From IMG/VR virus record IMGVR_UViG_2778261162_000006, positions 1 through 56,751 of that record: a stretch of 56,751 nt of DNA; one strand, given 5' to 3'. The position numbers were made by a program, and so were the translations under genes. Positions 1 through 56,751 of the stretch are shown here, one piece after another. Under the pieces are notes generated by a model. The model worked only from the letters and a program-made list of their open reading frames with translations. It did no database searches and had not been told where the DNA came from. Source of the stretch: a virus. Taxonomy: Duplodnaviria > Heunggongvirae > Uroviricota > Caudoviricetes. The first letter of the stretch is position 1. Every line of letters begins with the position of its first letter.

Positions 1-1254
1 ATGCTGGAACAAATGGGCATTGCCGCGAAGCAAGCCTCGTATAAATTAGCGCAACTCTCCAGCCGCGAAAAAAATCGCGTGCTGGAAAAAATCGCCGATG
101 AACTGGAAGCACAAAGCGAAATCATCCTCAACGCTAACGCCCAGGATGTTGCTGACGCGCGTGCCAATGGCCTTGGCGAAGCGATGCTTGACCGTCTGGC
201 ACTGACGCCCGCACGGCTGAAAGGCATTGCCGATGATGTGCGCCAGGTGTGTAACCTCGCCGATCCGGTGGGGCAGGTAATCGATGGCAGCGTACTGGAC
301 AGCGGCCTGCGTCTTGAGCGTCGTCGCGTACCGCTGGGGGTTATTGGCGTGATTTATGAAGCGCGCCCGAACGTGACGGTTGATGTCGCTTCGCTGTGCC
401 TGAAAACCGGTAATGCGGTGATCCTGCGCGGTGGCAAAGAAACGTGTCGCACTAACGCTGCAACGGTGGCGGTGATTCAGGACGCCCTGAAATCCTGCGG
501 CTTACCGGCGGGTGCCGTGCAGGCGATTGATAATCCTGACCGTGCGCTGGTCAGTGAAATGCTGCGTATGGATAAATACATCGACATGCTGATCCCGCGT
601 GGTGGCGCTGGTTTGCATAAACTGTGCCGTGAACAGTCGACAATCCCGGTGATCACAGGTGGTATAGGCGTATGCCATATTTACGTTGATGAAAGTGTAG
701 AGATCGCTGAAGCATTAAAAGTGATCGTCAACGCGAAAACTCAGCGTCCGAGCACATGTAATACGGTTGAAACGTTGCTGGTGAATAAAAACATCGCCGA
801 TAGCTTCCTGCCCGCATTAAGCAAACAAATGGCGGAAAGCGGCGTGACATTACACGCAGATGCAGCTGCACTGGCGCAGTTGCAGGCAGGCCCTGCGAAG
901 GTGGTTGCTGTTAAAGCCGAAGAGTATGACGATGAGTTTCTGTCATTAGATTTGAACGTCAAAATCGTCAGCGATCTTGACGATGCCATCGCCCATATTC
1001 GTGAACACGGCACACAACACTCCGATGCGATCCTGACCCGCGATATGCGCAACGCCCAGCGTTTTGTTAACGAAGTGGATTCGTCCGCTGTTTACGTTAA
1101 CGCCTCTACGCGTTTTACCGACGGCGGCCAGTTTGGTCTGGGTGCGGAAGTGGCGGTAAGCACACAAAAACTCCACGCGCGTGGCCCAATGGGGCTGGAA
1201 GCACTGACCACTTACAAGTGGATCGGCATTGGTGATTACACCATTCGTGCGTAA
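1..1254 (+). CDS. proA: gamma-glutamyl phosphate reductase, full length 417 aa
   Basis: Translation recognised as E. coli ProA over its whole length; ATG at 1, stop at 1252-1254. Confidence 0.95.
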
Positions 1255-1368
1255 ATAAAACCGGGTGATGCAAAAGTAGCCATTTGATTCACAAGGCCAT
1301 TGACGCATCGCCCGGTTAGTTTTAACCTTGTCCACCGTGATTCACGTTCGTGAACATGTCCTTTCAGG

Positions 1369-1444
1369 GCCGATATAGCTCAGTTGGTAGAGCAGCGCAT
1401 TCGTAATGCGAAGGTCGTAGGTTCGACTCCTATTATCGGCACCA
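1369..1444 (+). tRNA. thrW: tRNA-Thr (anticodon CGU)
   Basis: 76-nt sequence GCCGATATAGCTCAGTTGGTAGAGCAGCGCATTCGTAATGCGAAGGTCGTAGGTTCGACTCCTATTATCGGCACCA with GGTTCGA T-loop and 3' CCA; anticodon CGT by position. Confidence 0.9.
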
Positions 1445-1446
1445 TT
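1399..1446 (+). repeat. attL core: 48-bp tRNA 3' segment repeated at 42647..42694
   Basis: ATTCGTAATGCG...CGGCACCATT read directly at both positions. Confidence 0.85.
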
Positions 1447-1458
1447 TAAATCAATAAG

Positions 1459-2622
1459 TTACACATCATTAGTACCTTCCTTATTTTTTGACTGGGACAA
1501 ATTTGGGACCGATGGGTTTAGGATCGAGTCTATTTGCCGTGCGTGTTCGGTAAGGTGATTAGGTGCAAGGTGAGCATATCGACGAACCATTTCGATAGAC
1601 TCCCAGCCTCCCATTTCCTGTAACACTGACAACGGGACTCCGGCTTGAACCAGCCAACTTGCCCAGGTGTGTCTCAAGTCGTGAAATCTGAAATCATCAA
1701 TACCAGCCCGTCTCAGCGCCGCTTTCCAGGCTGTGTTTGCGTCATACCGCATCTTCCTGACTGTTGGCGCTTTCGTTCCGTCTGGTTTGGTACAGCTTTC
1801 CTTGTACACAAATACCCAACGGTGATGATTCCCGATTTGTTTTTTCAATACGCGACATGCAGTATCATTCAGCGCAACGCCAATTGCGCGGTTTGATTTA
1901 CTCTCTTCCGGGTTTATCCATGCCACCCGGCGCTGCATATCTATTTGTTGCCATTCAAGGTTGATGATGTTCGAGCGTCTTAGGCCTGTTGCCAGTGCAA
2001 ATTCAACAACAGACTTTAATGGCTCCGGACATTCATCAATCAGCCTTTGTGCTTCATGGGGCTCCAGCCAGCGGATCCGTTTATTCTTTGGTTGAGGCAC
2101 TTTAATAATTGGTGCCTTATCCAGCATTTTCCATTCACGCTCTGCGGCTCTTAGTAGGGCCTTTATAAATGAAAGATGCGTAGCCTTCGTTGCAACGGAC
2201 GCTGGTTTTGGCGTGTATTCTGGAACAGGTTTCCCTTTTTTTCTGCATGCTTCTGCCCTGAGTTTCCAGTTTTCCTCATGACGCCGGTTCGTCATTTTCT
2301 GCATTGCTGAATAAATTTTTGATTCAGTAATGTCTCTTAGTTGCATTCCTGCGAAATGTTGAAGCCAGAATCCGATCCGGCTTTTGTCATCGTCCAGTGA
2401 TTTTTTATGTGCTTTCTCTTCAAGCCACCTGACACATGCTTCCTCGAACGTTATATCAGGTATTTCACCAAGTTTGCTGACCCGCCATGCTTCAGCCTTT
2501 AGCTTGTCATGGAGTTCTGTCGCCTGCCTTTTGTCCTTTGTTCCAAGAGACTGTTTAAATCTTTTACCGTTCGGCAATGTGAAACTGGCGTACCATATTT
2601 CACCTCTGCGGAAGAGTGACAT
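1459..2622 (-). CDS. Tyrosine-type phage integrase (Rac IntR-like)
   Basis: 387 aa; C-terminal HDLRHTWAS...RRYAH catalytic motifs; N-terminus [14 protein letters not shown] recalled from Rac-type integrases; adjacent to tRNA. Confidence 0.9.
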
Positions 2623-2849
2623 TTTCTTTCCTCTGTTATGCCATCACCCGCGCTCACCTGGACAGTATGCAGCGGAGACTGAAGAGCCGCAATGCAGGCT
2701 TGTCGTGTTGTGAGGTAAGGAGATTTATTCTTAGTGGGATCTTTGCGTGTTGCCTGAAGACGCCCTGTGCGTATCCAGTTAATGGCAGTCGGTCTGGATA
2801 TCTTGAGAAAATGACAGGCCTCATCGAGTGTGAGGCTGTATGGCTCCAT
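2499..2849 (-). CDS. Excisionase (Xis-like)
   Basis: Internal ATG of the 2499..2933 ORF gives 116 aa starting [29 protein letters not shown] (HTH-like); TAATG overlap with upstream gene; overlaps int 5' end as is common for xis-int. Confidence 0.7.
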
Positions 2850-3154
2850 TATTTCACCTCTTGCTGTGACATTGTTGAAAAATGGATACCAGCTCGTTGC
2901 TGCCAGACGATCCAACCGAGAGTCATATCCCATGCCATGTATTCGTTATCGCCGTTTTTTGCTCTCCGACGATCTACTAAGTCACCGAAACGCTTTTCCA
3001 TGAATAATTCATAAGCTTCGCGTTCATCTGGTTCTACTTCCAGAGATAGGAGTGCGATTTCATAAGCACGGCGCTCAATATCGTCTCGCACGTCAAGGCT
3101 GCTGATACGCTCTTTAATTTCTTTAATCAGTTCTTTGTCGGTAAAAGTGGTCAT
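2849..3154 (-). CDS. Hypothetical phage protein (101 aa)
   Basis: ORF in early-left operon, acidic composition, overlapping junctions with neighbours. Confidence 0.6.
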   Translation of the reverse strand: MTTFTDKELIKEIKERISSLDVRDDIERRAYEIALLSLEVEPDEREAYELFMEKRFGDLVDRRRAKNGDNEYMAWDMTLGWIVWQQRAGIHFSTMSQQEVK

Positions 3155-3516
3155 TATGCTCCAGCCTCCGGTGCTTTTGGCATTACTGCCCAGTGAGTGA
3201 TATTGACGTTTTCAAGGTCCCCGACCTGAAATGTCCACTGCCATTCTCCGGTTTCTTTTTGTCCCCAGGTGTACCAGAGAGAACGCCAGCCAATTAGCCA
3301 GCCTTCTCCGTTAGCATCGAATAACAAAACACTTTCATTTGCTGGTGGCAGTTCAGTTGACACTGGTATTACTTTGTTTTCCTGTGCTGCACATTTAGCT
3401 TCAAGCGCATCGAATTTACGCACCAGGTATTCAGCATCTGTTTCATTTACTTTCAGATCTCGCGGTACACATCTCCCACGAAGAAACCCTTCCATTTCGA
3501 AAACATTCATGCGCAT
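3154..3516 (-). CDS. DUF551-like phage protein
   Basis: 120 aa; Trp-rich C-terminal region typical of DUF551 proteins; recollection-based. Confidence 0.6.
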   Translation of the reverse strand: MRMNVFEMEGFLRGRCVPRDLKVNETDAEYLVRKFDALEAKCAAQENKVIPVSTELPPANESVLLFDANGEGWLIGWRSLWYTWGQKETGEWQWTFQVGDLENVNITHWAVMPKAPEAGA

Positions 3517-4043
3517 TTGCGTAACTCCGATAACTCGTTAAAGCGTTCCATAAACATCCCGTAGGCATGGCCCGGTGCCAGTGGAATCACGTTGAACATC
3601 TCTGTTGCCGGGATACCTTCCAGTACAGGCCAGAAAGAGCCATCATCAAGCCCGAGATCGCGGCGTTCGGTTGCCAGCATGATGAGATCGGCATATTTCA
3701 CGGGCGTACTCATAACTGGGGGTAACCCGTATTTCTCACGGATTACGGCGTCTATTTTTTCTTCCATTTGTTTATAGTCAGGAAGAAGGCGTTTCAGTGG
3801 TGCGGGAATGTCCTGGCAATACGCTTCTGTTGCATCATGCATTAACGCTTCAAAAGCAAATTCCTGCGGCACCAACTGGCTGCAAAGAACCGCATGTTGG
3901 GCGACGCTGTAGAAGTGCGAAAGATGACCGGCAAAGCGACAGATATTTGAAAGGGAAACCGCGATATCGTTAATATCGATGTCGTCTTTATTTATCCTGT
4001 CATAATAAAAATGCTTCCCGGAAAAAGTTTTAATAAATGACAT
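3507..4043 (-). CDS. HD-domain phosphohydrolase (YfdR-like 5'-deoxynucleotidase)
   Basis: HxxxxxxHD-like motifs (HFYSVAQHA...HDATEAY); start placed at internal Met MSFIKTFSGKH. Confidence 0.75.
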   Translation of the reverse strand: MSFIKTFSGKHFYYDRINKDDIDINDIAVSLSNICRFAGHLSHFYSVAQHAVLCSQLVPQEFAFEALMHDATEAYCQDIPAPLKRLLPDYKQMEEKIDAVIREKYGLPPVMSTPVKYADLIMLATERRDLGLDDGSFWPVLEGIPATEMFNVIPLAPGHAYGMFMERFNELSELRKCA

Positions 4044-4170
4044 TTTGTTCTCCACGTATATGCGCTGCACCGCGCTGAATTCTGGTAAAAAGAATCCCTC
4101 ACCATCCGGCGATTATTGAGTAAATTACGTTTCCATAAATGCCCCCGCAGGGGCATTTGCAGTAATGAAA

Positions 4171-4995
4171 TCAGGCGGTGAAAGTACCAATAAAGGTTTC
4201 TACTTTGCTGTCCTTGAATTTCTCAACAAGCAGATCACGAAATTCGTTAGCCATTTCTTCCTGCACCGCCTCCAGCTGAATAATGCGCAGAACCAGTACA
4301 GGACGATCGCCAGTGATAATACTGAGGCGTAATTTAAACGGACGTTCTTTCAGACCTTCAAACGGAACGCATTTAAATTCAAATGCCACTGGCATAATGT
4401 CTTTGGTCTTCGCTTCGACAGACTCCATCAGGGAGCGTTTGCCGCTGAAGTCATTATCTTCAAAATCAGCGGTCTGGTTTGCTTCAATCGTGATTTTACG
4501 GACAGCCGCAGCCGCTTTTGTTGCCTGAATAGCGTCACCATTAGCATCAAAGCCCACAAGATAGTCGGCCCAGTCTTCAATCCATTCTGCCAGTGACTTC
4601 TGGGAGTTACGCTCGCCGTTAACAGACAACAGAGCAGAGAACGGTGCTGTCTTTTTCAGTTTGAGTGTGGCGGTGTTATCTGCGTGACCTGGTTCATCAA
4701 TAGTACCCAGGTTAAGCACACTGACGGCACGCATATTATCAGCATCGATAAAGCAGCGGGTGCCTTCATCTGCAAGATCTTTAGAATAACGGGTAAAGTC
4801 ATCGATGCTGGCAGTGGAAAGCGCACCACGGAAACGGAAGCGATTTAAATTAAATTTTTCCAGATCATGAATGCGGAAATTCTCAGGCAATGCCACAGCA
4901 TCGGCACCAATCTTACTGATAATTTCATTAACACCCTGAGCAGAAATAAGGGCATGGATTTGATTAATTGCGGTTGCGTCTAAGTTCTGAGACAT
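4171..4995 (-). CDS. DUF2303 family protein (YfdQ-like)
   Basis: 274 aa, colinear with the yfdP/Q/R-like block of CPS-53-type prophages; recollection-based. Confidence 0.65.
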
Positions 4996-5060
4996 AATAA
5001 GTCCTCACTATATAAAGATATTCAGTGATGAGATAAATAATCAGTTAATTAAAAACGATA

Positions 5061-5423
5061 TTAACGACCTGCTGCGCGGAGTTTTCCGTCAGGTTCACCG
5101 GCAAGAGTCAGTAACTGTCCCTGGTCTTCCTGCAGAATAGTCAGGCGACCACCGCGATTGACATACATCGGCGTTTCGGTGGTGTCTTCTTCGGAAATTT
5201 TCCCGCGGTTAGTCGGGCGAACATATGAGAGTTTGTGTTTGATTTTCACACGGTTCTCATCAAATGGTTCGATTTCCAGGTTGAGTGAGACCTTACCTTT
5301 GGTTTTCGTGTTCATCACACCGGAAGCGACTTCACTGAGAACTGCGCCGATTTTGGTTTCAAATACGCCGCCGTCCAGCTCCCCGATAAATGCCTGCACA
5401 TCAGTACTGCGTTCGCTAGCCAT
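5061..5423 (-). CDS. YfdP-like hypothetical protein (120 aa)
   Basis: Start at internal ATG (5423) preceded by GAGGAG; the longer 226-aa reading extends into a GC-rich structured region with implausible composition. Confidence 0.65.
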   Translation of the reverse strand: MASERSTDVQAFIGELDGGVFETKIGAVLSEVASGVMNTKTKGKVSLNLEIEPFDENRVKIKHKLSYVRPTNRGKISEEDTTETPMYVNRGGRLTILQEDQGQLLTLAGEPDGKLRAAGR

Positions 5424-5891
5424 TTTGCTGCTCCTCATCATATCGACCCTGCAAGGCCGATTAGTTTCTCCACAAAACAGAGAAGAACACCTGCGGTGGC
5501 AGCCGCCCGGATGGATTGGGTTATGAGCCCGTCGTCCGGTGATGCTCTTCTCTGTTTTGTAAAAAGGACGGTACCAGCCGGAAGCAAGGGTACAAACTGG
5601 TACCTCCAGGACTACACACAGCATAAAGTTGTGGTGCCGGGTGCCTCCCGGTGCCTGGCGAAGGTTGCACACCAGACGGGTGGGTATCCACAGAAGGTCG
5701 ACTGTCAGCCTCAACCTTAACCCGCGTGCGCTGAGCCGCATTCACCACAACGCTAAGGATTCTCTCTGGTTAAAAATACTTAGCTGTTATGTGCCTGCTT
5801 TTAGCCACATCAGGCGAGGTGGACCTGGTTATTCCCCAACAACAAGGATTCGGTTAATCTGGTTATCCCCAACAACGCAAAAGGAAAAGAA

Positions 5892-6326
5892 ATGTCCGGT
5901 AATATCTACACGCTGTACAAATCCCACTGTGAAAATGTTGGAAAGTATCGGGGCATTGAAATCAGTGGGGTAGTGTCATCAGTCGAAATAAGCAAAGTGG
6001 AATCAAGGGCAACATTACTTACTCTTCTGGACCTTGTCTTACATGAGCACCGGAAGAAATTCGGCACTCCCTATAATCAGTTGAATGGGAAAAAGGCTCT
6101 GGTTCACCTTATTCTGATGAAGCATCACTGGATGCCAAAACAGATTAATGAGATGAAATTTGATGAACTTCTTCTTTCAATTCAGGATGAACTCACACTT
6201 GATAAAATAAGCGTAACCGCCCAGAAATTTTTAGATTATCGAGACTGGAGATCACAAATTCATCATTTTGATGATTTTGACGAAAATGAATGGGATCCTA
6301 ATTTGTCTGCACAATATCTAAAGTAA
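5892..6326 (+). CDS. Hypothetical protein (144 aa), AT-rich moron opposite to the early-left operon
   Basis: ATG with AAGGAAAAG RBS; low GC versus flanks; preceded by a 34-nt tandem repeat. Confidence 0.65.
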   Translation: MSGNIYTLYKSHCENVGKYRGIEISGVVSSVEISKVESRATLLTLLDLVLHEHRKKFGTPYNQLNGKKALVHLILMKHHWMPKQINEMKFDELLLSIQDELTLDKISVTAQKFLDYRDWRSQIHHFDDFDENEWDPNLSAQYLK

Positions 6327-6519
6327 CATCCTGTGATAAAACCGTGATTTCCTGATCCAGTTTTTTTAAGGAGTCTATTGTTTCCTGTCGATAAGACAGC
6401 ACTTCACGAAGCTGGTTTATAGCTGCCAGCTTCTTTGTCATCCACTCATAAATTTCCTCATCTGTGTAGCCAGGCGCGACGATTTTGGGTTCTGTTTTGT
6501 GCATTTCACATCTCCTCAA
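6298..6519 (-). CDS. Hypothetical protein (73 aa), first ORF downstream of OL-like operators
   Basis: ORF only; 3' end overlaps the convergent 5892..6326 gene by 29 nt; not Arg-rich like lambda N. Confidence 0.45.
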   Translation of the reverse strand: MRRCEMHKTEPKIVAPGYTDEEIYEWMTKKLAAINQLREVLSYRQETIDSLKKLDQEITVLSQDVTLDIVQTN

Positions 6520-6564
6520 GTTATCAGTTACTTGTTGATGGGGACCAGATTGTTAAAGAGCTAA

Positions 6565-6586
6565 GCGTCCTGTAGGGCGCTTTTTT
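6565..6586 (+). terminator. Rho-independent terminator (plus-strand orientation)
   Basis: GCGTCC-TGTA-GGGCGC hairpin followed by TTTTTT. Confidence 0.55.
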
Positions 6587-6665
6587 GTTGCTAACGAATC
6601 ATCCTGGACTTCATATGCCCCAGGCGGCTACTTCGTGGGCGTCCTGCCTGTTCGTTGTTTCGCTT

Positions 6666-6702
6666 GGGTACATTATGTATCTCAAAGGTACATTGTCAAG
6701 TA
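6666..6702. promoter_or_regulatory. OL-like operator sites
   Basis: GGTACATTATGTA and GGTACATTGTCAAGTA; same GGTACA/TGTACC half-sites as the cI-cro intergenic region. Confidence 0.55.
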
Positions 6703-6738
6703 TAAAAAAACCTGCCGAAGCAGGTTCATAAACATTGA

Positions 6739-7413
6739 TTAGGCTTTGATTTTGTATCTTCTTGGTTTTCCTGAGAAAATCACTGTACCAATTATAGAGC
6801 AATTACCGTTGATCTTAATGTAAGGCTCAGGCCAGTTTGGGTTTAACGCTTTGAGATAACGCTGTGTCCCATCTTCTATCAACCTTTTGAAGGTGGTTTC
6901 GCCTGTATCGTGCATCAATGCAATAACGTCGTCACCGTGGCAGGCAGGTACTTCAGGATCGACAAAAATCATGTCTCCCGGGCGGTACTCATCAATCATT
7001 GAATCACCTATCACCCGCAAGATATAAGTCATTTCCCCACAGGGTACAGGGCAGGGATACGTTTCTGCTGTGCTCAAATCAACCTCAGAATATCCAACTT
7101 CTTTCCATGCTCCGGCCTGTACCCATGATATGACAGGGACTAATGTGATTTGTTTATTAGTGATTGAAACATCAGGTTTTTTTGTGATGTTCGTTGTCTG
7201 GTGTTCTTGATCGAGCCATCCGACAGGCAGGTCGAAACATTTTTCGATGTGTCGTGCCATGCTGTCACCGATATTTTTAGTAGCACCATCTCCCATAAAC
7301 CTGCTGGTCTGGGTTGGCTCGCGATCAATCATAGTGGCAAAGGAAGAATTCCCGCCAACACCATCTCTCAGTTTTCTGGCGTTAGACCGCCGGATGTCAT
7401 GGATTGTTTTCAT
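6739..7413 (-). CDS. CI-like repressor (HTH plus S24 LexA-like peptidase domain)
   Basis: 224 aa; C-terminal VIGDSM and later Lys-containing motif typical of S24 autopeptidases; divergent from cro-like gene. Confidence 0.85.
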   Translation of the reverse strand: MKTIHDIRRSNARKLRDGVGGNSSFATMIDREPTQTSRFMGDGATKNIGDSMARHIEKCFDLPVGWLDQEHQTTNITKKPDVSITNKQITLVPVISWVQAGAWKEVGYSEVDLSTAETYPCPVPCGEMTYILRVIGDSMIDEYRPGDMIFVDPEVPACHGDDVIALMHDTGETTFKRLIEDGTQRYLKALNPNWPEPYIKINGNCSIIGTVIFSGKPRRYKIKA

Positions 7414-7503
7414 AACGAAATTAAAACCCTTGTACCGTTAAGGTACAAGTATCTTGAAGGTTCATTTCAATCATGTAATATGTACATCGGAGGTACATAT
7501 TGT
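7414..7503. promoter_or_regulatory. OR-like operator/promoter region between cI and cro
   Basis: Palindrome CTTGTACCGTTAAGGTACAAG (7429..7449) and ATGTACATCGGAGGTACAT (7473..7494). Confidence 0.7.
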
Positions 7504-7704
7504 ATGAAAGCGTATTGGGACTCTTTAACCAAAGAACAGCAGGGCGAGTTGGCCGGAAAAGTTGGCTCAACACCTGGCTACTTACGGCTGGTTTTCAATG
7601 GCTATAAAAAAGCCAGTTTTGTGCTGGCTAAAAAACTTGAGCAATGCACGTCAGGTGCAATTACGAAATCTGACTTAAGACCGGATATCTATCCGAAAGA
7701 TTAG
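7504..7704 (+). CDS. Cro-like HTH regulator (66 aa)
   Basis: ATG at 7504 after GGAGGT; HTH-like LAGKVGSTPGYLRLVFNG; the longer 7201..7704 ORF is antisense to cI. Confidence 0.7.
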   Translation: MKAYWDSLTKEQQGELAGKVGSTPGYLRLVFNGYKKASFVLAKKLEQCTSGAITKSDLRPDIYPKD

Positions 7705-7735
7705 CAGAACACTTTCAATTTTTAACCACAGAACG

Positions 7736-8299
7736 ATGAGGCTAACCGTGGGTAAGCATCACTGGAAAATAGAAAAACAGCCTGAGTGGTACGTGAAAGC
7801 TGTCAGAAAAACTATCGCGGCGTTGCCGGGTGGTTACGCTGAAGCGGCTGACTGGCTCGATGTAACAGAAAACGCTTTATTCAACCGCCTTCGTGCAGAT
7901 GGCGATCAGATTTTCCCGCTGGGATGGGCAATGGTTTTACAGCGTGCTGGTGGCACTCACTTCATTGCTGATGCTGTGGCGCAGTCTGCAAATGGCGTCT
8001 TTGTGTCTCTTCCTGACGTCGAGGATGTGGACAACGCCGATATCAACCAACGCCTGCTGGAAGTCATTGAACAGATCGGCAGTTATTCAAAACAGATTCG
8101 TTCAGCAATTGAAGACGGTGTAGTGGAACCGCATGAGAAGACAGCAATTAACGATGAGCTGTACCTCTCAATTTCGAAGCTGCAGGAGCATGCAGCACTG
8201 GTCTACAAAATCTTTTGCGTTTCAGAAAGTAGTGACGCCCGCGAGTGTGCAGCTCCGGGCGCCGTGGCGTGTCGTGACTGTGGAGAAACTAACGCATGA
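7736..8299 (+). CDS. CII-position regulator (YdaT-like), 187 aa
   Basis: Position immediately downstream of cro; family assignment by recollection only. Confidence 0.5.
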
Positions 8300-8634
8300 A
8301 CAGTTTAACAACACACTACCGTCGCTCGCAACTGATTGCGCTTCCTGTACCGGGTGGAAAAGCGAAGGTGGAGTATTGCTATGCAGTAAATGTACCAGGT
8401 GACAGGGAAATTGTAACCCACAGCTTTGCAGAGTGGGCTGTGGGTGATTTCAACCGGCAGAAGGAGACAGTCCTTTGCGACAAGTTAACCGCTGGTTCAA
8501 AGATCACTACGGAGTGCCCGTCAGAGTCATTCGTTGGGAGCCGGAAACACAACGGGTTATCTACCTCCGTGAAGGCTATGAGCATGAGTGCTTCAGCCCG
8601 CTCGAACAGTTTCGTCGTAAATTCAGGGAAATAG
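8296..8634 (+). CDS. Hypothetical protein (112 aa); C-terminal half may be out of frame
   Basis: ATGA overlap with upstream stop; a second frame (TTG at 8475 with AAGGAG SD, to 8654) encodes a more protein-like 59 aa. Confidence 0.45.
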
Positions 8635-8643
8635 AGGTCGGTC

Positions 8644-9585
8644 ATGAGCACTAAATTAACCGGCTATGTATGGGATGGTTGCGCTGCGTCAGGCATGAAA
8701 TTATCCAGCGTGGCAATTATGGCCCGCCTGGCTGATTTCAGTAATGACGAAGGTGTGTGCTGGCCATCAATTGAAACCATTGCCCGTCAGATTGGCGCGG
8801 GGATGAGTACCGTCAGAACGGCTATCGCACGGCTGGAAGCAGAAGGCTGGTTAACGCGTAAGGCGCGTCGCCAGGGTAACCGCAATGCGTCGAATGTTTA
8901 TCAGCTTAACGTTGCGAAGCTTCAGGCAGCGGCATTTTCTCAACTGTCAGATTCTGACCCGTCAAAATCTGACGCATCAAAATCTGACCCGTCAAAATTT
9001 GATGCGTCGAAATCTGGCAAAAAAGCGGGTTTTCACCCGTCAGAATCTGGCGGGGATCCGTCAGTAAAATCAAAACATGATCCGTCAGATAAAAAAACTT
9101 CTCGTCCGGACGCTTCGCAACCGGACACGCAGACGGCTGAACAGGAGTTTTTAACTCGCCATCCTGATGCGGTTGTATTCAGCCCTAAAAAGCGCCAGTG
9201 GGGAACGCAGGATGATTTGACCTGCGCACAGTGGCTCTGGAAAAAAATCATCGCCCTGTACGAGCAGGCCGCCGAATGTGACGGCGAGGTGGTTCGTCCC
9301 AAAGAACCGAACTGGACAGCCTGGGCAAACGAAATTCGCCTGATGTGTGTGCAGGATGGTCGTACTCACAAACAAATCTGCGAGATGTACAGCCGCGTCA
9401 GCCGCGATCCGTTCTGGTGCCGTAACGTGCTCAGCCCGTCGAAGCTGCGGGAAAAATGGGATGAGCTTTCCCTGCGCTTATCGCCGTCCGTCAGCACGTA
9501 CACAGAAAAACGCGAAGACCCGTACTTCAAAGCCAGTTACGACAACGTGGACTACAGCCAGATCCCGGCAGGATTCAGGGGGTGA
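8644..9585 (+). CDS. Replication initiator (lambda O-like, N-terminal winged-helix)
   Basis: 313 aa; N-terminal HTH region; internal iteron array as in lambda ori. Confidence 0.8.
   Translation: MSTKLTGYVWDGCAASGMKLSSVAIMARLADFSNDEGVCWPSIETIARQIGAGMSTVRTAIARLEAEGWLTRKARRQGNRNASNVYQLNVAKLQAAAFSQLSDSDPSKSDASKSDPSKFDASKSGKKAGFHPSESGGDPSVKSKHDPSDKKTSRPDASQPDTQTAEQEFLTRHPDAVVFSPKKRQWGTQDDLTCAQWLWKKIIALYEQAAECDGEVVRPKEPNWTAWANEIRLMCVQDGRTHKQICEMYSRVSRDPFWCRNVLSPSKLREKWDELSLRLSPSVSTYTEKREDPYFKASYDNVDYSQIPAGFRG
8945..9100. repeat. Origin-like iteron array inside the O-like gene
   Basis: Repeated ~15-bp units TGACCCGTCAAAATC / TGACGCATCAAAATC / CCGTCAGAATCTG / CCGTCAGATAAAAAAA. Confidence 0.7.
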
Positions 9586-9587
9586 TC

Positions 9588-10076
9588 ATGAGTCTTTTGA
9601 ATGAAGTTCAGAAATACATTGAAGCCCATCCGGGGTGTACTTCCGGAGACATTGCGGATGCTTTTGCAGGTTACTCACGGCAGCGCGTTCTGCAGTCAGC
9701 AAGCAAGTTACGTCAGAGTGGGCGTGTGGCTCACCGTTGTGAAGGGGATACACGCAGACATTTCCCGCGCCTGACTGAGAGAGCGCAGGAGGCGGAACCG
9801 CAACCAGTTCGTGAAACCAGACCTGTGCGCAATTTCTATGTCGGCACTAACGACCCGCGGGAGATTTTGTGCCTGACCCGCCAGGCTGAAGAACTGGAGT
9901 CCAGGGGCTTATACCGTCGTGCTGCAACGGTGTGGATGGCGGCATTCCGTGAAAGCCACTCCCAGCCAGAACGAAACAATTTTCTGGCGCGTCGTGAGCA
10001 GTGTTTACGGAAAAGCAGCAAGCGCGCTGTATCGAGTGATGAGTGGTATCTGTCAGGGAATTACGTGGGGGCGTAA
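9588..10076 (+). CDS. PerC-family-like regulator (C-terminal domain)
   Basis: C-terminal AEELESRGLYRRAATVWMAAF matches the E-x-RGLYRRAA-x-W signature also present in the satellite gene at 52101..52388. Confidence 0.55.
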   Translation: MSLLNEVQKYIEAHPGCTSGDIADAFAGYSRQRVLQSASKLRQSGRVAHRCEGDTRRHFPRLTERAQEAEPQPVRETRPVRNFYVGTNDPREILCLTRQAEELESRGLYRRAATVWMAAFRESHSQPERNNFLARREQCLRKSSKRAVSSDEWYLSGNYVGA

Positions 10077-10402
10077 TGACGACGTTAACTCAATGCCAGC
10101 AGCAGGTGCTGGATATGCTGATTTCTTATCAGAAAGAGCGTGGTTTTCCGCCAACCAATCAGGAGGTGGCAACCATGCTGGGATACCGTTCAGTGAATGC
10201 AGCGGTAGAGCATCTTCGCGCACTGGAGAAAAAAGGCGTCATCACGATAAAGCGTGGCGTGGCCCGGGGGATAACGCTTCATACCGCGGTGAAGGACGAC
10301 GACAGCGAGGCGGTCGGGATTATCCGCGCACTGCTTGCCGGTGAGGAAAACGCAAGGCTGCGTGCAACCCACTGGTTACATGAGAGGGGCCTGAAAGTAT
10401 GA
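10076..10402 (+). CDS. LexA N-terminal DNA-binding domain protein (no peptidase domain)
   Basis: TAATG overlap start; QQQVLDMLISYQKERGFPPTNQEVATMLGYRSVNAAVEHLRALEKKGVI resembles the LexA winged helix. Confidence 0.65.
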   Translation: MTTLTQCQQQVLDMLISYQKERGFPPTNQEVATMLGYRSVNAAVEHLRALEKKGVITIKRGVARGITLHTAVKDDDSEAVGIIRALLAGEENARLRATHWLHERGLKV

Positions 10403-10788
10403 AGCTGATCCTGCCTTTTCCGCCCAGCGTGAACACGTACTGGCGACACCCCAACAAAGGGGCGTTTGCAGGTAAGAGCCTGATAAGCGCGGCGGGGCGC
10501 AAATTCCAGAGCGCGGCGTGTGCAGCAATAGTTGAGCAGTTACGTCGTCTGCCAAAACCAACGTCGGCACCTGCTTCAGTGGAGATCGTGTTGTTTCCTC
10601 CGGATAACCGGATCCGCGATCTGGACAACTATAACAAGGCGCTGTTTGACGCCCTGACCCACGCGGGTGTGTGGGAAGACGACAGCCAGGTGAAAAGAAT
10701 GCTGGTGGAGTGGGGACCGGTTATCCCGGAAGGGAAGGTCGAGATCACTATCAGTAAGTACGAGAAAACGGCGGGTGCAGCCGCCTGA
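10399..10788 (+). CDS. rusA: RusA Holliday-junction resolvase
   Basis: 129 aa; DLDNYNKALFDAL acidic motif typical of RusA. Confidence 0.85.
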   Translation: MKLILPFPPSVNTYWRHPNKGAFAGKSLISAAGRKFQSAACAAIVEQLRRLPKPTSAPASVEIVLFPPDNRIRDLDNYNKALFDALTHAGVWEDDSQVKRMLVEWGPVIPEGKVEITISKYEKTAGAAA

Positions 10789-10807
10789 TCAAGAGGAGAA
10801 ACGAAGT

Positions 10808-11617
10808 ATGAATAATCTGATGGTCATTGATGGTATTGAAGTTCGTCGTGATGCTTATGGGCGTTACAGCCTGAACGATCTGCACAGGGCAGCCGGGGGA
10901 GAACAAAAAAAACGCCCGAAATACTGGCTCTCCAATAAGCAAACCTGTGAATTGATTGAACAAATTTTCACCGAGGGTGGAATTCCGCCTCTGGAAAAGA
11001 ATCAACCAGTTAGCGTTATTAATGGCGGAAATAACCAGGGGACGTATGTCTGCAAAGAACTGGTGTATGCCTATGCAATGTGGATCAGCCCGTCATTCCA
11101 TCTGAAGGTGATCCGTACTTTCGATATGGTAACCAGCGCACCGGAAAAATTATCCGGACAGGCTGCTGACAAGATGCAGGCTGGCGTGATCCTGCTGGAC
11201 TTTATGCGCCGGGAGTTAAACCTGTCTAACTCTTCAGTGCTTGGTGCCTGTCAGAAACTCCAGGAGGCTGTTGGCTTACCGAATCTGGCACCGCGCTATG
11301 CCATTGATGCTCCTGCTGACGCGCCTGATGGCTCAAGCCGCCCCACGCTATCATTGAGTGCACTGCTGAAGCAGTATGGTATCCGCCTGACAGCTAATCA
11401 GGCATATCACCAGATGGCGAAGCTGGGGATCGTTGAACAACGTGAACGATACAGCCGCACTGCGATTAACAACATCAAAAAATTCTGGTCGCTGACGGCG
11501 AAAGGCTGCATGTTCGGCAAGAACATCACCAGTCCCGCAAATCCGCGCGAGACGCAGCCGCATTTCTTCGAATCCCGATTCCCTGAGCTGTTAAAGCTGC
11601 TCAATACCGTTCATTGA
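10808..11617 (+). CDS. KilA-N domain protein
   Basis: Internal ATG after AGGAG; N-terminal MNNLMVIDGIEVRRDAYGRYSLNDLHRAAG resembles KilA-N/APSES domain. Confidence 0.6.
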   Translation: MNNLMVIDGIEVRRDAYGRYSLNDLHRAAGGEQKKRPKYWLSNKQTCELIEQIFTEGGIPPLEKNQPVSVINGGNNQGTYVCKELVYAYAMWISPSFHLKVIRTFDMVTSAPEKLSGQAADKMQAGVILLDFMRRELNLSNSSVLGACQKLQEAVGLPNLAPRYAIDAPADAPDGSSRPTLSLSALLKQYGIRLTANQAYHQMAKLGIVEQRERYSRTAINNIKKFWSLTAKGCMFGKNITSPANPRETQPHFFESRFPELLKLLNTVH

Positions 11618-11618
11618 G

Positions 11619-12614
11619 GTGACCGTGAGAGCACTACTGACCCCTGAAATTGCCCCGCGTATGGGGATCGTATTGTTCAGACCAGGTTCAGAGCTGATGC
11701 CCTTGTTTATGCAGGGGCGTGTCTTGCTGGAGCCTGAGCCGGAGCATTATTCATCTTTCGCCAGTGGTGCCGTTCCCGCGGCGTCACAACCGCTGGCGGA
11801 TGATCCTGCCGTTCGGGCCGTGTTCCGCAATGAGGCAGTGATCCGTCGTGCTGGTGGCGTGGAATGTCTTGAAAGCTGGTTACTTCGTGAAAAAGGCTGC
11901 CAGTGGCCTCATTCCGACTGGCACAGCGAGAACATGACCACAATGCGACACGCTCCGGGTGCAATCCGTCTGTGCTGGCACTGCGATAACCAGCTGCGCG
12001 ATCAGTTCACGGAACGGCTGGAATCAATGGCAACGGATAACTGTGCCCGCTGGGTGTTGTCTGTTGTGCGTCGGGATCTCGGTTTTGATGACAGTCACGT
12101 TGTGACAATGCCGGAACTGTGCTGGTGGCTGATTCGTAATGACCTGGCGGATGCCTTACCGGAAAGTGCAGCCCGTAAGGCACTGAGATTACCGAAGCCT
12201 GTTGTGCCGTCTGTCACCCGGGAAAGTGACCTTGTGCCTTCGGTTCCTGCCACCAGCATCATCCAGGATAAGGCGAAAAAGGTGCTGGCGCTGAAAGTGG
12301 ATCCGGAGTCGCCGGAGTCTTTTATGTTACGCCCAAAACGTCGCCGCTGGGTTAATGAAAAGTACACGCGCTGGGTTAAGACACAGCCGTGTGCATGTTG
12401 TGGAAAGCCCGCTGATGATCCCCACCACCTGATAGGTTACGGTCAGGGTGGAATGGGAACAAAAGCGCATGACCTTTTTGTGTTGCCTTTGTGCAGAAAG
12501 CATCACGACGAGCTGCATGCGGATACCGTGGCATTTGAAGAAAAGTATGGCTCCCAGCTGGAGCTGATATTTCGTTTTATCGATCGCGCGCTGGCAATTG
12601 GCGTGCTGGCCTGA
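11619..12614 (+). CDS. DUF968-like protein with HNH-like Cys/His C-terminus
   Basis: GTG start overlapping upstream stop; C-terminal CACCGKPADDPHHL...CRKHHDELH motif. Confidence 0.6.
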   Translation: MTVRALLTPEIAPRMGIVLFRPGSELMPLFMQGRVLLEPEPEHYSSFASGAVPAASQPLADDPAVRAVFRNEAVIRRAGGVECLESWLLREKGCQWPHSDWHSENMTTMRHAPGAIRLCWHCDNQLRDQFTERLESMATDNCARWVLSVVRRDLGFDDSHVVTMPELCWWLIRNDLADALPESAARKALRLPKPVVPSVTRESDLVPSVPATSIIQDKAKKVLALKVDPESPESFMLRPKRRRWVNEKYTRWVKTQPCACCGKPADDPHHLIGYGQGGMGTKAHDLFVLPLCRKHHDELHADTVAFEEKYGSQLELIFRFIDRALAIGVLA

Positions 12615-12632
12615 TTTTTTCGGAGAAAGGTG

Positions 12633-12995
12633 ATGCGTGATATTCAGATGGTTCTGGATCGTTGGGGAGCATGGGCGGCGAGTGATAGTTCAGGAGTAGA
12701 TTATTCTCCTATAGCTGCTGGGTTTAAAGGGCTTCTTCCCTATACAAGCAAAACACGTCAGGCTTGTTCAGATAGTGATGCATTAATTATTGAAGGTTGT
12801 CTTGCACGTCTAAAGCAAAAAAGACCTGATGAGCATTCGCTTCTTGTGGCACATTATTTATACAGAATATCCAAGCGTAAGATTGCAAAGGCGCGTGGAA
12901 AGGATGAGAAACTAATACGCATTGAGATACAGATGGCTGAGGGGTTTATTGATGGATGCCTTTCAATTCTGGATGTTAAACTTGAAATGGATTAG
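12633..12995 (+). CDS. Late-gene antiterminator Q
   Basis: ~120 aa; position upstream of late region; ATG after GGAGAAAGG. Confidence 0.7.
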   Translation: MRDIQMVLDRWGAWAASDSSGVDYSPIAAGFKGLLPYTSKTRQACSDSDALIIEGCLARLKQKRPDEHSLLVAHYLYRISKRKIAKARGKDEKLIRIEIQMAEGFIDGCLSILDVKLEMD

Positions 12996-13007
12996 TGAAA
13001 CCCCGGC

Positions 13008-13883
13008 TTAAGCCGGGGATGTTTCAGATTGAAGTGTTTTTTTCTTGGGCTCGTTCTTAGATGATTTTGTTTTCTTTTGACGATTGAGTTTTTTCTCTTT
13101 GCGTCTGTCAATATAATCGTCCCACCAATCAGGTTTTACTGTTGGGACGATTCTGCAAATATCAGCAATTGCAACAACAATGTTGCTCGATTGCACTCCA
13201 TCGACGTGCTCTGCCAGTGAGGGAGGAACTTGTTGGTTCATTGGATCGAGGATAAAATCCACACCCTTTATACGGGCATGTTTAGCGGCAGGAACGAAAT
13301 CAGCATCGCCAGCAATCAGGACGATCACATCAACTAGTTTCTCATGAGCAAGGATAGTTATATCCATACCAAGCTTAATATCGACGGCTTTTTGTTTATA
13401 TTCGTAGTAGAAATCGTCGTTAGTTAACTCAGACCATTGAATTTCATTACGTAATAGTTTCTTAAGAGTATGTTCTTTTATTTGCCAGTTACCGACGTTT
13501 GAAAGAATACCCATACGAAGTGCCGTTTTACGATTCTTCCTTAGCTCCTCATGAAGCTTGTTTCGTAAAACATTCGGAGCATGTGTCTTGAAGTTTTTAG
13601 TTGATGGGGTTTTGTTGTCTCCATCAGGCAAAGGATACTTAATCTGTTTATCAAGCGGCGGGCAGTCGTAATAGTAAATACGGTAAAGCTCAAGTGGTTC
13701 ACGGTCAGCGTGAGCACCATGTGGAACCTCTACATGAAATTTAACAATTCGCCAGATTATTTTAACAAGTTGTTGGCTGTCTAACTCATGCCCAGGGAAA
13801 TGTTTTCGTAGAAAGTAATCAATCCGACGGATGAAGTAGCCGCCGTCAATCAAGACTGCTGTTTTCTTCATTGAAAAACTCAC
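13008..13883 (-). CDS. NYN/PIN-like domain protein with Lys-rich C-terminal tail
   Basis: VIVLIAGDADFVPAAKHARIKG acidic motif typical of NYN/LabA-like nucleases; opposite orientation to flanking late genes. Confidence 0.65.
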   Translation of the reverse strand: MSFSMKKTAVLIDGGYFIRRIDYFLRKHFPGHELDSQQLVKIIWRIVKFHVEVPHGAHADREPLELYRIYYYDCPPLDKQIKYPLPDGDNKTPSTKNFKTHAPNVLRNKLHEELRKNRKTALRMGILSNVGNWQIKEHTLKKLLRNEIQWSELTNDDFYYEYKQKAVDIKLGMDITILAHEKLVDVIVLIAGDADFVPAAKHARIKGVDFILDPMNQQVPPSLAEHVDGVQSSNIVVAIADICRIVPTVKPDWWDDYIDRRKEKKLNRQKKTKSSKNEPKKKTLQSETSPA

Positions 13884-13962
13884 AAAAAAAGCTCAGAACC
13901 GTTGAGTAGACCCTAAATATTATCTACGAACAGTGCTGAGCTGGTGACGCAATAATTAACTA

Positions 13963-14060
13963 TTGACATTTGCGTTGTCAACAAATTTTGCACTGTTTAA
14001 ATGTAAATTTTTTCTGCTGTCAACATATAGTGTCATCTTTGGCATGTTGACACTATATAA
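13963..14060. promoter_or_regulatory. Dyad-symmetry elements with TTGACA motifs (divergent promoter/operator region)
   Basis: TTGACAtttgcgtTGTCAA; TGTCAACAtatagtgtca ... TGTTGACActatata. Confidence 0.5.
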
Positions 14061-14247
14061 ACGCTTACGCGGTCCGCAAAAATAATTGTATCATGTTAAG
14101 AGTGGTTACTTCGACTCCTTCCTTAAAACCGCAGTTGAGCGGTTTTTTTGTACCTGTAAACCTGGTGCAGTACAGTAAACACGCTGGTGGTCGTGAATAC
14201 TGGCTTTTTATCTTGCTGGCTTTTTAGACAAGAGTTATTGGTATGTC

Positions 14248-14475
14248 ATGTTAACCAGAAGGGAAAAAGACATGCTAAAACAGCAAGATATGACAGAAAC
14301 CGCCGCCGTAGTCCTTCATTTCCTACCTGCTGACAAGTGGGTAACGCCACGCATGATGACGAGAACTACCGGAGTAAGCGAAGCCCGGTGCCAGTTAATA
14401 CTGACTCAGTTAGTTCTGGCGGGTCTGGCGAAGGATAACGGCGGGTACGGGAATAAATTCAGACGCTGCCAGTAA
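14248..14475 (+). CDS. Small hypothetical protein (possible DNA-binding regulator)
   Basis: ORF; alternative ATG at 14272 has AAGGGA RBS; helix-like segment TPRMMTRTTGVSEARCQLILTQL. Confidence 0.5.
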   Translation: MLTRREKDMLKQQDMTETAAVVLHFLPADKWVTPRMMTRTTGVSEARCQLILTQLVLAGLAKDNGGYGNKFRRCQ

Positions 14476-14625
14476 TGGCGGTTTCCTGCTGTGAAAATGG
14501 GCGGCTGGTGGGTGTTGGTAGCACCTGCCAGCCATTCGCTCATGCTTACTGGTCACAAGCGAACCACGGCCCACTGCTTTAGCGCAAAAGCAGAGTGAGC
14601 CTACCAGAGTTACGCTTACTGATCC

Positions 14626-15678
14626 ATGAAAAATACTGTAAAAATAAACAGTGTTGATTTAATCAACGCTGATTGCCTGCATTTTATTCAGTCCCTGCCT
14701 GATGATTCCATTGACCTGATTGTTACCGATCCGCCGTACTTCAAGGTGAAACCCAACGGCTGGGACAATCAGTGGAAAGGGGACGAAGATTACCTTAAGT
14801 GGCTGGACCACTGTCTGGCCCAGTTCTGGCGGGTGTTAAAACCTGCCGGAAGCCTTTACCTGTTCTGTGGGCATCGCCTGGCATCTGATATTGAGATCAT
14901 GATGCGTGAACGTTTCAACGTGCTTAACCATATCATCTGGGCGAAGCCGTCCGGACGTTGGAATGGGTGTAATAAAGAAAGTCTGCGCGCATATTTTCCT
15001 GCCACAGAGCGCGTTCTGTTTGCTGAACATTACCAGGGGCCATATCGCGGCAAAAGTGACGGCTATGCGGCAAAAGAAAGGGAACTCAAACAGCACATAA
15101 TGGCACCGCTGATATCGTATTTCAGGGATGCTCGTGCCGAACTGGGTATAACGGCAAAACAAATTGCCGAAGCCACAGGTAAGAAAAATATGGTTTCCCA
15201 CTGGTTTGGTGCCAGTCAGTGGCAGTTGCCGAATGAGGCTGACTATCGGAAGTTACAGGCACTGTTTTCCCGTATAGCGGCAGAGAAGTTTCAGGAACAA
15301 CAACTGGAACAACCACACCACCAGCTGGTGGCATCTTATGATTCACTGAATCGCAAATATTCTGAATTGCTGGATGAGTTTAAATCTCTCCGGCGCTATT
15401 TCTCCGTATCAGTCTCCGTGCCTTATACCGATGTCTGGACGCATAAGCCCGTTCAGTTCTACCCGGGTAAACATCCGTGCGAGAAACCGGCGGATATGCT
15501 CCGGCAAATAATCAATGCCAGTAGTCGACCTGGTGATCTGGTTGCTGATTTCTTTATGGGATCCGGTTCCACAATAAAAGCAGCAATGGCGCTGGGGCGT
15601 CGGGCGTTAGGTGTTGAACTTGAGTCAGAGCGGTTTAATCAGACGGTGAAAGAGGTAAGTGAACTGGTGGGGAAATAA
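14626..15678 (+). CDS. DNA methyltransferase, beta-class amino-MTase (likely N6-adenine)
   Basis: Motif IV DPPY (TDPPYF) near N-terminus and motif I FFMGSGST near C-terminus. Confidence 0.85.
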   Translation: MKNTVKINSVDLINADCLHFIQSLPDDSIDLIVTDPPYFKVKPNGWDNQWKGDEDYLKWLDHCLAQFWRVLKPAGSLYLFCGHRLASDIEIMMRERFNVLNHIIWAKPSGRWNGCNKESLRAYFPATERVLFAEHYQGPYRGKSDGYAAKERELKQHIMAPLISYFRDARAELGITAKQIAEATGKKNMVSHWFGASQWQLPNEADYRKLQALFSRIAAEKFQEQQLEQPHHQLVASYDSLNRKYSELLDEFKSLRRYFSVSVSVPYTDVWTHKPVQFYPGKHPCEKPADMLRQIINASSRPGDLVADFFMGSGSTIKAAMALGRRALGVELESERFNQTVKEVSELVGK

Positions 15679-15754
15679 TTCTGGTGGCCACGTTGCGTGG
15701 CCTTTTTATTTCCAACACAGCACCCGCAAATATCGCGAGGTGAGAGATGACGAA

Positions 15755-16081
15755 ATGCCTCATAACCCAAATACCTGGCTGGACTTGGTCCAGAGCTGGT
15801 GGCGTGGAGACACACCGCTGGGTGCAGTGATTATGTCGATCGTTATGGCTGGTTTGCGCATCGCCTATTTTGGCGGTGGTGGTGGCTGGAAGCGAAAAAC
15901 GCTCGAAATTCTACTCTGTGGCGCTCTGACGCTGACTTTTGCATCCGCTCTTGAGTATGTCGGATGGCCTAAATCACTTTCTGTTGCCATTGGTGGTGGG
16001 GTGGGGCTGATCGGTGTCGATGCTATTCGTGGGGCTGCAATGCGAGTAATCGGTAACAAATTTGGTGGCTCTAAGGAGTAA
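15755..16081 (+). CDS. Holin
   Basis: ~108 aa from internal ATG; hydrophobic TM segments; directly upstream of endolysin. Confidence 0.7.
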   Translation: MPHNPNTWLDLVQSWWRGDTPLGAVIMSIVMAGLRIAYFGGGGGWKRKTLEILLCGALTLTFASALEYVGWPKSLSVAIGGGVGLIGVDAIRGAAMRVIGNKFGGSKE

Positions 16082-16084
16082 TTT

Positions 16085-16561
16085 ATGCAGGTACTAAATT
16101 CCCAGCGTAAAGCTTTCCTTGATATGGTGGCTTGGTCAGAAGGAACGGATAACGGACGACAACCGACACGTAACCACGGTTATGACGTTATTGTCGGTGG
16201 TGAACTCTTCACTGATTACTCCGATCACCCTCGCAAACTTGTCACGCTAAACCCGAAACTCAAGTCAACAGCCGCCGGACGTTACCAGCTTCTTTCACGC
16301 TGGTGGGATGCTTACCGTAAACAGCTTGGCCTGAAAGATTTTTCTCCAGAAAGCCAGGACGCTGTAGCTCTGCAGCAGATTAAAGAGCGTGGCGCTTTAC
16401 CGATGATTGACCGTGGCAATATTCGTCAGGCAATCGACCGTTGCAGCAATATTTGGGCTTCATTGCCCGGTGCTGGCTACGGTCAGTATGAACACAAGAT
16501 CGATAGTCTGATTGCCAAATTCAAAGAAGCTGGCGGGGTGGTTAATGAAACTTCGCTATAA
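16085..16561 (+). CDS. Endolysin, lambda R-like lytic transglycosylase
   Basis: Near-identity over most of its length to recalled lambda R sequence (QRKAFLDM...AWSEGTDNGRQ...YDVIVGGELFTDYSDHPRK). Confidence 0.9.
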   Translation: MQVLNSQRKAFLDMVAWSEGTDNGRQPTRNHGYDVIVGGELFTDYSDHPRKLVTLNPKLKSTAAGRYQLLSRWWDAYRKQLGLKDFSPESQDAVALQQIKERGALPMIDRGNIRQAIDRCSNIWASLPGAGYGQYEHKIDSLIAKFKEAGGVVNETSL

Positions 16562-16937
16562 GCTGGTTATTTCTGCTTTCCTCCTGACTTTATTCGGTTC
16601 TCTCGTCTGGTCAGCTAACCACTACCACAGCAAATACCAGCGCGAAAAGAAACGTGCTGATGAGGCTGTACAAAATGCCGAATCGGCAACCGCTATTACC
16701 AATAACGTCCTGCAATCACTGCAAATCGTCAATACAGTTCTGGAGGCTAACCAGCATGCAAAACAGCAGATCGCACTGGAGTCACAGAGAACCCAGGCTG
16801 ATATCAAAGTGGCTGTTGCGGATGATGATTGTGCTGTACGCCCTGTGCCTGCTGCCGCTGCTGACCGGTTGCGGAAGTACGCGAACAGTTTACGTGAGCA
16901 TTCCGAAGACTCCACTACCAGTCAGCTTGACTTCTGA
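16545..16937 (+). CDS. Rz-like i-spanin
   Basis: N-terminal TM helix then coiled-coil-like periplasmic domain; overlaps endolysin 3' end. Confidence 0.7.
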   Translation: MKLRYKLVISAFLLTLFGSLVWSANHYHSKYQREKKRADEAVQNAESATAITNNVLQSLQIVNTVLEANQHAKQQIALESQRTQADIKVAVADDDCAVRPVPAAAADRLRKYANSLREHSEDSTTSQLDF

Positions 16938-17070
16938 TACACCTGTACCGTTTATACCCAACCCACTGACGTATGGTGCAAGTCTTGATTTGAATGTAAG
17001 TTTGTTATCCGCGTTGGCTCAATGTAATAGGGATAAGTCAGATATCAGAATCATTGATAATCAAAATTGA
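16822..17070 (+). CDS. Rz1-like o-spanin lipoprotein
   Basis: Alternate frame within and extending beyond Rz; lipobox LLTGC; Pro-rich mature part. Confidence 0.7.
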   Translation: MMIVLYALCLLPLLTGCGSTRTVYVSIPKTPLPVSLTSDTPVPFIPNPLTYGASLDLNVSLLSALAQCNRDKSDIRIIDNQN

Positions 17071-17274
17071 TGTATATTTTTATCGTCATGTAGATAACGA
17101 ACAAGGTATTCCTCTGATACGTATTCGTTGAATACAGGTCATGGGTAGGCATTGCAATATCGCTTCGAAATTATCTGTGATAATGCTCTTAATTTTGAAT
17201 GTATGTATTTGGGAAAAGAGATAAAGTAATAGTCTAATTAATGGAGATATCCACAAAACACAAAAGGGACTATT

Positions 17275-17781
17275 ATGAGACCAGATCAATTTTTCTATCC
17301 AGATACTTTTACCTTTAATTCATCCACCTATTATGGTCAACGTGACTCATCTAAAGGCCGATTGTATATTCCTATTGAAAGTGACTTATGCCCATTTAAT
17401 ATCGGCGATATCATTGTGCAAAAAATGGTCGACAGGGAAAGACTATTTGAAGTGCTTGATTACGAGGTGCAAATTAGTCTCGAGGTTGGTTGCCCTGGCT
17501 ACTCACATTTGGCGGTATTGATAGTGAAGGCATTGGATGTAAAAGAGAAGCCGAAGCAGATTACGACCCATTTGACGTTTAACGGTGCTATTAATGCTGG
17601 TGGTGATTTTCAAGCCGGTAATGATAATTCGATCACAAAGAATATAACCATTCAACAACTACATGATGCTATAGAGCATTGCAATGATCCAGAGGTTAAA
17701 AGCCTTTGGCAAAAGCTATTGGAAAATCCGACGTTTGCTTCAATTGCTTCAATATTGGCAAAAAGTGCTTTAGGACAGTAA
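17275..17781 (+). CDS. Hypothetical protein (168 aa), AT-rich moron between lysis and packaging genes
   Basis: ORF in AT-rich segment 17040..17800; no recognisable motifs. Confidence 0.55.
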   Translation: MRPDQFFYPDTFTFNSSTYYGQRDSSKGRLYIPIESDLCPFNIGDIIVQKMVDRERLFEVLDYEVQISLEVGCPGYSHLAVLIVKALDVKEKPKQITTHLTFNGAINAGGDFQAGNDNSITKNITIQQLHDAIEHCNDPEVKSLWQKLLENPTFASIASILAKSALGQ

Positions 17782-17838
17782 TTCATCAAGCCCCATTCAA
17801 TATGGGGTTTTTATGCTTATTACAAAGAGTTTTCTTCA

Positions 17839-18189
17839 ATGCCACCACGAATCCCAAAATCCTGCCGCGTTCGCGGCTGCCGCCATACCACTACTGACCC
17901 GTCAGGCTACTGCGAAAGCCACAAAAGCGAAGGCTGGAAGCAATACAAGCCAGGACAATCCCGTCATCAGCGCGGCTACGGTTCGAAATGGGATGCTATC
18001 CGTGAACGTGTACTGAAACGTGACAAAGGTTTATGTCAGTTATGTCTGCGTGCCGGTGTGGTGCGTGAAGCGAAAACCGTTGACCACATCATCCCTAAAG
18101 CGCATGGCGGCACTGATGCCGACTGTAATCTGCAGAGTCTGTGCTGGCCGTGTCATAAGGCGAAGACGGCCCGTGAACGGTTGAAGTGA
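17839..18189 (+). CDS. HNH endonuclease
   Basis: Cys pairs and DHIIPKAHGG...CHKAK motif; immediately upstream of terminase. Confidence 0.85.
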   Translation: MPPRIPKSCRVRGCRHTTTDPSGYCESHKSEGWKQYKPGQSRHQRGYGSKWDAIRERVLKRDKGLCQLCLRAGVVREAKTVDHIIPKAHGGTDADCNLQSLCWPCHKAKTARERLK

Positions 18190-18314
18190 TAATGATTCTC
18201 AACTTCCTGAGGGGAGGGGCGGGTCAAATCCCTGCGGCCTGACGTCTTCCGGACTGCCCGCCCCATCGTTTTTTTATACCCGCGAAAAATGAAATTTAAC
18301 CAGGAGTGCCGCAT

Positions 18315-18809
18315 ATGGCTGGAACGGCGGGGCGTTCCGGGCGTCGCCCCAAGCCAACGGCGCGCAAGGCGCTGGCCGGAAACCCCGGCAAGCGAGCCCT
18401 GAATAAAGATGAACCTGTTTTTACGCCCATCAAAGGTGTTGAGCCACCGGAGTGGTTCGCAGAAGAAGATCTCCCTCTCGCCACGATCATGTGGCAACTG
18501 ACAACCAAAGAACTCTGCGGTCAGGGCCTGCTGTGCGTGACTGACCTGGCGGTACTTGAGCGGTGGTGCGTGGCCTATGAGTTCTGGCGACGTGCCGTGA
18601 AAAATATTGCCAGACAGGGCAACACCATCACCGGTGCAATGGGCGGTATGGTCAAAAATCCTGAGCTGACCGCCAAAAAAGAACAGGAGTCCGAGATGAG
18701 CAGTACGGGGGCAATGCTCGGACTCGACCCCAGCAGCCGCCAGCGTCTGATTGGCCTGGCGGGGCAGAAGAAAGCCACTAACCCGTTTCTGAAAATTATC
18801 GAATCATGA
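18315..18809 (+). CDS. Terminase small subunit
   Basis: Position upstream of the large terminase; ATG after CAGGAG. Confidence 0.7.
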
Positions 18810-20539
18810 GCCGGAAATCTTACCCCAACGTAAATGCTGCCAATCAGTATGCCCGGGATGTCGTTCGCGGAAAGATTGTGGCCTGCCAGTTTGTGATTCA
18901 GGCCTGCCAGCGCCATCTTGATGACCTGATGGCGGAAAAAAGTAAGTCGTTTCGTTACCGCTTCGACAAGGACCTGGCTGAACGGGCCGCGAAATTTATT
19001 CAGCTGTTGCCGCACACCAAGGGGGAGTGGGCATTCAAACGGATGCCCATCACGCTGGAGCCGTGGCAGCTATTTGTGATCTGCTGTGCGTTTGGCTGGG
19101 TCAATAAAGGCACCCGGTTGCGCCGCTTCCGGGAGGTGTATACCGAAATTCCCCGTAAGAACGGCAAATCGGCAATCTCTGCCGGTGTTGCCCTGTATTG
19201 TTTTGCCTGTGATAACGAGTTTGGCGCGGAAGTGTATTCCGGTGCCACGACAGAGAAACAGGCATGGGAAGTCTTTCGTCCGGCACGATTGATGTGTAAA
19301 CGCACACCCATGCTGACGGAAGCGTTCGGGATTGAGGTTAACGCCTCAAACATGAACCGTCCGGAGGATGGTGCGCGGTTTGAACCGCTGATCGGTAACC
19401 CCGGTGATGGTTCATCACCCCACTGTGCCGTGGTGGATGAATATCACGAGCACGCCACCGATGCGCTTTATACCACGATGCTTACCGGGATGGGGGCGCG
19501 ACGTCAGCCACTGATGTGGGCCATTACCACCGCCGGGTACAACATTGAGGGGCCGTGCTACGACAAGCGGCGGGAAGTCATCGAGATGCTCAACGGCTCG
19601 GTGCCTAACGATGAACTGTTCGGGATCATCTATACCGTTGACGAAGGCGATGACTGGACCGACCCGCAGGTGCTGGAAAAAGCTAACCCGAATATTGGCG
19701 TGTCGGTTTATCGCGAATTTTTGTTAAGTCAGCAGCAGCGTGCGAAAAATAACGCCCGTCTGGCAAACGTCTTTAAAACAAAACACCTCAATATCTGGGT
19801 GTCGGCGCGTTCGGCGTATTTCAACCTGGTGAGCTGGCAGAGCTGCGAGGATAAATCACTGACCCTTGAGCAGTTCGAGGGGCAGCCGTGCATTCTGGCC
19901 TTTGACCTGGCGCGTAAACTAGATATGAACAGCATGGCGCGACTTTATACCCGCGAGATTGACGGTAAAACGCATTACTACAGTGTGGCCCCGCGTTTCT
20001 GGGTACCGTATGACACGGTGTACAGCGTCGAGAAAAATGAAGATCGACGGACAGCCGAACGCTTTCAGAAATGGGTGGAAATGGGCGTTCTGACCGTTAC
20101 CGATGGTGCGGAGGTGGATTATCGCTACATCCTCGAGGAGGCCAAAGCGGCGAACAAAATCAGCCCGGTCAGTGAGTCACCCATCGACCCTTTCGGGGCG
20201 ACCGGGTTGTCACATGACCTTGCTGATGAAGACCTGAACCCCATCACTATCATTCAGAACTACACCAACATGTCCGACCCGATGAAAGAGCTGGAAGCGG
20301 CAATTGAATCGGGGCGCTTTCATCATGATGGCAATCCCATCATGACCTGGTGTATCGGCAACGTGGTCGGCAAAACCATTCCGGGTAACGATGATGTGGT
20401 GAAGCCCGTCAAAGAGCAGGCGGAAAACAAAATCGATGGTGCAGTTGCGCTGATTATGGCGGTTGGCAGAGCCATGCTGTACGAGAAAGAAGACACGCTG
20501 TCTGACCACATTGAGTCCTATGGGATCCGCTCGCTTTAA
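18806..20539 (+). CDS. Terminase large subunit
   Basis: 577 aa; ATPase and nuclease segments; ATGA overlap with small subunit. Confidence 0.85.
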
Positions 20540-20550
20540 CTGAGGTAATT

Positions 20551-20733
20551 ATGATCATGCTGATTCTCGCGCCGCTGGTGGGCGTGCTGGGGGCGCTTTT
20601 GCTGGCGTATGGTGCCTGGCTGATTTATCCCCCGGCGGGGTTTGTTGTTGCCGGGGCGTTGTGCCTGTTCTGGTCGTGGCTGGTGGCGCGATATCTCGAC
20701 CGTACACAGTCGTCTGTCGGCGGAGGTAAATAG
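20551..20733 (+). CDS. Small membrane protein (60 aa)
   Basis: Two hydrophobic helices; GAGGT RBS. Confidence 0.5.
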
Positions 20734-21974
20734 TGTTCTTTTCGGGATTATTTCAACGAAAAAGTGACGCACCGGTGACCACGCCAGCAGAGCTGGCGGA
20801 TGCTATCGGGTTGTCCTACGACACCTATACCGGAAAGCAGATCAGCAGCCAGCGGGCCATGCGACTGACGGCGGTTTTTTCCTGTGTCAGGGTGCTGGCG
20901 GAGTCGGTCGGGATGTTGCCCTGCAACCTGTATCACCTGAACGGCAGCCTGAAGCAGAGAGCCACTGGCGAACGTCTGCATAAGCTGATCTCCACGCATC
21001 CCAATGGCTATATGACGCCGCAGGAGTTCTGGGAGCTGGTGGTCACCTGTCTGTGCCTGCGGGGAAACTTTTACGCCTACAAAGTGAAAGCATTTGGCGA
21101 AGTGGCTGAACTGCTGCCCGTCGATCCCGGTTGTGTGGTACCGAAGCTTAACAGTAGCTGGGAGCCGGTCTATCAGGTCACATTCCCGGATGGCTCCACG
21201 GATGTACTGAGCCAGGAGGATATCTGGCATGTGCGCACGCTGACGCTGGACGGACTGGTGGGGCTGAATCCCATCGCCTATGCCCGCGAGGCAATATCGC
21301 TGGCGGCAGCGACCGAAGAGCACGGGGCCAGACTGTTTAGCAATGGCGCGGTGACGTCGGGTGTGTTGCGTACAGAGCAGACGCTGTCAGATCAGGCTTA
21401 TGAGCGCCTGAAGAAAGATTTTGAGGAGCGTCACACCGGGCTTGGCAATGCTCACCGCCCGATGATCCTTGAGATGGGGCTGGACTGGAAGTCGATGGCG
21501 CTGAACGCCGAGGACAGCCAGTTCCTGGAAACCCGCAAGTTTCAGCTTGAAGAAATCTGTCGTCTGTTCCGGGTGCCGTTGCACATGGTGCAGAACACCG
21601 ATCGCGCCACCTTCAATAATATCGAAGAGCTGGGGCTGGGATTTATCAACTATTCACTGGTGCCGTATCTGACCCGCATCGAACAGCGGATCAACACCGG
21701 ACTGGTACGAAAAAGTAAGCAGGGCGTTTATTACGCCAAATTTAACGCCGGGGCGTTACTGCGCGGGGATATGAAGTCCCGTTTTGAAGCCTACGCCACC
21801 GGGATCAACTGGGGAATTTACTCTCCCAATGACTGCCGCGACCTGGAAGATATGAATCCGCGTCCCGGTGGTGATGTCTATCTCACACCGATGAACATGA
21901 CCACGAAACCCTCCGATGGCAGTAAAGCCGGTAAGCAGAAGGATAACGCCAATGCAGACGAAACAACGTCTTGA
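20733..21974 (+). CDS. Portal protein (HK97-family-like)
   Basis: 413 aa; GTG start after GGAGGT; position after terminase. Confidence 0.8.
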   Translation: MFFSGLFQRKSDAPVTTPAELADAIGLSYDTYTGKQISSQRAMRLTAVFSCVRVLAESVGMLPCNLYHLNGSLKQRATGERLHKLISTHPNGYMTPQEFWELVVTCLCLRGNFYAYKVKAFGEVAELLPVDPGCVVPKLNSSWEPVYQVTFPDGSTDVLSQEDIWHVRTLTLDGLVGLNPIAYAREAISLAAATEEHGARLFSNGAVTSGVLRTEQTLSDQAYERLKKDFEERHTGLGNAHRPMILEMGLDWKSMALNAEDSQFLETRKFQLEEICRLFRVPLHMVQNTDRATFNNIEELGLGFINYSLVPYLTRIEQRINTGLVRKSKQGVYYAKFNAGALLRGDMKSRFEAYATGINWGIYSPNDCRDLEDMNPRPGGDVYLTPMNMTTKPSDGSKAGKQKDNANADETTS

Positions 21975-22602
21975 TGTACCGCTGAGTCTGAAATCTGTCA
22001 GTGACTCCGGTGAGTTTGAAGGGTATGGCTCCGTCTTTGGTGTAAAGGACAGCCACGATGATGTGGTGATGTCCGGGGCATTTGCTGCTTCCCTGCGGGC
22101 GTGGAGTGACAGAAAAGCGTTACCTGCGCTGCTCTGGCAGCACCGCATGGATGAACCCATCGGTGTTTACACCGAAATGAAGGAAGACGATGTCGGGCTT
22201 TACGTCAGGGGACGGTTGCTTATTGATGATGATCCCCTCGCAAAACGCGCACATGCACACATGAAGGCCGGTTCGTTAACCGGCCTTTCTATTGGGTACG
22301 TCCTGAAAGACTGGGAATACGACCGGAGCAAAGAAGCCTTTCTGCTGAAAGAAATCGACCTCTGGGAAGTCAGCCTGGTGACGTTCCCGTCTAACGACGA
22401 GGCGCGGATCAGCGACGTCAAGAACGCACTGGCCCGCGGGGAAATCCCCGAACAGAAAAAAATCGAAAGAGTCCTGCGTGATGTCGGACTCTCCCGTACC
22501 CAGGCCAAAGCATTCATGGCCGGGGGCTATGGCGCACTGTCCCTGCGCGACGCTGAGGATGTGGGCTCTGCACTGAATGCACTGAAAAATCTGAACTTCT
22601 AA
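21952..22602 (+). CDS. Prohead protease (HK97-family-like)
   Basis: Position between portal and capsid; start at internal ATG overlapping portal end. Confidence 0.7.
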   Translation: MQTKQRLDVPLSLKSVSDSGEFEGYGSVFGVKDSHDDVVMSGAFAASLRAWSDRKALPALLWQHRMDEPIGVYTEMKEDDVGLYVRGRLLIDDDPLAKRAHAHMKAGSLTGLSIGYVLKDWEYDRSKEAFLLKEIDLWEVSLVTFPSNDEARISDVKNALARGEIPEQKKIERVLRDVGLSRTQAKAFMAGGYGALSLRDAEDVGSALNALKNLNF

Positions 22603-22616
22603 TCAGGAGAAATACG

Positions 22617-23822
22617 ATGGCGGTTGATATTAAAGATGTCGAACAGGTCGCGCAGGAGCTGCAGCAGAAGTTTGACGACTTCAAAGCAAAGAACGACAAG
22701 CGCGTGGATGCGATTGAGCAGGAAAAAGGCAAGCTTGCCGGGCAGGTGGAAACCCTGAACGGGAAACTCAGCGAGCTGGAAAACCTCAAAAGCGACCTTG
22801 AAAAAGAGCTGCTTGAGCTGAAACGTCCGGCAGGTGGAGCGCAAAATAAACTGGCCACCGAGCATAAAGAGGCGTTTGTGGGCTTCCTGCGTAAAGGCCG
22901 TGAAGATGGTCTGCGCGATCTGGAGCGCAAGGCATTACAGGTGGGCACCGATGAAGACGGCGGCTATGCCGTGCCGGAAGCACTGGATCGCAACATTCTT
23001 AACCTGCTGAAAGATGAAGTGGTGATGCGCCAGGAAGCCACGGTGATCACCGTTGGTGGTTCCGACTACAAAAAACTGGTGAATCTGGGCGGCACGGCTT
23101 CCGGATGGGTTGGCGAGACTGACGCGCGCTCCCAGACTGCCACCTCAAAACTGGGCCTGATTGAACCTTTCATGGGGGAAATCTACGGTAACCCGCAGGC
23201 CACCCAGAAAATGCTGGATGATGCCTTTTTCAACGTGGAAGCATGGATCAACAGCGAGCTGGCAACCGAATTTGCCGAACAGGAAGAAATTGCCTTTACT
23301 ACCGGCGATGGTACCAAGAAGCCGAAAGGGTTCCTGGCGTATGAATCCACTGATGAAACCGATAAGGTCCGGGCGTTCGGCAAACTTCAGCATATTGTAT
23401 CCGGCGAAGCGACGGCGGTGACCGCAGACGCCATTATCAAACTGATTTACACGCTGCGTAAGGCACACCGCACTGGCGCGAAGTTCATGATGAACAACAA
23501 CAGCCTGTTTGCCATCCGTCTGCTGAAAGACAGCGAGGGTAACTATCTGTGGCGTCCGGGGCTGGAACTGGGGCAGCCGTCCTCTCTGGCGGGTTACGGT
23601 ATCGCTGAAAACGAACAGATGCCGGATATCGCCGCTGATGCGAAAGCCATTGCATTTGGTAACTTCAAACGGGGTTACACCATCGTTGACCGTATCGGCA
23701 CCCGCATTCTGCGTGACCCGTATACCAATAAACCGTTTGTCGGTTTTTATACCACCAAGCGCACCGGCGGGATGCTGGTCGATTCGCAGGCCATCAAACT
23801 GCTGAAGATTGCAGCGGCGTAA
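22617..23822 (+). CDS. Major capsid protein (HK97 fold family)
   Basis: 401 aa; N-terminal coiled-coil delta-like region then capsid domain; followed by a hairpin at 23828..23852. Confidence 0.8.
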   Translation: MAVDIKDVEQVAQELQQKFDDFKAKNDKRVDAIEQEKGKLAGQVETLNGKLSELENLKSDLEKELLELKRPAGGAQNKLATEHKEAFVGFLRKGREDGLRDLERKALQVGTDEDGGYAVPEALDRNILNLLKDEVVMRQEATVITVGGSDYKKLVNLGGTASGWVGETDARSQTATSKLGLIEPFMGEIYGNPQATQKMLDDAFFNVEAWINSELATEFAEQEEIAFTTGDGTKKPKGFLAYESTDETDKVRAFGKLQHIVSGEATAVTADAIIKLIYTLRKAHRTGAKFMMNNNSLFAIRLLKDSEGNYLWRPGLELGQPSSLAGYGIAENEQMPDIAADAKAIAFGNFKRGYTIVDRIGTRILRDPYTNKPFVGFYTTKRTGGMLVDSQAIKLLKIAAA

Positions 23823-23871
23823 TCACTCAGGGGCGTGGAACCGCGCCCCCTGTTCTGACGGGTGAAGAATC

Positions 23872-24072
23872 ATGATCCTGAAACAAGATCTGAAATGGTC
23901 ACCGGACGGTATGCGTGTTGAGGTCATTCGGGCCGGTGAGTATGACGACGGGGCGCTTCCTGCCCGTGTGCAGGAGATTGCACTTCAGGCCGGGTTAGCA
24001 GAGCGCGGAATCAGTGCAAAAAGCAGTAAAGCGGCAAAAGAGAAAAAAGCCACGACCAGTAAAGAGGGCTGA
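23872..24072 (+). CDS. Small hypothetical head-region protein
   Basis: ORF, Lys-rich C-terminus. Confidence 0.45.
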   Translation: MILKQDLKWSPDGMRVEVIRAGEYDDGALPARVQEIALQAGLAERGISAKSSKAAKEKKATTSKEG

Positions 24073-24074
24073 GT

Positions 24075-24398
24075 ATGCTTCTGACAATGGAAGAGATTAA
24101 AGCCCAACTCCGGCTGGATGAGGATTTCGATGCTGATGACCGCCATCTGCAACTGCTGGCCTGTGCGGCACAAAAGCGGACGGAAACGTATCTGAACCGG
24201 AAGCTCTATGCTCCGGATGAAACCATTCCGGACAGCGATCCGGACGGGCTGCACCTGCCGGATGATATTCGTCTGGGGATGCTGATGCTTATCAGCCATT
24301 TTTACGAAAACCGCTCGTCGGTTACGGAAGTGGAGAAACTCGACATGCCGCAGAGTTTTGGCTGGCTTGTCGGCCCGTACAGGTACTTTCCGCAATGA
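24075..24398 (+). CDS. Head-tail connector (gp6-like)
   Basis: Position and size; overlapping stop/start. Confidence 0.65.
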   Translation: MLLTMEEIKAQLRLDEDFDADDRHLQLLACAAQKRTETYLNRKLYAPDETIPDSDPDGLHLPDDIRLGMLMLISHFYENRSSVTEVEKLDMPQSFGWLVGPYRYFPQ

Positions 24399-24805
24399 AA
24401 ATTCGTCAGGCGCAGACCAGCGCAACCTACATTCTGCCGGACCCCGGTGAACTGAATAAACGCGTCCTGATCCGCCAGCGGGTGGATATGCCCGCGGATA
24501 ACTTTGGCGTGGATCCTCAATACCCGGTTGCGTTCCGGACATGGGCGAAGGTTGTCCAGACCAGTGCCACCACCTGGCAGGAAACCGCGCAGACCGGGGA
24601 CGCCATCACCCATTACATCACCATTCGTTACCGCCGGGGGATCACCGCTGATTATGAGGTGGTCTGCGGTGACAGTGTGTACCGGGTGAAACGTCAGCGC
24701 GATCTGAACGGGGCGCGGCGCTTTCTGCTGCTGGAGTGTACGGAACTGGGCGAATTTACGCAGAGTCACGGAGGCAGCAATGGCGACTCCCTTTTTTCAC
24801 GTTGA
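24395..24805 (+). CDS. Head closure / head-tail adaptor protein
   Basis: Position and size. Confidence 0.6.
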   Translation: MKIRQAQTSATYILPDPGELNKRVLIRQRVDMPADNFGVDPQYPVAFRTWAKVVQTSATTWQETAQTGDAITHYITIRYRRGITADYEVVCGDSVYRVKRQRDLNGARRFLLLECTELGEFTQSHGGSNGDSLFSR

Positions 24806-25286
24806 TGTTCAGCAGCCCGCGGAGATGCGCTTTAACCGTGCCCGTGTCCGGCGGGCGTTTGTCACGATTGGGCAGCGTCATATGCGTGATGCCCGTCGGC
24901 TGGTGATGCGCCGTGCGCGGTCGGCACCGGGTGAAAACCCCGGTTATCAGACCGGACGCCTGGCTCGTTCGATTGGTTACATGGTGCCGAGAGCCAGTAA
25001 AAAGCGAGCCGGTTTTATGACACGCATTGCCCCTAACCAGCGCAACGGGAAGGGGAACCGGATGATCTCTGGTGACTTCTATCCGGCGTTTCTGTTTTTT
25101 GGTGTCCGGGGAGGAGCAAAGCGTCGTCGCAGCCATCATCGTGGTGCATCCGGTGGCAGCGGCTGGCGACTGGCTCCACGTAATAACTTTATGGTGGAAA
25201 CGCTTGAAAAGAACCGCAGCTGGACACGCTATTTTCTGGCGCGGGAATTACGTAAATCACTGAAGCCGGAGCGACGACACAGATGA
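24780..25286 (+). CDS. Head-tail joining protein (basic)
   Basis: Position; highly basic composition. Confidence 0.55.
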   Translation: MATPFFHVDVQQPAEMRFNRARVRRAFVTIGQRHMRDARRLVMRRARSAPGENPGYQTGRLARSIGYMVPRASKKRAGFMTRIAPNQRNGKGNRMISGDFYPAFLFFGVRGGAKRRRSHHRGASGGSGWRLAPRNNFMVETLEKNRSWTRYFLARELRKSLKPERRHR

Positions 25287-25843
25287 AACTGACGCCTGTT
25301 ATTGCTGCGCTGCGTGCCCGCTGCCCGTATTTTGAAAACCGGGTGGCAGGCGCGGCACAGTTCAAAAATCTGCCGGAGGTCGGAAAGCTGAGACTCCCGG
25401 CGGCGTATGTGGTACCGGGTGATGACTCTCCGGGAGAAAACAAAAGCCAGACCGACTACTGGCAGGAGCTGAAAGAGGGCTTCTCCGTGGTTGTCATACT
25501 GAGTAACGGGCGTGATGAGCGCGGTCAGTTTGCTTCGTATGATGTGGTGGACGATGTCCGGCAGATGCTCTTTAAGGCCCTGCTGGGCTGGAACCCGGAA
25601 GCGTGCGGTAACCCGATTACCTATGACGGCGGCACGCTGCTGGATCTGAATCGTCATGAGCTGATTTATCAGTTCGATTTTTCGGTCATCAGCGAGCTGA
25701 CCGAAGACGATACCCGCCAGCAGGATGACCTGAACAGTCTGGATGAACTGCGAACGCTGGCGATTGATGTTGATTATCTCGATCCCGGTAACGGGCCTGA
25801 CGGCGATATCGAACATCACACCGAAATAACCCTTCCTTCCTGA
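25283..25843 (+). CDS. Tail completion/terminator-like protein
   Basis: Position immediately upstream of the sheath gene. Confidence 0.5.
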   Translation: MKLTPVIAALRARCPYFENRVAGAAQFKNLPEVGKLRLPAAYVVPGDDSPGENKSQTDYWQELKEGFSVVVILSNGRDERGQFASYDVVDDVRQMLFKALLGWNPEACGNPITYDGGTLLDLNRHELIYQFDFSVISELTEDDTRQQDDLNSLDELRTLAIDVDYLDPGNGPDGDIEHHTEITLPS

Positions 25844-25851
25844 GAATCTTC

Positions 25852-26022
25852 ATGTTTGTGAAACCTGTTAAAGGGCGGTCAGTTCCTGACCCTGCCCGTG
25901 GCGACCTTTTGCCCGCCGAGGGGCGAAATGTTGACGAGAACAACTACTGGCTGCGCCGTGAAGCAGCGGGTGATATCCGGCGCGTGAATAAAAAGGTGAA
26001 TACCGATGACGATAAGCTTTAA
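25852..26022 (+). CDS. Small protein (56 aa) preceding the tail sheath (DUF2635-like position)
   Basis: ATG ORF below the 60-aa track cutoff; overlaps sheath start by 17 nt. Confidence 0.4.
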   Translation: MFVKPVKGRSVPDPARGDLLPAEGRNVDENNYWLRREAAGDIRRVNKKVNTDDDKL

Positions 26023-27502
26023 CACCATTCCGTCGAATACGCTGGTTCCGTTGTTTTATGCGGAAATGGATAACCAGGCGGCGAATACTGCACAGGACAG
26101 CGGAGCATCACTGCTGATTGGTCATGCCAATAACGGTGCAGAGATTGTTGCCAACAGTCTGGTGCTGATGCCGTCGGCAGACTATGCACGCCAGATTTGT
26201 GGTGCGGGAAGTCAGCTGGCGCGTATGGTCGAGGCTTATCGCCAGACCGACCCGTTTGGTGAGCTGTATGTGATTGCCGTTCCTGAATCCACGGGCGCGG
26301 CGGCAATGGTTACGCTGACGGTGACCGGGGCGGCAACCGAAACCGGCACGGTGAATGTGTATGTGGGACGTACCCGCGTGCAGGCTCCGGTGACCAACGG
26401 CGATAACGTCACGACGATTGCCAGCAGTATCAAAGATGCCATCAATGCCGTTCCGACTCTGCCGTTTACAGCTTCATCTTCGGCTGGTGTTGTCACGCTG
26501 ACCGCGCGTCATAAGGGGCTTTGCGGGAATGAAATTCCTGTCAGCCTCAATTACTACGGCTTCGGTGGGGGCGAAGTACTGCCAGCGGGCGTACAGATTG
26601 CCGTGGCGACGGGGACCGCCGGAACGGGCGCTCCGGTTCTCACCGGCGCGGTGGCTGCAATGGCGGATGAGCCGTTTGATTATATCGGTCTGCCGTTCAA
26701 CGACACGGCCTCCGTTAACACGCTGGTGACCGAAATGAACGATACCAGCGGTCGCTGGAGCTATGCGCGTCAGCTGTATGGTCATGTGTATACGGCAAAG
26801 ATCGGCACGTTGTCAGAACTGGTGACCGCAGGTGACCAGTTTAACCAGCAGCACATTACCCTGGCGGGGTACGAAAAAGAGACCCAGACGCCTGCCGACG
26901 AGCTGGCGGCAAGCCGTACCGCCCGCGCAGCGGTGTTTATTCGCAACGATCCGGCACGTCCCACGCAGACCGGTGAGCTGGTGGGTATGCTGCCTGCGCC
27001 GAAGGGGAAACGGTTCACGATGACCGAGCAACAGACCCTGCTGTCTCATGGCGTGGCAACGGCGTATGTCGAAAGTGGGGTACTACGCATTCAGCGTGAT
27101 GTCACCACGTACAGGAAAAACGCTTACGGGGTTGCGGATAACAGCTACCTCGACAGTGAGACGCTGCATACCAGCGCGTATGTACTGCGCAAACTGAAAT
27201 CCGTTATTACCAGTAAGTACGGGCGTCACAAGCTTGCCAGTGACGGTACCCGCTTTGGTCCCGGTCAGGCGATTGTCACCCCGGCGGTGATCAAAGGGGA
27301 ACTGCTGGCAACCTACCGTCAGCTCGAGCGTGCGGGGATCGTGGAAAACTACGAACTGTTTAAGCAGTACCTGGTTGTGGAGCGTGATGCCAGCGATCCG
27401 AACCGCCTGAACACGCTGTTCCCGCCTGACTATGTTAACCAGTTGCGTGTTTTTGCCGTGGTTAACCAGTTCCGTCTTCAGTATTCAGAGGAGTCTGCAT
27501 AA
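26006..27502 (+). CDS. Contractile tail sheath protein (Mu gpL-like)
   Basis: 498 aa; followed by tube, chaperone and tape measure in canonical order. Confidence 0.8.
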   Translation: MTISFNTIPSNTLVPLFYAEMDNQAANTAQDSGASLLIGHANNGAEIVANSLVLMPSADYARQICGAGSQLARMVEAYRQTDPFGELYVIAVPESTGAAAMVTLTVTGAATETGTVNVYVGRTRVQAPVTNGDNVTTIASSIKDAINAVPTLPFTASSSAGVVTLTARHKGLCGNEIPVSLNYYGFGGGEVLPAGVQIAVATGTAGTGAPVLTGAVAAMADEPFDYIGLPFNDTASVNTLVTEMNDTSGRWSYARQLYGHVYTAKIGTLSELVTAGDQFNQQHITLAGYEKETQTPADELAASRTARAAVFIRNDPARPTQTGELVGMLPAPKGKRFTMTEQQTLLSHGVATAYVESGVLRIQRDVTTYRKNAYGVADNSYLDSETLHTSAYVLRKLKSVITSKYGRHKLASDGTRFGPGQAIVTPAVIKGELLATYRQLERAGIVENYELFKQYLVVERDASDPNRLNTLFPPDYVNQLRVFAVVNQFRLQYSEESA

Positions 27503-27858
27503 TGGCCCGTATCGGGGGAACCTGTTATTTCAAAATTGACGGTCAGCAGCTATCGCTGACCGGCGGCATTGAGGTGCCCATGAACAGGACGGTCAATGAT
27601 GACATCATCGGCCTGGACGGCTCAGTGGACCGCAAGGAAACTCACCGTGCGCCTTATGTCAAAGGGACCTTCAAGGTGCCGAAGAATTTTCCGGTGAACA
27701 AAATCACCTCGTCTGATGAGATGACCATCACTGCCGAGCTGGCGAACGGTCAGGTCTATGTACTGTCGTCTGCCTGGCTGCACGGCGAAGCGAACCATAA
27801 TGCCGAAGAAGGCACGGTTGATCTTGAGTTCCACGGTGAAGAAGGGGATTACCAGTAA
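27502..27858 (+). CDS. Tail tube protein (Mu gpM-like)
   Basis: 118 aa; TAATG overlap with sheath. Confidence 0.75.
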   Translation: MARIGGTCYFKIDGQQLSLTGGIEVPMNRTVNDDIIGLDGSVDRKETHRAPYVKGTFKVPKNFPVNKITSSDEMTITAELANGQVYVLSSAWLHGEANHNAEEGTVDLEFHGEEGDYQ

Positions 27859-28127
27859 TGAAAGAGCTTGAGTTAAAGAAACCGATTACCGCTCATGGCG
27901 AGACACTCTCCGTACTGGAGTTTGATGAGCCCACCGGGAAGGATGTCCGCGAGCTGGGGTATCCCTACCAGATGAATCAGGATGAGTCCGTCAGACTTCT
28001 GGCGCATGTGGTGTCGAAATACATTGTGCGGCTGGCGAAAGTGCCGCAAAGCTCTGTTGACCAGATGTCTCCGGCAGACCTGAATGCAGCGGCGTGGCTT
28101 GTGGCTGGTTTTTTCCTCCAGGCCTGA
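27858..28127 (+). CDS. Tail assembly chaperone (short form)
   Basis: Position between tube and tape measure; slippery heptamer near 3' end. Confidence 0.7.
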   Translation: MKELELKKPITAHGETLSVLEFDEPTGKDVRELGYPYQMNQDESVRLLAHVVSKYIVRLAKVPQSSVDQMSPADLNAAAWLVAGFFLQA

Positions 28128-28276
28128 CGGCTGAATACCTCACTGATCGCTTCTTTGACTGCGCCAGCTACTGGCGCATTAATCCTTTCGAATTGCTGAA
28201 TATGCCGATCAGTGAAATTCCCTTACTGGTCAGTCAGGCAAACAGGATAGAGCAGGAGAAACGCACACATGGCTGA
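28094..28276 (+). CDS. -1 frame extension of the tail assembly chaperone (long form)
   Basis: Open -1 frame continues from slippery T-TTT-TTC (28109..28115) to 28276, overlapping tape measure start. Confidence 0.55.
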   Translation: MACGWFFPPGLTAEYLTDRFFDCASYWRINPFELLNMPISEIPLLVSQANRIEQEKRTHG

Positions 28277-30104
28277 ATTTGAGCTTAAGGCGTTGATCAC
28301 CGGTATCGACAGGCTTTCTCCCGCGCTGTCGAAAATGCAAAAGAAAATCCGGGGATTTAAACGCCAGGCGGAAGAAGCGTCACAGGGTGGGCTGGCGCTT
28401 GGTGGCGGACTGGCAGCGGGTCTGACGCTTTCCCTGAAATCTTATGCCGATCAGGAAAACGCCGCCACCGGGCTGAAAGTCGCCATGATGGATGCGAACG
28501 GCGAGGTTGGAAAGAGCTTTCAGGACATCAATAAACTGGCTATTGGCCTGGGTAACCAGCTACCCGGTACAACGGCTGATTTCCAGAACATGATGCAGAT
28601 GCTGGTGCGTCAGGGGATCCCGGCAGAAAACATTCTGGGTGGTGTGGGTAAAGCGACAGCTTATCTTGCGGTACAACTGAAAAAAACACCGGAAGCGGCT
28701 GCTGAGTTTGCCGCAAAGATGCAGGATGCTACCGGAACGGCGTCAGAAGACATGATGGGGCTGTTCGACACTATCCAGAAGGCGTTTTATCTGGGCGTTG
28801 ACGATACCAACATGTTGTCCTTCTTCACTAAAACCAGTTCTGTTCTGAAGATGGTGAACAAGGACGGTCTTCAGGCTGCACAGAGCCTTGCCCCCATCAG
28901 CGTCATGATGGATCAGATGGGGATGAACGGGGAGTCGGCAGGTAATGCCCTGCGAAAAGTTATCCAGTCCGGATTAAGCGTTAAGAAAATCAGGGACGTC
29001 AATAAAGTCATGGCCCGCCAGAGACTCGGGGTACAGCTCGATTTTACTGACGGCAAAGGAAGTTTTGGCGGTCTTGATAACATGTTCAGGCAACTGGCAA
29101 AGCTGCGAAAACTGACCGACGTTAAGCGAACAGGTGTACTTAAGGCAATATTTGGTGATGATGCCGAAACCCTTCAGGTGGTCAATGCACTAATCGATAA
29201 AGGAAAGGATGGCTACGATCAGATCCAGCAGAAGATGAATAAACAGGCCAGCCTGAATAAACGTGTTCAGGCACAGCTTGGTACGCTGTCCAACCTGTGG
29301 GAGGCAATGACGGGGACCGCAACTAACGGCCTTGCGGCTATTGGCGGCGCATTTTCTGGTGACGCCAAAAATATCACGCAATGGCTGGGGGAGTTGGGGG
29401 AAAAATTCACGAAGTTTGCGGATGAAAATCCCCGGGTTATTCGCGGCGTCGTCGGGCTTGCTGCCGGTCTTGCGATTCTGAAACTGGGATTGATGGGCGT
29501 GGGCAGTGCCATCAGTATCGTCAGCAGGATCATGTCGATGACGCCGATTGGCATGATTGCGACGGCGATTGCCTTGGCTGCGGGATTAATTATCACTAAC
29601 TGGGATGTTGTTGGACCTTATTTCAAGAAGCTCTGGGAAACCATTGGTCCTTATTTTGAGGCTGGCTGGGAACTTCTGAAGAAGGTTTTTGCCTGGTCGC
29701 CGCTGGGGATGGTAATCAATAACTGGGGACCGGTTGTTAAGTGGTTTCAGGATATGTGGGACAAGCTGAAGCCAATTATTGAGTGGTTTACCGACAGTTC
29801 CGGTGACACGGTCGATGCCATTAACTCGGCGCAGTGGGGCGCGGGTGCTTATGATGCTTATGGGACGGGAATACCGGCGCGGGGATACACACCTTATCCG
29901 GCGGTAGATCCGGCTCAGTCAAACAACGCCTCCGATGCTACAGGCCCGAATCCCTTCATGATTAACAAAGCTTCTGCGCCAAAAGTTGACGGTGAGATCA
30001 AGGTCTCTTTTGTGAATTCGCCTCCGGGTATGCGGGTTATGGAAACGCGATCCAGCGGTTTTGATATAAATCACGATGTTGGCTATACGCATATTGGCAG
30101 ATGA
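28269..30104 (+). CDS. Tail tape measure protein
   Basis: 611 aa; Ala/Gly-rich helical and hydrophobic segments. Confidence 0.8.
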   Translation: MAEFELKALITGIDRLSPALSKMQKKIRGFKRQAEEASQGGLALGGGLAAGLTLSLKSYADQENAATGLKVAMMDANGEVGKSFQDINKLAIGLGNQLPGTTADFQNMMQMLVRQGIPAENILGGVGKATAYLAVQLKKTPEAAAEFAAKMQDATGTASEDMMGLFDTIQKAFYLGVDDTNMLSFFTKTSSVLKMVNKDGLQAAQSLAPISVMMDQMGMNGESAGNALRKVIQSGLSVKKIRDVNKVMARQRLGVQLDFTDGKGSFGGLDNMFRQLAKLRKLTDVKRTGVLKAIFGDDAETLQVVNALIDKGKDGYDQIQQKMNKQASLNKRVQAQLGTLSNLWEAMTGTATNGLAAIGGAFSGDAKNITQWLGELGEKFTKFADENPRVIRGVVGLAAGLAILKLGLMGVGSAISIVSRIMSMTPIGMIATAIALAAGLIITNWDVVGPYFKKLWETIGPYFEAGWELLKKVFAWSPLGMVINNWGPVVKWFQDMWDKLKPIIEWFTDSSGDTVDAINSAQWGAGAYDAYGTGIPARGYTPYPAVDPAQSNNASDATGPNPFMINKASAPKVDGEIKVSFVNSPPGMRVMETRSSGFDINHDVGYTHIGR

Positions 30105-30156
30105 CGGAACCAGATATAATTTGTCTTTAAGTTTGTTATCAACTGAAGGGAAATCT

Positions 30157-30534
30157 ATGGGTCTGTTACATGCCATTATAGGTAATGCCGGTGAAATTAA
30201 TGCATCAGATGCACAACAGGAATTAGGGGCTGTTTTAGGTGAGGGAGAAAATGTCGAACTTGCCTATAAACTCATTCGTGACCAAATTATTCTGACTAAC
30301 AGAAGGTTAATTTTTATTGATAAGCAGGGTGTCACAGGGAAAAAAGTAGAGTATCGTTCGATTCCTTATAAATCTGTGACAAACTTTTCTATTGAAACCG
30401 CCGGGCATCTTGATCTTGATGCTGAAATGAAGATATGGATTTCTGGTATTGCAGAACCGATAAAAAAACAGTTCAGTAAAGGAGCAAACATTTATAAATT
30501 GCAGGCTCATCTGGCTCAAAAAATAGCAGGGTAA
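30157..30534 (+). CDS. Bacterial PH-domain-like protein (moron in tail cluster)
   Basis: AT-rich insert; internal ATG after GAAGGGA; own terminator; sequence pattern recalled as bPH/DUF1696-like. Confidence 0.55.
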   Translation: MGLLHAIIGNAGEINASDAQQELGAVLGEGENVELAYKLIRDQIILTNRRLIFIDKQGVTGKKVEYRSIPYKSVTNFSIETAGHLDLDAEMKIWISGIAEPIKKQFSKGANIYKLQAHLAQKIAG

Positions 30535-30560
30535 ACCTTACATTAATTTATGTCTTTCAT

Positions 30561-30582
30561 GCCCACTTCGGTGGGCTTTTTT
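30561..30582 (+). terminator. Rho-independent terminator
   Basis: GCCCAC-TTCG-GTGGGC hairpin followed by TTTTTT. Confidence 0.75.
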
Positions 30583-30597
30583 ATATCCGGAGTTTAT

Positions 30598-31926
30598 ATG
30601 ACGTGGAAAGACAGGCTTCAGGACGCGTCATTTCGCGGTGTGCCGTTTAAGGTTGAAGAAGAAAGTGCGGGAACCGGTCGTCGTGTGGAAACGCACGAAT
30701 ACCCGAACCGCGACAAACCCTATACCGAAGACCTGGGGAAAATCACTTTCCGCCCGTCCATCACGGCTTATGTGGTGGGAGATGACTGCTTTGACCAGCG
30801 CGATCGCCTGATTGACGCGCTGAATAAACCCGGTCCTGGCACGCTTGTCCATCCGACTTACGGTGAGCTGAAAGTCTGTGTTGACGGAGAGGTTCGGGTC
30901 AGCACATCGAAGAGTGAAGGGCGTATTGTCCGCTTTGACCTGAAGTTTGTCGAAGCGGGAGAACTCTCTTACCCCACATCAGGTGCGGCGACGGCGCAGA
31001 CGCTGATGTCATCCTGTTCTGCACTGGATGACTGCATCAGTGACAGTTTCAGTAGTTTCAGTATCGATGGCGTGGCAGATTTTGTGCAGAACGACGTCGT
31101 CGGTAATGCCGGCACAATGCTTGGGTATGTTTCTGATGCGATGAAAGTGGTGGATTCTGCCGTATCGGATGCCGCCAGGCTGTTGCAGGGGGATATCTCG
31201 GTACTTCTGCCGCCGCCATCGTCAGGCAAAAATTTCGTTGAGCAGGTGCAGAAAATGTGGCGTACCGGGAAACGCCTTTATGGTAACGCCAGCGACCTGG
31301 TCACCATGATCAAAACGCTTTCCGGTGTCAGCCTCGGCAGCGATCTGCAACCGCGCGGCGTCTGGAAAACGGACAGTAAAACCACCGCCACGGCGACGCA
31401 GCAGCGTAATGTGGTTGCCAGCACCCTTCGTACGACCGCAATCAGCGAAGCGGCGTATGCCGTCACCCGATTGCCTGCGCCAACAACTTCCGCGGTGATG
31501 CAGAATTCCGCAGTGGGGCAGTCAACAACTTCCGCGCAGAGCACCGGCTGGCCTTCCGTCACGCATCCGGCACTGAACAATGCACCGGCGGTGAAAAACA
31601 CGGTTGACCTGCCAACGTGGGAAGAACTGACTGACATTCGCGACACACTGAATACGGCAATTGATAAGGAGTTGTCCCGTACAACCAGTGATGCGCTGTT
31701 TCTGGCGCTGCGCCGGGTGAAAGCAGATCTGAATGCGGATATCAACACGCGCCTTGAACAGTCTGCTCGGATCATTCAGCGCACGCCGGATGAGGTCTTA
31801 CCCGCGCTGGTGCTGGCGGCGACCTGGTTTGATAACGCGGCGCGTGACGCGGACATTATCCGGCGTAATGCCATTACGCATCCCGGCTTTGTGCCGGTGA
31901 TCCCTCTGAAGGTGCCAGTGCAATGA
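30598..31926 (+). CDS. DNA circularisation protein (Mu N-like)
   Basis: Position after tape measure; ATG after GGAG and downstream of the terminator. Confidence 0.65.
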   Translation: MTWKDRLQDASFRGVPFKVEEESAGTGRRVETHEYPNRDKPYTEDLGKITFRPSITAYVVGDDCFDQRDRLIDALNKPGPGTLVHPTYGELKVCVDGEVRVSTSKSEGRIVRFDLKFVEAGELSYPTSGAATAQTLMSSCSALDDCISDSFSSFSIDGVADFVQNDVVGNAGTMLGYVSDAMKVVDSAVSDAARLLQGDISVLLPPPSSGKNFVEQVQKMWRTGKRLYGNASDLVTMIKTLSGVSLGSDLQPRGVWKTDSKTTATATQQRNVVASTLRTTAISEAAYAVTRLPAPTTSAVMQNSAVGQSTTSAQSTGWPSVTHPALNNAPAVKNTVDLPTWEELTDIRDTLNTAIDKELSRTTSDALFLALRRVKADLNADINTRLEQSARIIQRTPDEVLPALVLAATWFDNAARDADIIRRNAITHPGFVPVIPLKVPVQ

Positions 31927-33002
31927 ACGATAACGTCACGCTACGGGTAAATGGCCGGGAGTGGAATGGCTGGACATCGGTGCGCATCGGTGCCGGTATT
32001 GAACGGCTGGCGCGGGATTTCAGCGTGGAGATCACCCGCCAGTGGCCGGGAGATGAGGGTATCACCACGCTTCAGCCGCGCATTAAAAATGGTTCAAAAG
32101 TGGAAGTGCTGATTGGTGATGAGCTGGTGATCACCGGCTGGGTGGAGGCGACCCCCGTTCGTTACGATGCCCGTTCGGTCAGCACCGGTATTGCCGGACG
32201 TAGTCTGACGGCTGACCTGATTGACTGTGCAGCCGAACCGACACAGTTTAACGGACGATCGCTGGTACAGATTGCGCAGGCGCTTGCTGCGCCTTTCGGC
32301 ATTGAGGTGGTGAACAACGGTGCGCCGTCGGGTGTTATTCCTGATGTCCAGCCTGATCACGGTGAAACGGTGATTGAGGTAATCAACAAAATACTCGGTC
32401 AGCAGCAGGCACTGGCTTACGACGACCCGCACGGCAGGCTGGTGATTGGCGGTATTGGCTCAACGCGGGCACATACTGCGCTGGTACTCGGGGAAAACAT
32501 CCTTTCCTGCGATACGGAGAAGAGTATCCGGGAGCGGTTTTCTGTTTACCAGGTGGCGGGGCAGCGTGCCGGAAACGACGATGATTTCGGTGAGGCCACC
32601 ACCACCGCGCTGCGGGCCCGCACAGAGGACGCATTTATTGCCCGTTACCGTCCGATGTATATCAGGCAGACAGGGCAGGCTACGGGGGCAGGCTGTATTG
32701 CCCGTTCGGACTTTGAAGCCCGACAACGGGCGGCGCGGACGGATGAAACCACCTATGTGGTGCAGGGCTGGCGACAGGGTAACGGTACGCTGTGGCAGCC
32801 CAACCAGCGGGTGATTGTCTTTGATCCGGTCTGTGGTTTCGACAATACCGAACTGCTTGTTTCGGAAGTCACGTTTACTCAGGACCAGAACGGCACCCTG
32901 ACGGAAATCCGTGTCGGCCCACCTGATGCTTATCTGCCTGAACCCGAAGCCCCCGGCGCGCGGAAAAAGAAAAAAGCCAGAGTACAGGAGGACCCGTTCT
33001 GA
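31923..33002 (+). CDS. Baseplate hub/tail protein (Mu P-like)
   Basis: Position and size. Confidence 0.65.
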   Translation: MNDNVTLRVNGREWNGWTSVRIGAGIERLARDFSVEITRQWPGDEGITTLQPRIKNGSKVEVLIGDELVITGWVEATPVRYDARSVSTGIAGRSLTADLIDCAAEPTQFNGRSLVQIAQALAAPFGIEVVNNGAPSGVIPDVQPDHGETVIEVINKILGQQQALAYDDPHGRLVIGGIGSTRAHTALVLGENILSCDTEKSIRERFSVYQVAGQRAGNDDDFGEATTTALRARTEDAFIARYRPMYIRQTGQATGAGCIARSDFEARQRAARTDETTYVVQGWRQGNGTLWQPNQRVIVFDPVCGFDNTELLVSEVTFTQDQNGTLTEIRVGPPDAYLPEPEAPGARKKKKARVQEDPF

Positions 33003-33550
33003 TGAGGACGATTGAAGCCATGCAGCGACAACTCCTCGGCCTGATTGGGCGGGCCGTGGTGAAAAGCATCAGTGCCGCCACGAAATGTCAGACCGTGGAT
33101 GTGTCCCTGATTGCCGGTGAACCCAAAGCCGGGGTTGAACATCTTGAACCCTACGGTTTTACCGCAAGGGCAAACAGCGGTGCGGAAGCGGTGGTGTTGT
33201 TTCCGGATGGCGACCGTTCTCATGCGGTGGTTGTTACGGTGTCGGACCGTCGCTACCGCCTGAAAGGGCTGCAAACGGGGGAGGTGGCTGTCTATGACGA
33301 TCAGGGGCAGTCCGTGACGCTGACCCGGGAGGGGATCGTGGTGGACGGTGCAGGTAAAACGATCACGTTTCGCAATGCGCCTAAGGCACGTTTTGAAATG
33401 GACCTGGAAGTGACAGGACAGGTGAAAGACCTGTGCGACTCCGGCGGCACCACCATGTCAGCGATGCGGCTTGCCTATAACGGGCATCGTCACAGAGAGA
33501 ACGGTCAGGGAAGTAACACCGACAAACCTGATAAAGCGATGGAGGCATGA
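33002..33550 (+). CDS. Baseplate assembly protein V-like (spike)
   Basis: Position and size. Confidence 0.6.
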   Translation: MRTIEAMQRQLLGLIGRAVVKSISAATKCQTVDVSLIAGEPKAGVEHLEPYGFTARANSGAEAVVLFPDGDRSHAVVVTVSDRRYRLKGLQTGEVAVYDDQGQSVTLTREGIVVDGAGKTITFRNAPKARFEMDLEVTGQVKDLCDSGGTTMSAMRLAYNGHRHRENGQGSNTDKPDKAMEA

Positions 33551-33975
33551 TGGAACTGTGGCTGACGGTGAACGGTAAACGCACCTGCGCCAGCGCACCG
33601 CTGGATCCGCTGACCCGCGCCGTGGTGATTTCCCTGTTCACCTGGCGGCGGGCGGAGCCTGATGACAACGCCGACGTCCCGATGGGATGGTGGGGGGATA
33701 CCTGGCCTGCGGTACAGAATGACCGTTACGGCTCCCGACTGTGGCTGCTTCAGCGCAGCAAACTGACCAATCAGCTGGTGCAGACGGTAAGGGGGTATAT
33801 CCGCGAATGCCTGCAATGGATGATTGATGACGGCGTGGTGTCCCGTATTGATCTGGATATCCGCCGCACCGGGATTAATGAGCTGGGTAACAGTATCACT
33901 CTCTGGCGTCGTGACGGACCGGTAATGATTTCTTTTGATGATCTGTGGAGTGCGATAACGCATGGCGGACAGTGA
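33547..33975 (+). CDS. Baseplate protein (gp46/GPW-like)
   Basis: Position and size. Confidence 0.6.
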   Translation: MMELWLTVNGKRTCASAPLDPLTRAVVISLFTWRRAEPDDNADVPMGWWGDTWPAVQNDRYGSRLWLLQRSKLTNQLVQTVRGYIRECLQWMIDDGVVSRIDLDIRRTGINELGNSITLWRRDGPVMISFDDLWSAITHGGQ

Positions 33976-35020
33976 ATTTCAGCGCCCGACGCTGGCAGAA
34001 AATATCAGTATGCTCCGTAACGATTTATTCGCCAGGCTGGACGTCAGCGACACGCTCCGGCGCATGGATGAAGACGTGCGGGCAAAGGTGTATGCGGCGG
34101 CGCTGCATACGGTTTACGGGTACATCGATTATCTGGCAATGAATATGCTGCCTGACCTGTGCGATGAGTCCTGGCTGGCGCGACATGCTGCGATGAAACG
34201 GTGTCCGCGCAAGGGGGCCACGGCTGCCAGCGGGTATATGCGCTGGGAAGGTGTCAGCGATGGCCTGAAGGTGACCGCCGGGAGTGTTATTCAGCGCGAT
34301 GACCTGGTGCAGTACACGGCAACTGCCGATGCAACCAGCTCCGGTGGTGTCCTGCGCGTGCCGATCGCCTGCTCAAGTGCAGGCGCGGTCGGTAACGCTG
34401 ACGACGGTACGTCATTAATCCTGGTCACGCCGGTGAATGGTCTGCCGTCTTCCGGCGTGGCAGATACACTGACAGGTGGATTTGATACTGAAGAGCTGGA
34501 AACGTGGCGCGCCCGCGTCATTGAGCGGTATTACTGGACGCCTCAGGGCGGGGCTGACGGGGACTATGTCGTCTGGGCTAAAGAAGTTCCCGGCATTACC
34601 CGCGCATGGACATACCGACACTGGATGGGAACGGGGACTGTCGGTGTGATGATTGCCAGCAGCGACCTGATTAATCCCATTCCGGAAGAATCAACGGAAA
34701 CGGCGGCAAGGCTGCATATCGAGCCACTGGCCCCGGTGGCAGGCTCTGATTTGTATGTGTTCAGGCCGGTGGCGCATACGGTGGATTTTCATATCCGTGT
34801 GACGCCGGATACACCAGAAATACGGGCTGCCATCACCGCCGAGTTGCGTTCGTTCCTGCTGCGTGATGGTTATCCGCAGGGAGAACTGAAGGTGTCGCGT
34901 ATCAGTGAAGCGATTTCCGGTGCGAACGGGGAATACAGCCATCAGTTGCTTGCACCGGCAGACAATATCTCCATTGCAAAAAATGAACTGGCGGTACTGG
35001 GGACGATTTCATGGACGTGA
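33962..35020 (+). CDS. Baseplate J-like protein
   Basis: Position and size. Confidence 0.65.
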
Positions 35021-35595
35021 CAAACGATGATTACATCCGTCTGTTGTCGGCACTGTTGCCCCCCGGTCCGGCGTGGTCAGCCAGCGATCCGGCGATTGCC
35101 GGTGCGGCACCGTCATTAACCCGCGTTCATCAGCGTGCGGATGCCCTGATGCGGGAGCTGGATCCGCGCACCACCACCGAACTGATAAATCGCTGGGAGC
35201 GTCTGTGCGGCCTGCCGGATGAATGTATTCCCGCAGGGACACAGACCCTTCGCCAGCGTCAGCAACGACTGGATGCGAAGGTTAACCTGGCGGGCGGCAT
35301 CAATGAGGATTTTTACCTTGCACAGCTTGCTGCCCTGGGCAGACCAGACGCCACCATCACGCGATACGACAAAAGCACGTTCACCTGCTCATCGGCCTGT
35401 ACTGACGCGGTGAATGCGCCGGAATGGCGGTATTACTGGCAGGTCAACATGCCAGCCGCCACCAACACCACCTGGATGACATGTGGCGATCCCTGTGATT
35501 CCGCACTGCGTATCTGGGGCGACACCGTTGTCGAGTGTGTGCTTAACAAACTCTGCCCGTCGCATACCTACGTAATTTTTAAATATCCGGAGTAA
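35011..35595 (+). CDS. Tail protein (Mu gp48-like)
   Basis: Position between baseplate J and tail fibre. Confidence 0.55.
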
Positions 35596-35598
35596 TCC

Positions 35599-36255
35599 AT
35601 GCATCGTATAGACACGAAAACCGCGCAGAAGGATAAGTTCGGCGCGGGTAAGAACGGTTTTACCCGTGGTAATCCCCAGACTGGTACGCCTGCCACCGAT
35701 CTGGATGATGACTACTTTGACATGTTGCAGGAGGAGCTTTGCAGCGTGGTGGAGGCATCCGGTGCCAGCCTGGAGAAGGAGAGGCACGACCAGCTGCTTA
35801 CTGCGCTTCGTGCGCTGCTGTTAAGCCGCAAGAATCCGTTTAGTGATATCAAATCGGATGGCACGGTGAAAACAGCTCTCGAAAACCTTGGTTTGGGAGA
35901 AGCGGCAAAACGGAATGTAGGTAGCGGGCAAAACCAAATTCCGGATATGGCGGCGTTTGCCAGTTCACTTTCATCAACGGGTTTTCAAAAACTCCCTTCA
36001 GGTCTGATTATTCAGTGGGGTATTGTCAGTGGAGCATCAAACTATACGGTGACTTACCCGGTAACATTCCCAAATCGTTCACTTGCGCTGTTGGCTGTGC
36101 CACATACAACGTCGGTGGCTGGTATATCTGCAATGGGCATAGCGAACTGTTCTGATATCAGCAAATCACAGTTCTATATAATTGTTGGCGGTATATCTCA
36201 GGGAGAAATTGTCAAACATGAAAGGTCCTGTTTTTGGGTAGCAATCGGTGTATAG
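35599..36255 (+). CDS. Tail fibre protein (constant N-terminus plus variable C-terminus in current orientation)
   Basis: Segment [10 protein letters not shown] at the constant/variable junction coincides with the inversion crossover repeat. Confidence 0.75.
35876..35921. repeat. Inversion crossover site, left
   Basis: TCTCGAAAACCTTGGTTTGGGAGAAGCGGCAAAACGGAATGTAGG; inverted copy at 37429..37479. Confidence 0.7.
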
Positions 36256-36263
36256 GTATATCT

Positions 36264-36659
36264 ATGATTTATTTCTCAAAATCGACTAATGGTTTTTTCT
36301 TTGATGGTATAAACAGCGACATGCCTGCTGACATTGTTGAGATAAGTACAGACTTATACAATGAATTAATTGCCGGACAGCAGGAAGGGGGTAAATTAAT
36401 CACGTCAGATGAAAATGGTTTACCGGTACTGAAATCTCCGGCGATTGATTATGTCGCACGTGCTGAAAATCAGCGAATGCAGTTACTTGCTCATGCCGAT
36501 AATGTCACAGCTGACTGGCGGGTGGAATTAATGCTTGGTGATATCAGCAGTACAGATAAAGAAAAACTATCTGCCTGGATGGACTACAAAAAAGAAGTAA
36601 AAGCCGTCGACACTTCGACGGCTCCTGAGATTAGCTGGCCTGAACTGCCGGAGGCGTAG
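36264..36659 (+). CDS. Tail fibre assembly protein
   Basis: C-terminal ...DTSTAPEISWPELP motif; paralog encoded on the opposite strand. Confidence 0.75.
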   Translation: MIYFSKSTNGFFFDGINSDMPADIVEISTDLYNELIAGQQEGGKLITSDENGLPVLKSPAIDYVARAENQRMQLLAHADNVTADWRVELMLGDISSTDKEKLSAWMDYKKEVKAVDTSTAPEISWPELPEA

Positions 36660-37074
36660 GCCATTCAATATCTGGCGCACCGGAAGTATCGACCAGCTCC
36701 AGTGCGTCCAGATAATCCAGCCACAAATTATATTGCGCCAGTTCGTCACCTTTCAGACGACCAATAGCGGCTTTACCGGGCCATTGCTTACTGTTCATGT
36801 ATTCGTTGGCCAGGTTAATTAGTAGCTGTCTTTCTGATTCAGTAATTTCAATAAGCTCTTCGTGAGTAGGTGGAGGAATATCTGCCCACGCAGGTAGTCC
36901 ATCCTCTCCCGCAATACGGACTTTTCCTTGTGGCGGTTCAGCCATAAACTCACTGACAATATTTTGATTCACCTCCTTAGCATCTGATAAATCCCATCCC
37001 TCTGATTTATATTTATCAATCATATCCACAGGGAAAAAAGCATTATGCCTTGCGCTATAAACATATTCGTTCAT
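36631..37074 (-). CDS. Alternative tail fibre assembly protein (inverted orientation)
   Basis: Shares C-terminal motif ...DTSGAPDIEWPTPP with the plus-strand paralog. Confidence 0.75.
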   Translation of the reverse strand: MNEYVYSARHNAFFPVDMIDKYKSEGWDLSDAKEVNQNIVSEFMAEPPQGKVRIAGEDGLPAWADIPPPTHEELIEITESERQLLINLANEYMNSKQWPGKAAIGRLKGDELAQYNLWLDYLDALELVDTSGAPDIEWPTPPAVQAS

Positions 37075-37095
37075 ATTAAATCACCCTGAATAAAA

Positions 37096-37509
37096 TTACT
37101 CGCCAACAGCCCACCAACAGTAATTCATGGTAACAGTTGGACTTGTCGAGGTTGTTCTAAAGGCAGAATAAAACCCTGTTAACCCTGGCTCTTCAGTTGT
37201 CATCATAAAACCACGACCACTCCCGGCAGTTGAACCACCATCACCAGAATGTGAAAGCAAGGCAATATCAGCTTTTTTAGGGAAAGGTATATTAAATTCT
37301 ACCCGTAGTGTCTGACTCGCAAGCGTAGGAGACACACGCCCACGACCATATTGCAGGATTTTCCCGTTGGGTAATTTCATCCATCCATCACCACTGGCAA
37401 AAGAGGCCATGTCCGGTATCTGATTCGCCCCTGTCCCTACATTCCTTTTAGCCGCTTCTCCCAAACCAACGTTTATGAAAATGCAGAAATAACGAGCAAA
37501 TGGCATCAT
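37096..37509 (-). CDS. Alternative tail fibre C-terminal segment (silent until inversion)
   Basis: Encodes [24 protein letters not shown], homologous to the junction of the expressed fibre; the N-terminal residues of the ORF lie beyond the crossover and are not part of it. Confidence 0.7.
37429..37479. repeat. Inversion crossover site, right
   Basis: Reverse complement contains GGTTTGGGAGAAGCGGCTAAAAGGAATGTAGG. Confidence 0.7.
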
Positions 37510-37535
37510 TCCTGCTTTTGTCAGGGGGATCTACC

Positions 37536-38090
37536 ATGCTTATTGGCTATGTACGTGTGTCAACAAATGACCAGAACACAGATCTACAGCGTAATGCGCT
37601 GAACTGTGCAGGATGCGAGCTGATTTTTGAAGACAAGATAAGCGGTACAAAGTCCGAAAGGCCGGGACTGAAAAAACTGCTCAGGACATTATCGGCAGGT
37701 GACACTCTGGTTGTCTGGAAGCTGGATCGGCTGGGACGTAGTATGCGGCATCTGGTCATTCTGGTTGAGGAGTTGCGCGAACGTGGCGTTAATTTTCGCA
37801 GCCTGACGGATGCTATTGATACCAGCACACCGATGGGGCGTTTTTTCTTTCATGTGATGGGTGCCCTGGCTGAAATGGAACGAGAACTGATTGTTGAACG
37901 AACAAAAGCTGGACTGGAAGCTGCTCGCGCACAGGGACGAATTGGTGGACGTCGTCCCAAACTTACACCAGAACAATGGGCGCAGGCCGGGCGATTAATT
38001 GCATCAGGCGTTCCTCGCCAGAAGGTGGCTATTATCTATGATGTTGGTGTGTCAACTTTGTATAAGAGGTTTCCAGCCAGGGTTATATAA
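37536..38090 (+). CDS. Serine DNA invertase (Hin/Gin/Pin/Cin family)
   Basis: MLIGYVRVSTNDQ with catalytic Ser; resolvase domain plus C-terminal HTH; adjacent to invertible segment. Confidence 0.9.
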   Translation: MLIGYVRVSTNDQNTDLQRNALNCAGCELIFEDKISGTKSERPGLKKLLRTLSAGDTLVVWKLDRLGRSMRHLVILVEELRERGVNFRSLTDAIDTSTPMGRFFFHVMGALAEMERELIVERTKAGLEAARAQGRIGGRRPKLTPEQWAQAGRLIASGVPRQKVAIIYDVGVSTLYKRFPARVI

Positions 38091-38433
38091 AACCGCAGAC
38101 ATGTCGTATGCAGGAGGTGTCGCGGTTGGCTGGTGAACTTTTGATAGTGCGAGTATTGAATGATTTCCAGCCGTTACTGATTTTACGCATTTTTGTATGA
38201 GAGGGTTTGCACCTCCTTCCACCGATTCTCCATGACTTTACGCCACTGTCTCTAGAACTGCTATGTGCCAACAGCAGACATTCATAGCACACAGTTTTGT
38301 TAACAACTAGAAATAAGTTTAGGAATAGTCGCGATATATCTATTAAAGATACAATCATTCAAATAAATGAGACATTTTCGGCATGCTGGGAAAAGTAATT
38401 AAAAATGGTGAAAGCCAATTTTTTTTTTATTAA

Positions 38434-38970
38434 TCAACTTTTAAACCATAAGTCATCTCGATAGAGTAGACTAATTTTCGTTGCATCTTTTGATGCTAGA
38501 GTCGTACACTCTCCTTTATCAAACTCATCTAGACTCACAAATGTAAATTCGTCACCATTTTTTTCTTTCGGAAACACCATAAAGACTACTTCGAAAGTAC
38601 AATCACTATACACATTTTTTAAGAATTGCTGAAGTGCTCTATACTTTCCTATTTCACAATCAGTAAGTGTAAAGGAGGTACACCCATCTGTTGAGTGATA
38701 CTTCGCATCTAAAAGAATATAAGAGGATTCGTCAGCGTCAATAATGAAATCGGGGCGTTTCCCCCCATATGATTTCAAGTTTGCAGATAAGGTATTTATT
38801 CCTTGCTCAACATGTTCAAATTTCCACTTGGATTTTTCCAGCCATCTACTAGCATATTTCTCACCATCTTGACCAGCCGTTATAGAGTATTGTTTTCTTA
38901 ATGCGCTGCACATTTCGTCTAAATTTAACATAAATTCCATGTTCCTTTTTTTTAGTATAATTATTAACAT
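38434..38970 (-). CDS. Small PD-(D/E)xK nuclease-like protein
   Basis: AT-rich; motif RPDFIIDADESSYILLDAKYH (PD ... D-A-K, 14-residue spacing). Confidence 0.6.
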   Translation of the reverse strand: MLIIILKKRNMEFMLNLDEMCSALRKQYSITAGQDGEKYASRWLEKSKWKFEHVEQGINTLSANLKSYGGKRPDFIIDADESSYILLDAKYHSTDGCTSFTLTDCEIGKYRALQQFLKNVYSDCTFEVVFMVFPKEKNGDEFTFVSLDEFDKGECTTLASKDATKISLLYRDDLWFKS

Positions 38971-39208
38971 CGGCAGTATTTAATAATTCTTTAAAAATAA
39001 ATTTTCAGGCTCATACCAATTATATCTTCAAGCATTATTATCAAGCATATTCGAGACCTCTGCAATTCGCTCACAGCGGATCTCGCCTAGCGAGCAGGTC
39101 TGCTCAGTGCCATAATTAGTCTCATCAGCAGACTATAGTTGTGCTCAATCGGAGACATGTGGCAAACATGAGGAACATTATGTCCGTCAAAGAGTTTTCG
39201 TAGCTTAG

Positions 39209-39424
39209 GCATTTCGATGCTGGCAACGGGTCAGTGTAACGCTTACTATATCGGTCCACTTTAGTCTTAAGGGTTCAATATGGCGTTGCACCTATTGTCC
39301 GCTGACCAAGAATCTTCGGGTGATTCAACTTCTGTTGGGTCATAAGAAACTGGAAAGCACATTCCGTTATCTGGGCATTGAAGTCGATGATGCGTTAGAG
39401 ATCTCTGAATCGATTGAAGTCTAA
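39209..39424 (+). pseudogene. C-terminal remnant of a tyrosine recombinase
   Basis: Frame encodes ...RVIQLLLGHKKLESTFRYLGIEVDDALEIS* (LLGH and catalytic Tyr box) with no upstream catalytic domains or start. Confidence 0.45.
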
Positions 39425-39530
39425 GGTTGTCAGGGCTGCAACAGCAGCCCTGTGCCAGGAGCAGACGTTAACGACCAAGCATTGGCGGCAATTGAGCTCA
39501 GCGCAATTGCCGTTCAAGTGCAACTCCGTT

Positions 39531-42284
39531 CTATTTGATTGCTGCATTGATTCGTTTATATCTTTGGGTAAAGGCCTCTTTGCCACCTTCCATCACTCGG
39601 CATATCTCATCGCGTATGGAAGGTTCTTGAAGACCCCCTTGCGCCACAATTCTGGTTTGACCAGACCGAATATCAAGGGCAATGACGTTTTCCGCGTCAC
39701 CATTCACGACGATGTTAGCGTTGTGCGTGACTACTAAAACCTGCCGTTTTTGTTTGATCTCACGCAATTGCGTCACGATAAGATCATAGATTAAGTGGTT
39801 ATCAAGATCATCCTCAGGCTGATCAAGTATAAGAGGCTCATTGCCATATGAAAGGATAAATGCAAGGAGAGCCGCCGTTTTTTGCCCCGGAGATCCTTGC
39901 TCTACGGGTTTGAAACTCTCGCCGTTCTTGAGGCTATATCTGATATCCAGAGAATCGCCTGGAAACCAGCACTGAATTCGATCTATCTGTTCCGGAGTTA
40001 GCCCCTGAATGAGGGATACAAAACGTCGATCTTTGCAGGATTCCACCGCCATAGTATCGTTTTCATGGATTGCAAGTAGCGATGATTTTATTTTCTCAAT
40101 TTTATCATCCATAGTATTGGATTGGTCTTGCGTTAAATAAGCCAGCAAGCCCTCATCCCCGTCAACAACTCCAATGTCGCGGTCAAATCCGCCACCACTG
40201 CGGCCGATCAGGTTACGGAATTCTTCCTCAACCGTAATCTTGTTTCCAAACGGAATGACATTGATCTGTACATATGAATTGCCGACGAGAGTATCCTTGA
40301 GAAAGTCCTCACGAAGTTTGGTTATCAATGCTCGATGCTCATGGAGTTTGACCAAGTATTCTTCCGCGCTCTTCTGATGCTGCGCAAGAGTTTCTCTCTT
40401 TTTGTCGAATCCCTTGAGCTTATCTTCGAAATCTTGTCGCTGCTTAACCAGAACACCATATGCAGATGGATCACCTGCGTCTGCTGCGCTGAGTTGACCG
40501 AGGAGGGCGTTGTATTCATGGCTCGCCGCTGTAATTCTTTTCGATATTCCCAAGTCTGATCGAGTTTGATTCCATGAGTTCTTCACATCATCAATCCGCT
40601 GCGCGATCGAGTTCATCTCTGTCTGAAGCTTCTCAAACGTCGCACGGATGTCCTTGATGGTATCGAAGAGTTCTTTGTCATCCGCATTCCCAATGTCGAA
40701 ATATTGTAAATCCAATTCTGCTGGCAGTAGGCTTCCAGAAATATCTCGGACCTGTTCGGCGGAATCCTCCCAAGTCGTTACCCAGGAGTCCATAGCCTTA
40801 CTCTGGTTCTGTCTGAGTTGGTAAGCCTTAAGGACATCCGCGTGGCCCGCCTTTTCAAAAACATCGAGTTTGCGTTTGACGTCTTCAAGCTGACCTTTGG
40901 TTACCGATTCTTCCTGAAGCCCAGCCTGAACTTCACGCTCTTGGGCGCGAAGCGAGAGATATTTGGAAACCAGTTCATCCCACTTAAGCTGCCAATCACG
41001 ATGATTGACCTCCGGGGCATCATCGACAACCTGCAAGAGTGCTTGGGGATGCTTTGCCAATTCGAATATCTGTTTCTGGCTGTAAATCCTGACAGGAAAT
41101 CGTTGTGCTATGTCTCCCTCGGAATCACACCAGACTCCGGGAGCGGTCTCTTCCTCGATGCTGTATATGTCGTCGGTATTAGACCAGGTGATTCGGAAAC
41201 GGCCACCGTCTTTTCGAAAGCCTACAGTTATTTTCGTGGAATCTTTTAACAGCCCTTCATCTTGGCGGTCTTTCGAAGTTTGACTGTATTTGGTAAATTC
41301 CTTTTCAAGGCTCTTGGGGATTTCTCCCTTTCGTTTAAGAGCAATCCGCAGGAATTCCAACGAAGTCGATTTCCCAGTGCCTCGTCCACCAATGATAGTG
41401 TTGAGCCAGGGGTTCAGTTGACAAGTTAAAGATTGCCCTCGTCCTAAGTACTTCGCATCATCAACCACGATACTTTCGATGGCAAGTTGTCCATGGATAT
41501 TTGGGTCACCAGTGAAGTTGTCCGACCGCTTCAGTGAAAGAGCCCCATCAACGAGCGCCAGCCGTAATCCGTCATAAGATGGCTCCGACATTTTTACCCA
41601 AGTGAAATGGCTACCCGGGTAGCGTTGATTTCCGGTACCGGACGGATGATGGGAATCGGTTCCAAGAATCTCTGCCCAATTCAAATTCTTGCCAATATAG
41701 AGCTGCGGTTTTGCTTTAGCAAGGTCCGTTACCTCCATAGCAAAAACACATTTGTTGTCAAGCACCTGCTCTAGTGTGTTGCCCGTACAGACCGTAAAAA
41801 GTCCGCTAGCCTGATCTACATGAGCAGGTATTGCAAGTCCTCCTGACCTAGCAATTTCGTCGATCACCTCAACTGCTGAGCATTCAGAGCAGCCGTCGCT
41901 CTTTCCTTTGGTGCCGCGATACCTGACCGCACCAAGCAGTGAGTCGATATCAGAGGTTGTCTTGTCTTCGCCGAAAATGGCCAGAATATGGATATTCCCC
42001 TGAACAGTAAGCTCAACACCTGGGAATAAGTAGAGTGGTCGATAATCTTCATGACTCTCAGATGCCAGTTCCTTGAGTGCCTGCTTGAGCGGATCAATCC
42101 AAGCGCCTGAATTATGGTCCGTGACAGCGACACAATCGATGCCTTGTCGCATGTAGTTGAGCAGCCAATCTTTATGAGTGATCTGCATATACTGGGCCTG
42201 ATTAGGGCCTTTTCCATAATCGTCCGATGCCGGAGTGTGATTATGGAAGTCGAATTTCCACCACCGAGAACCAATCCAGTTCAT
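39531..42284 (-). CDS. PHP phosphoesterase fused to SMC/Rad50-like ABC ATPase with coiled-coil (Ppl-like defence protein candidate)
   Basis: N-terminal FDFHNHTPASDDYG, VAVTDHN, IPAHV, GTDSHH PHP motifs; Walker A GGRGTGKST; signature-like SPGQKTAALLA; Walker B LILDQPEDDLD; H-loop VLVVTHN; long E/K/Q-rich insert between Walker A and B. Confidence 0.75.
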   Translation of the reverse strand: MNWIGSRWWKFDFHNHTPASDDYGKGPNQAQYMQITHKDWLLNYMRQGIDCVAVTDHNSGAWIDPLKQALKELASESHEDYRPLYLFPGVELTVQGNIHILAIFGEDKTTSDIDSLLGAVRYRGTKGKSDGCSECSAVEVIDEIARSGGLAIPAHVDQASGLFTVCTGNTLEQVLDNKCVFAMEVTDLAKAKPQLYIGKNLNWAEILGTDSHHPSGTGNQRYPGSHFTWVKMSEPSYDGLRLALVDGALSLKRSDNFTGDPNIHGQLAIESIVVDDAKYLGRGQSLTCQLNPWLNTIIGGRGTGKSTSLEFLRIALKRKGEIPKSLEKEFTKYSQTSKDRQDEGLLKDSTKITVGFRKDGGRFRITWSNTDDIYSIEEETAPGVWCDSEGDIAQRFPVRIYSQKQIFELAKHPQALLQVVDDAPEVNHRDWQLKWDELVSKYLSLRAQEREVQAGLQEESVTKGQLEDVKRKLDVFEKAGHADVLKAYQLRQNQSKAMDSWVTTWEDSAEQVRDISGSLLPAELDLQYFDIGNADDKELFDTIKDIRATFEKLQTEMNSIAQRIDDVKNSWNQTRSDLGISKRITAASHEYNALLGQLSAADAGDPSAYGVLVKQRQDFEDKLKGFDKKRETLAQHQKSAEEYLVKLHEHRALITKLREDFLKDTLVGNSYVQINVIPFGNKITVEEEFRNLIGRSGGGFDRDIGVVDGDEGLLAYLTQDQSNTMDDKIEKIKSSLLAIHENDTMAVESCKDRRFVSLIQGLTPEQIDRIQCWFPGDSLDIRYSLKNGESFKPVEQGSPGQKTAALLAFILSYGNEPLILDQPEDDLDNHLIYDLIVTQLREIKQKRQVLVVTHNANIVVNGDAENVIALDIRSGQTRIVAQGGLQEPSIRDEICRVMEGGKEAFTQRYKRINAAIK

Positions 42285-42646
42285 TTGTACCGTTCCTATT
42301 CTTTTTATTAGTGCGTCTGCGCGAGGTCGCTAACTTTGCAAACTAGATTACCTTGTAAGGTTGGAAAGTCCAACGTCCGCTGTTCGTCATAGCAGACATT
42401 CACTACAGTTATGGCAGAAAGGTATGCATGTTGAGGTGGGAAAGTCGTGAAAGAAAAGAAAACTGCTGCGCTGTTTGTCGTCACGTTTATCTTCATTGGC
42501 TATGCAAGTCATAATACAAGGTGGGACAAAACTGAGACACATAAGGCCTCACAATGGCTTGCAAGGCTTTACATGTTTTGATGTGGTGGGACGTGTGAGC
42601 GCAGTGTTGATGGGGTAATGCTTTGAATTAGAAGCGGATTCTTATA

Positions 42647-42694
42647 ATTCGTAATGCGAAGGTCGTAGGTTCGACTCCTATTATCGGCACCATT
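42647..42694 (+). repeat. attR core (copy of tRNA-Thr 3' end); also the tRNA-proximal att of the downstream satellite
   Basis: Identical 48 bp to 1399..1446. Confidence 0.85.
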
Positions 42695-42858
42695 CTAATG
42701 TCTCCCCAAGTCTACTCAAGTATTTAAAAACCTCTTATAATCCGCATGTTAGCGCCCCTTTTAGTCTTTTGACGTCTACTTAAGTACTCCAAAATCTACA
42801 GTCAATTGGGGGTACTTTTGGGGGTATTTGCTGTTCGGTTTAGTGGAGGTACCCCCAA

Positions 42859-44073
42859 GTGAAACTCAATGCCCGTCAAATAGACACTGCCAAGCCAAAA
42901 GAGAAGGCTTACAAGCTGGCTGATGGTGGTGGTCTGTATCTCTTGGTAAAACCTAGTGGAGGAAAATATTGGCGCTTCAAGTATCGTGTAGCTGGTAAAG
43001 AGAAGCTGTTAGCACTAGGTGTGTATCCTGAAGTTACCTTGGCTGATGCTCGTGCAAAACGTGAAGAAGCTAAAAGGGGTATCGCTGGGGGTATCGATCC
43101 GATGGAAGCGAAACGAGAGGAAAAGATTGCCCGGGAAACGCAGTTAAACAACACCTTCAAAGATATTGCCCTTGAGTGGCACAGCAGCAAATTAAAAAAA
43201 TGGTCTGCTGGTTATGCTTCAGACATCCTCGAAGCCTTTAACAAAGATGTGTTCCCTTACATTGGCAAAAAACCAATCGCCGAAATCAAACCACTTGAAC
43301 TGCTGAATGTGCTGCGGCGCATCGAGGGGCGCGGTGCTACCGAAAAAGCCAAAAAAGTGAGGCAGCGATGTGGGGAAGTTTTCCGCTATGCAATTGTCAC
43401 TGGACGTGCTGAGTATAACCCTGCACCGGATCTCACCAGCGCGATGCAAGGTCATGAATCTAATCATTATCCTTTCCTCACAGCCAAAGAATTACCTGAT
43501 TTTTTCAAGGCATTGTCCAGTTACTCAGGAAGTGCATTGGTTGTTATGGCGGCTCGTTTACTGATTATCACCGGTTTGCGGACTGGCGAACTGCGCGGTG
43601 CATTATGGGATGAAATCGATCTCAACAAGGCTATCTGGGAGATACCTGCTTCACGGATGAAAATGCGTCGCCCTCATGTAGTGCCTTTGTCTGAGCAGGC
43701 TCTTTCGCTTATTGGGCAGATTAAAGAACTAACTGGCAATTATCCGCTTATGTTTCCCGGCCGTAATGATCCAAGGAAAACAATGAGCGAGGCTAGCATA
43801 AACCAAGTATTTAAACGCATCGGCTATAACGGAAAGGTTACTGGTCATGGCTTCCGGCACACTATGAGCACCATTTTGCATGAGCAGGGCTATAACACCG
43901 CGTGGATAGAGACACAGCTTGCGCACGTCGATAAAAACTCAATTCGTGGCACATACAACCATGCGCAATATCTGGATGGGCGGCGGGAAATGCTTCAGTG
44001 GTACGCTGATTATATGGATTCGCTCGAGCATGGCGGAAATGTGGTGCATGGTGAGTTCGGAAAATGCGGGTGA
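42859..44073 (+). CDS. P4-type tyrosine integrase
   Basis: 404 aa; GTG start after GGAGG; GHGFRHT and catalytic Tyr region; N-terminal arm-binding domain. Confidence 0.9.
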   Translation: MKLNARQIDTAKPKEKAYKLADGGGLYLLVKPSGGKYWRFKYRVAGKEKLLALGVYPEVTLADARAKREEAKRGIAGGIDPMEAKREEKIARETQLNNTFKDIALEWHSSKLKKWSAGYASDILEAFNKDVFPYIGKKPIAEIKPLELLNVLRRIEGRGATEKAKKVRQRCGEVFRYAIVTGRAEYNPAPDLTSAMQGHESNHYPFLTAKELPDFFKALSSYSGSALVVMAARLLIITGLRTGELRGALWDEIDLNKAIWEIPASRMKMRRPHVVPLSEQALSLIGQIKELTGNYPLMFPGRNDPRKTMSEASINQVFKRIGYNGKVTGHGFRHTMSTILHEQGYNTAWIETQLAHVDKNSIRGTYNHAQYLDGRREMLQWYADYMDSLEHGGNVVHGEFGKCG

Positions 44074-44201
44074 CTGGTTGAGTATACAGTAGTAGACTTT
44101 GAGCGACGAAAGAAAAGGCTGTGTCTAGGGTCGCTCCCGAAAATCCGTACACCTCGACGGACTGGTACAGCCACTACAGTAGAGGACGCTGAGGTGTGCG
44201 T

Positions 44202-44999
44202 ATGATTGATATTCATGCCGAATTAAACGAATACAAAAAAGATTTTATTTCTTTACGTGAATTTCTTGAGGTCGTGCTTAAGGTCGCTGGTGATGATTAT
44301 GATGTTTCAGATGTCATAACTTGGATACTCAGGAGAATAAGCGGAGAACATATCCGCCTGTACACAGTAAATGAATTTAAGCTGTTGGAATCTTTTTGTA
44401 ACCCGTATCGGGATGAATTTGATAATGATGTTCTTTATAGAAATCTGAATGCGGTTCGGAAACGTGGTTGTTTACCTGGTGAGAGGGATGAAAATGGTTT
44501 TCTGGTGTCCGGTTATTGGGAAGATCCCGAATTTGAGAACATTGGATTTATAAGGGGTGAAATTTTCGCAATTTTTCCCGATGTCCTTGACGCGTTAACG
44601 AAGCTGGAAGGCGCTAACTCTTCTGAAAATGACGAGGCACAAGGACGCGATATTGAAAAGAAAGAGTTGCGTACAGAGGATGATTTATTATCCCAAATCG
44701 CAATGCTGGAAAAAGAAAACGCAGAGTTAAGGGCAAGGATAGAGCAGTTAGAGCAAGAGCGCCCGATACACTTATATAAATACTGGGATAAAGACCCATT
44801 AGCTAAGGCTATTGAGATTAGAAACAGAGAGTGGGCCAATTACGATCCAGAAAATGATTTTGCCACCAGGGGAAATCAAGAAGCGATAACCAGGGAGCTT
44901 AAGCAGTGGGGGGCAAGTAATGCACTTGCAACGCTCATAGAGAGGACTGCCTGCCCTATTAACCGAGACAACAGCCAAAAGAACGCAAAGCCGGATTAA
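44202..44999 (+). CDS. Hypothetical protein with central coiled-coil
   Basis: ORF; segment LLSQIAMLEKENAELRARIEQLEQE. Confidence 0.55.
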   Translation: MIDIHAELNEYKKDFISLREFLEVVLKVAGDDYDVSDVITWILRRISGEHIRLYTVNEFKLLESFCNPYRDEFDNDVLYRNLNAVRKRGCLPGERDENGFLVSGYWEDPEFENIGFIRGEIFAIFPDVLDALTKLEGANSSENDEAQGRDIEKKELRTEDDLLSQIAMLEKENAELRARIEQLEQERPIHLYKYWDKDPLAKAIEIRNREWANYDPENDFATRGNQEAITRELKQWGASNALATLIERTACPINRDNSQKNAKPD

Positions 45000-45013
45000 C
45001 GCACCATACCGCA

Positions 45014-45160
45014 TACCCTGAGGGTGATTTACTGTTACCCTGAGGGTATTTTTTTATCTTCCCCGTCAATTTTACCATCACCCTTAGGGTAGATTTCCTC
45101 CCGATTACCATCACCCTTAGGGTAGATTTCCTTCCGGTAACCATTAGGCCTGAGGGTATG
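45014..45160. repeat. Direct repeat array with CCCT(G/T)AGGG cores upstream of alpA
   Basis: TACCCTGAGGGT x2, TACCATCACCCTTAGGGTAGATTTCCT x2, CCTGAGGGTATG. Confidence 0.7.
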
Positions 45161-45226
45161 AAAATATTCGTTATTTCTGTGCCATGATTACCTCGTCAAA
45201 TTGAGTAGACGTTATGAGGTAAATAT

Positions 45227-45424
45227 ATGTCAAATACGCTTATTCGTTTAACAGAAGTTCAGCGTAGAACTGGATATAGCAAGGCATGGATTTATCGCCT
45301 TATGGGGCAAGGTAAATTTCCTGCATCAGTTAAAATTGGCTCGCGAGCTATTGCTTTCGTTGAGAGTGAAATTGACGAGTGGATTAATCAGCGTATTGCG
45401 GAATCACGCGGAACAGCTACCTGA
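45227..45424 (+). CDS. alpA: AlpA-family transcriptional regulator/excisionase
   Basis: 65 aa; LTEVQRRTGYSKAWIYRLMGQGKFP HTH typical of AlpA. Confidence 0.85.
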   Translation: MSNTLIRLTEVQRRTGYSKAWIYRLMGQGKFPASVKIGSRAIAFVESEIDEWINQRIAESRGTAT

Positions 45425-45501
45425 TTAAATGGCTACGGGGCTATTGCCCCCAGCTATCCACCAGCAAATAAAAGTAACTTAATTCGATAGCAGGAGTTTT
45501 T

Positions 45502-46302
45502 ATGAAATTTCCAAAAACGCCCGTACAGGGGCGGGGCTTCGTTCGGCCTGAAAACCAGAATCTGCAAAATTTCGGCGAAATTATCCCGGTTATTTCCGGC
45601 ATTATTGGCGGGTGTGAAACCAATATTGTTAGCGCCAGAGCGTTGCATAAGGCGTTAGGTGTAGGTCGCGTTTTCCGTTCGTGGATCAAGGGGCGCATTG
45701 AAGAATACGGCTTCACGGAAGGCGTGGATTATGAGGTTGTTGAATATTTGAGCCGACCCGATCCGGTGAGCGCAAAATCTCGCCAGCAAACAGCTCTTGA
45801 GTACATCATTACCGTGAACATGGCAAAAGAACTGGCGATGGTCGAACGCACCGAACAGGGCCGCGCCGTTCGCCAGTACTTCATCAAATGCGAGGAGGAG
45901 CTACACAAGGTAGCGCCAGTGCGTTCCGCAGCTTTACGCCGGGAACTGAAAGCCCGTATCACCGTTGCCAGCTACTTTAAGCCAATGTGTGCCGCGCTGG
46001 AGGCGTACCGGGCTGAACTGGGTAAAAACACGCTCCAGCACCATTACACCACGGAAGCCAATATGCTGGCGCGTATCGTGCTGGGTGGCATGACTGCAAA
46101 ACAGTGGGCGCAGGCGAACGGCATCACAGGCGAACCACGCGACCACATGAGCACATTGCAGCTTGAGCACCTTTCTTACCTTGAGCAGAGCAATATCACG
46201 CTGATTGAGTTAGGCCAGGACTACCACCAGCGGAAAGCTGAATTAATTCGTCTTTCGCAGCGTTGGTTAGCCCGTCGCATGGAGGAAAACAGCCATGTGT
46301 AA
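45502..46302 (+). CDS. Phage antirepressor (AntA/KilAC-like)
   Basis: 266 aa; recollection-based family match. Confidence 0.6.
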   Translation: MKFPKTPVQGRGFVRPENQNLQNFGEIIPVISGIIGGCETNIVSARALHKALGVGRVFRSWIKGRIEEYGFTEGVDYEVVEYLSRPDPVSAKSRQQTALEYIITVNMAKELAMVERTEQGRAVRQYFIKCEEELHKVAPVRSAALRRELKARITVASYFKPMCAALEAYRAELGKNTLQHHYTTEANMLARIVLGGMTAKQWAQANGITGEPRDHMSTLQLEHLSYLEQSNITLIELGQDYHQRKAELIRLSQRWLARRMEENSHV

Positions 46303-46968
46303 CGCTCTGACCGTTACAAAAAGAGAAAGCGCCCCGTTGCCGGAGCGCCTTTGTGAACAAATCGCTTACTGCGCCATATTGTTTACTGCCTTTCGGGCAG
46401 ATTATAGCGTTGTGGTCGCACAGAGTGAAGGCGCTGATCACTGTTACTACAGTACGCCAGAAATGCAGAATATTTTGCTGCAAAATGCCGTTAGCCACGC
46501 TGTCCGGAAAGCAAAAAATTTTGCTGGTGGCGCGACTGATGCGATTTTGTCAGGTCACCAGGTGCTGATCAATCTGATGTCTGATTTCGTTCTGGATAAA
46601 ACAAAGGCGACTGCAGAGGGCCACCAGTGGGAAAGCTACACACTTGAACACATTGCCAACAATGCCAGATTTGCGGCTGGTGGGCAATGTGATCAGTGTG
46701 CTGGCTTGCTGGTGGGCTATTCATGCTCTTTAACATTGCCATGCCGCGATGTTTTCCAGGTATGCGATCCCATTTTTGTGCGCCTGTACTCTTTAAGGAA
46801 TTGCTCAAGGGCAAAAGCACATGGCGCGAATCTTTCTGATTCATGCTCTATCTTTCTGCGCCGTCTTTTCCGTGCCGGTGATGGTGTATTGGTTGATTCT
46901 TTGTTGGTCATTCTGTGTACCTGTAAAGCAATGCGCCGGAGTTCCTCACACCACGGCGATGATAGTTA

Positions 46969-47274
46969 TTATTCTGATTCTTTGGCCTTGCGGCGCTGGA
47001 GTTCTTCACGTGCGACGGTGACGAGCTGCCCGATCTCCTCGGCAGCTTTGACTCCGATTTTTTCCACCTGCGCCAGCGCATCGAGCGAAGAAACTAGGGG
47101 ATTTTCTCCGCTTCCTTCTGCCTGGCGGCGGGCGATCTCACCGCGCATGGCGGTTACTATGAATCCGGCGTTGCTTTCACCGTCCAGTTTTACGGATTCC
47201 ATGCCTTCAAAAGCATCATGTGGGATACGAATTGAAATCTGTTTTGATTTGTCGTTGATAGTGTTTTTTGCCAT
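46969..47274 (-). CDS. Hypothetical regulator-like protein (101 aa)
   Basis: ATG after GGAG; divergent from 47462 gene across operator-bearing intergenic region. Confidence 0.55.
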   Translation of the reverse strand: MAKNTINDKSKQISIRIPHDAFEGMESVKLDGESNAGFIVTAMRGEIARRQAEGSGENPLVSSLDALAQVEKIGVKAAEEIGQLVTVAREELQRRKAKESE

Positions 47275-47294
47275 GTGCATTCTCCTAAACAAAA

Positions 47295-47375
47295 GATGTG
47301 ATTCAGTATACACAAAAAAGAATCACAAAAAATACTTGACCTGTGATTCAGTTAAATTTAATTTAAATCACACCT
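47295..47375. promoter_or_regulatory. Operator-like sites in divergent promoter region
   Basis: TGTGATTCAG x2 direct, GAATCACA and AAATCACAC inverted. Confidence 0.55.
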
Positions 47376-47461
47376 CAGTAAGAGGATGTAAACGACAACG
47401 CCCCGAACTGTTTGCGGCAGTAGCGGGGCGTCTAACCAAACCGTTAAATGAGGTAACGATT

Positions 47462-47827
47462 ATGGCTGGAACACAGCATACCCAAACTCACCCTAAATTT
47501 ATATACACCTTCCTGGCGGTGCACCGTGATTGCATAGCTGACGGTAAAAACACTGTACACGTAGCTGCTGATACGCTGGTTGATGCCTGCGAGATGCTCA
47601 ATGACATGGGCTATATCTCGGCAACATGGAAAGGGCGCGAAGAAAACACGCTGTTTATTCAGAAATGCGAGAACAATTTTATCTGGCGTTTTATCGCCCT
47701 GAGCACAGCACAACCGCGCGTAATTCACATCGAGGCCACCAGCGAACAGGAAGCACGCCAGCAATCCCCTGATGGCTGCGTGATGGTATTCGCTGCCCGT
47801 ATTCGCCAGGAGGTGGAGCATGTGTAA
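47462..47827 (+). CDS. Hypothetical protein (121 aa)
   Basis: ATG after GAGGTAACG; part of the long composite ORF 46295..47827. Confidence 0.55.
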   Translation: MAGTQHTQTHPKFIYTFLAVHRDCIADGKNTVHVAADTLVDACEMLNDMGYISATWKGREENTLFIQKCENNFIWRFIALSTAQPRVIHIEATSEQEARQQSPDGCVMVFAARIRQEVEHV

Positions 47828-48044
47828 TGTAACATGGCCTGATGCAGCGGTAGACGCTATCAAAACGCTGATGGATTCACTTATTGAGATTTCAGCTATC
47901 GCTGGTGTGGCGCATAAACACGCAGTCAGAGAATCAGAATGCATCTCCCATTATTTAGCATTTGTGCAGCTAAAAGCCGATCAGGCACTGGATAAGGCCG
48001 GAAAAATTATCATGGCTGATGTGCAGGAGGTGCACCATGCATAA
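47820..48044 (+). CDS. Small hypothetical protein (74 aa)
   Basis: ORF, overlapping junctions in an operon of small genes. Confidence 0.4.
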   Translation: MCNVTWPDAAVDAIKTLMDSLIEISAIAGVAHKHAVRESECISHYLAFVQLKADQALDKAGKIIMADVQEVHHA

Positions 48045-48402
48045 TTCGGCTATTTCTGAACTTAACAGCATTCAGTTTGATGAGAAATTTACCGGGCAGC
48101 TACTGGTCAATGTAGAGAATGGACGCGTAGTAAGTAATTATCACCTGCCGGATGGTGCAATTGCCGGAAGCGTTGAAGCATTCCTGGCACTGGCGGAGCG
48201 TGCGCGACTGATTAAGCCGTCAACGTGCCATCACGATGATGATCTGCGTTTTACCGGGTGTATGGTGAGTCACTACGAAAACGGCGTTGAAGTATCCCGC
48301 GAACGTCTGTGTGATGATTACTGTTTCGGCACATTGCCGGAATTTATCGAATTGCTGACCAGTTGCGGTTATCAGGTCATTCAGGGGGGGAAACATGCGT
48401 GA
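48037..48402 (+). CDS. Hypothetical protein
   Basis: ORF; N-terminus paralogous to 48621..48821. Confidence 0.5.
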   Translation: MHNSAISELNSIQFDEKFTGQLLVNVENGRVVSNYHLPDGAIAGSVEAFLALAERARLIKPSTCHHDDDLRFTGCMVSHYENGVEVSRERLCDDYCFGTLPEFIELLTSCGYQVIQGGKHA

Positions 48403-48628
48403 TGATCGTTTTAATTCCCTGAAACGGGAATTTGATGGCGCACCGGAAGATGCAGCGGGCGCATTGTTGAGCGTTGCTGACATGATGAAAGCTGCATATT
48501 TTCTTATCAATACCAGTGGCTACAAGTCAGAGGGTGAAATGATTCTTAGTATTGCGTCGGACTATGCGGAATATGTGGCAGAGACGCGTTACAGAAGAAA
48601 ATTCACGGAGGATGTAAGCCATGCATAA
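48395..48628 (+). CDS. Small hypothetical protein (77 aa)
   Basis: ORF with overlapping junctions. Confidence 0.45.
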   Translation: MRDDRFNSLKREFDGAPEDAAGALLSVADMMKAAYFLINTSGYKSEGEMILSIASDYAEYVAETRYRRKFTEDVSHA

Positions 48629-48821
48629 TCATGAAGCGCATGTACCCGTAGTGCTTAATGTGCCAGATGATTTCACCGGACGCGTACTGGTTTACCTGGA
48701 TAAAGGGAAAGTGAAATCACAATGCCGATTGAAAAGTAATGAGATTGTTGGTTCTCCTGAATTTTTTTCTGAACTTTGTATTCGTGCGGAAATAAAACCG
48801 GAACTGCTGACAGGAAAATAA
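48621..48821 (+). CDS. Small hypothetical protein (66 aa), paralog of 48037 N-terminus
   Basis: MHNHEAHVPVVLNVPDDFTGRVLVYLDKGKV vs MHNSAISELNSIQFDEKFTGQLLVNVENGRV. Confidence 0.45.
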   Translation: MHNHEAHVPVVLNVPDDFTGRVLVYLDKGKVKSQCRLKSNEIVGSPEFFSELCIRAEIKPELLTGK

Positions 48822-48825
48822 AACC

Positions 48826-49116
48826 ATGAAAAAGAAAAATTCTGGCTTTACTGCCAGCGGCCTCTCTCGGCCTGAAATCCGCCCCGGTGATATTTTCCGG
48901 GACACCAGACGCGGGGGACGGGTGGTTATTCGTCACGTTATGCCAGGCAATATCACCTACCGCCGTGAGGCTTACGAATATGACTGCGTAATGCCGCGCC
49001 GTCAGTTTGAGCGTGATTTTATTCTGGTTGAAAACAAACAACAGGCGGTGGCGAGACGTGCAGCCACGAATATTAAAAAAATCCGGGCAATGTTGGTTGC
49101 GGGAGGTAAGAAGTGA
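48826..49116 (+). CDS. Hypothetical basic protein (96 aa)
   Basis: ORF upstream of primase. Confidence 0.5.
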   Translation: MKKKNSGFTASGLSRPEIRPGDIFRDTRRGGRVVIRHVMPGNITYRREAYEYDCVMPRRQFERDFILVENKQQAVARRAATNIKKIRAMLVAGGKK

Positions 49117-50885
49117 AAAACGCACCGAATTTAAAATATCAGCCGAAGGATAAATTCACCGAGGTAATCATTTTTGCCGGGACGGACGCTTACTCCCATG
49201 CTCAACACTGGATTGAAAGCGAAGGACGAAAACACGGCGATAACGTACCACCTGTTTACCTGGGGCCAAAGCAACTGGCAGACCTGGTGAATATCCGCAT
49301 TGTCGACGATGAACGCCGCTTTGCGCGTGTCTATCTCGCGGGGGAGATCGAACCAATCCAGATCAATGCTATCGCTGAAAAACTGGCGCTGGCTGGCGTA
49401 CAGGAGGCGAAATTATACAAAGGCATCACCGACCGGGAACCGGAGAACTGGCGCGATTACCTGCAACGGATCCGCGAACAGGCAGAGCGCGGGGATATTC
49501 TGTCAGGAAGGACTGAGAAAAAACACAAAATCTCTCTTTCCAGAATGGCGGATAACGAGCGAGCTTCACTTTTGGCTGAATGCTTTGAGGAAATAGCTGT
49601 TCACCCTGGTAACAATTTTGCTTATGCATACTGTTCTGGAGTGTGGGAAAAAATATCTGATATGGAGTTGAGTCGTAAAATGGTATCAATTTACGAAAAA
49701 AACAAGACAAATTTCAGTAAGCGGGCAATTAGTAATGCGGTTGATGCTTTAAAAATATCTGTACCCGTAATGAGAGAACAGAGTGACACCATAATACCTT
49801 TTGAAAATGGAGTTTATGACATAACAAGTGGTAGATTTTTACCTCATTCACCAGAGCACTGGATCACTTCGCATAATGGAATTTATTATACGCCACCTGC
49901 GCCTGGTGAAAATATTCATGACCATGCGCCCCATTTTCATCGTTGGCTGTCACATGCAGCAGGATACGATTCATCAAAGATGAAGCGGATATGTGCTGCT
50001 CTGTTTATGGTTTTGGCTAATCGCTACGACTGGCAATTATTCATTGAAGCAACTGGCGAAGGTGGAAGTGGTAAAAGTATGTTTACTCAAATTGCCAGAA
50101 TGTTGGCGGGTGAGCAGAACACCGCAGGCAGTGATATGAAAGCGTTAGATGATGCTGGTGGACGTGAGCAACTAGTTGGTAAAAGTCTGATTATTTTACC
50201 GGACCAACCTAAATATTTTGGTGAAGGTAATGGTATTAAAGCTATAACAGGTGGGGATCCTCTGCAAATCAACCCGAAATATGAAAAAAGATACACCACT
50301 GTCTTACGCTCAGTTGTTTTGATAACAAATAATAAACCGATGGTTTTTACAGAAAGAGCGGGAGGTATTTCACGCCGTAGGGTTATTTTTCAGTTCAATA
50401 ATCCGATAGCGGAAGAAAACAAGGACACATGTTTACCCAAAAAAATTGCAGCGGAAATTCCGGTAATAGTCCGTAGGCTGTTGGTAAATTTTTCAGATCC
50501 CGAAAAAGCAAGAACATTACTGCTCGAACAACGTGATGGTGAAGAAGCAATGGAAGTAAAACGCCATACTGATCCGCTATATGCTTTTTGTAACCATATT
50601 GTCGAACTTGGTGAAGCTGTAGGAATGTTCATGGGAAACCTGAATATATATCCAAGAGCCCCTCGAATTTATCTTTACCATGCATATCTTGCATATATGG
50701 ATGCTTATGGTTTCGATAAGCCATTAAATCTAACTAATTTTGGCAAAGATTTCCCAAAAGTGATGAAAGAATATGGGGCTGAGTATAAGAAGGCAAAGAC
50801 CAATGTCGGAATGCGCTACAACATGGAGCTGGCTGACAGTGCTAATGAATGGTTACCCGCTGTGCCAAAAATCCATGAAAAGTGA
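49113..50885 (+). CDS. P4 alpha-like primase/helicase
   Basis: 590 aa; GTG start after GGGAGGT; Walker A EATGEGGSGKSM; followed by iteron-rich origin. Confidence 0.75.
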   Translation: MKNAPNLKYQPKDKFTEVIIFAGTDAYSHAQHWIESEGRKHGDNVPPVYLGPKQLADLVNIRIVDDERRFARVYLAGEIEPIQINAIAEKLALAGVQEAKLYKGITDREPENWRDYLQRIREQAERGDILSGRTEKKHKISLSRMADNERASLLAECFEEIAVHPGNNFAYAYCSGVWEKISDMELSRKMVSIYEKNKTNFSKRAISNAVDALKISVPVMREQSDTIIPFENGVYDITSGRFLPHSPEHWITSHNGIYYTPPAPGENIHDHAPHFHRWLSHAAGYDSSKMKRICAALFMVLANRYDWQLFIEATGEGGSGKSMFTQIARMLAGEQNTAGSDMKALDDAGGREQLVGKSLIILPDQPKYFGEGNGIKAITGGDPLQINPKYEKRYTTVLRSVVLITNNKPMVFTERAGGISRRRVIFQFNNPIAEENKDTCLPKKIAAEIPVIVRRLLVNFSDPEKARTLLLEQRDGEEAMEVKRHTDPLYAFCNHIVELGEAVGMFMGNLNIYPRAPRIYLYHAYLAYMDAYGFDKPLNLTNFGKDFPKVMKEYGAEYKKAKTNVGMRYNMELADSANEWLPAVPKIHEK

Positions 50886-51165
50886 ACAGTGGTGAACAGT
50901 GGTGAACAGTAGTGTTCACCTCTAAAAGCTGCGTCATTACTGGATTCATCGACGAAATGAACGCCGTGAACAGTTTCGGCTAAAACTTTTAAAACGCATT
51001 GTAACTTGTAACAGTGAATCATTTTCACTGCAAATTAAATTCTATAGGGGGTAACTGTTCAACTGTTCACTGAAACAAAATAACCATATGATTTTAAACT
51101 AAAAAACATAGTGAACAGTTATTAAAAAACTGTTCACTAACTATTCACGACTGTTCACAATCAAA
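50881..51165. repeat. Origin-like iteron cluster (P4 ori/crr-like)
   Basis: GTGAACAGT x3 tandem, GTGTTCACC, and many further TGAACAGT/ACTGTTCA copies. Confidence 0.7.
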
Positions 51166-51233
51166 ATGGAATAGTGTGAATAATTGGAATTTTTATCACG
51201 AAATTATAGAAATAGAGTTGCAAAGGGGGGGGT

Positions 51234-51581
51234 ATGTTTCTTGAAGCTATACCCAAAAATATTTCGCCAGCGGTTCAGGGTTGGTGGGCAAAATTCAGGA
51301 ATGATAATGGCAACGACTGGTATAGTCCGATTGCAGCATGGGCGATTTGTGATGTGTTTTATTCTGGTGATTCAGAAATTTATTCTGAAATATTACCGAT
51401 TCTTACTGGTGAGTATGGAATGGCACCGTATCATCAGGAAGATGGTTTTTACGAATGCATGTATTTGCCAAACACAAAATTCATTCTTTCTGATGAACCT
51501 GGATCATTTGCGTGGTATCCGGTAGATGAAAGTGCCGGGCATGAAACAATCAGTAAAAACGATGGGGCAAAGCATGACTAA
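51234..51581 (+). CDS. Hypothetical protein (115 aa)
   Basis: ORF with ATG after G-rich RBS. Confidence 0.5.
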   Translation: MFLEAIPKNISPAVQGWWAKFRNDNGNDWYSPIAAWAICDVFYSGDSEIYSEILPILTGEYGMAPYHQEDGFYECMYLPNTKFILSDEPGSFAWYPVDESAGHETISKNDGAKHD

Positions 51582-52104
51582 GCTGACCATTAACAGAAAA
51601 CCGAAAGGCATTTACGGCACGCCGCAGAAAACGACGCAGGCGGCACAGGAGCAGGATAAAACCACGTCGGCGCATAAAGTGATGCCCGGTAACCAGAAAG
51701 CGCAGCAGAAGCCCACAGGGGCGACACCGTGGCGGCATATGACCAAGCGCCAGCGCAAAAACCGCAGGCGCATTAACCGCCTCACTGAGTTGTGGCCTGA
51801 ATTATTCAGCCGGGAAGCACCGAAGCCGCTTAAGGTGGGGATATTCGACGACCTGATGCAGGATCTCGCCGTCAGGGGGCTGGCATTCGGTCCAGGGGCA
51901 TTGCGTGCGACGCTGGCATCTTATGCACAGTGTCCGCGCTATTACCGCGCCTTAATGGCTGGTGGGGTACGCTACGACCTGAAAGGCCAGCCGTGCGGCG
52001 AGGTGACACCACAGGAACAACAGGACGCAGAAACGCGGCTGGTGGCGCTGAATGAGAAGCGCAAACGTCAGCGCCGGGTAGCAAAGGAGAAAACAGGCGC
52101 ATGA
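51574..52104 (+). CDS. ProQ/FinO-family RNA-binding protein
   Basis: RRRINRLTELWPELF...PKPLKVGIFDDL...ALRATLASYAQCPRYYRAL matches the FinO-domain pattern. Confidence 0.7.
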   Translation: MTKLTINRKPKGIYGTPQKTTQAAQEQDKTTSAHKVMPGNQKAQQKPTGATPWRHMTKRQRKNRRRINRLTELWPELFSREAPKPLKVGIFDDLMQDLAVRGLAFGPGALRATLASYAQCPRYYRALMAGGVRYDLKGQPCGEVTPQEQQDAETRLVALNEKRKRQRRVAKEKTGA

Positions 52105-52388
52105 TTCACGACAGCAAAGCGGAAGCACTGGAAGCGCGTGGCCTGTACCGGAGAGCGGCGGCGCGGTGGGCTGAGGTCATCATGCTGGCGAATGATGACA
52201 AGGCACGGGAACAGGCGGCAAAACGTCGCGCGGAATGTATCCGCAAGGCAGCACGCCCACCAGCACGGCAGGATAATTTCGGGGAGATGCGCGAAACCAT
52301 CAGCCGGGCACATGCCGGGATGGGATTACATCAGCCCAATGGTAAGGCATTCAGGAAATACCCTGGATCGAAAAATTGCAGTCAGTGA
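52101..52388 (+). CDS. PerC-family transcriptional regulator
   Basis: EALEARGLYRRAAARWAEV signature. Confidence 0.7.
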   Translation: MIHDSKAEALEARGLYRRAAARWAEVIMLANDDKAREQAAKRRAECIRKAARPPARQDNFGEMRETISRAHAGMGLHQPNGKAFRKYPGSKNCSQ

Positions 52389-52802
52389 CGGAGGCCGGGA
52401 TTTTTCCCGGCTTTTTTGTGCCAGTAAAAAGCCCGCAGCCAGAAGTGTTGCGGGCTTTGTTTTTCAGGTGATTGAAGTCAATGGGAAGAACGCGATCATC
52501 ATGCGTTATCGTTTCATAAATTGCAATGATGTAGATCGTCATTTCAGTTTATGCAATCATAACCATTGTTTTGTTCAGGAGATATGACTATGAGAAAAGC
52601 CAGCGTGAAACCCGTTTTACTCGCTCGTGATCAGATTGAAGCATTACAGCGCATCCAGGACGAGGAACGCCGCAATTCTCCGCTGGGGATTGCTCCGAGC
52701 ATTCATGAGGTCGCCCGGCGTTTAATGCAGCGGGCGCTTTATCCCGTAGAACGTCCGGCCTGATGGTCGTGATTTTTTGGTGAAAAAAGAGAGGTGGTAA
52801 AA

Positions 52803-53381
52803 ATGCCAGCAAGCAAAGAAGATTTGCGATTAAAACTGATGGAGGTGGTTAACGCTCTGTCAGAGTCGCAGGGAAGCACTCCGCAGGAGATTATCGAAAT
52901 TCTGAATGCGATCCCCGCACAGGATTTCATAAAAGAGGATAACGCGAATCAAAACATCGTCGCGTCAGTCGAAGATGAATCCTCACTGGCAGAAGCCCAG
53001 GCTAAAGCGGATTCCGCATACAGCAATATGGGCCGTCGCGCTCCGGCCCCGTTTGCTGGTGAAAAGTCGATGGATTACCGCAAACGTGCATTAATTGGCG
53101 CACAGAAGCTGGCTAAAAAATTCAGTGATGTGGATATTCGTTCCGTTTCAGATTCTGCAACGCTGGCGGTGCTGGAAGATCAGATTTACAAGGCTGCTCA
53201 GGAAAGTGCTCAGTGGGCCGTGGAAAACACGCCGGGCCATTTGGGTAAAACCGTAAGAATGGATGAAGCCGGTCGTCGTATTACTGAATATCAAGGAGAT
53301 CCGAACGTCTGGCTGAACGCCTTCAAAATCCCTCCCCGTCGCCTGGTCAAAATTAACGTTGCAAGCCTCGCGGGGGCATGA
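52803..53381 (+). CDS. Hypothetical protein (possible capsid-remodelling/late protein)
   Basis: ATG after GAGGTGG; position in distal late-like region. Confidence 0.5.
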   Translation: MPASKEDLRLKLMEVVNALSESQGSTPQEIIEILNAIPAQDFIKEDNANQNIVASVEDESSLAEAQAKADSAYSNMGRRAPAPFAGEKSMDYRKRALIGAQKLAKKFSDVDIRSVSDSATLAVLEDQIYKAAQESAQWAVENTPGHLGKTVRMDEAGRRITEYQGDPNVWLNAFKIPPRRLVKINVASLAGA

Positions 53382-53445
53382 AAAACGTGCTGAGTTCAGC
53401 CCTGCCGGATTTGGCGGGGCTTATTGCTTATAACCGGATAACATT

Positions 53446-54117
53446 ATGCTTTTAACAGAAATTGAGGCGGCGAAGCAGGTTCGGGACGGACAGCTACCGT
53501 CGCCTTATCAGTTTTCCAACATGTGGCTGGTTAACCTGCGTATCACAGGAACCGGAATGGCCTACCGCGCCGAAGAAAAAGAATTTGTCTGGCGTTCACC
53601 GCAAACTTATCTCAATCCGCAGTTCCTGGAACGTTGCGCCGGAGTACCCGTCATTATCGACCATCCCGAAAGCAAAACCCTTGAAGACGTGGGCGAACGG
53701 TCGCGCATTATTGGCACCGTCATGTTGCCGTATATTCGCGGTGACGAGGTGTGGGGCGTATGCCGGATTTACGGGCAGGAAATCATCGATTACATCCAGA
53801 AAGCACGGGGGGAGGTATCCACCAGCCCGTCGGTTGTGTTTTGTGGTGCGTCCGGTGGGGCTGAAGTTCCTGATGTAATGGGCGAGGACAATTTTTTTAT
53901 TGAGGGTACGCCATTTCTTATCGATCACGTTGCGCTCGTGCCGCTTGGTGTTTGGGATAAGGGCGGGAAACCATCGGGCGTGGAAGTAACAACGCCGACA
54001 GCAGAAGAACAGCTTGCCGGAATGGTCCGGGACGTTATTGATGCGGCCTGCAAGCCAGCCCTGGAAAAACTGGAAGAAATATCCGGGCGGCTGGCTCAAC
54101 TGGAAAAAGAAGGGTGA
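53446..54117 (+). CDS. Hypothetical protein (223 aa)
   Basis: ORF. Confidence 0.5.
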   Translation: MLLTEIEAAKQVRDGQLPSPYQFSNMWLVNLRITGTGMAYRAEEKEFVWRSPQTYLNPQFLERCAGVPVIIDHPESKTLEDVGERSRIIGTVMLPYIRGDEVWGVCRIYGQEIIDYIQKARGEVSTSPSVVFCGASGGAEVPDVMGEDNFFIEGTPFLIDHVALVPLGVWDKGGKPSGVEVTTPTAEEQLAGMVRDVIDAACKPALEKLEEISGRLAQLEKEG

Positions 54118-54123
54118 GTCATA

Positions 54124-54651
54124 ATGCTGATGAGTAAGGCAGAATATGCCAAACACAAAGGCGTAAGCCGCCAGACAGTTTACGACTGGATCGATAAAGG
54201 CGAAGTGGTCATGTCCGGTAAAAAAATCGATGTGGAAGCGACAGAGCAGCGGAACAGCCCACCTGCACAGGGAAAAGACACAGTTTCTGAAATGTGGCCA
54301 GAGAGAACGCTGGAAATGACGTGGGGCGAGTTCTGGAAAGCAGTTAAGGCCAGAGGCGGTAAAATTCCTGCGCCAGCAACGGACGAGGGCATACAGCAGC
54401 GTGTGCTGGATGCAGCCGGGGAATTAGGCTGGGAAGTGCACTTTCTTGATGATGGTGCTATCTGCCTTGAGGATTGCGACGGGCAGCATTACTTTGAACA
54501 ATACAATTTGCGAGGTAATGCCAGGCTGGCAATTCGTATGCTGCGTTGCGAACTCTGCTATGTTGCAGGTGATTATCCCGATGAACTGGAATCATGGAGT
54601 GAAGCCGGGCTAAACGCCCTGGCTGAATGGGAAAAATCAGACCATCAATGA
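54124..54651 (+). CDS. HTH DNA-binding protein
   Basis: N-terminal SKAEYAKHKGVSRQTVYDWIDKGEV helix-turn-helix. Confidence 0.55.
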   Translation: MLMSKAEYAKHKGVSRQTVYDWIDKGEVVMSGKKIDVEATEQRNSPPAQGKDTVSEMWPERTLEMTWGEFWKAVKARGGKIPAPATDEGIQQRVLDAAGELGWEVHFLDDGAICLEDCDGQHYFEQYNLRGNARLAIRMLRCELCYVAGDYPDELESWSEAGLNALAEWEKSDHQ

Positions 54652-54655
54652 CATC

Positions 54656-54870
54656 AAAAAGTGTCAAGTTGAGCAGCTTGCCAGGTTGACACTTTACACT
54701 CTGAACGCGAAAAAGTGTCAACCTCGCTGTAAGCCCCGCCATTACTGGGTTTGTGCCAGATTTACCACGTCAAAAAGCCGAAAAAATCGCGAAAAGTGTC
54801 AAGTTGCTATGCTTAGAAATGCTAAGGTTTGATAAGGTTTTTCGCGAAAAAGTGTCAAGTGTGTCAACCG
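54656..54870. repeat. Array of AAAAGTGTCAA repeats with inverted TTGACACTT partner
   Basis: At least four direct copies at ~50-80 bp spacing and one perfect 10-bp inverted pair separated by 20 bp. Confidence 0.7.
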
Positions 54871-55143
54871 CGCCGCTTTAGAAAACTTTATGTGCAGATC
54901 GTTGGATGCATCTGTCAAAACTTGCCACCCACCAGCACCGCCAGCGGGGATTTTTGGCTACACGCGCTCTAAGTAACAGTTGCTTCAGTGCGTTACATAC
55001 GTTGGAAGTGTTATAACTCAAGTTTTTGAGACAAAGTCAGAATTGTATGAATTTGTCTATAGCCGTCTACTCAAGTTTTCTACATAATATAAGGAAATAG
55101 CATGTTGTTTAATTAATGTACGATAATTCTGAAAGAGTAACAT

Positions 55144-55971
55144 ATGATAAACTTAGATATGGATGTTGTGGTTGGACATGGGCAGAACGATTTTGAAGAA
55201 TTAGAAATGAATTCCGGCATAAAGGTTTTTGCTGGAGCTTCTGACATCACCCAAATTACAACAAGCACTATTTTAGATGATTCAGTCCCCAAAAAATCAA
55301 CCTCTATACATGGGCTTAGGAATATGTTCAAACATACATTTGATGGATCGTTTGGACAAAATTTTGAACTTAGAATTGATGATCCTGAAAAGATAAAAAG
55401 ATTTAATGAAATTGGCAGGGGTGTTTTTTTTGATGTTATGTCATATTACATCTCTAAAGGAATGGGAATAGCTCACCATCTTAAGAGCCAGAAAGCAATC
55501 GACTTAGTAGAGCGTCTTAAACCGCTTGAAAAACAACTTTTGATAAGAATTCAGGAACCTATACAGAATTTACATAAAACAGTTGAGAAACAAAAATATA
55601 ATGTACTTCTGAGAAGAAGAACACCAACTAAAAAATTAGTTGTTGCTAAAATGGATACGCAGACGCTCTTCAATATCAATGTAGAGCATGAATCTGCTCA
55701 ACCAGTAGAAGAAAATGTTATTATAACTAGGTTTAATATGTTAACAGGAACTGGTCGATTGTTATTAGATAGACAGTCAGATTCAATTGCCTTTAGACAC
55801 CATCTTAATTGGGAACATGTATTGCAGTCTCAGAAAAATAAGTTTTCAAGGAATCTTGATAGGAATAACAGAGGTGGTAAAGACGCTTTTATACCTATAA
55901 CCATTTCTGCTTATGAGTTGCGCGATCATATTGGAGAGCTAAAGGCTTATATAATTAGAGAAATATTGTAA
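55144..55971 (+). CDS. Hypothetical protein A (275 aa), first gene of AT-rich cargo operon
   Basis: ATG; strongly AT-rich; no recognised motifs. Confidence 0.65.
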   Translation: MINLDMDVVVGHGQNDFEELEMNSGIKVFAGASDITQITTSTILDDSVPKKSTSIHGLRNMFKHTFDGSFGQNFELRIDDPEKIKRFNEIGRGVFFDVMSYYISKGMGIAHHLKSQKAIDLVERLKPLEKQLLIRIQEPIQNLHKTVEKQKYNVLLRRRTPTKKLVVAKMDTQTLFNINVEHESAQPVEENVIITRFNMLTGTGRLLLDRQSDSIAFRHHLNWEHVLQSQKNKFSRNLDRNNRGGKDAFIPITISAYELRDHIGELKAYIIREIL

Positions 55972-56751
55972 ATGAAGATGCCCTCAATCAAAGTTATTTC
56001 ACTTATATTAATAGCTATTGTATGGTATTTTTACTTTTCTCATTTCAATCATTGGGATAGCCCGTTAGATATCTTTAATGCTAGCAAATGGATGGGTTTT
56101 TCCAATGATAAAGGTGATTGGGGCACTTTCGGGGATTTTGTAGGAGGTGTGCTTAATCCTATCTTGACCTTCATTACAATTGTTATGCTCATTAATTCCT
56201 TGAAACTTCAACGAGAAGCAAACGAGCAACTAATTAAAGACGAAAGAAGACAAGAGAAAGACGTTCTTCTAAAACGGTTTGAAGACGGTTTTTATAACCT
56301 TATCTCTTCAGAAAGAGAGGAGTTTAGTTGTTTTACTATTAACATTAACGGAAAAGAATACCGCTCATCTGCTGCTGTTAGTGAATTGGAAGAGGCAATA
56401 TGGGCTTTTATTGAGAAACAAATAGATGAAAAAGGAGCTTGCGAAATTGAGGATGTTAAAAATTACATAAATAAAATTGATGAGGATTCATCTATGGCAA
56501 TATTTTCCATGGTGCGATGTGTATATGTTGTTTTTAAGGTTGTTAAGGATAAATGCCCTGAAGAACATCAAGATTACTACTTAGATATTTTTATGAATAT
56601 GTTACCAGTTAAACTGGTAAATTTAGTTGCTATTGTGTCTGTGTATATGGACTGGAAAAACGTAAAATATATTATTGATGGTGGAAAAGGATTTTCGGAT
56701 AATGAAGCAGTTAAAGAATATATTAATACTTGGAAGGAGTTTCATGAATAA
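55972..56751 (+). CDS. Hypothetical membrane protein B (259 aa, two N-terminal TM helices)
   Basis: ATG immediately after the stop of gene A; hydrophobic helices VISLILIAIVWYFYF and FVGGVLNPILTFITIVMLI; a further ATG begins 11 nt before window end. Confidence 0.65.
   Translation: MKMPSIKVISLILIAIVWYFYFSHFNHWDSPLDIFNASKWMGFSNDKGDWGTFGDFVGGVLNPILTFITIVMLINSLKLQREANEQLIKDERRQEKDVLLKRFEDGFYNLISSEREEFSCFTININGKEYRSSAAVSELEEAIWAFIEKQIDEKGACEIEDVKNYINKIDEDSSMAIFSMVRCVYVVFKVVKDKCPEEHQDYYLDIFMNMLPVKLVNLVAIVSVYMDWKNVKYIIDGGKGFSDNEAVKEYINTWKEFHE

Follow-up and report, generated by a model that had tools for sequence, protein, structure and literature searches.

On the minus strand near the right end of an E. 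coli prophage, beside the gene of a PHP-ATPase (Ppl hereafter), lies a small open reading frame whose translation contains RPDFIIDADESSYILLDAKYH. The locus raises two linked questions: is the product a nuclease of the PD-(D/E)xK superfamily and, if so, does it act with Ppl or travel as cargo on its own account? Here, I address both by comparing the window, that is, the whole stretch of 56,751 nucleotides that was analysed, with the loci at which homologues occur. The best explanation of the whole is a stand-alone metal-dependent endonuclease, carried as single-gene anti-phage cargo that is independent of Ppl; taken in its entirety, this account has about an even chance of being right.

The gene, its putative catalytic codons (read from the sequence) and its start region are placed as follows.

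38434..38970, minus strand: the mini-nuclease ORF as mechanically called in the ORF list, 178 aa
38434..38931 including the stop codon, minus strand: nuclease-like CDS of the PD-(D/E)xK type, 165 aa, as supported by the family-consensus start, the invariant residues and the predicted fold
38932..38970, minus strand: the 13 extra codons of the 178-aa ORF, overlapping a conserved promoter-like and Shine-Dalgarno region, AAAAAAGGAA
38860-38862, minus strand: codon of E24
38749-38751, minus strand: codon of D61
38707-38709, minus strand: codon of D75
38701-38703, minus strand: codon of K77

Translation almost certainly begins at Met14 of the 178-aa ORF, at 38931, which yields a protein of 165 aa. 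On comparison of homologous sequences, this position is used as the start by 33 out of 34 homologues, the RefSeq annotation of the CDS begins there, and in the aligned upstream DNA of five contexts the Met14 ATG is the sole conserved ATG, preceded by the conserved AAAAAAGGAA. Other contexts either lack the two ATGs further upstream or have a stop behind them (TAA behind one of them in L026), and the 13 extra codons are probably not translated. The earlier note had described a 178-aa AT-rich ORF; its composition stands, the GC content being 0.359 for the gene, 0.475 for the Ppl gene and as much as 0.512 for the body of the prophage, but its length was 13 codons too long.

A textbook PD...(D/E)xK arrangement with 14-residue spacing had likewise been claimed. 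Motif and spacing are present, D61 and D75 lying 14 residues apart (165-aa numbering throughout), yet the motif by itself is at chance level: the regular expression PD-x(8-25)-[DE]xK matches 7 of the 108 window ORFs of at least 100 aa, as well as 3.8% of shuffles of the nuclease protein. It is because of conservation and fold, and not of the bare motif, that the PD-(D/E)xK assignment is regarded as real. The AlphaFold2 model of the monomer (pLDDT 88.4, pTM 0.83) contains the alpha-beta-beta-beta-alpha-beta core of the superfamily, and the catalytic residues occupy positions that fit H16-33, E62-67 and E70-79 of the model. Foldseek searches of the PDB and of BFVD return Hjc and viral Holliday-junction resolvases at the top, and the modelled protein amounts to a minimal Hjc-like core followed by a beta-rich C-terminal extension of ~40 residues. 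Model and Foldseek together bear out the restriction-endonuclease fold for which the earlier note had suggested a check.

Conservation points the same way. Across 97 aligned sequences, reaching down to ~20% identity, E24, D61 and K77 are the sole invariant columns, while G20, K58, R59, P60 and D75 are at least 90% conserved; the invariants of the close subfamily include E24, K58, R59, D61, D75 and K77 together with a P121-K122-E123 motif. Because of this pattern, the catalytic tetrad is the most constrained feature of the family. That the protein has a PD-(D/E)xK nuclease fold may be regarded as close to certain; it is very probably a catalytically active endonuclease, dependent on Mg2+ or another metal, and by analogy with its closest structural matches it probably forms a homodimer.

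At the sequence level the protein has few relatives. It matches PHROG 28481 over its full length (E 2.8e-76; ORF residues 14-176 against positions 1-163 of the 165 of the profile), a group annotated as of unknown function, and scans of the protein with Pfam, NCBIfam and PADLOC return no significant family. The RmuC profile (PF02646) scores 15.4 bits against it, below the gathering cut-off of 26, and matches five of the 97 relatives at E<=0.01 (best 7.9e-5). All weak matches of the protein and its relatives are to PD-(D/E)xK families, namely RmuC, NERD, HSDR_N, DpnII, PDDEXK_7, VRR_NUC and the McrC active site; the last is also the best match in a sequence search of the PDB with the single protein and two profiles, which gave nothing significant (E 0.085-0.17). 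The Hjc profile has no match at E<=1 for the protein itself, nor at E<=0.01 among the 97 relatives, and the Pfam search detects no DUF6602, DUF4365, Mrr_cat or DUF4263 domain in either. As for PADLOC-DB v2.0.0, the profiles of which cover systems described up to 2023, its models give zero matches for the protein and five single-member, chance-level matches among the 97 relatives. Neither accession numbers of the family nor Hjc-like stand-alone defence were found in the literature, and the supplements of DefensePredictor and of the integron-cassette screen contain neither the accessions nor the conserved peptides.

The family is also rare. Its relatives form 38 clusters in 5.8 billion proteins, nearly all of 160-185 aa and all annotated as 'hypothetical', and a profile search of 1.84 billion representatives retrieves 239 at E<=1e-3, of which 85 reach E<=1e-10. 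No informative domain fusion occurs among 150 representatives. One candidate fusion, P0123, with nine matched stretches, was rejected as being a repetitive protein. The gene is present in 16 of 5,426 complete E. coli genomes; tblastn finds no match in 50,697 deposited phage genomes and a single one in 72,556 plasmids, which is an excised prophage deposited as a 'plasmid'. With no deposited phage genome and so few E. coli genomes carrying it, the gene does not belong to the core functions of a phage. The window copy, for its part, is undamaged, and many isolates carry an identical one.

Where, then, does the gene sit? The prophage is an element of 41.2 kb integrated at tRNA-Thr(CGU) in E. coli, which also carries phage morphogenesis genes and an invertible tail-fibre region; the pin invertase ends the latter and forms the left border of a cargo hotspot. 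The relevant landmarks are listed below.

1369-1444: tRNA-Thr(CGU) gene, the repeated 3' part of which is 1399-1444
1459-2622: prophage integrase
37500..38090, plus strand: Pin/Gin-type serine invertase (Resolvase 1e-51, plus HTH_7; pinE in RefSeq relatives)
39305..39424, plus strand: remnant of a small tyrosine recombinase, its last 39 codons (tblastn, 97% identity)
39531..42284, minus strand: PHP-ATPase of 917 aa, a TrlF-family/Ppl-like single-gene defence protein (PADLOC Ppl 2.3e-157)
~39451-42397: Ppl module, with bounds taken from plasmid, Klebsiella and Salmonella copies
42647..42692, plus strand: attR, where 46 nt of the 3' part of tRNA-Thr(CGU) are perfectly repeated; right border of prophage and cargo hotspot

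The excised form of the prophage has been deposited as a plasmid, CP085522.1, a circle of 41,492 bp which joins window position 42694 to 1399 across a core of 46-48 bp and whose contents include pin, the nuclease gene, the recombinase remnant and Ppl. Because both are in the excised circle, the nuclease gene and Ppl are prophage cargo, held between pin and attR. The description of the two as lying on the same strand, ~560 bp apart, with a recombinase remnant in the gap is confirmed. The remnant corresponds to residues 162-200 of an intact 200-aa protein in E. coli CS18F, itself a match to Phage_integrase (2.9e-18); it is retained at loci with other cargo and here stands between the modules of the nuclease and of Ppl. 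Other E. coli strains hold different cargo between the hotspot flanks (38103-38279, 39305-39468 and the tRNA fragment): a 208-aa protein and a DUF4365 protein in one, a HEPN protein in another, and in a third the intact small recombinase together with a 331-aa protein and a DUF4145 protein.

How far the nuclease module itself extends can be read from five unrelated contexts with homologues 92-75% identical, to which DNA homology covers only ~38260-39116 of the window. What is shared is the ORF with ~170 nt upstream and ~170 nt downstream, ~0.85 kb in all, and the homology ends where the boundary of the E. coli slot lies.

38932..39100, minus strand: conserved 5' flank of ~170 nt; homology to the five contexts ends at 39057-39116
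38262..38433, minus strand: conserved 3' flank of ~170 nt; homology to L031, L009, L012 and L026 ends at 38260-38294

The 5' flank holds a TATAAT-like and a TATACT element and is presumably the promoter and leader of the gene itself; counts in a simple promoter and terminator scan fell within the shuffled background. In the 3' flank no conserved RNA structure on either strand, no Rfam match and no terminator-like site were detected, and a 33-codon ORF on its opposite strand is interrupted by a stop in the aligned sequence of the Rahnella copy (L009). A scan of the whole module for a second conserved ORF, tandem repeats or an Rfam element was equally negative.

A case in point concerns Vibrio cholerae, whose homologue (P0037) occupies, with no other ORF, an integron cassette of 681 bp between attC/VCR repeats. 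At that locus (L016) the VCR repeats occupy 7848-7968 and 8529-8649 and the ORF 8001-8525, with an integron integrase upstream; attC is absent from the window copy of the module. Because it holds a single ORF, this cassette is the strongest proof of the autonomy of the gene. Along the same line, an all-against-all comparison of the neighbours within 4 kb at 16 loci yields no recurrent adjacent gene; what does recur in the set is umuDC (three contexts) and a mobilisation protein (three related elements). The suggestion that the gene is an independent single-gene cargo is thus supported by both the bounded homology and the one-ORF cassette.

Two multi-gene arrangements were considered and rejected. 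Type II restriction-modification is rejected, the window slot having no methyltransferase and the gene no recurrent partner; only the Acinetobacter context has a Mod/Res pair, which is a complete type III system by itself. A toxin-antitoxin module is rejected too, there being no second gene, tandem repeats or Rfam match in the module, although an antisense RNA that escapes recognition may still be present.

About 15 distinct contexts of the nuclease gene were found, most of them cargo positions of mobile elements.

E. coli, as in the window: adjoining Ppl
E. coli/Shigella e14-like prophage: in the intE-icd interval, adjoining a Septu-like PtuA ATPase and an HNH nuclease
Mobilizable element: preceded directly by Shedu SduA and a 248-aa protein
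Related mobilizable elements L021 (Acinetobacter) and L037 (metagenome contig): flanked by a type III Mod/Res pair on one side and an AAA_13 ATPase on the other
Viral contig: beside AbiV, the nuclease copy being a pseudogene
Integron array of V. cholerae: with an HNH cassette as neighbour
Metagenomic contig: adjoining a reverse transcriptase of 613 aa
Other contigs: beside DUF3800 and DUF4238 proteins
Rahnella P2-like prophage: in the gpV-gpS slot, with a 329-aa protein of unknown nature
Enterobacter: adjoining ogr of a P2 remnant
Citrobacter: at one end of a prophage, together with SRAP, umuDC and dinI
One further context: ankyrin and umuDC among the neighbours
Pseudoalteromonas: with umuDC nearby
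Halomonas: frameshifted, next to a transposase

In at least six of the 15, the gene stands beside established defence genes (Ppl, the Septu-like pair, Shedu, AbiV, type III restriction-modification), and two of the copies are pseudogenes. No recognisable defence neighbour was found in the Pseudoalteromonas, Citrobacter, Enterobacter and Rahnella P2-like contexts.

Judged from these genomic contexts, a role of the cassette in defence has somewhat better than an even chance. The nuclease would be made in the lysogen under the control of its own promoter and would limit incoming phage or other mobile DNA, acting without Ppl. A nuclease that is constitutively active and has neither regulator nor immunity gene should be toxic to its host. 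Because no sensor domain, methyltransferase, immunity gene or recurrent partner is present, the discrimination between self and foreign must lie either in the substrate or in the control of expression: the enzyme may attack branched or unusual DNA, in the manner of Hjc and RecU, or modified phage DNA, in that of type IV enzymes; alternatively, its expression may be tightly controlled.

Among the competing explanations, the one that survives best, albeit unlikely, is that of an accessory of repair or recombination, a resolvase of Holliday junctions or branched DNA like Hjc, RecU or RusA, serving the mobile element or an SOS-stressed host. The best structural matches are indeed Hjc, RecU and archaeal-virus resolvases; three unrelated contexts have umuDC homologues at a distance of 1.2-2 kb, with SRAP and dinI also nearby in Citrobacter; and a resolvase-like specificity would account for the lack of need for an immunity gene. 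Nevertheless, umuDC is itself common cargo of mobile elements, and no sequence-level kinship links the protein to the Hjc, RecU or RusA families. The gene lies outside the replication and recombination modules of its prophages, being found in variable end slots, an integron cassette and mobilizable elements; it is missing from the 50,697 phage genomes and from >99% of E. coli genomes, and the same prophage family holds unrelated cargo in its slot.

Quite improbable is the proposal of a selfish nuclease, either a free-standing homing-type enzyme or a post-segregational 'addiction' factor, of no benefit to the host. An ORF that moves with sharply bounded flanks into many unrelated sites, has a patchy and rare distribution and is known from pseudogene copies would agree with it. 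The insertion sites, on the other hand, have no recognisable target gene in common and are generic cargo slots (prophage ends, an attC array, mobilizable elements), and the integron cassette is moved by IntI rather than by the nuclease. Free-standing homing endonucleases are typical of lytic phages, and none of the 50,697 phage genomes has a match; as to addiction, the cassette contains no antitoxin ORF, tandem-repeat RNA or Rfam element.

The partnership with Ppl, raised by the earlier note, is very unlikely. It would have the small nuclease cut or nick incoming DNA, the resulting 3'-OH ends activating Ppl as a 3'-5' exonuclease. The neighbour scores 651 bits with the NCBIfam model TrlF_fam_ATP, against a cut-off of 350, and 631 with Ppl_antiphage, below the cut-off of 1000; according to a review, Ppl is an exonuclease defence system of one gene, which requires 3'-OH ends made by nucleases. 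That requirement speaks for a partnership, as do the shared strand, the distance of only ~560-600 bp, and the failure to find a canonical terminator between the genes, where non-canonical hairpins without a U-tract follow Ppl. Moreover, the block of Ppl, remnant and nuclease gene is intact, at 99-100% identity, in 13 of the 13 complete E. coli genomes carrying it, and it is kept wherever the identical E. coli Ppl allele was read, at differing chromosomal sites with either pin or an acyltransferase adjoining.

Such intactness, however, is what tight linkage in one recent lineage would give. Ppl occurs within 8-10 kb only of nuclease copies at least 99% identical, which make up that single E. 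coli block, and is absent near every homologue of 92% to 38% identity, ~14 other contexts lacking it within the same distance. Reciprocally, Ppl alleles 96-98% identical are found without the nuclease gene in a Salmonella island, a Klebsiella lambdoid prophage and plasmids, the E. coli plasmid copy adjoining a type II restriction-modification system; the nuclease family profile finds nothing at the Salmonella, Klebsiella and plasmid loci. Homology there halts at the module border, at 39451 or 39308: diverged copies share only 39451-42397, the Salmonella one 39308-42386, with the recombinase remnant. A scan of viral contigs with the Ppl protein retrieved identical copies only. The two families also differ in size by more than 100-fold (>5,206 clusters for TrlF/Ppl versus 38), an opposite-strand recombinase remnant intervenes between the genes, and according to the review Ppl protects as a single gene. 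The co-occurrence check that had been suggested thus reveals no conserved association across diverged homologues, leaving the partnership unsupported, and the nuclease gene can with high confidence be taken as independent of Ppl. Within the E. coli block, functional interplay or co-transcription of the two may still occur.

That the protein is a degenerate or non-catalytic relic with no current function is scarcely credible, for although copies are inactivated in two of the ~15 contexts and the family is rare, the catalytic residues are its most conserved positions down to ~20% identity, nearly all members are full length (160-185 aa) and the window copy is intact and shared by many isolates.

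The reading preferred here, a stand-alone endonuclease carried as defence cargo, admits a bolder version, in which a bare Hjc-like nuclease would rank among the smallest self-sufficient anti-phage systems by confining its attack to the ends of invading DNA and to branched or otherwise unusual intermediates of its replication and recombination, and would for that reason need no sensor, modification enzyme or partner; where Ppl adjoins it in E. coli, it might in addition supply Ppl with 3'-OH ends, two independent cassettes acting in synergy. This version is improbable.

If the cassette is protective, it would represent a very compact single-gene nuclease defence, 165 aa in ~0.85 kb with its own control regions included, and a minimal model of how a nuclease without sensor domain or modification partner spares its host. 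If it is not, the family would still be an uncharacterised mobile group of PD-(D/E)xK proteins with a confident structural model and defined catalytic residues. In either case, the locus is an example of a modular cargo hotspot, situated at the attR end in a family of tRNA-Thr prophages, where independent defence cassettes with nuclease, Ppl, DUF4365, HEPN and DUF4145 genes are swapped.

It remains to set the protein against known systems. The likeness to Hjc (PDB 2wcw, 1gef, 1ob8, 1hh1) is at fold level only, with 9-14% identity and TM 0.45-0.6, and because of this the substrate preference cannot be read from it. Unlike archaeal Hjc, the nuclease described here is bacterial, is cargo of mobile elements and matches no Hjc profile; its ~40 extra C-terminal residues form four beta-strands, its PD strand is preceded by a 20-residue insertion with invariant Q43, K58 and R59, and it has an FPKE motif specific to its subfamily. 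The sole sequence-level echoes, both sub-threshold, are those of McrC and RmuC (PF02646). The segment (G)KRPDF..x..lDAKY aligns with sqkPDYvv...vvvLDAKY in the McrC domain of McrBC (PDB 6ut5), at a non-significant E of 0.085-0.17; in contrast to McrBC and RmuC, the protein has neither a McrB-like GTPase partner nor the coiled-coil N-terminus of RmuC. With the PD-(D/E)xK homing endonuclease I-Ssp6803I (PDB 2ost) it shares 13% identity, but neither an intron or intein context nor a common target site is seen here. Ppl/TrlF, the PHP-ATPase next door, resembles it in hotspot, strand and nuclease (or putative nuclease) character, the proteins being unrelated.

In lifestyle, the closest parallels are Shedu SduA, Damona, Divona and Epona, which belong to the same PD-(D/E)xK catalytic superfamily and likewise are short stand-alone nuclease genes of prophage and island hotspots and of cassettes in Vibrio chromosomal integrons; compared with Shedu (~390 aa), the present protein is much smaller and has no extra sensor or clamp domain. 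Short nuclease cassettes from Vibrio chromosomal integrons have recently been shown to defend, and many PD-(D/E)xK single genes have been validated in E. coli. Because such genes are very common in defence islands, specialists will be little surprised by another. To sum up, the family is one of uncharacterised mobile PD-(D/E)xK nucleases, and its members are of a well-populated kind, that of stand-alone nuclease cargo in defence hotspots.

The prophage that carries the nuclease gene is bounded by a tRNA-Thr(CGU) gene and by a perfect repeat of its 3' end, behind which another integrative element lies in tandem (window 42693-56751):

1369-1444, tRNA-Thr(CGU) gene, left bound of the prophage
1445-42692, whole prophage, 41.2 kb, from the tRNA gene to the end of its repeat
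42647-42692, perfect 46-nt repeat of the tRNA-Thr(CGU) 3' end, right bound of the prophage
42859-44073, + strand, P4-like integrase of the second element, directly behind the second tRNA copy
45227-45424, AlpA-size ORF that follows the integrase and precedes further genes

The GC content of the 55001-56000 bin in the second element is only 33%, and this bin may represent a further cargo region. A close relative of the prophage has been deposited in its excised form: CP085522.1, a GenBank "plasmid", is the excised circle, a circular and error-rich sequence of 41,492 bp in which the equivalent of window position 42694 is joined to that of 1399.

Within the prophage, the stretch from the serine invertase gene pin to attR is a hotspot of cargo exchange; the same short flanks (38103-38279, 39305-39468 and 42400-42700) are common to other E. 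coli strains and enclose different genes there (window versus loci L002, L041 and L042). The nuclease gene has its own conserved surroundings: in the five contexts compared, conservation of the non-coding flanks 38262-38433 and 38932-39100 is roughly equal to that of the ORF, and the 3' flank (38262-38433) showed neither an ORF nor a terminator nor any conserved RNA structure. In Citrobacter, the cassette directly borders on a partial tRNA-like sequence, its 3' part (L012 8640-8702, GGAGGTTCAAATCCTCTCGTTCCGACCA), for which there was no ARAGORN call; a degenerate look-alike occupies the equivalent position in the window (~38190-38240), which suggests that an old attachment-site remnant persists beside pin.

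Elsewhere, three contexts that are not otherwise related have homologues of umuD and umuC at a distance of 1.2-2 kb from the nuclease gene:

L012 9523-11183, Citrobacter, where SRAP and dinI genes are also present
L034 11679-13429, metagenome contig
L020 12075-13732, Pseudoalteromonas

In a P2-like prophage of Rahnella (L009 6844-7833), the nuclease gene shares one gpV-gpS slot with a co-oriented gene for a 329-aa protein, which has only a weak DUF3226 match and no PADLOC match, and was seen in none of the other contexts of the nuclease gene. Two copies of the nuclease family are inactivated:

L027 10001-10498, viral contig, nonsense codon at position 39, adjoined by AbiV
L022 9887-10455, a further locus, frameshift, adjoined by a DDE transposase

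As to the neighbouring TrlF/Ppl gene, the stretch shared with Salmonella runs from 39308 to 42386 (L054 7833-7977 corresponding to window 39305-39450), so that the recombinase remnant moves together with Ppl there; in the plasmid and Klebsiella copies, homology begins at 39451. The small recombinase is possibly a former mobiliser of these cassettes. Just 3' of the Ppl stop codon (39437-39515, minus strand) are two strong GC-rich hairpins (-45 kcal/mol over 106 nt, z = -3.0), the second coinciding with the module border; neither is followed by a U-tract, hence they are not canonical terminators. Among the matches listed, TrlF/Ppl proteins of Proteus, Acidithiobacillus, Dethiosulfovibrio and Sphaerochaeta (P0311, P0320, P0322 and P0328) share 83-85% identity with their E. 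coli counterpart, a similarity that points to a putative, very recent inter-phylum transfer.

The cargo held between the hotspot flanks includes, in strain CS18F, the intact 200-aa recombinase, accompanied by a DUF4145 protein and another protein of 331 aa; in MS6192, a HEPN protein; and in GF3-3, a 208-aa protein and a DUF4365 protein, the latter cargo being possibly kin to the integron system "Divona".

What the first reader, a model, noticed from the sequence alone, without database searches (positions are those of the whole stretch)
39531..42284. 917-aa PHP phosphoesterase fused to an SMC/Rad50-like ATPase at the prophage right end
The N-terminal ~250 aa carry the His/Asp motifs of a PHP phosphoesterase. 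The rest is an ABC-type ATPase whose Walker A and Walker B/H-loop are separated by about 500 residues of charged, coiled-coil-like sequence, as in Rad50/SbcC/SMC. The gene is AT-rich cargo between the invertase and attR. From memory, this architecture matches the single-gene Ppl defence family (PHP plus ATPase); I could not verify that here. The nuclease-ATPase fusion with a long coiled-coil suggests DNA-end or structure sensing coupled to cleavage.
Basis: partly seen in the sequence, partly recalled or inferred. Interest (0 to 1): 0.75.

Follow-up and report, generated by a model that had tools for sequence, protein, structure and literature searches.

The report
Ppl-like PHP nuclease–ATPase defence gene
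A prophage at the thrW tRNA site carries, at its right end, one large gene that fuses a PHP-type nuclease to a Rad50/SMC-like ATPase; it is a distant (30% identical) relative of the known anti-phage protein Ppl, so it is an expected kind of prophage defence cargo and not a new system.

Summary
Window 39531-42284 (-) encodes a 917-aa protein with a complete PHP metal site (res. 7-253). The rest is a Rad50/SMC-type ABC head, split by about 240 residues of coiled-coil helix. The gene lies 363 bp inside attR of a 41-kb prophage at tRNA-Thr(CGT).

PADLOC's Ppl model matches end to end (524 bits). NCBIfam places it in the TrlF family (651 bits, cutoff 350) but below the Ppl equivalog cutoff (631 vs 1000). 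It is 30% identical to validated plasmid Ppl.

The family is large (1,299 50%-identity clusters). All PHP ligands and ABC motifs are invariant. So is an unusual Walker B, D-Q-P-E, with Gln at the catalytic-Glu position.

In 45 of 77 genomic loci the gene is followed by a TrlG-like gene (AlbA_2 + HATPase_c_4). Some pairs sit inside BREX or type I R-M operons. The window's clade (81-100% identity across several phyla, dN/dS about 0.1) is always solo and always in mobile or defence contexts.

Most likely function: a single-protein anti-phage exonuclease gated by NTP levels and DNA 3' ends, as published for Ppl. This is inferred, not tested.

Verdict: a new member of a known kind, of moderate interest.

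The parts
39531..42284 (-). CDS, 917 aa: PHP nuclease fused to a Rad50/SMC-like ABC ATPase (Ppl/TrlF family, solo form)
   Evidence: ORF. PADLOC Ppl 523.7 bits, full length. NCBIfam TrlF family 651.4 bits, cutoff 350. Identical to RefSeq 'TrlF family AAA-like ATPase'.
41526..42266 (-). PHP domain (res. 7-253) with ligands H14, H16, D56, H57, E91, H99, H155, D210, H212
41019..41486 (-). ABC head, N-terminal lobe (res. 267-422) with Walker A GGRGTGKST (299-307; window 41364-41390) and Q-loop Q403
   Evidence: AAA_23/AAA_15. Rad50/SMC N-terminal matches.
40290..41003 (-). Helical coiled-coil insertion (res. 428-665). Turn at about 520-533, with no CxxC zinc hook
   Evidence: AF2 secondary structure, pLDDT 80-95. 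The sequence has no Cys in res. 500-545. Foldseek matches to SMC/JetC/MukB heads with coiled coil.
39561..40271 (-). ABC head, C-terminal lobe (res. 672-908): signature SPGQ 798-801, Walker B/D-loop LILDQPEDDLD 818-828 (window 39801-39833), H-loop H854
   Evidence: AAA_21 29.9 bits. Rad50 3qku, SMC 5xei. Q822 and E824 invariant in 140/140.
42647..42694 (+). attR: 48-bp direct repeat of the tRNA-Thr(CGT) 3' end; right boundary of the prophage that carries the gene
   Evidence: Exact repeat of window 1399-1446. tRNA at 1369-1444. Integrase ORF at 1459-2622.
1369..1446 (+). tRNA-Thr(CGT) and attL core; left boundary of the prophage
   Evidence: ARAGORN. Repeat.

Best explanation
The gene encodes a stand-alone anti-phage nuclease of the PHP-ABC-ATPase family, which contains Ppl and TrlF. 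The thrW prophage carries it as accessory cargo.

Shown here:
- An intact PHP metal site is fused to a Rad50/SMC-type ABC head with a roughly 240-residue coiled coil.
- Every catalytic or nucleotide-binding motif is conserved.
- The family-wide Walker B is D-Q-P-E, with Gln where ABC ATPases have the catalytic Glu.
- The clade has no conserved partner gene.
- The clade is under strong purifying selection.
- The gene is rare and found in mobile or defence-island contexts.

Inferred by homology to E. coli Ppl, at 30% identity with the same architecture and motifs:
- The PHP domain is a 3'-5' DNA exonuclease.
- At normal NTP levels, nucleotide bound to the ABC head (and to the PHP site) keeps the enzyme off.
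- When phage replication drains the NTP pool and exposes DNA with free 3'-OH ends, the protein degrades that DNA and stops the infection.
- The Gln-for-Glu Walker B suggests the head works mainly as a slowly hydrolysing nucleotide sensor or dimerisation switch, not as a motor. This last point is my own inference.
For: Family membership:
- PADLOC Ppl E=2.3e-157, full length.
- NCBIfam TrlF family 651 bits, above the 350 cutoff.
- 30% identity, collinear BLASTP to PGAP-named Ppl.

Folds:
- AF2 model pLDDT 88.8.
- A family profile hits PHP phosphoesterases and SMC/Rad50 in the PDB.

Motifs are invariant in 140 relatives, including Q822 and E824.

Solo status:
- No TrlG-like ORF in the window, nor in any of 5 genome loci of the >=86% clade.
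- None in the Klebsiella, Proteus or Dethiosulfovibrio loci either.

Selection: dN/dS is 0.08-0.16 against clade members at 84-92% aa identity.

Context:
- Prophage att-proximal cargo slot.
- Inside a type I R-M operon.
- In lambdoid prophages at icd.
- Next to ArdC and a T4SS coupling protein, and next to PglZ.
- On plasmids.
- At least 15 of 79 family loci have an R-M or BREX gene within 6 kb.
- Only 17 of 5,426 E. coli genomes carry it.

Published function of relatives:
- Ppl defends as a single gene and Bas63 gp130 counters it (PMC11482910).
- Ppl is an ssDNA 3'-5' exonuclease released by NTP depletion and 3'-OH ends (PMC12904381; Xu et al. 2026 Mol Cell, cited).
- 'Wukong', another single PHP-ATPase protein, degrades DNA in vitro and needs both domains.
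Against: - Neither this protein nor its clade has been tested experimentally.
- It is only 30% identical to validated Ppl and falls below NCBIfam's Ppl equivalog cutoff (631 vs 1000).
- In an NJ tree it groups with TrlG-paired TrlF proteins, not with Ppl. Its trigger and regulation may therefore differ.
- The primary Ppl paper could not be read, so the mechanism is taken second-hand from two citing papers.
- The family is almost absent from phage collections: none in 50,697 GenBank phages and 28 hits in 2.9 M IMG/VR contigs. The prophage location is thus unusual for the family.
- In Photorhabdus the trl operon has a growth-arrest phenotype, and no role for TrlF itself was shown.
Confidence: 0.7

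Rival explanations
1. It is a TrlF-type component that normally works with a TrlG partner (AlbA_2 + HATPase_c_4). In this prophage it would be an orphan, either inactive or dependent on a partner encoded elsewhere.
For: 45 of 77 assessable family loci have a TrlG-like gene immediately downstream, often overlapping. The nearest non-clade relatives at about 50% identity are mostly paired, 7 of 9. NCBIfam names the protein TrlF family.
Against: The whole 81-100% clade is solo in E. coli, Klebsiella, Proteus, Dickeya, Hafnia, Aliidiomarina, Dethiosulfovibrio and a verrucomicrobial MAG. It still keeps every motif and shows dN/dS of about 0.1. An orphan without function would decay. Its closest sisters in the tree (L020, L055, L026) are also solo. 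No TrlG-like ORF was found anywhere in the window. Validated Ppl shows that a solo PHP-ATPase can defend.
Confidence: 0.1
2. It acts mainly against other mobile DNA (plasmids, competing prophages or satellites) and not against lytic phages. This would resemble the SMC-like Wadjet or Lamassu systems, which sense DNA topology or ends.
For: The best Foldseek matches include JetC of Wadjet (8q72, 8dk2, 9qxu) and MukB. PADLOC gives weaker LmuB and mad3 hits. The gene sits next to a tandem satellite-like island. Wukong eliminated Acr-encoding plasmids when de-repressed.
Against: The gene is itself plasmid-borne in 4 of 17 E. coli carriers. Ppl proper sits on F-type plasmids. No kleisin, JetA/B/D or LmuA-type partners are present. 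Published Ppl phenotypes are anti-phage.
Confidence: 0.12
3. It is a stress- or temperature-triggered growth-arrest module, as described for the Photorhabdus trl operon. It would serve prophage or host physiology, not immunity.
For: The family name comes from the temperature restriction locus trlR-trlF-trlG. Deleting that locus lets P. laumondii grow at 36 C.
Against: All 32 selected mutations fell in trlG and none in trlF. The window has neither trlG nor trlR. The distribution in R-M, BREX, prophage and plasmid contexts fits immunity better. The Photorhabdus phenotype can be read as autoimmunity of a defence system (my inference).
Confidence: 0.05
4. It is a housekeeping SbcCD/Mre11-Rad50-like DNA repair enzyme.
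For: Rad50, SbcC and RecN heads are structural matches. There is a weak PHROG 'SbcC-like' hit.
Against: It is present in 0.3% of E. coli genomes, with no conserved chromosomal context and always in mobile or defence contexts. The nuclease is a fused PHP domain, not a separate Mre11/SbcD. There is no zinc hook.
Confidence: 0.02

Closest known systems
Ppl (Gao et al. 2020 single-gene system; E. coli plasmid Ppl WP_000233113.1; mechanism in Xu et al. 2026 Mol Cell)
   Same: Single polypeptide with an N-terminal PHP domain and a C-terminal ABC/SMC-like ATPase with a helical insertion. The alignment is collinear end to end. The PHP ligands are identical, as is the LDQPEDDLD Walker B. Both are carried on mobile elements beside other defence genes.
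   Different: Only 30% identity. It scores 631 bits on the Ppl equivalog model (cutoff 1000; true Ppl 1330) and 524 vs 1827 bits on PADLOC's model. It lies on a separate, distant branch. It sits on a prophage and not an F-type plasmid. Its activity is untested.
TrlF of the Photorhabdus temperature restriction locus (NCBIfam NF045780, TrlF family AAA-like ATPase)
   Same: It passes the family cutoff (651 vs 350 bits) and RefSeq gives it this name. Its closest relatives outside its own clade are TrlF proteins paired with TrlG.
   Different: There is no trlG and no trlR next to it. I could not obtain the Photorhabdus TrlF sequence, so I did not measure direct identity.
Wukong (CRISPR-supervised single-protein PHP exonuclease + ATPase, bioRxiv 10.1101/2024.12.27.630466)
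   Same: The domain order is the same and it is a single gene. It degrades ssDNA, blunt, overhang and fork substrates in vitro, and both domains are required.
   Different: Wukong is about 1026 aa and sits under CRISPR-Cas transcriptional control.
Mre11-Rad50 / SbcCD
   Same: Both have a Rad50-type ABC head with a coiled-coil insertion coupled to a metal-dependent nuclease that acts at DNA ends.
   Different: Here the nuclease has a PHP fold and is fused in cis, whereas Mre11 is a separate calcineurin-fold subunit. The coiled coil is much shorter (about 240 aa) and has no zinc hook. The Walker B is DQ, not DE. The gene is accessory, not housekeeping.
Gabija GajA / OLD-family nucleases
   Different: OLD/GajA use a Toprim nuclease at the C-terminus and have a DEPE Walker B. 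GajA needs GajB.
PrrC/RloC-type guardians embedded in type I R-M loci
   Same: Some family members sit inside a type I R-M operon (hsdM-hsdM-X-hsdS-hsdR in Dethiosulfovibrio). This is the same nesting as the classical prr locus (my own knowledge). Both have a Rad50-like NTPase head.
   Different: PrrC/RloC are anticodon nucleases with a different effector domain. The window copy has no adjacent R-M genes.

Membership tests
Ppl (broad sense: PADLOC / Gao 2020 architecture) | Full-length match to the Ppl profile | tested here: met
   PDLC02208, E=2.3e-157, 523.7 bits, res. 4-912 on model positions 3-892 of 894. The model does not separate Ppl from TrlG-paired TrlF proteins, which score 480-493 bits.
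Ppl (broad sense: PADLOC / Gao 2020 architecture) | N-terminal PHP domain with a complete metal-ligand set | tested here: met
   H14, H16, D56, H57, E91, H99, H155, D210 and H212 are present and invariant in the family. Fold confirmed.
Ppl (broad sense: PADLOC / Gao 2020 architecture) | C-terminal ABC/SMC-like ATPase | tested here: met
   Walker A, Q-loop, signature, Walker B, D-loop and H-loop are all present. Rad50/SMC fold matches.
Ppl (broad sense: PADLOC / Gao 2020 architecture) | Single-gene system (no obligatory partner) | tested here: met
   No conserved neighbour across 8 genera of the clade.
Ppl (strict sense: NCBIfam equivalog NF042955, orthologue of the validated protein) | Score at or above the curated cutoff of 1000 bits | tested here: not met
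   631.3 bits. True Ppl scores 1330.5. 30% identity.
Ppl (function) | Protects against phage; 3'-5' ssDNA exonuclease inhibited by NTPs and activated by 3'-OH ends | not testable with these tools
   Known only from the literature on E. coli Ppl.
TrlF family AAA-like ATPase (NF045780) | Score at or above the curated cutoff of 350 bits | tested here: met
   651.4 bits, model positions 2-943 of 944. True Ppl also passes at 476.5 bits, so this is the broad family.
TRL operon (Photorhabdus trlR-trlF-trlG) | Adjacent TrlG (AlbA_2 + HATPase_c_4) and TrlR genes | tested here: not met
   An HMM search with a TrlG profile finds nothing in the window. The downstream ORF is an unrelated 178-aa protein.
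SbcCD / Mre11-Rad50 | Separate Mre11/SbcD nuclease subunit, zinc-hook CxxC at the coiled-coil apex, housekeeping distribution | tested here: not met
   The nuclease is a fused PHP domain. There is no Cys in res. 500-545. The gene is in 17 of 5,426 E. coli genomes.
Wadjet / Lamassu (SMC-like defence complexes) | Partner subunits (JetA/B/D or LmuA/C) | tested here: not met
   There are only sub-family-level LmuB hits (E=8e-8) and no partner genes nearby.

The most novel reading that the evidence does not exclude
The window protein may not be 'a Ppl'. It may represent a second, independently solo lineage derived from a widespread two-gene TrlF-TrlG module. That module is not a named defence system in PADLOC 2023 and is repeatedly nested inside BREX/Pgl and type I R-M operons. 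On this reading:
- TrlFG is an uncharacterised defence system, or an effector module for BREX or R-M.
- The Photorhabdus 'temperature restriction' phenotype is its autoimmunity.
- The solo clade, which has spread at 81-92% identity across at least five phyla, has dispensed with the TrlG regulator or sensor, so its trigger may differ from Ppl's.
Probability: 0.3. Interest if true: 0.6.

Novelty: new member of a known kind. Interest (0 to 1): 0.35.

Why it matters
For this window, the result labels the prophage's att-proximal cargo as a probable single-protein immune nuclease. Lysogens may therefore gain phage resistance from it.

More broadly, current tools lump three things under 'Ppl/TrlF': validated Ppl, TrlG-paired TrlF modules (about 58% of sampled loci), and this highly mobile solo clade. 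Only the first has been tested.

The invariant D-Q-P-E Walker B gives a concrete handle on how an ABC head could act as an NTP-level sensor: compare Q822E and E824Q mutants. The nesting of TrlF-TrlG between pglX and pglZ is a lead for BREX biology.

Tried and rejected
- Pfam scan for PHP (PF02811): no hit at E<=0.1. The PHP call had to come from NCBIfam, PDB profiles and structure.
- First literature search for 'TrlF' returned only TRLFS spectroscopy papers. A whole-word search found the Photorhabdus paper.
- The primary Ppl mechanism paper (Xu et al. 2026) is not held.
- No Ppl or TrlF structure is in the PDB, by sequence or by fold.
- The first profile search (A1) returned only near-identical sequences. 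A2 was needed for diversity.
- The small neighbouring ORF as a partner nuclease was rejected. It is absent next to the gene in other genera and on plasmids. It has no PADLOC or NCBIfam hit. There is only a weak RmuC hit at E=0.01. The single-sequence AF2 model was unusable at pLDDT 40. It has no relatives in deposited phage genomes.
- Housekeeping SbcCD-like repair was considered and rejected on distribution.
- The promoter and terminator scan around the gene was not above the shuffled background.
Full report
**Observation**

Window 39531-42284 on the minus strand is an uninterrupted 917-codon ORF starting with ATG. RefSeq annotates the identical 2754-nt CDS in E. coli APEC O78 and a dozen other strains as 'TrlF family AAA-like ATPase'. 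The protein is identical to a cluster seen on 310 contigs.

The N-terminal quarter carries the PHP signature residues: H14-x-H16, D56-H57, E91, H99, H155 and D210-x-H212. The rest carries these ABC motifs:
- a Walker A (GGRGTGKST, 299-307)
- a Q-loop Gln (Q403)
- an ABC signature (SPGQ, 798-801)
- a Walker B/D-loop (LILDQPEDDLD, 818-828)
- an H-loop His (H854)

**Are the domain calls real?**

Pfam's PHP model does not hit at E<=0.1. Pfam gives only AAA_21 above its cutoff, with sub-threshold SMC_N, AAA_23 and AAA_15. The PHP call is secured by three other lines of evidence.
- NCBIfam's CehA/McbA metallohydrolase domain covers res. 7-250 at E=2.2e-12.
- A profile of 113 diverse family members finds solved PHP phosphoesterases (9etk 9e-10, 3e0f 4e-9, RNase AM 7ug9 1e-8, TM0559 7e-8, EndoQ 8e-5). 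It also finds SMC, SMC3, SMC5/6 and Rad50 heads.

The model has four parts:
- a PHP barrel (7-253)
- head lobe I (267-422)
- long helices at 428-519 and 534-665
- head lobe II (672-908)

So the 'coiled-coil' is about 240 residues, not 500. Its turn (about 520-533) has no Cys pair, so there is no zinc hook.

**Genomic setting**

tRNA-Thr(CGT) lies at 1369-1444. Its last 46 bases plus the next two (window 1399-1446, 48 bp) are repeated exactly at 42647-42694. An integrase-sized ORF abuts the tRNA (1459-2622).

The interval between these repeats holds tail and baseplate genes, an invertible tail-fibre segment and a Pin-type invertase at 37500-38090. The gene is therefore the last large ORF of a roughly 41-kb prophage, 363 bp inside attR.

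In APEC O78 the flanking chromosome is the pao-yagU-ykgJ region. This is the thrW locus that CP4-6 occupies in K-12 (my own knowledge).

Beyond attR a second element begins. It carries a P4-type integrase (42859-44073), an AlpA-like regulator, an AntA domain protein, a D5-type primase-helicase, a ProQ/FinO protein and a DUF2213 protein. It looks like a satellite-like island integrated in tandem.

The gene's GC content is 47.5%, against 55% for the prophage structural genes. It is mildly but not strikingly AT-rich.

**Family assignment**

PADLOC's Ppl model aligns over the whole protein (E=2.3e-157, 523.7 bits).

NCBIfam gives two near-equal full-length hits:
- TrlF family, 651.4 bits, above its 350-bit cutoff
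- 'anti-phage protein Ppl', 631.3 bits, well below its 1000-bit equivalog cutoff

A PGAP-named Ppl from an F-type plasmid (WP_000233113.1, next to pifC/pifA) scores 1330 bits on the Ppl model and also passes the TrlF model at 476 bits. The TrlF model is therefore the broad family, and Ppl is a sub-branch of it.

The window protein is 30% identical to Ppl, collinear from residue 4 to 912 (E=9e-125).

PADLOC's Ppl model gives true Ppl 1827 bits. It gives the window protein (524) about the same score as TrlF proteins that have a TrlG partner (480-493). A 'Ppl' HMM call therefore shows family membership, not orthology.

**What 'TrlF' means**

The name comes from the Photorhabdus laumondii temperature restriction locus, trlR-trlF-trlG. 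Deleting the operon allows growth at 36 C. All selected mutations fell in trlG, which encodes an AlbA_2 + HATPase_c_4 protein. None fell in the large PHP-type trlF.

**Family-wide analysis**

An exhaustive HMMER search of 1.84 billion cluster representatives finds 1,299 clusters at E<=1e-30. Nearly all of the best 150 are full length, at 34-53% identity (one C-terminal fragment reaches 59%).

In an alignment of 140 of them plus Ppl, every PHP ligand is invariant. So are:
- Walker A K305
- Q403
- S798 and G800
- Walker B D821
- H854

Also invariant, in 140 of 140, are Q822 and E824. The family's Walker B is D-Q-P-E, with Gln at the position of the catalytic Glu of ABC ATPases. The best PDB sequence hit to the single protein was PoxtA (7p7q), whose aligned Walker B also reads LDQP. 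This fits my recollection that this entry is an engineered E-to-Q mutant, which I did not check. I infer that the head binds nucleotide and dimerises but hydrolyses slowly, unless E824 substitutes for the missing Glu. This is not tested.

**Solo versus paired forms**

Four relatives at about 50% identity on long contigs are each followed by an overlapping AlbA_2 + HATPase_c_4 gene, that is, a TrlG homologue. In two of the four, the pair sits between a PglX-type methyltransferase and PglZ in a BREX/Pgl cluster.

A scan of 100,044 species genomes returned 572 relatives, of which 79 loci were kept. A TrlG profile finds a TrlG-like gene immediately downstream in 45 of 77 assessable loci. It finds none in the five loci of the window's clade, and none in the window itself.

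A seed-based search finds R-M or BREX genes within 6 kb in at least 15 of 79 loci.

TrlG is not a PADLOC system of its own. It hits only a domain fused to a pAgo model.

In an NJ tree without support values, the window clade and a few solo sisters lie inside a large group dominated by paired proteins. Ppl sits on a separate long solo branch.

**The window's own clade**

Full-length proteins at 81-97% identity occur in the following:
- Klebsiella
- Citrobacter
- Hafnia
- Dickeya
- Proteus
- Aliidiomarina
- Acidithiobacillus
- Dethiosulfovibrio
- Sphaerochaeta
- Prosthecochloris
- a verrucomicrobial MAG

Their contexts differ each time:
- a lambdoid prophage at icd, in two different positions within the prophage (Klebsiella, Proteus)
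- inside a type I R-M operon, hsdM-hsdM-X-hsdS-hsdR (Dethiosulfovibrio)
- between a T4SS coupling protein and ArdC (Dickeya)
- directly upstream of a PglZ gene (Verrucomicrobia)
- beside resolvase, transposase and ParA genes (Hafnia)
- on plasmids

Pairwise dN/dS against the window gene is 0.08-0.16 for the 84-92% pairs. The solo protein is therefore under strong constraint.

In E. coli the gene is in 17 of 5,426 complete genomes: 13 chromosomal and 4 on plasmids. One copy is split by an IS3 element and one is frameshifted.

The gene is absent from 50,697 deposited phage genomes. The family has only 28 hits in 2.9 million IMG/VR contigs, and three of those are this same prophage.

**Mechanism**

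What is shown here:
- the fused PHP and Rad50-like architecture
- intact active-site and nucleotide-binding residues
- solo status
- purifying selection
- mobile or defence context

What is taken from the literature on relatives:
- Ppl is a single-gene defence, and T7 makes small turbid plaques on it. Bas63 gp130 counteracts it (PMC11482910).
- E. coli Ppl is described as an ssDNA 3'-5' exonuclease. NTPs bound at both the PHP and NTPase domains inhibit it. NTP depletion together with 3'-OH ends made by phage homing endonucleases activates it (PMC12904381). The primary source is Xu et al. 2026, Mol Cell 86:180, cited and not readable.
- An independently named single PHP-ATPase protein, Wukong, degrades several DNA substrates in vitro. 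It needs both domains and is toxic when over-expressed.

The most likely account is that the window protein works the same way. It would be an NTP-gated, DNA-end-dependent exonuclease that destroys replicating phage DNA. I put about 0.7 on 'stand-alone anti-phage nuclease'. I put roughly half of that on the trigger being the same as Ppl's.

**Rivals**

- An orphan TrlF that needs TrlG is unlikely, given clade-wide solo conservation and low dN/dS.
- An anti-plasmid or anti-MGE role, as in Wadjet, cannot be excluded. It fits poorly with the gene's own residence on plasmids.
- A Photorhabdus-style growth-arrest role lacks the genes (trlG, trlR) that gave that phenotype.
- A housekeeping SbcCD-like role is excluded by the gene's distribution.

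**The neighbouring small ORF**

The ORF at 38434-38970 (178 aa, or 165 aa as annotated) is 34.6% GC. It belongs to PHROG 28481, which has no known function. It has a PD-(D/E)xK-like 'D...LLDAKY' pattern by eye and a weak RmuC hit at E=0.01.

It accompanies the gene only in the E. coli thrW prophage, not in other genera or on plasmids. A single-sequence structure prediction failed at pLDDT 40. It is not a conserved partner, and 'nuclease' remains unverified.

**Verdict**

Because the very protein is already in RefSeq under a family name and PADLOC would call it Ppl, this is a new, untested member of a known kind.

The more interesting by-products are:
- the split of the family into TrlG-paired and solo lineages
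- the nesting of TrlF-TrlG in BREX and R-M operons
- the invariant D-Q-P-E Walker B
- the cross-phylum spread of this solo clade

Noticed in passing
window 38434-38970 (-): A 178-aa ORF (165 aa as annotated in RefSeq) at 34.6% GC, in PHROG 28481 (function unknown). It has a weak RmuC hit and a PD-(D/E)xK-like motif. It sits between the invertase and the Ppl-like gene and may be a second cargo gene. It is not linked to the Ppl-like gene in other genera or on plasmids.
   Followed up: partly
window 42859-56751: A second integrative element lies in tandem at the duplicated thrW att site. It carries a P4-type integrase, an AlpA-like regulator (45227-45424), an AntA domain protein, a D5-type primase-helicase (49113-50885), ProQ/FinO and DUF2213. 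It looks like a phage satellite. Its last 1.7 kb is 33% GC and holds two ORFs (55144-55971 and 55972-56751+) with no Pfam family; one has only a marginal PADLOC hit (PDC-M02B, E=2.4e-4).
   Followed up: partly
L012 7001-11018; L014 7001-11018; L013, L015; 45 of 77 loci among L016-L094: Relatives at 30-53% identity are followed by an overlapping AlbA_2 + HATPase_c_4 gene, a TrlG homologue. In L012 and L014 the pair sits between a PglX-type methyltransferase and PglZ in a BREX/Pgl cluster. TrlG is not a PADLOC 2023 system of its own.
   Followed up: partly
L003 4890-15033 (Dethiosulfovibrio): An 83%-identical copy is inserted inside a type I R-M operon (hsdM-hsdM-X-hsdS-hsdR). This is the same nesting as the classical prr anticodon-nuclease locus.
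   Followed up: no
window 39801-39833 (res. 818-828): The Walker B reads LILDQPEDDLD. Gln replaces the catalytic Glu in 140 of 140 family members, and Glu is invariant two residues later.
   Followed up: partly
P0099, P0110, P0116, P0122; L017, L018: Full-length copies at 81-88% amino-acid identity (81-85% nucleotide identity) occur in Dethiosulfovibrio, Sphaerochaeta, Prosthecochloris, Acidithiobacillus, Aliidiomarina and a verrucomicrobial MAG. This implies recent transfer across phyla.
   Followed up: partly
window 42375-42581: A roughly 207-bp stretch between the gene and attR is 88.6% identical to a segment of phage 21 and many lambda-like phages. Parts of the 4.6-kb query around the gene match more than 5,000 E. 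coli records, while the gene itself is in only 17 genomes.
   Followed up: no
L001 10231-12984 (UPEC_U013); H87 (O103:H2 PV16-126): Some strains carry decayed copies. One is split into a 'PHP domain-containing protein' and a 'TrlF family' ATPase. Another is interrupted by an IS3-family element.
   Followed up: no
L010 1227-8673 (plasmid pCY708): Validated-type Ppl sits on F-type plasmids, close to pifC and a P-loop NTPase at the pifA position. This suggests a small defence cluster near the replication region.
   Followed up: no

What the first reader, a model, noticed from the sequence alone, without database searches (positions are those of the whole stretch)
44202..44999. Coiled-coil protein of unknown function between the satellite integrase and alpA
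The gene directly follows the integrase and precedes a repeat array and AlpA. It has no recognisable catalytic motif but a clear coiled-coil. Integrase-proximal slots in integrative elements often carry accessory or defence functions.
Basis: seen in the sequence. Interest (0 to 1): 0.4.

Follow-up and report, generated by a model that had tools for sequence, protein, structure and literature searches.

The report
Conserved regulator-like gene upstream of alpA
The gene is real and belongs to an undescribed protein family that, in phage satellites of enterobacteria and Pasteurellaceae-like contigs, always sits between a structured RNA leader and the satellite's master switch gene alpA, so it is more likely the switch's controller than a defence cargo gene.

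Summary
The ORF (44202-44999, 265 aa) is real. It lies between the integrase and alpA of a PICI-type satellite inserted at a second thrW copy. It has no Pfam, PHROG, PADLOC or NCBIfam family and no fold match.

It has four parts: a variable acidic N-terminal domain, a disordered linker, a four-heptad leucine zipper, and a highly conserved ~70-aa C-terminal domain ending AIExVACPIxR.

In all ~75 related loci an AlpA gene follows directly. This includes Pasteurellaceae-like, capsid-forming-PICI-like contigs where no integrase is adjacent. The Rfam "int-alpA" RNA is the gene's 5' leader in essentially all of them.

The downstream repeats are TACCCTnAGGGTA palindromes. They track the type of C-terminal domain, not AlpA. 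Elements with almost the same AlpA but a distantly related C-terminal domain carry TGGTG-type repeats instead.

Best reading (about 0.5): a zipper-dimerised regulator whose C-terminal domain binds the alpA operators and whose variable N-terminal domain senses the helper phage. This would be Stl-like logic in a new family. Whether it represses or activates is unresolved, and DNA binding is inferred, not shown.

The defence or accessory reading is weaker (about 0.2). The prototype EcCICFT073 lacks the gene, so the module is optional.

The parts
42647..42692 (+). 46-nt copy of the 3' part of tRNA-Thr(CGT) thrW. This is the left attachment-site core of the satellite, which sits in tandem behind a thrW prophage.
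   Evidence: Exact 46-nt match to positions 31-76 of the tRNA at 1369-1444.
42859..44073 (+). Satellite tyrosine integrase (404 aa).
   Evidence: Pfam Arm-DNA-bind_3, Phage_int_M and Phage_integrase.
44117..44201 (+). Structured 5' leader of the gene, matching Rfam RF02996 'int-alpA RNA'. It is a three-way junction. The loop of its second hairpin (ACACCTCG) is complementary to the purine box and Shine-Dalgarno sequence (GAGGTGT, 44191-44197) of the ORF.
   Evidence: Rfam 45.5 bits against a gathering score of 35.8, E 1.6e-8. My own covariance model scores 96.7 bits here and hits 64 places, each ending at the start codon of the family gene or of its split-off N-domain ORF. Stems P1 and P3 covary. 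Loop and box pair as CACCTC/GAGGTG, CACCCC/GGGGTG, CCTTA/TAAGG and CCCTA/TAGGG.
44202..44606 (+). ORF residues 1-135: variable, acidic N-terminal domain, the putative input or sensor. The model shows a beta-alpha-alpha-beta-beta unit followed by a semi-conserved GF.R.EI..IFP motif.
   Evidence: pLDDT about 87-90. This region is poorly conserved among homologues while the C-terminus is conserved. In Yersinia, Morganella and many IMG/VR loci it is encoded as a separate ORF of roughly 100-185 aa (mostly 100-150). pI is 4.6.
44607..44675 (+). ORF residues 136-158: acidic linker, predicted disordered.
   Evidence: pLDDT below 50 for residues 139-158.
44676..44759 (+). ORF residues 159-186: four-heptad leucine zipper (L162, L169, L176, L183; N173 at an 'a' position).
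   Evidence: Single helix H159-186 in the model. L169 and L183 are invariant and L176 nearly invariant. A zipper precedes the C-terminal domain across the family. Weak bZIP, Max and C/EBP hits fall only here.
44760..44999 (+). ORF residues 187-265 plus the stop codon: the conserved C-terminal domain (about residues 187-255). Signature: P.LL..YR.DDPL..AI..RN.EW..Y...(variable)...A.AIE.VACPI.R. This is the putative operator-binding output domain.
   Evidence: Invariant residues are D198, R207, W211, I246, E247, C251, P252 and R255. A profile search finds 115 representative clusters at E <= 1e-3 among 1.84 billion proteins; the domain lies at the C-terminus of nearly all of them (exceptions: a few partial or chimeric hits such as P0090), behind N-termini with no consistent Pfam domain. 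The model has pLDDT 78 and five short helices.
45014..45055 (+). Operators O1 (45014-45026) and O2 (45036-45048), both TACCCTGAGGGT(G/A), followed by a run of seven T. Together they also resemble an intrinsic terminator for the ORF.
45079..45124 (+). Operators O3 (45079-45091) and O4 (45112-45124), both CACCCTTAGGGTA, inside two 33-nt direct repeats.
   Evidence: Start-to-start spacings of 22, 43, 33 and 34 nt are close to whole helical turns.
45140..45165 (+). Degenerate last operator (CCATTAGGCCTGAGGGT) abutting a conserved ATGAAAAT box, which lies in the -35 region of the candidate alpA promoter.
   Evidence: This block is conserved in E. coli, Salmonella, Morganella and IMG/VR loci.
45179..45187 (+). 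Candidate extended -10 element, TGcCATGAT, of the alpA promoter. This assignment is tentative.
   Evidence: The block TGCCAT(C/G)AT is conserved about 45 nt upstream of the alpA ATG. No sigma-70 consensus promoter was found anywhere in 43950-45550.
45227..45424 (+). alpA (65 aa). By analogy with the AlpA of studied Gram-negative PICIs this would be the satellite's master activator, and it is the presumed target of the module.
   Evidence: Pfam Phage_AlpA, E 2.4e-19. For the role of AlpA in Gram-negative PICIs see PMC6092414 and PMC11773190.

Best explanation
The gene encodes the dedicated regulator of the satellite's alpA promoter.

The protein dimerises through its leucine zipper. The conserved C-terminal domain of the dimer binds the TACCCTnAGGGTA palindromes that run from the gene's own terminator to the -35 region of the alpA promoter. 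The variable, acidic N-terminal domain, which is a separate polypeptide in many relatives, is the input that recognises a helper-phage-specific signal.

My preferred version is that the protein is made together with the integrase in the quiescent state and holds alpA off. Binding of a helper-phage protein to the N-domain releases it. AlpA then rises and drives its own expression, and the satellite excises and replicates. This is the logic of the SaPI repressor Stl, carried out by an unrelated protein. An activator version is almost as likely.

The structured leader (Rfam int-alpA RNA) probably sets the protein's translation level by pairing a hairpin loop with the ribosome-binding region.

Shown: the gene, its domain layout, the strict leader - gene - palindromes - alpA arrangement, and the co-variation of repeat type with C-terminal domain type.
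Inferred: DNA binding, helper sensing, and the sign of regulation.
For: 1. Strict synteny. An AlpA-family gene starts 130-260 nt after the stop in 62 of 62 IMG/VR loci and in every locus from E. coli, Salmonella, Citrobacter, Yersinia, Morganella, a Pasteurellaceae genome and metagenomes. About 28 of the IMG/VR loci have terminase or connector genes upstream, not an integrase.

2. The repeats are sequence-constrained palindromes. They are clustered, spaced at roughly whole helical turns, and occur nowhere else in the window. They are conserved from E. coli to Morganella although the surrounding spacer has diverged. True terminator hairpins in the same spacers instead vary by compensatory changes.

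3. Dissociation from AlpA. Loci L008, L019, L088, L091 and L092 have an AlpA that is nearly identical or of the same type. They carry a protein whose C-terminal domain is only a distant homologue (hhalign probability 88%, E 3e-6) and TGGTG/ATGGTGG-type repeats, with no ACCCT palindromes. A locus with DUF6387 in the slot and the same AlpA type has no such palindromes. Conversely, Salmonella loci with a very different AlpA keep TACCGTGAGGGTA sites.

4. The swapped cassette runs from just after int to about 21 nt before the alpA ATG, so it carries the alpA promoter with it.

5. Architecture. A zipper directly abuts the conserved domain in all members, which fits a dimer on palindromes. The N-terminus is variable or split off, which fits an exchangeable input.

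6. The alpA upstream region has no sigma-70 consensus, and the last palindrome sits at the -35 position.

7. Published precedent. Studied Gram-negative PICIs have no known repressor, and their alpA is switched on by the helper through an unknown route (PMC6092414; PMC11773190). In P. aeruginosa, alpA is controlled by the adjacent repressor AlpR, and the protein is antagonised by YgfB.
Against: - No DNA-binding fold was detected. Foldseek against PDB and BFVD gives nothing with E below about 0.5 for the full model or for the C-terminal domain. HMM searches of PDB hit only coiled coils.
- The protein is very acidic (pI 4.7, net charge about -19) and the C-terminal domain is only about neutral.
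- The C-terminal coding region and the repeats are physically adjacent, so part of their co-variation could be linkage.
- Within enterobacterial loci, quite different C-terminal subtypes share the same ACCCT sites, so I could not map specificity residues.
- The Salmonella pair of sites could be a simple hairpin.
- The prototype EcCICFT073 has int directly followed by alpA, with neither this gene nor the leader, and it is still helper-inducible (PMC6092414). The module is therefore not required in general.
- The slot can hold an unrelated DUF6387 gene behind the same leader.
- The palindrome positions (about -46, -77 and -110 if my -10 assignment is right) fit an activator as well as, or better than, a repressor.
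Confidence: 0.5

Rival explanations
1. Accessory or anti-phage protein carried in the satellite's 5' cargo slot. The variable N-terminal domain recognises an invading phage protein, and the protein blocks that phage or excludes competitors. It does not regulate alpA. On this view the palindromes are only its terminator or 3' region, or belong to another factor.
For: - The 5' end of PICIs is a published location for immune systems (PMC11364771).
- The slot is polymorphic in E. coli satellites with related integrases and AlpA: this gene, a distant relative, DUF6387, or nothing.
- N-terminal hypervariability resembles an arms-race specificity domain.
- The gene lies upstream of alpA, so it could be expressed in the uninduced state, as defence cargo is.
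- The first two palindromes do form a terminator-like hairpin.
Against: - There is no hit to any PADLOC model, and no enzymatic or membrane effector module.
- The conserved part is a ~70-aa helical domain.
- The family is absent from the phage and plasmid collections. It was never seen away from alpA in about 75 loci, including loci where it is not next to an integrase. Defence genes usually move between contexts.
- The leader, the gene, the spacer repeats and alpA co-diverge as one unit from Enterobacterales to Pasteurellaceae-like contigs.
- Three to six sequence-constrained palindromes reaching the alpA promoter are more than a terminator needs.
Confidence: 0.2
2. Anti-activator acting on the AlpA protein rather than on DNA. 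The conserved C-terminal domain binds and sequesters the basic AlpA protein, or blocks its loading onto RNA polymerase, until a helper signal at the N-domain releases it. This would resemble YgfB acting on P. aeruginosa AlpA.
For: - The gene is strictly adjacent to alpA in all loci.
- The protein is very acidic while AlpA is very basic, pI 10.1.
- No DNA-binding fold was found.
- A protein antagonist of an AlpA antiterminator is known (PMC9998450).
Against: - This does not explain why the palindrome type changes with the C-terminal domain type while AlpA stays the same.
- It does not explain why a nearly invariant C-terminal domain accompanies three AlpA subtypes that differ markedly in sequence.
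Confidence: 0.12
3. The palindromes act at the RNA level. Alternative pairings between neighbouring palindromes would form a terminator or an antiterminator that controls read-through from int and the gene into alpA. The protein would have an unrelated role, for example as an excision or integration cofactor.
For: - Neighbouring palindromes are mutually complementary, and the O1-O2 pair is followed by a T run.
- All genes are co-directional, and no consensus promoter was found for alpA.
- The Salmonella sites are arranged so that they can form a perfect 11-bp hairpin.
Against: - The ACCCT/AGGGT sequence itself is conserved across genera. Genuine terminator stems in the related Pasteurellaceae-type spacers instead show compensatory variation.
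- Copy number and spacing vary while the motif stays constant.
- A conserved block with a candidate extended -10 lies downstream of the last site.
Confidence: 0.08

Closest known systems
Stl / Rpr master repressors of Gram-positive PICIs (SaPIs)
   Same: A regulator encoded by the satellite and placed next to the integrase. It gates the satellite's induction genes. Its sequence is highly diverse between elements, and in the published model it is inactivated by a specific helper-phage protein rather than by SOS cleavage (PMC6092414, introduction). The modular plan of DNA binding, dimerisation and a variable partner-binding part is the logic I propose here.
   Different: - There is no sequence or fold similarity.
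- The domain order is reversed: the variable part is N-terminal and the conserved putative DNA-binding part is C-terminal.
- The gene is co-directional with its target rather than divergent.
- The target is an activator gene (alpA), not the whole lytic operon.
- Neither DNA binding nor helper binding has been shown.
AlpR-AlpA (and YgfB) control of the AlpA antiterminator in Pseudomonas aeruginosa
   Same: An AlpA-family regulator whose expression is set by a dedicated regulator encoded immediately beside it. A separate protein can antagonise AlpA directly (PMC7969949, PMC9371919, PMC9998450).
   Different: From my own knowledge, AlpR is a LexA/cI-like self-cleaving repressor that responds to DNA damage. 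The protein here has no such domains. Published PICI alpA promoters respond to the helper phage, not to SOS.
Prototype Gram-negative PICIs EcCICFT073 and EcCIMP1 (int-alpA regulatory region)
   Same: The overall element is the same: int, alpA, YlcI/YnfO, Icd-like, DUF4222, D5/P4-type primase and PerC. AlpA is the helper-induced, self-activating master regulator.
   Different: In EcCICFT073 int is followed by a 365-bp spacer with AACAAC-type direct repeats at 10-bp spacing and then alpA. It has no gene of this family, no ACCCT palindromes and no int-alpA RNA. EcCIMP1 has a different gene in the slot, described as only ~10% of the size of UvrB.
Rfam RF02996 int-alpA RNA
   Same: The 44118-44185 element is a bona fide member: 45.5 bits against a gathering score of 35.8, over the full model length.
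   Different: Rfam files it as a gene/sRNA named after its neighbours. Here it ends at the start codon of this protein family, or of DUF6387 in one case, in 60+ places. Its hairpin loop is complementary to the purine box and Shine-Dalgarno sequence. It therefore behaves as a cis-acting translational leader.
Leucine-zipper transcription factors (bZIP, bHLH-Zip)
   Same: A four-heptad zipper with an Asn at a core position, next to a putative DNA-contacting region, with short palindromic sites.
   Different: There is no basic region, and the segment N-terminal to the zipper is acidic. The similarity is confined to the coil.

Membership tests
Gram-negative PICI-type phage satellite (the element that carries the gene) | Integrase at the left end beside a tRNA-derived attachment site, an AlpA-family regulator downstream of it, a primase/replication module, and a size of about 10-17 kb. 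| tested here: met
   The element has a 46-nt thrW copy at 42647-42692, int, alpA and a D5_N/DUF5906/Pox_D5 primase. Its gene order matches EcCICFT073. It spans about 14 kb in strain F9792. Absence of phage structural and lysis genes was not checked here, and some right-end genes (for example DUF2213) may be capsid-related. Helper dependence was not tested.
Stl/Rpr-type satellite master repressor | Sequence or fold homology to known Stl proteins, which have an N-terminal HTH. | tested here: not met
   No HTH or any other family was found in Pfam, PHROGs or NCBIfam. Foldseek gave no match.
Stl/Rpr-type satellite master repressor | Binds operators controlling the satellite's induction genes and is released by a helper-phage protein. 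| not testable with these tools
   Only indirect support is available: palindromes that co-vary with the C-terminal domain type and a variable N-domain.
Known anti-phage defence systems (PADLOC-DB 2.0) | A match to a defence protein model. | tested here: not met
   Zero families at E <= 1. As a positive control, the neighbouring 917-aa gene hits Ppl at E 2e-157.
Helix-turn-helix DNA-binding domain | A recognisable HTH profile, or a tri-helical fold match. | tested here: inconclusive
   There is no profile or Foldseek match. The last two helices, with a G-x-S turn (residues 228-250), only loosely resemble an HTH. Model pLDDT is 78.
bZIP transcription factors | A basic region immediately N-terminal to the leucine zipper. 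| tested here: not met
   The bZIP_2 hit (E 0.026, below the cut-off) covers the zipper only. The preceding segment is acidic, pI 4.5.
Rfam RF02996 int-alpA RNA (the leader at 44118-44185) | Score at or above the gathering threshold over the full model, with the three-way structure. | tested here: met
   45.5 bits against 35.8, covering model positions 1-71. The stems covary in 55 distinct sequences.
AlpR / LexA-like repressor next to alpA | A Peptidase_S24 self-cleavage domain plus an N-terminal HTH. | tested here: not met
   No such Pfam domains were found.

The most novel reading that the evidence does not exclude
The leader RNA, this protein, its operators and alpA form a previously unrecognised helper-sensing switch. 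It is used by a large class of Gram-negative phage satellites, both classical and capsid-forming PICI-like elements in Enterobacterales and Pasteurellaceae.

On this reading the protein is the missing counterpart of Stl. Its exchangeable N-domain would decide which helper phage induces the satellite. Its new C-terminal domain would be a new DNA-binding fold. The Rfam int-alpA RNA would be a pseudoknotted translational leader that tunes the switch.
Probability: 0.3. Interest if true: 0.8.

Novelty: new variant of a known kind. Interest (0 to 1): 0.6.

Why it matters
How Gram-negative PICIs sense their helper phage has been open since they were described. [quoted passage not shown]

A conserved, modular protein placed immediately upstream of alpA, with its own operators and leader RNA, is a concrete and testable candidate for that sensor in a large subset of satellites. 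Here it was found in about 3% of complete E. coli genomes, in Salmonella, Citrobacter, Yersinia and Morganella, and in Pasteurellaceae-like contigs.

If the N-domain sets helper specificity, swapping it would reprogramme which phage mobilises a satellite. That matters for the spread of virulence and defence genes and for engineered PICI "drones".

The finding also gives a function to an orphan Rfam motif and defines a new protein domain. If the gene turns out to be cargo instead, it would be a new single-gene defence candidate.

Tried and rejected
Searches that found nothing informative:
- Profile searches of the full protein against Pfam, PHROGs, PADLOC and NCBIfam gave only sub-threshold coiled-coil noise.
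- HMM searches of PDB sequences with the full alignment and with the C-terminal alignment gave coiled coils only.
- Foldseek of the full model against PDB and BFVD, and of the C-terminal model against PDB, gave nothing with E below about 0.5.
- tblastn against 50,697 phage records and 72,556 plasmids gave no match.
- A genome-contig scan with the C-terminal profile found nothing.
- A second word-indexed protein search with the C-terminal profile returned mostly fragments.
- A Pfam scan of 93 family representatives, looking for an informative fusion partner, found none. One LacI-type "fusion" (P0090) looks like a truncated chimera, and P0147 is low-complexity.
- Literature searches for the family, for DUF6387 and for EcCI55989 found nothing relevant.

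Ideas I rejected:
- The palindromes as integrase arm sites. They lie 2.3 kb from the attachment-site core.
- The palindromes as AlpA autoregulation sites. They are absent from elements with the same AlpA.
- The palindromes as replication iterons. They are far from the primase module.

Things I tried but could not settle:
- Mapping specificity residues by comparing C-terminal subtypes with site types. The result was not clean.
- Assigning the alpA promoter. Only a tentative extended -10 emerged, and the consensus scan found no promoter.
- A within-sequence shuffle test of the loop-SD pairing. It is weak for single sequences because the tails are G-rich. The support comes from the different pair types across clades.
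Full report
**1. Setting**

The window is E. coli DNA. tRNA-Thr(CGT) (thrW) lies at 1369-1444. It is followed by a prophage with an integrase at 1459-2622 on the minus strand, tail and baseplate genes, and a 917-aa Ppl/TrlF-like defence gene at 39531-42284.

A 46-nt copy of the 3' part of thrW at 42647-42692 marks the left end of a second element. That element carries:
- a tyrosine integrase (42859-44073);
- the gene in question (44202-44999);
- alpA (45227-45424);
- an AntA/AntB gene;
- a D5/P4-type primase.

In strain F9792 RefSeq continues the same element with YlcI/YnfO, Icd-like, DUF4222, ProQ/FinO and PerC genes. This matches the gene order of the prototype Gram-negative PICI EcCICFT073, which I located at NC_004431.1 1377930-1388654.

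**2.

- The ORF runs from the ATG at 44202 to the stop at 44997-44999 and encodes 265 aa.
- It occurs in 153 of 5426 complete E. coli genomes, always on the chromosome, and is annotated as hypothetical.
- The coiled coil is a four-heptad leucine zipper: L162/L169/L176/L183, with N173 at an 'a' position. It forms one helix, 159-186, in the AlphaFold2 model.
- The repeat array is four exact ACCCTNAGGGT palindromes plus a degenerate fifth. All lie within 45014-45160, and there are no others in the 56.7-kb window.

**3. What the protein is**

No curated family matches it in Pfam, PHROGs, PADLOC or NCBIfam. No solved or predicted viral structure resembles the model.

Homologues show a modular plan:
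- a variable N-terminal region (residues 1-135), which the model folds with confidence (pLDDT about 88);
- a disordered acidic linker;
- the zipper;
- a strongly conserved C-terminal domain of about 70 aa, with the signature P.LL..YR.DDPL..AI..RN.EW..Y...A.AIE.VACPI.R.

A profile of that domain finds 115 representative clusters among 1.84 billion proteins. The domain lies at the C-terminus of nearly all of them, in proteins mostly of 130-515 aa; the exceptions are a few partial or chimeric hits such as P0090. Their N-termini have no consistent Pfam domain. The zipper directly precedes the domain across the family.

In Yersinia, Morganella and many IMG/VR loci the N-terminal domain is a separate, often overlapping ORF. 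It is followed by a short protein of 132-155 aa.

The protein is very acidic (pI 4.7), and its C-terminal domain is about neutral.

**4. Context is the main evidence**

I collected about 75 loci: from the look-up of encoding contigs, from annotated E. coli genomes, and from an IMG/VR scan with the C-terminal profile that gave 63 loci.

An AlpA-family gene follows the family gene in 62 of 62 IMG/VR loci that have a downstream ORF, and in all the other loci. The AlpA genes fall into three divergent subtypes.

There are two arrangements:
- Group E, from Enterobacterales: int, then an optional N-domain ORF, then the gene, then alpA.
- Group P, Pasteurellaceae-like contigs that resemble capsid-forming PICIs: terminase and connector genes and small ORFs, then the gene, then alpA, with no integrase adjacent.

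The family is therefore tied to alpA, not to the integrase. It is absent from the phage and plasmid collections.

**5. The RNA leader**

Rfam RF02996 ("int-alpA RNA") matches 44118-44185 above its gathering score. It also matches at the same place in other loci.

I built a covariance model from eight instances. It finds 64 matches, each ending at the start codon of the family gene or of its split N-domain ORF. The matches include Group P.

Stems P1 and P3 show many compensatory changes. The loop of the second hairpin is complementary to a purine box or Shine-Dalgarno sequence just upstream of the start. The pairing changes in step across clades: CACCTC/GAGGTG, CACCCC/GGGGTG, CCTTA/TAAGG and CCCTA/TAGGG.

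This suggests a pseudoknot or anti-SD translational leader rather than a free-standing sRNA. The single-sequence shuffle control is weak.

**6. The palindromes follow the C-terminal domain, not AlpA**

- Group E spacers almost all carry three to six TACCCTnAGGGTA sites or degenerate versions. The last one abuts a conserved ATGAAAAT block, and a conserved TGCCAT(C/G)AT lies about 45 nt before the alpA ATG.
- Loci L008, L019, L088, L091 and L092 have nearly the same AlpA, or the same AlpA type. The slot protein differs: its C-terminal domain is only a distant homologue (hhalign probability 88%, E 3e-6). Their spacers carry TGGTG/ATGGTGG-type repeats and no ACCCT sites.
- A locus with DUF6387 in the slot, which is unrelated, has the same AlpA type and no such palindromes.
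- Salmonella loci with a very different AlpA keep TACCGTGAGGGTA sites.
- The exchanged cassette extends to about 21 nt before the alpA ATG, so it includes the alpA promoter.
- Terminator hairpins in Group P spacers vary by compensatory change, whereas the ACCCT motif is constrained in sequence.
- No sigma-70 consensus promoter exists in 43950-45550.

**7. Interpretation**

The most economical reading is that this is a dedicated regulator of the alpA promoter. It would be a zipper dimer that uses the conserved C-terminal domain to bind the palindromes, with an exchangeable N-terminal input domain.

The literature fits this reading. Studied Gram-negative PICIs have no known repressor. Their alpA is turned on by the helper through an unknown factor and then activates itself (PMC6092414, PMC11773190). 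In P. aeruginosa, AlpA is an antiterminator controlled by the adjacent AlpR and antagonised by YgfB.

I favour a repressor that is relieved by a helper protein, which is Stl-like logic. The operator positions and the missing -35 fit an activator nearly as well.

**8. Weaknesses**

- No DNA-binding fold was detected.
- The protein is acidic.
- Linkage could explain part of the co-variation.
- Different C-terminal subtypes share the same sites.
- EcCICFT073 lacks the whole module, with no gene of this family, no leader and different 10-bp direct repeats, yet it is helper-inducible.
- The slot can hold unrelated genes, and the PICI 5' end is a known site for immune genes.

I therefore keep a defence or accessory reading at about 0.2, an AlpA-binding anti-activator at about 0.12, and an RNA-level role for the palindromes at about 0.08.

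**9. Verdict**

The defence-cargo interpretation is only partly supported. The finding is a new, uncharacterised protein family with a new C-terminal domain, embedded in a deeply conserved unit of leader, gene, operators and alpA. Functionally it looks like a new variant of a satellite master regulator. Experiments are needed for DNA binding, for the sign of regulation and for helper sensing.

Noticed in passing
window 44118-44185 (extended to 44201); also L002, L003, L011-L013, L017, L020 and about 55 IMG/VR loci: The Rfam int-alpA RNA (RF02996), filed as an sRNA, ends at the start codon of this gene family in 60+ places across Enterobacterales and Pasteurellaceae-like contigs. Its second hairpin loop is complementary to the purine box or Shine-Dalgarno sequence, with compensatory changes between clades. 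It looks like a pseudoknotted translational leader. In one locus (L017) the same leader precedes an unrelated DUF6387 gene.
   Followed up: partly
window 39531-42284 (- strand): A 917-aa protein with a PHP-like N-terminus and an ABC/SMC-type ATPase. It matches the anti-phage protein Ppl (PADLOC E 2e-157) and the NCBIfam TrlF family (651 bits, above the cut-off). It sits at the right end of the thrW prophage, just before the satellite. In strain F9792 the same position holds different genes.
   Followed up: no
window 1369-1444 and 42647-42692: The satellite is integrated in tandem behind a prophage. It uses the duplicated 46-nt 3' part of thrW left at the prophage's right end. The neighbouring prophage is an obvious helper candidate, but this was not tested.
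   Followed up: partly
L008 3049-3762, L019 2173-2889, L091, L092: A second protein family of about 237-242 aa (WP_042093515.1 and WP_001526646.1) occupies the same slot in other E. coli satellites. Its C-terminal domain is a distant homologue (W.TYDP...G.G.N.A, with a basic tail). Its spacer carries TGGTG/ATGGTGG-type repeats.
   Followed up: partly
L017 4218-5099 (E. coli UPEC132): A DUF6387 protein (293 aa) sits between int and alpA, behind the same RNA leader. Its function is unknown, it has no PADLOC hit, and it is unrelated to the family studied here.
   Followed up: partly
window 44952-44966 (residues 251-255) and all family members: The extreme C-terminus carries an invariant Cys-Pro within A-C-P-I-x-R. 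An invariant cysteine in a small cytoplasmic domain is unusual. From my own knowledge it resembles Cys-Pro haem-regulatory motifs. No explanation was tested.
   Followed up: no
window 46295-47827: A 510-aa open frame here is probably spurious. RefSeq annotates small genes in this stretch instead (YlcI/YnfO on the minus strand, Icd-like and others). Related satellites (L002, L003) have a P4-type C4/CI antisense RNA (Rfam RF01695) in the equivalent region, but none was detected in the window at E <= 0.1.
   Followed up: no
window 45502-46302: The AntA/AntB antirepressor-like gene after alpA also matches the PADLOC candidate defence model PDC-S22 in its C-terminal half (E 5e-10).
   Followed up: no
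L005 733-818, 1592-1677 and 2429-2513 (metagenome contig): This contig has three copies of the leader RNA. Two lie within repeated small cassettes that include Endonuclea_NS_2-like ORFs, which resemble a polymorphic-toxin array. The third precedes a 99-aa ORF upstream of the family gene.
   Followed up: no
L016 11175-11260 (EcCICFT073 int-alpA spacer): The prototype PICI has six AACAAC-type direct repeats at 10-bp spacing just after int, and ACACAA repeats before alpA. There are no palindromes. This repeat system differs from the one in the window.
   Followed up: no

Follow-up and report, generated by a model that had tools for sequence, protein, structure and literature searches.

What does a cluster of short repeats do between the last late-like gene of a phage satellite and the AT-rich genes that follow it? 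The question is raised by the right-hand end of the window, that is, the whole stretch of 56,751 nucleotides analysed here. An earlier note had located an array of direct and inverted copies between the last late-like gene and an AT-rich cargo operon, and this location is correct. Two functions had been offered, namely activator-dependent late promoter elements or a cis packaging or regulatory site, together with the suggestion that the array may control the cargo operon.

The window consists of two adjoining elements, a prophage followed by a PICI-type satellite (Table 1). A 48-bp copy of the tRNA 3' end at 1399-1446 is repeated at 42647-42694, and the satellite starts directly after the second copy. 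This att repeat is the only sequence that the satellite and the resident prophage have in common. The features used to recognise PICI-type phage satellites (PMC6092414) are all present in the second element: an integrase, AlpA, a primase with an adjacent iteron origin, unidirectional genes and an incomplete set of virion genes. More specifically, the AlpA-type gene and the int-alpA RNA adjoin the integrase gene. The satellite contains neither a TerS nor a TerL gene, and a search for a ParA/ParB-like gene within it found none.

Table 1 Positions of the elements, genes and repeat-array components discussed in the text.
Feature	Position	Strand	Remarks
Prophage			~41 kb, inserted in tRNA-Thr; integrase at 1459-2622; also with HK97-type capsid gene and contractile-tail sheath gene
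Prophage HNH/TerS/TerL	17839-20539		
P4-type integrase, satellite	42859-44073		
int-alpA RNA	44118-44185		Rfam, above gathering score
AntA-domain protein gene, satellite			Between int-alpA RNA and primase
D5-type primase, satellite	49113-50885		
Iteron origin	50873-51170		Directly 3' of primase; at least 10 GTGAACAG-type repeats flank an AT-rich stretch
ProQ/FinO and PerC genes, satellite			Between origin and head-protease-related genes
Two satellite genes related to phage head protease/scaffold protein			DUF2213, phrog_6216; precede the 175-aa protein gene
175-aa protein gene	54124-54651	+	ORF; array directly 3'
Box B1 (AAAAGTGTCAAGT)	54657-54669	+	Left arm of the 10-bp inverted pair
8-bp unit GCTTGCCA	54676-54683		In the B1-B2 spacer
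Box B2 (TTGACACTTT at 54686-54695) with overlapping degenerate B2' (TTTACAC, 54693-54699)	54684-54699	-	Double box, 7 bp apart
Box B3 with CGCGAAAAA leader	54706-54723	+	Pairs with B2 as divergent dyad
Three A-tracts (A5, A6, A4)	54771-54795		Starts 9 and 11 bp apart; run into box B4
Box B4 (TCGCGAAAAGTGTCAAGT)	54787-54804	+	
Second conserved motif CTTAGAAATGCTAAGG	54812-54827		Between boxes
Perfect 14-bp palindrome TTTTTCGCGAAAAA	54838-54851		Abuts box B5
Boxes B5 (AAAGTGTCAA at 54849) and B6 (GTGTGTCAACC at 54859-54869)	54843-54869	+	Double box
Post-array segment	54870-54990	+	Common to the distant 163-aa lineage
AT-rich two-gene cargo	55144-56751	+	275 aa, then at least 259 aa (cut off by the window end)

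Across the 56.7-kb window there are five exact copies of the decamer AAAGTGTCAA, with starts at 54658, 54712, 54793 and 54849 on the plus strand and at 54686 on the minus strand, and all five copies fall inside 201 bp (54658-54858). Dinucleotide-preserving shuffles contained a mean of 0.18 copies per window, and none of 100 shuffles reached five. These counts bear out the earlier description of an array with at least four direct copies. The perfect 10-bp inverted pair described alongside them is also real (54658-54667 and 54686-54695), with the correction that its spacer measures 18 bp rather than 20. The 11-mer AAAAGTGTCAA, which headed the earlier note, is found four times, at 54657, 54711, 54792 and 54848. 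Two degenerate boxes are present in addition, TTTACAC at 54693 on the minus strand and GTGTCAA at 54861 (in GTGTGTCAACC), and the repeat unit extends beyond 10 bp, with a consensus of roughly cgCGAAAAAGTGT[C/A]AA[c/g][c/t].

The boxes follow an arrangement that is shared with relatives. Its first part is a conserved divergent dyad, TTGACACTTT(54686)-N16-AAAGTGTCAA(54712), whose 16-nt arms are 94% complementary. The start-to-start distance of the dyad is 29-30 bp (minus/plus), and it recurs in relatives with only 40% protein identity, as do the direct boxes that follow it with spacings of roughly 54, 71-81 and 52-56 bp. Pairs of boxes separated by 7 or 9 bp are frequent, here at 54686/54693 and 54852/54861. 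The spacing between B1 and B2 (54658/54686) is unconstrained, because the 8-bp unit in this spacer is present in 1-5 tandem copies across natural E. coli relatives. The palindrome next to box B5 has counterparts in relatives, which carry similar T-tract/CGCG/A-tract palindromes, and the three A-tracts that run into box B4 would introduce an intrinsic bend into the DNA. The array region has no Rfam match, and its RNA fold z-score of -1.3 is nothing unusual; together with the presence of boxes in both orientations, this lack of an RNA signal indicates that the array acts as double-stranded DNA.

To which neighbor the array belongs becomes apparent from its relatives. We gathered 91 loci from E. 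coli genomes, GTDB genomes, assemblies and IMG/VR, 73 of them distinct. In every one of these 73, the core GTGT[C/A]AA is present on either strand in 1-9 copies within 400 bp past the stop codon of the 175-aa protein gene, and most have 3-9 copies. The first three bins past the stop have core densities of 2.8, 1.1 and 1.4 per 100 bp; from 1.5 kb to 200 bp upstream of the gene no bin exceeds 0.03 per 100 bp, and the same holds for nearly all bins more than 400 bp downstream. Boxes were found neither upstream of the gene nor in the rest of the full-length elements, so that the array is the only evident target of the protein. The linkage between gene and array is seen in Escherichia, Pantoea, Klebsiella and Enterobacter. 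Across these genera the sequence between the boxes is unalignable, and outside Escherichia the box reads GTGTAAA. Within the E. coli lineage, invariant columns make up 82% of the boxes, 51% of the spacers and 54% of the final 150 bp of the gene. Copies related to the second motif, CTTAGAAATGCTAAGG, were found in 39 of the 91 loci, nearly all of them between boxes and 100-300 bp past the gene end.

The boxes are non-random, strictly linked to the 175-aa protein gene across genera, and better conserved than the spacers between them. The array-gene pair is retained next to differing upstream late genes, whether head-protease-like, baseplate-hub-like or lytic-transglycosylase genes or almost none, the last being the case in E. 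coli 83972, where the array module is still kept. Arrays that are mosaics of lineages also exist, for example in the remnant L095. These comparisons offer good support for the array as the putative cis target of the protein encoded directly upstream.

The 175-aa protein belongs to a small unnamed family found only in Enterobacterales (113 clusters at 90% identity). Its AF2 model (pLDDT 88) consists of a winged helix-turn-helix (residues 1-44), a disordered linker (45-56) and an alpha/beta domain (61-170). The first ~42 residues are almost invariant, including the recognition region VSRQTVY.W, and the remainder declines to ~35% identity. The recognition region is near-invariant in 38 homologues whose overall identity reaches as low as 34%, which fits a conserved DNA target with an invariant GTGT core.

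The affinities of the two domains differ. In Pfam, only HTH_17 was found, below threshold. The best PHROG for residues 1-42 is phrog_57, 'terminase small subunit' (E=1.5e-7), and a tblastn search of the same residues against 50,697 phage records ranked TerS genes first by E-value, led by those of Serratia phage BZS1 (2e-4) and Citrobacter phage phiNP (2e-3), with Pseudomonas TerS among the next. The BZS1 TerS is itself a phrog_57 member (1.2e-27) of the Nu1 type. When the family profile was aligned to it with hhalign, 40 columns from residue 1 onward matched with a probability of 96.8% and E=3e-10; for lambda Nu1, lambda Xis and the AlpA of the satellite itself, the same profile gave 1.4e-3, 0.035 and 0.21, respectively. 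Foldseek returned Xis and BldC as top matches of the N-terminal domain, with weak E-values only. Judged by these profile comparisons, residues 1 to ~42 share ancestry with the DNA-binding domain found in small terminases of the Nu1 type.

Past residue ~43 there is no TerS similarity, and the AF2 model contains no coiled-coil oligomerisation region and no TerL-binding region. The C-terminal domain has 18 representatives among 1.84e9 cluster representatives, essentially all of them family members or fragments. Sequence searches of the PDB and Foldseek searches of the PDB and BFVD returned nothing for it, and neither the full-length protein nor the array DNA matched any of the 50,697 phage records. 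The protein therefore joins a terminase DNA-binding domain to a new domain; by its sequence, it is not a small terminase.

On the other side of the array, conservation ends abruptly. Of 5,426 complete E. coli genomes, 182 contain the array, and most of the matches to the array query end at 54869, the end of the last box. Homology between elements stops here, and a variable cargo hotspot with wholly different cassettes begins; the cargo thus sits in a variable hotspot outside the conserved module. Compared with E. coli strain 51688, the window is 100% identical at the DNA level from ~54620 through the cargo start, whereas the 175-aa proteins are only 82% identical, and array and cargo were therefore exchanged as one block. 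Searches with the cargo proteins against PADLOC, NCBIfam and Pfam gave nothing significant and one weak PADLOC match. The hotspot as a whole is highly variable and resembles the defence hotspots described for other satellites.

Two features of the boundary recur. A degenerate terminator-like hairpin with a T-run lies at 54925-54957; its stability is -5.5 kcal/mol here and -13 to -14 kcal/mol in relatives, and several 163-aa-lineage relatives, like the remnant L095, have a strong terminator-like hairpin that separates array from cargo. Furthermore, many elements have a conserved ORF of 59-62 aa (phrog_7271) ahead of varied downstream genes, and its ribosome-binding site and ATG directly adjoin the last box in many relatives. 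The ORF is absent from the window-covered part of the present element.

Taking both sides of the array into account, we see about an even chance that it is a pac/cosB-like packaging-recognition site for a satellite protein derived from the DNA-binding domain of a terminase. The earlier proposal of a cis packaging or regulatory site is supported by the sequences, which reveal a conserved cis element tied to an adjacent protein with a TerS-type DNA-binding domain. According to this packaging model, the protein would be made from the rightward operon of the satellite once a helper phage induces, and several copies of it would occupy the 12-18-bp boxes (single, double and one divergent dyad) across ~210 bp, with the A-tracts and the second motif probably assisting DNA bending. 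The nucleoprotein complex would then flag satellite concatemers as a substrate of the helper terminase, either through direct recruitment of the helper's large terminase or, in the manner of Rpp, in partnership with its small terminase, and packaging would start beside the variable cargo hotspot. Binding to the boxes, a function in packaging, the partners of the protein, and both the direction of packaging and its mode (cos or headful) are inferred.

Several lines of evidence argue for a packaging role. The DNA-binding domain is specifically of the terminase type, and its phage relatives adjoin short repeated boxes in cos. Both BZS1 and phiNP have GGTAACA in three copies in the interval from cosN to the start codon of terS, and the reverse complement of this repeat, TGTTACC, resembles the GTGT[C/A]AACC of the satellite; the clade to which the DNA-binding domain of the protein belongs therefore adjoins short repeated boxes in the packaging site. 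The terS gene of BZS1 lies between an annotated cohesive end of 12 nt, 62 bp before it, and the gene of a large terminase that resembles gpA. Neither TerS nor TerL nor a cos of the lambda, P2 or BZS1 type was found in the satellites, which therefore have no other recognisable packaging signal. The module is also kept whatever late genes lie upstream. In the capsid-forming PICI LR881103, which shares the small terminal ORF, a terS-terL pair takes the equivalent position in place of protein and array. Finally, there is a precedent in the Rpp proteins of PICIs, which copy the TerS DNA-binding domain (PMC6739421, PMC9026076), and the cargo directly follows the array, much as accessory genes have been reported downstream of the pac sites of SaPIs (PMC12829572); the exchange of array and cargo as one block also fits this role.

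Other observations speak against a packaging site. In lambda-like phages and in the known Rpp PICIs, cosB precedes terS or rpp on the 5' side (PMC9026076), but the array of the satellite follows its gene on the 3' side. Past residue ~43 the protein is unlike any TerS and has no fold match, and the winged-helix class to which its N-terminal domain belongs also holds excisionases and regulators that bind repeat arrays. The box spacings of 7, 9, 22, 30, 46, 54-56 and 81 bp include some that are not whole helical turns.

We searched the window and more than 90 loci for lambda, P2/P4 and BZS1 cos and found nothing near the array; an 11-mer cos match in two loci (L013 and L041) was dismissed due to the lack of flanking similarity. 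A conserved candidate cleavage site (cosN) beside the array was likewise not found. The phages Rac-SA53 and PdC23, which share the DUF2213 protein of the satellite, possess Terminase_2 and T4-like terminases, which are typical of headful packaging. A helper of the headful type would explain the missing conserved cosN. The box motif is absent from the vicinity of the terminase genes of both phages. Relatives of the BZS1 TerS, sought as possible helpers, were found in three phage records, none from E. coli.

Among the alternatives, the one that survives best assigns the protein a role as a transcription factor and the array that of an operator or insulator, which represses, activates or insulates the small ORF and the cargo hotspot; in this role it might keep transcription of the rightward operon from reading through, or prevent silencing from spreading out of the AT-rich cargo. 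We consider this unlikely. Regulators of the MerR, Xis, Cox and BldC types belong to the same winged-helix class and bind repeat arrays, yet the DNA-binding domain of the 175-aa protein is closest to TerS specifically and not to regulators. The array is always located at the boundary between core and cargo, and its last box adjoins the translation start of the small ORF in many relatives. However, the module is kept where this ORF is absent, as in the window-covered part, and stands unchanged before cargo cassettes that are unrelated and come with upstream DNA of their own, whereas in the capsid-forming PICI the same small ORF is expressed with no array at all. As the sole target of the protein in the element, the array would make any regulation local, but it contains no promoter-like hexamers, the lack of boxes upstream of the gene argues against autoregulation, and a terminator-like hairpin already lies between array and cargo in some relatives. 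In addition, sites spread over 210-300 bp with spacings of 46-81 bp would be unusual for an operator.

A role in replication or maintenance, with the adjacent protein binding a second origin, an enhancer similar to P4 crr, a fork barrier or a partition centromere, is quite improbable. Direct-repeat arrays bound by the product of a neighboring gene are typical of iteron origins and centromeres, and the array resembles the iteron origins of PICIs and P4 in being a set of repeats beside the gene of the presumed binder. The satellite, however, already has a separate classical iteron origin after the primase gene, and its repeats, GTGAACAG, which can also be read as CTGTTCAC, differ from the array boxes; the array is therefore not the origin. 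P4 does have a second cis replication region, crr, but PICIs have been reported to lack a plasmid state (both PMC6092414). With a GC content of 0.47, the array is not AT-rich; it lies 3.8 kb away from the primase gene, and the lack of a ParA/ParB-like gene in the satellite argues against a centromere. Furthermore, crr of P4 contains the same iterons as the P4 ori, which counts against this explanation as well.

The first function put forward in the earlier note, late promoter elements that depend on a helper activator and drive the cargo operon, is highly improbable. The array does lie upstream of the cargo and after late-like genes, and every plus-strand box has TTGACA on its minus strand, but these hexamers point away from the cargo, the exception being box B2 (54686), and by inspection none is combined with a usable -10 element at 16-18 bp. 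No promoter or terminator was found within the array (54650-54870), where promoter-like hexamer pairs are lacking and the boxes occur in both orientations, and the GTGTAAA box of the other genera is a further point against promoter elements. The array is linked to the upstream gene and to nothing downstream; it is conserved independently of the cargo, and the downstream gene and its distance vary freely. The same indifference to whatever lies downstream speaks against the proposed control of the cargo operon, as does the terminator-like hairpin that intervenes in several 163-aa-lineage relatives and in L095. Scarcely credible, finally, is a set of excision sites at which an Xis-like protein bends DNA in the attR arm: Xis/excisionase families are among the weak matches of the N-terminal domain and the array lies at the int-distal end of the element, as does the P arm of lambda, but hhalign prefers TerS over Xis and AlpA, an AlpA-type gene and the int-alpA RNA already stand beside int, no less than the 180-bp ORF plus additional sequence separates array and attR even in the smallest elements (excisionase sites would be expected inside the att arm, about 100-200 bp from the crossover core), and arm-like repeats begin ~240 bp past the last box in L006, with kilobases of cargo in most elements.

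We compared the protein and its putative packaging site with known packaging systems. One close parallel is offered by the cosB R-sites of lambda-type phages. Their binding protein, Nu1, has a homologous DNA-binding domain, and both systems feature several short boxes, direct and inverted, over 100-200 bp beside the gene. In contrast to lambda-type cosB, neither cosN nor cosQ was found in the satellite, and its array follows the gene, is larger (6-9 boxes) and has another box sequence. Compared with a Nu1-type TerS, the protein shares the DNA-binding domain but lacks the oligomerisation and TerL-binding regions, and no terL follows its gene. Repeated boxes do adjoin the gene; a cosN of the lambda, P2 or BZS1 type was not found beside them, and cutting may take place at another type of cosN or by the headful mode. 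The pac sites of P1 and SPP1 consist of several copies of short boxes over ~160-270 bp of bent DNA. Their multi-box layout is similar to that of the array, whereas the proteins are unrelated.

A second parallel is found among the PICIs themselves. The Rpp proteins of Gram-negative PICIs mimic the DNA-binding domain of TerS and redirect packaging to a PICI-specific cosB (PMC6739421). A further trait of Rpp proteins is that they bind the helper TerS and thereby block the packaging of the helper. Like the Rpp of EcCICFT073-type PICIs, the 175-aa protein is encoded by a satellite, has a TerS-like winged helix and occurs in Gram-negative PICIs, and both may give packaging a DNA target that is specific to the satellite. 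The C-terminal fold, however, is alpha/beta in the satellite protein and helical in Rpp (PMC9026076), and neither the protein nor its profile matched any PDB chain, among which the crystallised RppC would be expected. Moreover, Rpp PICIs have a lambda-like cosQ-cosN upstream of rpp and no repeated R sequences (PMC9026076), whereas the satellite, like its full-length relatives, has no lambda cosN and carries its multi-box array downstream of the gene. By analogy, the satellite may also resemble SaPIs, which encode their own packaging DNA-recognition component in the form of TerS and its pac site. The SaPI TerS is a full TerS homologue (PMC6092414), whereas the satellite protein is terminase-like in its DNA-binding domain only. 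The protein-array pair would thus be analogous to the Rpp and TerS systems and a member of neither. In the literature that could be searched, we found no description of the box sequence, the array or the protein family.

A broader proposal is that these satellites recruit the packaging machinery of their helper by means of a chimeric protein acting on a multi-box site of their own, with neither cos mimicry nor a full TerS. We put it forward tentatively and consider it somewhat doubtful. If true, it would represent a previously undescribed hijack strategy and a third solution next to SaPI TerS and Rpp, and packaging that begins before excision at this site, on the edge of the cargo hotspot, would also drive the exchange of defence cassettes between satellites, as in lateral transduction. 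In any case, the protein-array pair is a testable candidate for the packaging step of satellites that have neither terminase genes nor a recognisable cos. Besides the E. coli genomes counted above, such satellites have relatives in Klebsiella, Enterobacter, Pantoea and Serratia. The pair is also useful as a marker of the left edge of the cargo hotspot, and it may provide a handle for transducible vectors.

Rearranged copies of the element were also encountered. In P0076, AntA is joined to the C-terminal domain of the 175-aa protein, an arrangement that could be taken for Bro-N domain shuffling. We rejected this interpretation, as P0076 is a deletion remnant of the satellite, in which int, AlpA and a truncated AntA fused to the 3' part of the gene are followed by the array and then the cargo. 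From its sequence, P0103 looks like another such deletion remnant.

The window carries an exact 48-bp direct repeat whose sequence is that of the 3' end of tRNA-Thr(CGT), and the ~41-kb prophage and the satellite are therefore integrated in tandem at a single tRNA site. According to the PICI literature (PMC6092414), prophages never use PICI attachment sites. The prophage's right end holds, immediately ahead of its attR, the gene of a 917-aa ATPase, which looks like a defence gene carried by the prophage.

Coordinates of features in the window and in related loci
Feature	Position	Strand	Remarks
48-bp direct repeat	1399-1446; 42647-42694		
917-aa ATPase gene	39531-42284	-	AAA_21, SMC-like and AAA_15 matches
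int-alpA RNA	44118-44185	+	Rfam RF02996, 45.5 bits (gathering score 35.8)
Iteron origin	50873-51170		Directly 3' of D5-type primase gene
Upstream gene of adjoining pair	52794-53381		Matches phrog_6216 (545 positions) at 409-544
Downstream gene of adjoining pair	53446-54117		Matches phrog_6216 at 115-328
8-bp unit GCTTGCCA	54676-54683		
Two-gene cargo	55144-56751		~33% GC, AT-rich; first protein 275 aa, second at least 259 aa
175-aa family gene, Klebsiella L007, L008	8001-8516		
P0076 region, L095, L096	10001-11240		
GGTAACA repeats, phage BZS1 (L097)	48-73; 246-303		
GGTAACA repeats, phage phiNP (L098)	2474-2499; 2675-2732		

Within the satellite, the int-alpA RNA sits just 3' of the integrase gene. 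The replication origin is of the classical iteron type, with at least 10 repeats of the GTGAACAG type (alternatively read as CTGTTCAC) in two sets, one on either side of an AT-rich stretch, an arrangement that agrees with the one published for the origins of Gram-negative PICIs. The two adjoining satellite genes match parts of phrog_6216 in swapped order, the downstream one covering DUF2213, which is head protease-like. Phages Rac-SA53 and PdC23 each have one gene as the homologue of this pair.

Inside the array of GTGT[C/A]AA boxes, the tandem copy number of GCTTGCCA varies from 1 to 5 among natural E. coli relatives (L017, L019, L020 and L022), displacing the first box in 8-bp steps. The cargo cassette is also carried by the related loci L001, L039 and L043. 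An N-terminal membrane segment is predicted for its second protein. Searches of PADLOC, Pfam and NCBIfam gave no significant match for the cargo proteins, and their sole matches are the unannotated PHROGs 13337 and 8999; the cassette may represent an undescribed defence or exclusion system.

Two further loci, L095 and L096, are decayed satellites in which the AntA gene and the 3' portion of the 175-aa gene have become fused through a deletion (protein P0076), with the array and a SIR2-type cargo still intact. Judged by its sequence alone, protein P0103 looks like a comparable fusion with an integrase gene. Such fusions could be mistaken for domain-shuffled regulators. The Klebsiella loci have myovirus late genes directly downstream of the family gene, and they look like satellites embedded in a helper, because tail genes and a fragment of a major-capsid gene lie beyond the right end of the satellite.

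The cosN-terS interval of phages BZS1 and phiNP holds three copies of GGTAACA. Since the motif recurs within terS, as four to five further copies spaced mostly by 12 nt and coding for a Gly-Asn-rich repeat, the terminase-binding array of these phages may reach into terS itself.

Follow-up and report, generated by a model that had tools for sequence, protein, structure and literature searches.

A phage satellite in E. coli carries at its distal, attR end a pair of tightly coupled genes, here called A and B. By a narrow preference, we consider this cargo to be a candidate abortive-infection or phage-exclusion system of two components. The pair closes the window, that is, the whole stretch of 56,751 nucleotides of Caudoviricetes DNA analysed here (IMG/VR record IMGVR_UViG_2778261162_000006). 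An anti-phage role of A and B is suggested by genomic context together with remote homology. Since the pair occupies a slot in which sister satellites carry known anti-phage systems, it is a good candidate for a new defence system.

Gene A (55144..55971, + strand) encodes a soluble protein of 275 aa without a hydrophobic segment, and gene B (55972..56751, + strand) encodes a predicted inner-membrane protein of 259 aa. The two open reading frames meet at TAAATG with zero spacer, as a first-pass annotation of this DNA had described them. The sharp drop in GC content that it reported is also borne out: GC falls from 0.475 in the satellite backbone (42695-54872) to 0.34 in the cargo stretch (54873-56751). 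At the stop-codon frequency of this composition (0.083), the probability of an open frame arising by chance is ~4e-11 for 275 codons and ~2e-10 for 259 codons. Compared with the copies in a Klebsiella phage, dN/dS is 0.063 for A and 0.143 for B. Both A and B are genuine genes, and strong purifying selection acts on each. They are preceded by an AT-rich leader (54977..55143, + strand). DNA homology with Klebsiella phage Kp4865-4 starts at 54977 and reaches the end of B; the leader moves together with A and B and presumably has a regulatory role. Two copies of the direct repeat ACTCAAGTTTT lie within it, at 55016 and 55069 (repeat family D4). A scan of the leader for sigma-70 promoters found no consensus site on the + strand, and a terminator scan 3' of B gave no convincing candidate.

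The first-pass annotation saw a third ATG overlapping the stop at 56741 and had the operon run on beyond the window. The ATG is in fact at 56744 (56744..56751, + strand) and does not begin a gene. In L001 (NZ_AP027764.1), which is 99.9% identical to the window over this stretch, the frame reads ATG AAT AAA AAT AAT TTC TGA, six codons encoding MNKNNF and then a stop. The RefSeq annotation of L001 has no feature at this position, and no further + strand gene follows B there. In L001 the 3' end of tRNA-Thr recurs as attR ~260 bp past B, and the gene after attR, which lies on the opposite strand, encodes a core LysR regulator. Because B is followed by a six-codon frame, then attR and then a core gene, a longer operon is rejected, and the window contains the whole operon of two genes.

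The element that carries the pair sits at a tRNA-Thr gene (1369-1444), its integration target, behind a 41-kb prophage. The 3' end of the tRNA-Thr recurs at 42675..42694 (att, + strand), where it marks the prophage/satellite junction; this second copy is an exact 20-nt repeat of 1427-1446, where 0 matches are expected by chance. The satellite integrase (42859..44073, + strand; phrog_1 integrase, E 2e-78) lies at the proximal end of the element, and its L001 homologue is annotated in RefSeq as a tyrosine recombinase. Besides the integrase, the satellite carries HTH and Ant regulators, an alpha-like primase, DUF2213/phrog_6216 proteins with a putative head role, and a TerS-like protein, the last by a weak match to phrog_57 (1.5e-7) that covers only the N-terminal 42 residues. 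The element had been called P4-like. As defined in SatelliteFinder, P4-like satellites have an integrase, Psu, Delta, Sid, an AlpA-type regulator, Ash/epsilon and the alpha primase, whereas PICIs have an integrase, a regulator, a primase-replicase, a capsid-morphogenesis gene and a small terminase, and are without tail or holin genes (PMC10085698). Psu, Sid and Delta found no match among the nine larger satellite ORFs in PHROGs, nor do they appear in the RefSeq annotation of L001. With these proteins absent among the larger ORFs, the element falls outside the SatelliteFinder P4 definition; judged by gene content against the published definitions, it appears to fit the PICI type better than P4.

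The last conserved backbone sequence ahead of the cargo is the AAAAGTGTCAA repeat array (54652..54873, unstranded; 4 direct copies and further inverted ones, families D1-D3 and I1-I4), which the first-pass annotation had also placed in front of the pair. Homology with sister satellites stops at query position 1427, corresponding to window position 54872, and what follows differs from one satellite to the next. The sister satellite of E. coli 55989 has PARIS in this slot (AriA 5e-43, AriB 4e-22), another has the PADLOC candidate PDC-M04 (DUF3800), and further sisters have a 662-aa RNA-binding protein with DinD, or DUF4747 with a hypothetical protein. The slot after 54872 is a true variable cargo hotspot, in keeping with the earlier reading of its position and of the foreign composition of the cargo. 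For PICIs, immune systems located at the 5' or 3' end of the element have been reported (PMC11364771).

The first-pass annotation recognised no motif in either protein and advised profile searches and structure prediction. Searches with the single proteins in Pfam, NCBIfam and PADLOC indeed gave nothing significant, whereas searches by way of relatives led to remote families for both. Protein A alone reaches the Pfam model DUF7947 at E 0.028 (residues 188-271; 14.9 bits against a gathering score of 27) and has no match to DUF7946. In its profile family, DUF7946 is found in 44 of 78 members and DUF7947 in 42 of 78; over half of the family matches both models, in that order, whereas A itself stays below threshold. 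The family comprises ~143 clusters of DUF7946+DUF7947 architecture in Proteobacteria and beyond, with uniform lengths of 260-285 aa. The Pfam entries assign no function, and the OB-fold and the membrane partner are attached to this family here.

The AF2 model of A (pLDDT 94) predicts an N-terminal alpha/beta domain of DUF7946 type, for which no solved relative was found, followed by a C-terminal OB-fold of DUF7947 type (~188-274). The modelled elements of the latter (E188-198, E203-207, E215-219, H228-243, E252-260, E266-274) follow the canonical OB topology of beta1-3, helix and beta4-5. An OB-fold is taken here as a barrel of five strands in which a helix separates strands 3 and 4, and which resembles OB domains in structure; the C-terminal domain of A, as modelled, answers to this definition. 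A TRFNxxTGxGRL hairpin is near-invariant in the OB-fold. No solved-structure relative of A or B was found by sequence or by fold, a Foldseek search with A likewise giving nothing. In PADLOC, A matches only PDC-M02B (E 2e-4 over 48 residues); this weak match is limited to the three closest of the 78 family members, and identity with PDC-M02 is rejected. A HEPN reading of A (R135...H144) is likewise rejected, as H144 alone is conserved across the family and neither the spacing nor the fold is suited to it.

For B, hydropathy and an AF2 model (pLDDT 81) predict two TM helices, TM1 at ~6-25 and TM2 at ~55-77. The predicted stalk is a long helix reaching ~119, and residues 132-256 are expected to form a cytoplasmic domain made of helices. 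The two N-terminal transmembrane helices and the charged region after them were thus correctly seen in the first pass. B matches phrog_8999 (E 1e-45), and the PHROGs of A and B are families of unknown function only. B and 14 relatives gave no match to the Pfam putAbiC model (PF16872; gathering score 22 bits) even at E<1, and B has no match in PADLOC, whose models are assumed to include AbiC. Relatives connect it to that family nonetheless. A phmmer search with B matches P0019-P0030, five of which carry PF16872 above threshold. BLASTP of B against P0029 gives 6e-17 and aligns B 1-211 with P0029 1-190, reaching into the PF16872 domain of P0029 (157-224). In hhalign, B pairs with PF16872-bearing relatives at probabilities of 99.9 and 98.5; its C-terminal domain alone aligns weakly (P=0.02), in the right register. 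From these alignments B appears to be a remote homologue of PF16872-bearing putAbiC proteins, detectable over ~200 aligned residues, which agrees with the earlier suggestion that a membrane partner would suit abortive infection. A conserved WGTFGDFVGGVLNPILTF motif lies at the entry to TM2, and at the outer end of this helix the motif WGTFGD..GG..NP is conserved throughout the putAbiC-like superfamily.

Based on these features, we propose that A and B act as follows. One transcript and translational coupling, the basis for which is seen directly in the gene arrangement, would supply A and B in fixed proportion, and the two may form a complex. According to hydropathy, charge distribution and the AF2 model, B would reside in the inner membrane with both termini cytoplasmic, its most conserved motif at the periplasmic entry of TM2, and its stalk helix carrying the helical cytoplasmic domain. 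A would be the cytoplasmic specificity or sensor subunit, whose OB-fold, with the TRFNxxTGxGRL hairpin, may bind a phage ligand, for example single-stranded nucleic acid or a phage protein. Ligand-bound A would then switch on its membrane partner B, and activated B would halt phage development, either by membrane damage or by interfering, at the membrane, with the expression of phage genes. The latter effect has been reported for AbiC and AbiP. Homology to AbiC says little on how B acts, since the mechanism of AbiC/AbiP is itself obscure (PMC13064643).

The same features could be read with the roles reversed, in the manner of Kiwa, so that B uses its periplasm-facing motif to sense the attachment of phage, the entry of DNA or envelope stress, and A binds and blocks phage nucleic acid with its OB-fold. 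The superfamily-wide motif at the outer end of TM2 and the nucleic-acid type of the OB-fold are in line with such an arrangement, and the swapping of the membrane subunit around a constant A, described below, would be just as compatible with a single effector served by varied sensors. However, Pfam reveals neither a nuclease signature nor any other catalytic one in A. Moreover, solo putAbiC-like proteins are common (~55 loci without A and without a common partner) and lactococcal AbiC works as a single gene, so the membrane protein seems able to act alone. We regard the reversed roles as rather unlikely and retain A as the putative sensor and B as the putative executor.

The distribution of the pair bears on its function as well. 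A lies directly upstream of B in 19 of the 20 loci with downstream sequence, where the genes abut, overlap by up to 8 nt or stand a few nt apart; in the exception (L010), A is truncated and ~290 nt from B. Across loci, identity to the window copies declines in parallel for A and B. The pair is found in satellites, in Klebsiella phage Kp4865-4, in a lambdoid prophage region (Pantoea), beside integrases, in chromosomal islands, on IncX1 conjugative plasmids and on a 4.6-kb ColE1 plasmid that has no other cargo. Among complete E. coli genomes it is present in ~1%, some of them of lineages isolated from humans. A and B are annotated merely as hypothetical. The ~170-bp leader and the two coupled genes form an autonomous, horizontally mobile module. 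Given its presence in ~1% of E. coli genomes, on IncX1 plasmids and in Klebsiella phages, the pair may affect phage host range.

Distant relatives of A are coupled to other membrane proteins, some to a 1-TM DUF4760-like protein of ~190 aa, in which no homology to B was detected, and others to a TM+NERD-like protein. Some distant A-family loci adjoin Mrr_cat, PLDc_2 and SIR2_2 genes; in unrelated genomes, few of 65 neighbours match defence models and many are ordinary mobile-element or core genes. It is conceivable, albeit doubtful, that a broad, as yet unrecognised class of membrane-associated anti-phage systems shares the DUF7946/DUF7947 OB-fold protein as its sensor or adaptor, while the membrane-anchored executor is interchangeable (2-TM AbiC-like, 1-TM DUF4760-like or TM-NERD). 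In that case, A-B would be its first tractable E. coli example and a route to the mechanism of AbiC/AbiP. The swapping of membrane partners would also help to tell the sensing subunit from the executing one. If A-B proves protective, its ~1.8 kb would amount to a compact and self-contained system of E. coli, it would tie the 30-year-old and mechanistically opaque AbiC/AbiP family to a dedicated OB-fold partner, and it would define a role for the DUF7946/DUF7947 family.

A module so mobile might instead be a toxin-antitoxin or addiction cassette, in which A neutralises a membrane toxin B and neither has a specific anti-phage role. Its tight two-gene coupling, its spread over many kinds of mobile element, its place as the only cargo of the small ColE1 plasmid and its company of DinQ-like type I toxins on IncX1 plasmids would all suit a cassette of this kind. 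A is, however, large for an antitoxin, with two folded domains, and no DNA-binding autoregulator domain was detected in it, while the defence-filled slot and the AbiC relationship favour a phage role. Addiction without defence is in our view decidedly unlikely; as many Abi systems are themselves TA-like, it overlaps with the abortive-infection reading. The occurrence of the pair in satellites and temperate phages, the existence of PHROG families for A and B, and the nature of B as a membrane protein with few TM helices could also point to a function in the satellite or phage life cycle, such as holin-like lysis or timing, superinfection exclusion at DNA entry, or interference with a helper phage, and not to general immunity. 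This we hold to be very unlikely: the pair also occurs on conjugative and ColE1 plasmids without phage genes and in chromosomal islands, B with its 180-aa cytoplasmic domain is far larger than holins, and sister satellites lack A-B and carry other cargo instead, which places the pair outside the core satellite programme. Least credible is accessory cargo unrelated to phage or element maintenance, with a stress, envelope or inter-bacterial competition function, for although the two proteins have no annotation beyond hypothetical, an OB-fold can accommodate many kinds of ligand and defence-gene enrichment around distant homologues is modest, the hotspot context of the slot, the remote AbiC homology of B and the restriction-like and SIR2 neighbours of distant homologues weigh against it.

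The pair is a candidate for an undescribed system, as the first-pass annotation had supposed. Among the 5027 models of PADLOC-DB v2.0.0 there is no system entry for A-B, the searchable literature has nothing on DUF7946/7947, putAbiC/PF16872 or DUF4760 that is relevant to the pair, and neither Tai nor the language-model defence preprint describes it. The PARIS system of the 55989 satellite is alike in position, lying after the TerS-like gene and the repeat array and before attR at thrW, but it consists of an ABC-type ATPase and a DUF4435 Toprim protein, unrelated to an OB-fold protein and a 2-TM protein. Kiwa consists of the membrane protein KwaA and of KwaB. Like A-B, it combines in two genes a membrane protein and a soluble partner possibly binding nucleic acid, but its genes stand in another order and its folds are different; A does not match DUF4868, and no PADLOC Kiwa model was matched. 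Lambda RexA/RexB and Sucellos share with A-B a soluble protein of ~275-280 aa directly upstream of a small membrane protein, on temperate elements. RexB has 4 TM helices in 144 aa, in contrast to the 2 TM helices and 259 aa of B, and identity with RexAB is rejected by hhalign (probability 0.2 for A against RexA, 0.1 for B against RexB). In Rex, a soluble sensor activates a membrane channel, and protection by the RexAB-like Sucellos needs both genes (bioRxiv 10.1101/2024.07.02.601686). As for the AbiC/AbiP group, B reaches neither the putAbiC Pfam model nor any PADLOC model, and lactococcal AbiC is described as a single-gene system (PMC13064643), whereas B is coupled to A. Lactococcal AbiC has two TM helices and an extramembrane domain common to the RNA-binding AbiP (PMC13064643), and it is by this published description that B, with its two predicted N-terminal TM helices and extramembrane helical domain, is likened to the group.

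The AT-rich end of the window carries two genes on the + strand, A (55144-55971, 275 aa) and B (55972-56751, 259 aa). The first-pass annotation had described both open reading frames, a junction without spacer, and a drop in GC content, and all of these hold: the A stop codon abuts the B start codon (TAAATG), and GC content, 0.475 in the satellite backbone, is only 0.34 across 54873-56751. Since this AT-rich composition yields stop codons at a rate of 0.083 per codon, the chance expectation for open frames as long as A and B is ~1e-10. Comparison with the diverged copy in Klebsiella phage Kp4865-4 (86% DNA identity) gives dN/dS values of 0.063 (A) and 0.143 (B). A and B are real genes, and both are under purifying selection. 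Of 5426 complete E. coli genomes, 57 contain this 1.75-kb stretch with at least 99% identity.

The operon had been expected to run on past the window into a third gene, an expectation that the near-identical copy in NZ_AP027764.1 overturns. The window ends at the B stop codon, no + strand gene lies beyond it, and the ATG at 56744 opens a frame of only 6 codons (MNKNNF-stop). In the same copy, attR, which repeats the tRNA-Thr 3' end with one mismatch, lies ~260 bp downstream of B; beyond it, on the opposite strand, is a core LysR gene.

A and B are obligate partners and form an autonomous unit. A B homologue lies directly downstream of the A-family gene on all three contigs of the homologues P0041, P0055, and P0100. 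In a B-based scan of one genome per species (70 loci), A is immediately upstream in 8/8 loci with a full-length B-type match (>100 bits), and ~55 more distant putAbiC-like proteins occur without A and without a common partner. With plasmid, phage, and viral-contig copies included, B follows A in all 20 loci that have downstream sequence (A is truncated in one, L010), and the junctions vary between an 8-nt overlap and a gap of a few nt. The contexts are diverse. At one locus (L009) the pair adjoins an integrase 66% identical to that of the satellite, again at thrW; elsewhere, phage-borne copies occur in Kp4865-4 and within a lambdoid prophage region of Pantoea, and plasmid-borne copies on conjugative IncX1 plasmids and on a 4.6-kb ColE1 plasmid whose only other cargo is rop and an HTH gene. 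Homology with Kp4865-4 DNA runs from 167 bp upstream of A to the end of B, and these limits thus define the mobile unit.

B has two hydrophobic segments, at ~6-25 and 55-77, in agreement with the two N-terminal membrane helices first proposed. Its structural model (pLDDT 81) has a continuous helix at 47-119 and a helical domain at 132-256, and the charge distribution suggests that both termini are cytoplasmic. All close homologues are unannotated; more distant phmmer matches carry Pfam PF16872, 'putative phage abortive infection protein'. BLASTP aligns B with one homologue, P0029, at 6e-17 over 211 residues, extending into the PF16872 domain of that protein, and profile comparisons with PF16872-bearing relatives give probabilities of 98.5 and 99.9. 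The C-terminal domain alone aligns weakly (P=0.02), in the correct register. None of the B-family members searched matches the PF16872 model directly. B is therefore a remote relative of PF16872 proteins and not a certified member.

A has an OB-fold. Single-sequence searches returned only phrog_13337 (function unknown) and a sub-threshold match to DUF7947, and an exhaustive profile search gave a family of 143 clusters (50% identity) whose lengths nearly always fall within 260-285 aa. Among 78 aligned members, 44 match Pfam DUF7946 and 42 match DUF7947. Residues G31, G68, S69, H144, N198, G202, G204, R205, F217, and L238 are near-invariant family-wide, grouped at two places, the first hairpin of the OB-fold (TRFNxxTGxGRL) and a GSxGQ loop. 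S69 (~55348-55350) lies in that loop and H144 (55573-55575) in a helical region; judging from conservation, the two could mark a site for catalysis or ligand binding within the N-terminal domain.

Distant A-family members have other partners. The genes of P0119 and P0181 overlap by 4 nt with that of a different protein (~190 aa, one TM helix), whose family comprises at least 186 clusters and has one member that UniRef names DUF4760. The gene ~150 nt downstream of P0165 encodes a TM protein with what reads by eye as a NERD-like motif. On comparison, no homology of these partners to B was detected. Neighbours of these loci include Mrr_cat/Zn-ribbon, PLDc_2, and SIR2_2 genes. For the AbiC-like subtype, only a few of 65 neighbours match defence models, among them NERD+UvrD and GajB-type helicase models, mad3 and AriA-type ATPase models, and AbiO.

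The window runs from proA and tRNA-Thr (thrW, 1369-1444) through a ~41-kb prophage, whose integrase (1459-2622, minus strand) lies directly at the tRNA, to a second att copy (42675-42694, an exact 20-nt repeat) and the ~14-kb satellite. Two elements are in tandem at tRNA-Thr (1369-42694), and helper and satellite may therefore lie side by side. The satellite encodes an integrase, a 267-aa ORF, an Ant-like regulator, a primase, ProQ/FinO-like and PerC-like proteins, two phrog_6216/DUF2213 proteins, and a TerS-like HTH protein, followed by the AAAAGTGTCAA array and A-B. It had been taken for P4-like; nothing among its nine larger ORFs or in the RefSeq annotation of NZ_AP027764.1 resembles Psu, Sid, or Delta of P4, and judged by the SatelliteFinder definitions of PICI and P4-like elements (PMC10085698), the gene set appears to fit a PICI better. 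The 267-aa ORF (44196-44999) follows the integrase directly, at what in PICIs is the 5' accessory position; it has no match in PHROG and no relative in the PDB, and is a possible second cargo gene. Just inside each end of the satellite (42807-42827 near attL; 16929-16950 of the NZ_AP027764.1 locus near attR) is a doubled TGGGGGTA(n)TTTGGGGGTAT motif, probably serving as arm-type binding sites of the integrase. A 510-aa ORF (46295-47827) matches phage repressor-type PHROGs by its last ~70 residues only. At its position NZ_AP027764.1 is annotated with small ORFs only, and the satellites are thus mosaic upstream of ~54125; from there to the end the two are 96.9% identical in DNA. In that sister satellite an IS3 insertion (10328-11490) truncates the PerC-like regulator gene; its A-B cargo is intact and 99.9% identical.

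The AAAAGTGTCAA array (54652-54873) separates the TerS-like gene from the cargo and consists of four direct copies together with inverted ones. It is kept in sister satellites, and the shared backbone ends exactly there. The array could serve as a packaging (cos/pac) site, a set of TerS-binding sites, or origin iterons. Among E. coli genomes, 167 have the TerS/repeat region; homology mostly ends at 54872, beyond which sister satellites carry different cargo; the distal cargo position proposed at first reading is thus a real slot, a hotspot. For example, E. coli 55989 has PARIS there, at the same thrW-pao site (AriA 5e-43, AriB 4e-22), and another sister element has PDC-M04A/B (DUF3800). ABU 83972 (L082, 8369-10357) carries a 662-aa 'RNA-binding domain' protein, weakly matching the PADLOC pAgo and Aga_SIR2-PNTD models, plus DinD (PDC-S13), and E. 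coli APEC IMT5155 (L083, 7344-8836) carries DUF4747 and a 199-aa hypothetical protein; the cargo of these two strains provides further uncharacterised candidates. RM9088 has only a short hypothetical ORF, then an integrase remnant and a type I R-M locus. Immune systems at the 5' or 3' ends of PICIs have been reported (PMC11364771).

Of the readings considered, the best-supported is that A-B is a candidate two-component abortive-infection or exclusion module. A would be the OB-fold sensor or specificity subunit and B the membrane-anchored AbiC-like executor; the two may form a complex in which A would bind a ligand and signal to B, with a presumed effect on cell or phage. Less well supported are, in turn, a Kiwa-like arrangement with the roles of A and B reversed, a pure addiction module, and a life-cycle function. 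An unrelated accessory function comes last. As a candidate abortive-infection or exclusion module, A-B is one among many hotspot candidates, well founded, experimentally tractable, and backed by an interesting modular family. PADLOC v2.0.0 has no model for A or B, the searchable literature does not mention the pair, and databases name both 'hypothetical protein' throughout. DefenseFinder or catalogues after 2023 may already name A-B, which compared with known systems is a candidate for an AbiC-type membrane Abi protein that depends on a previously uncharacterised OB-fold partner.
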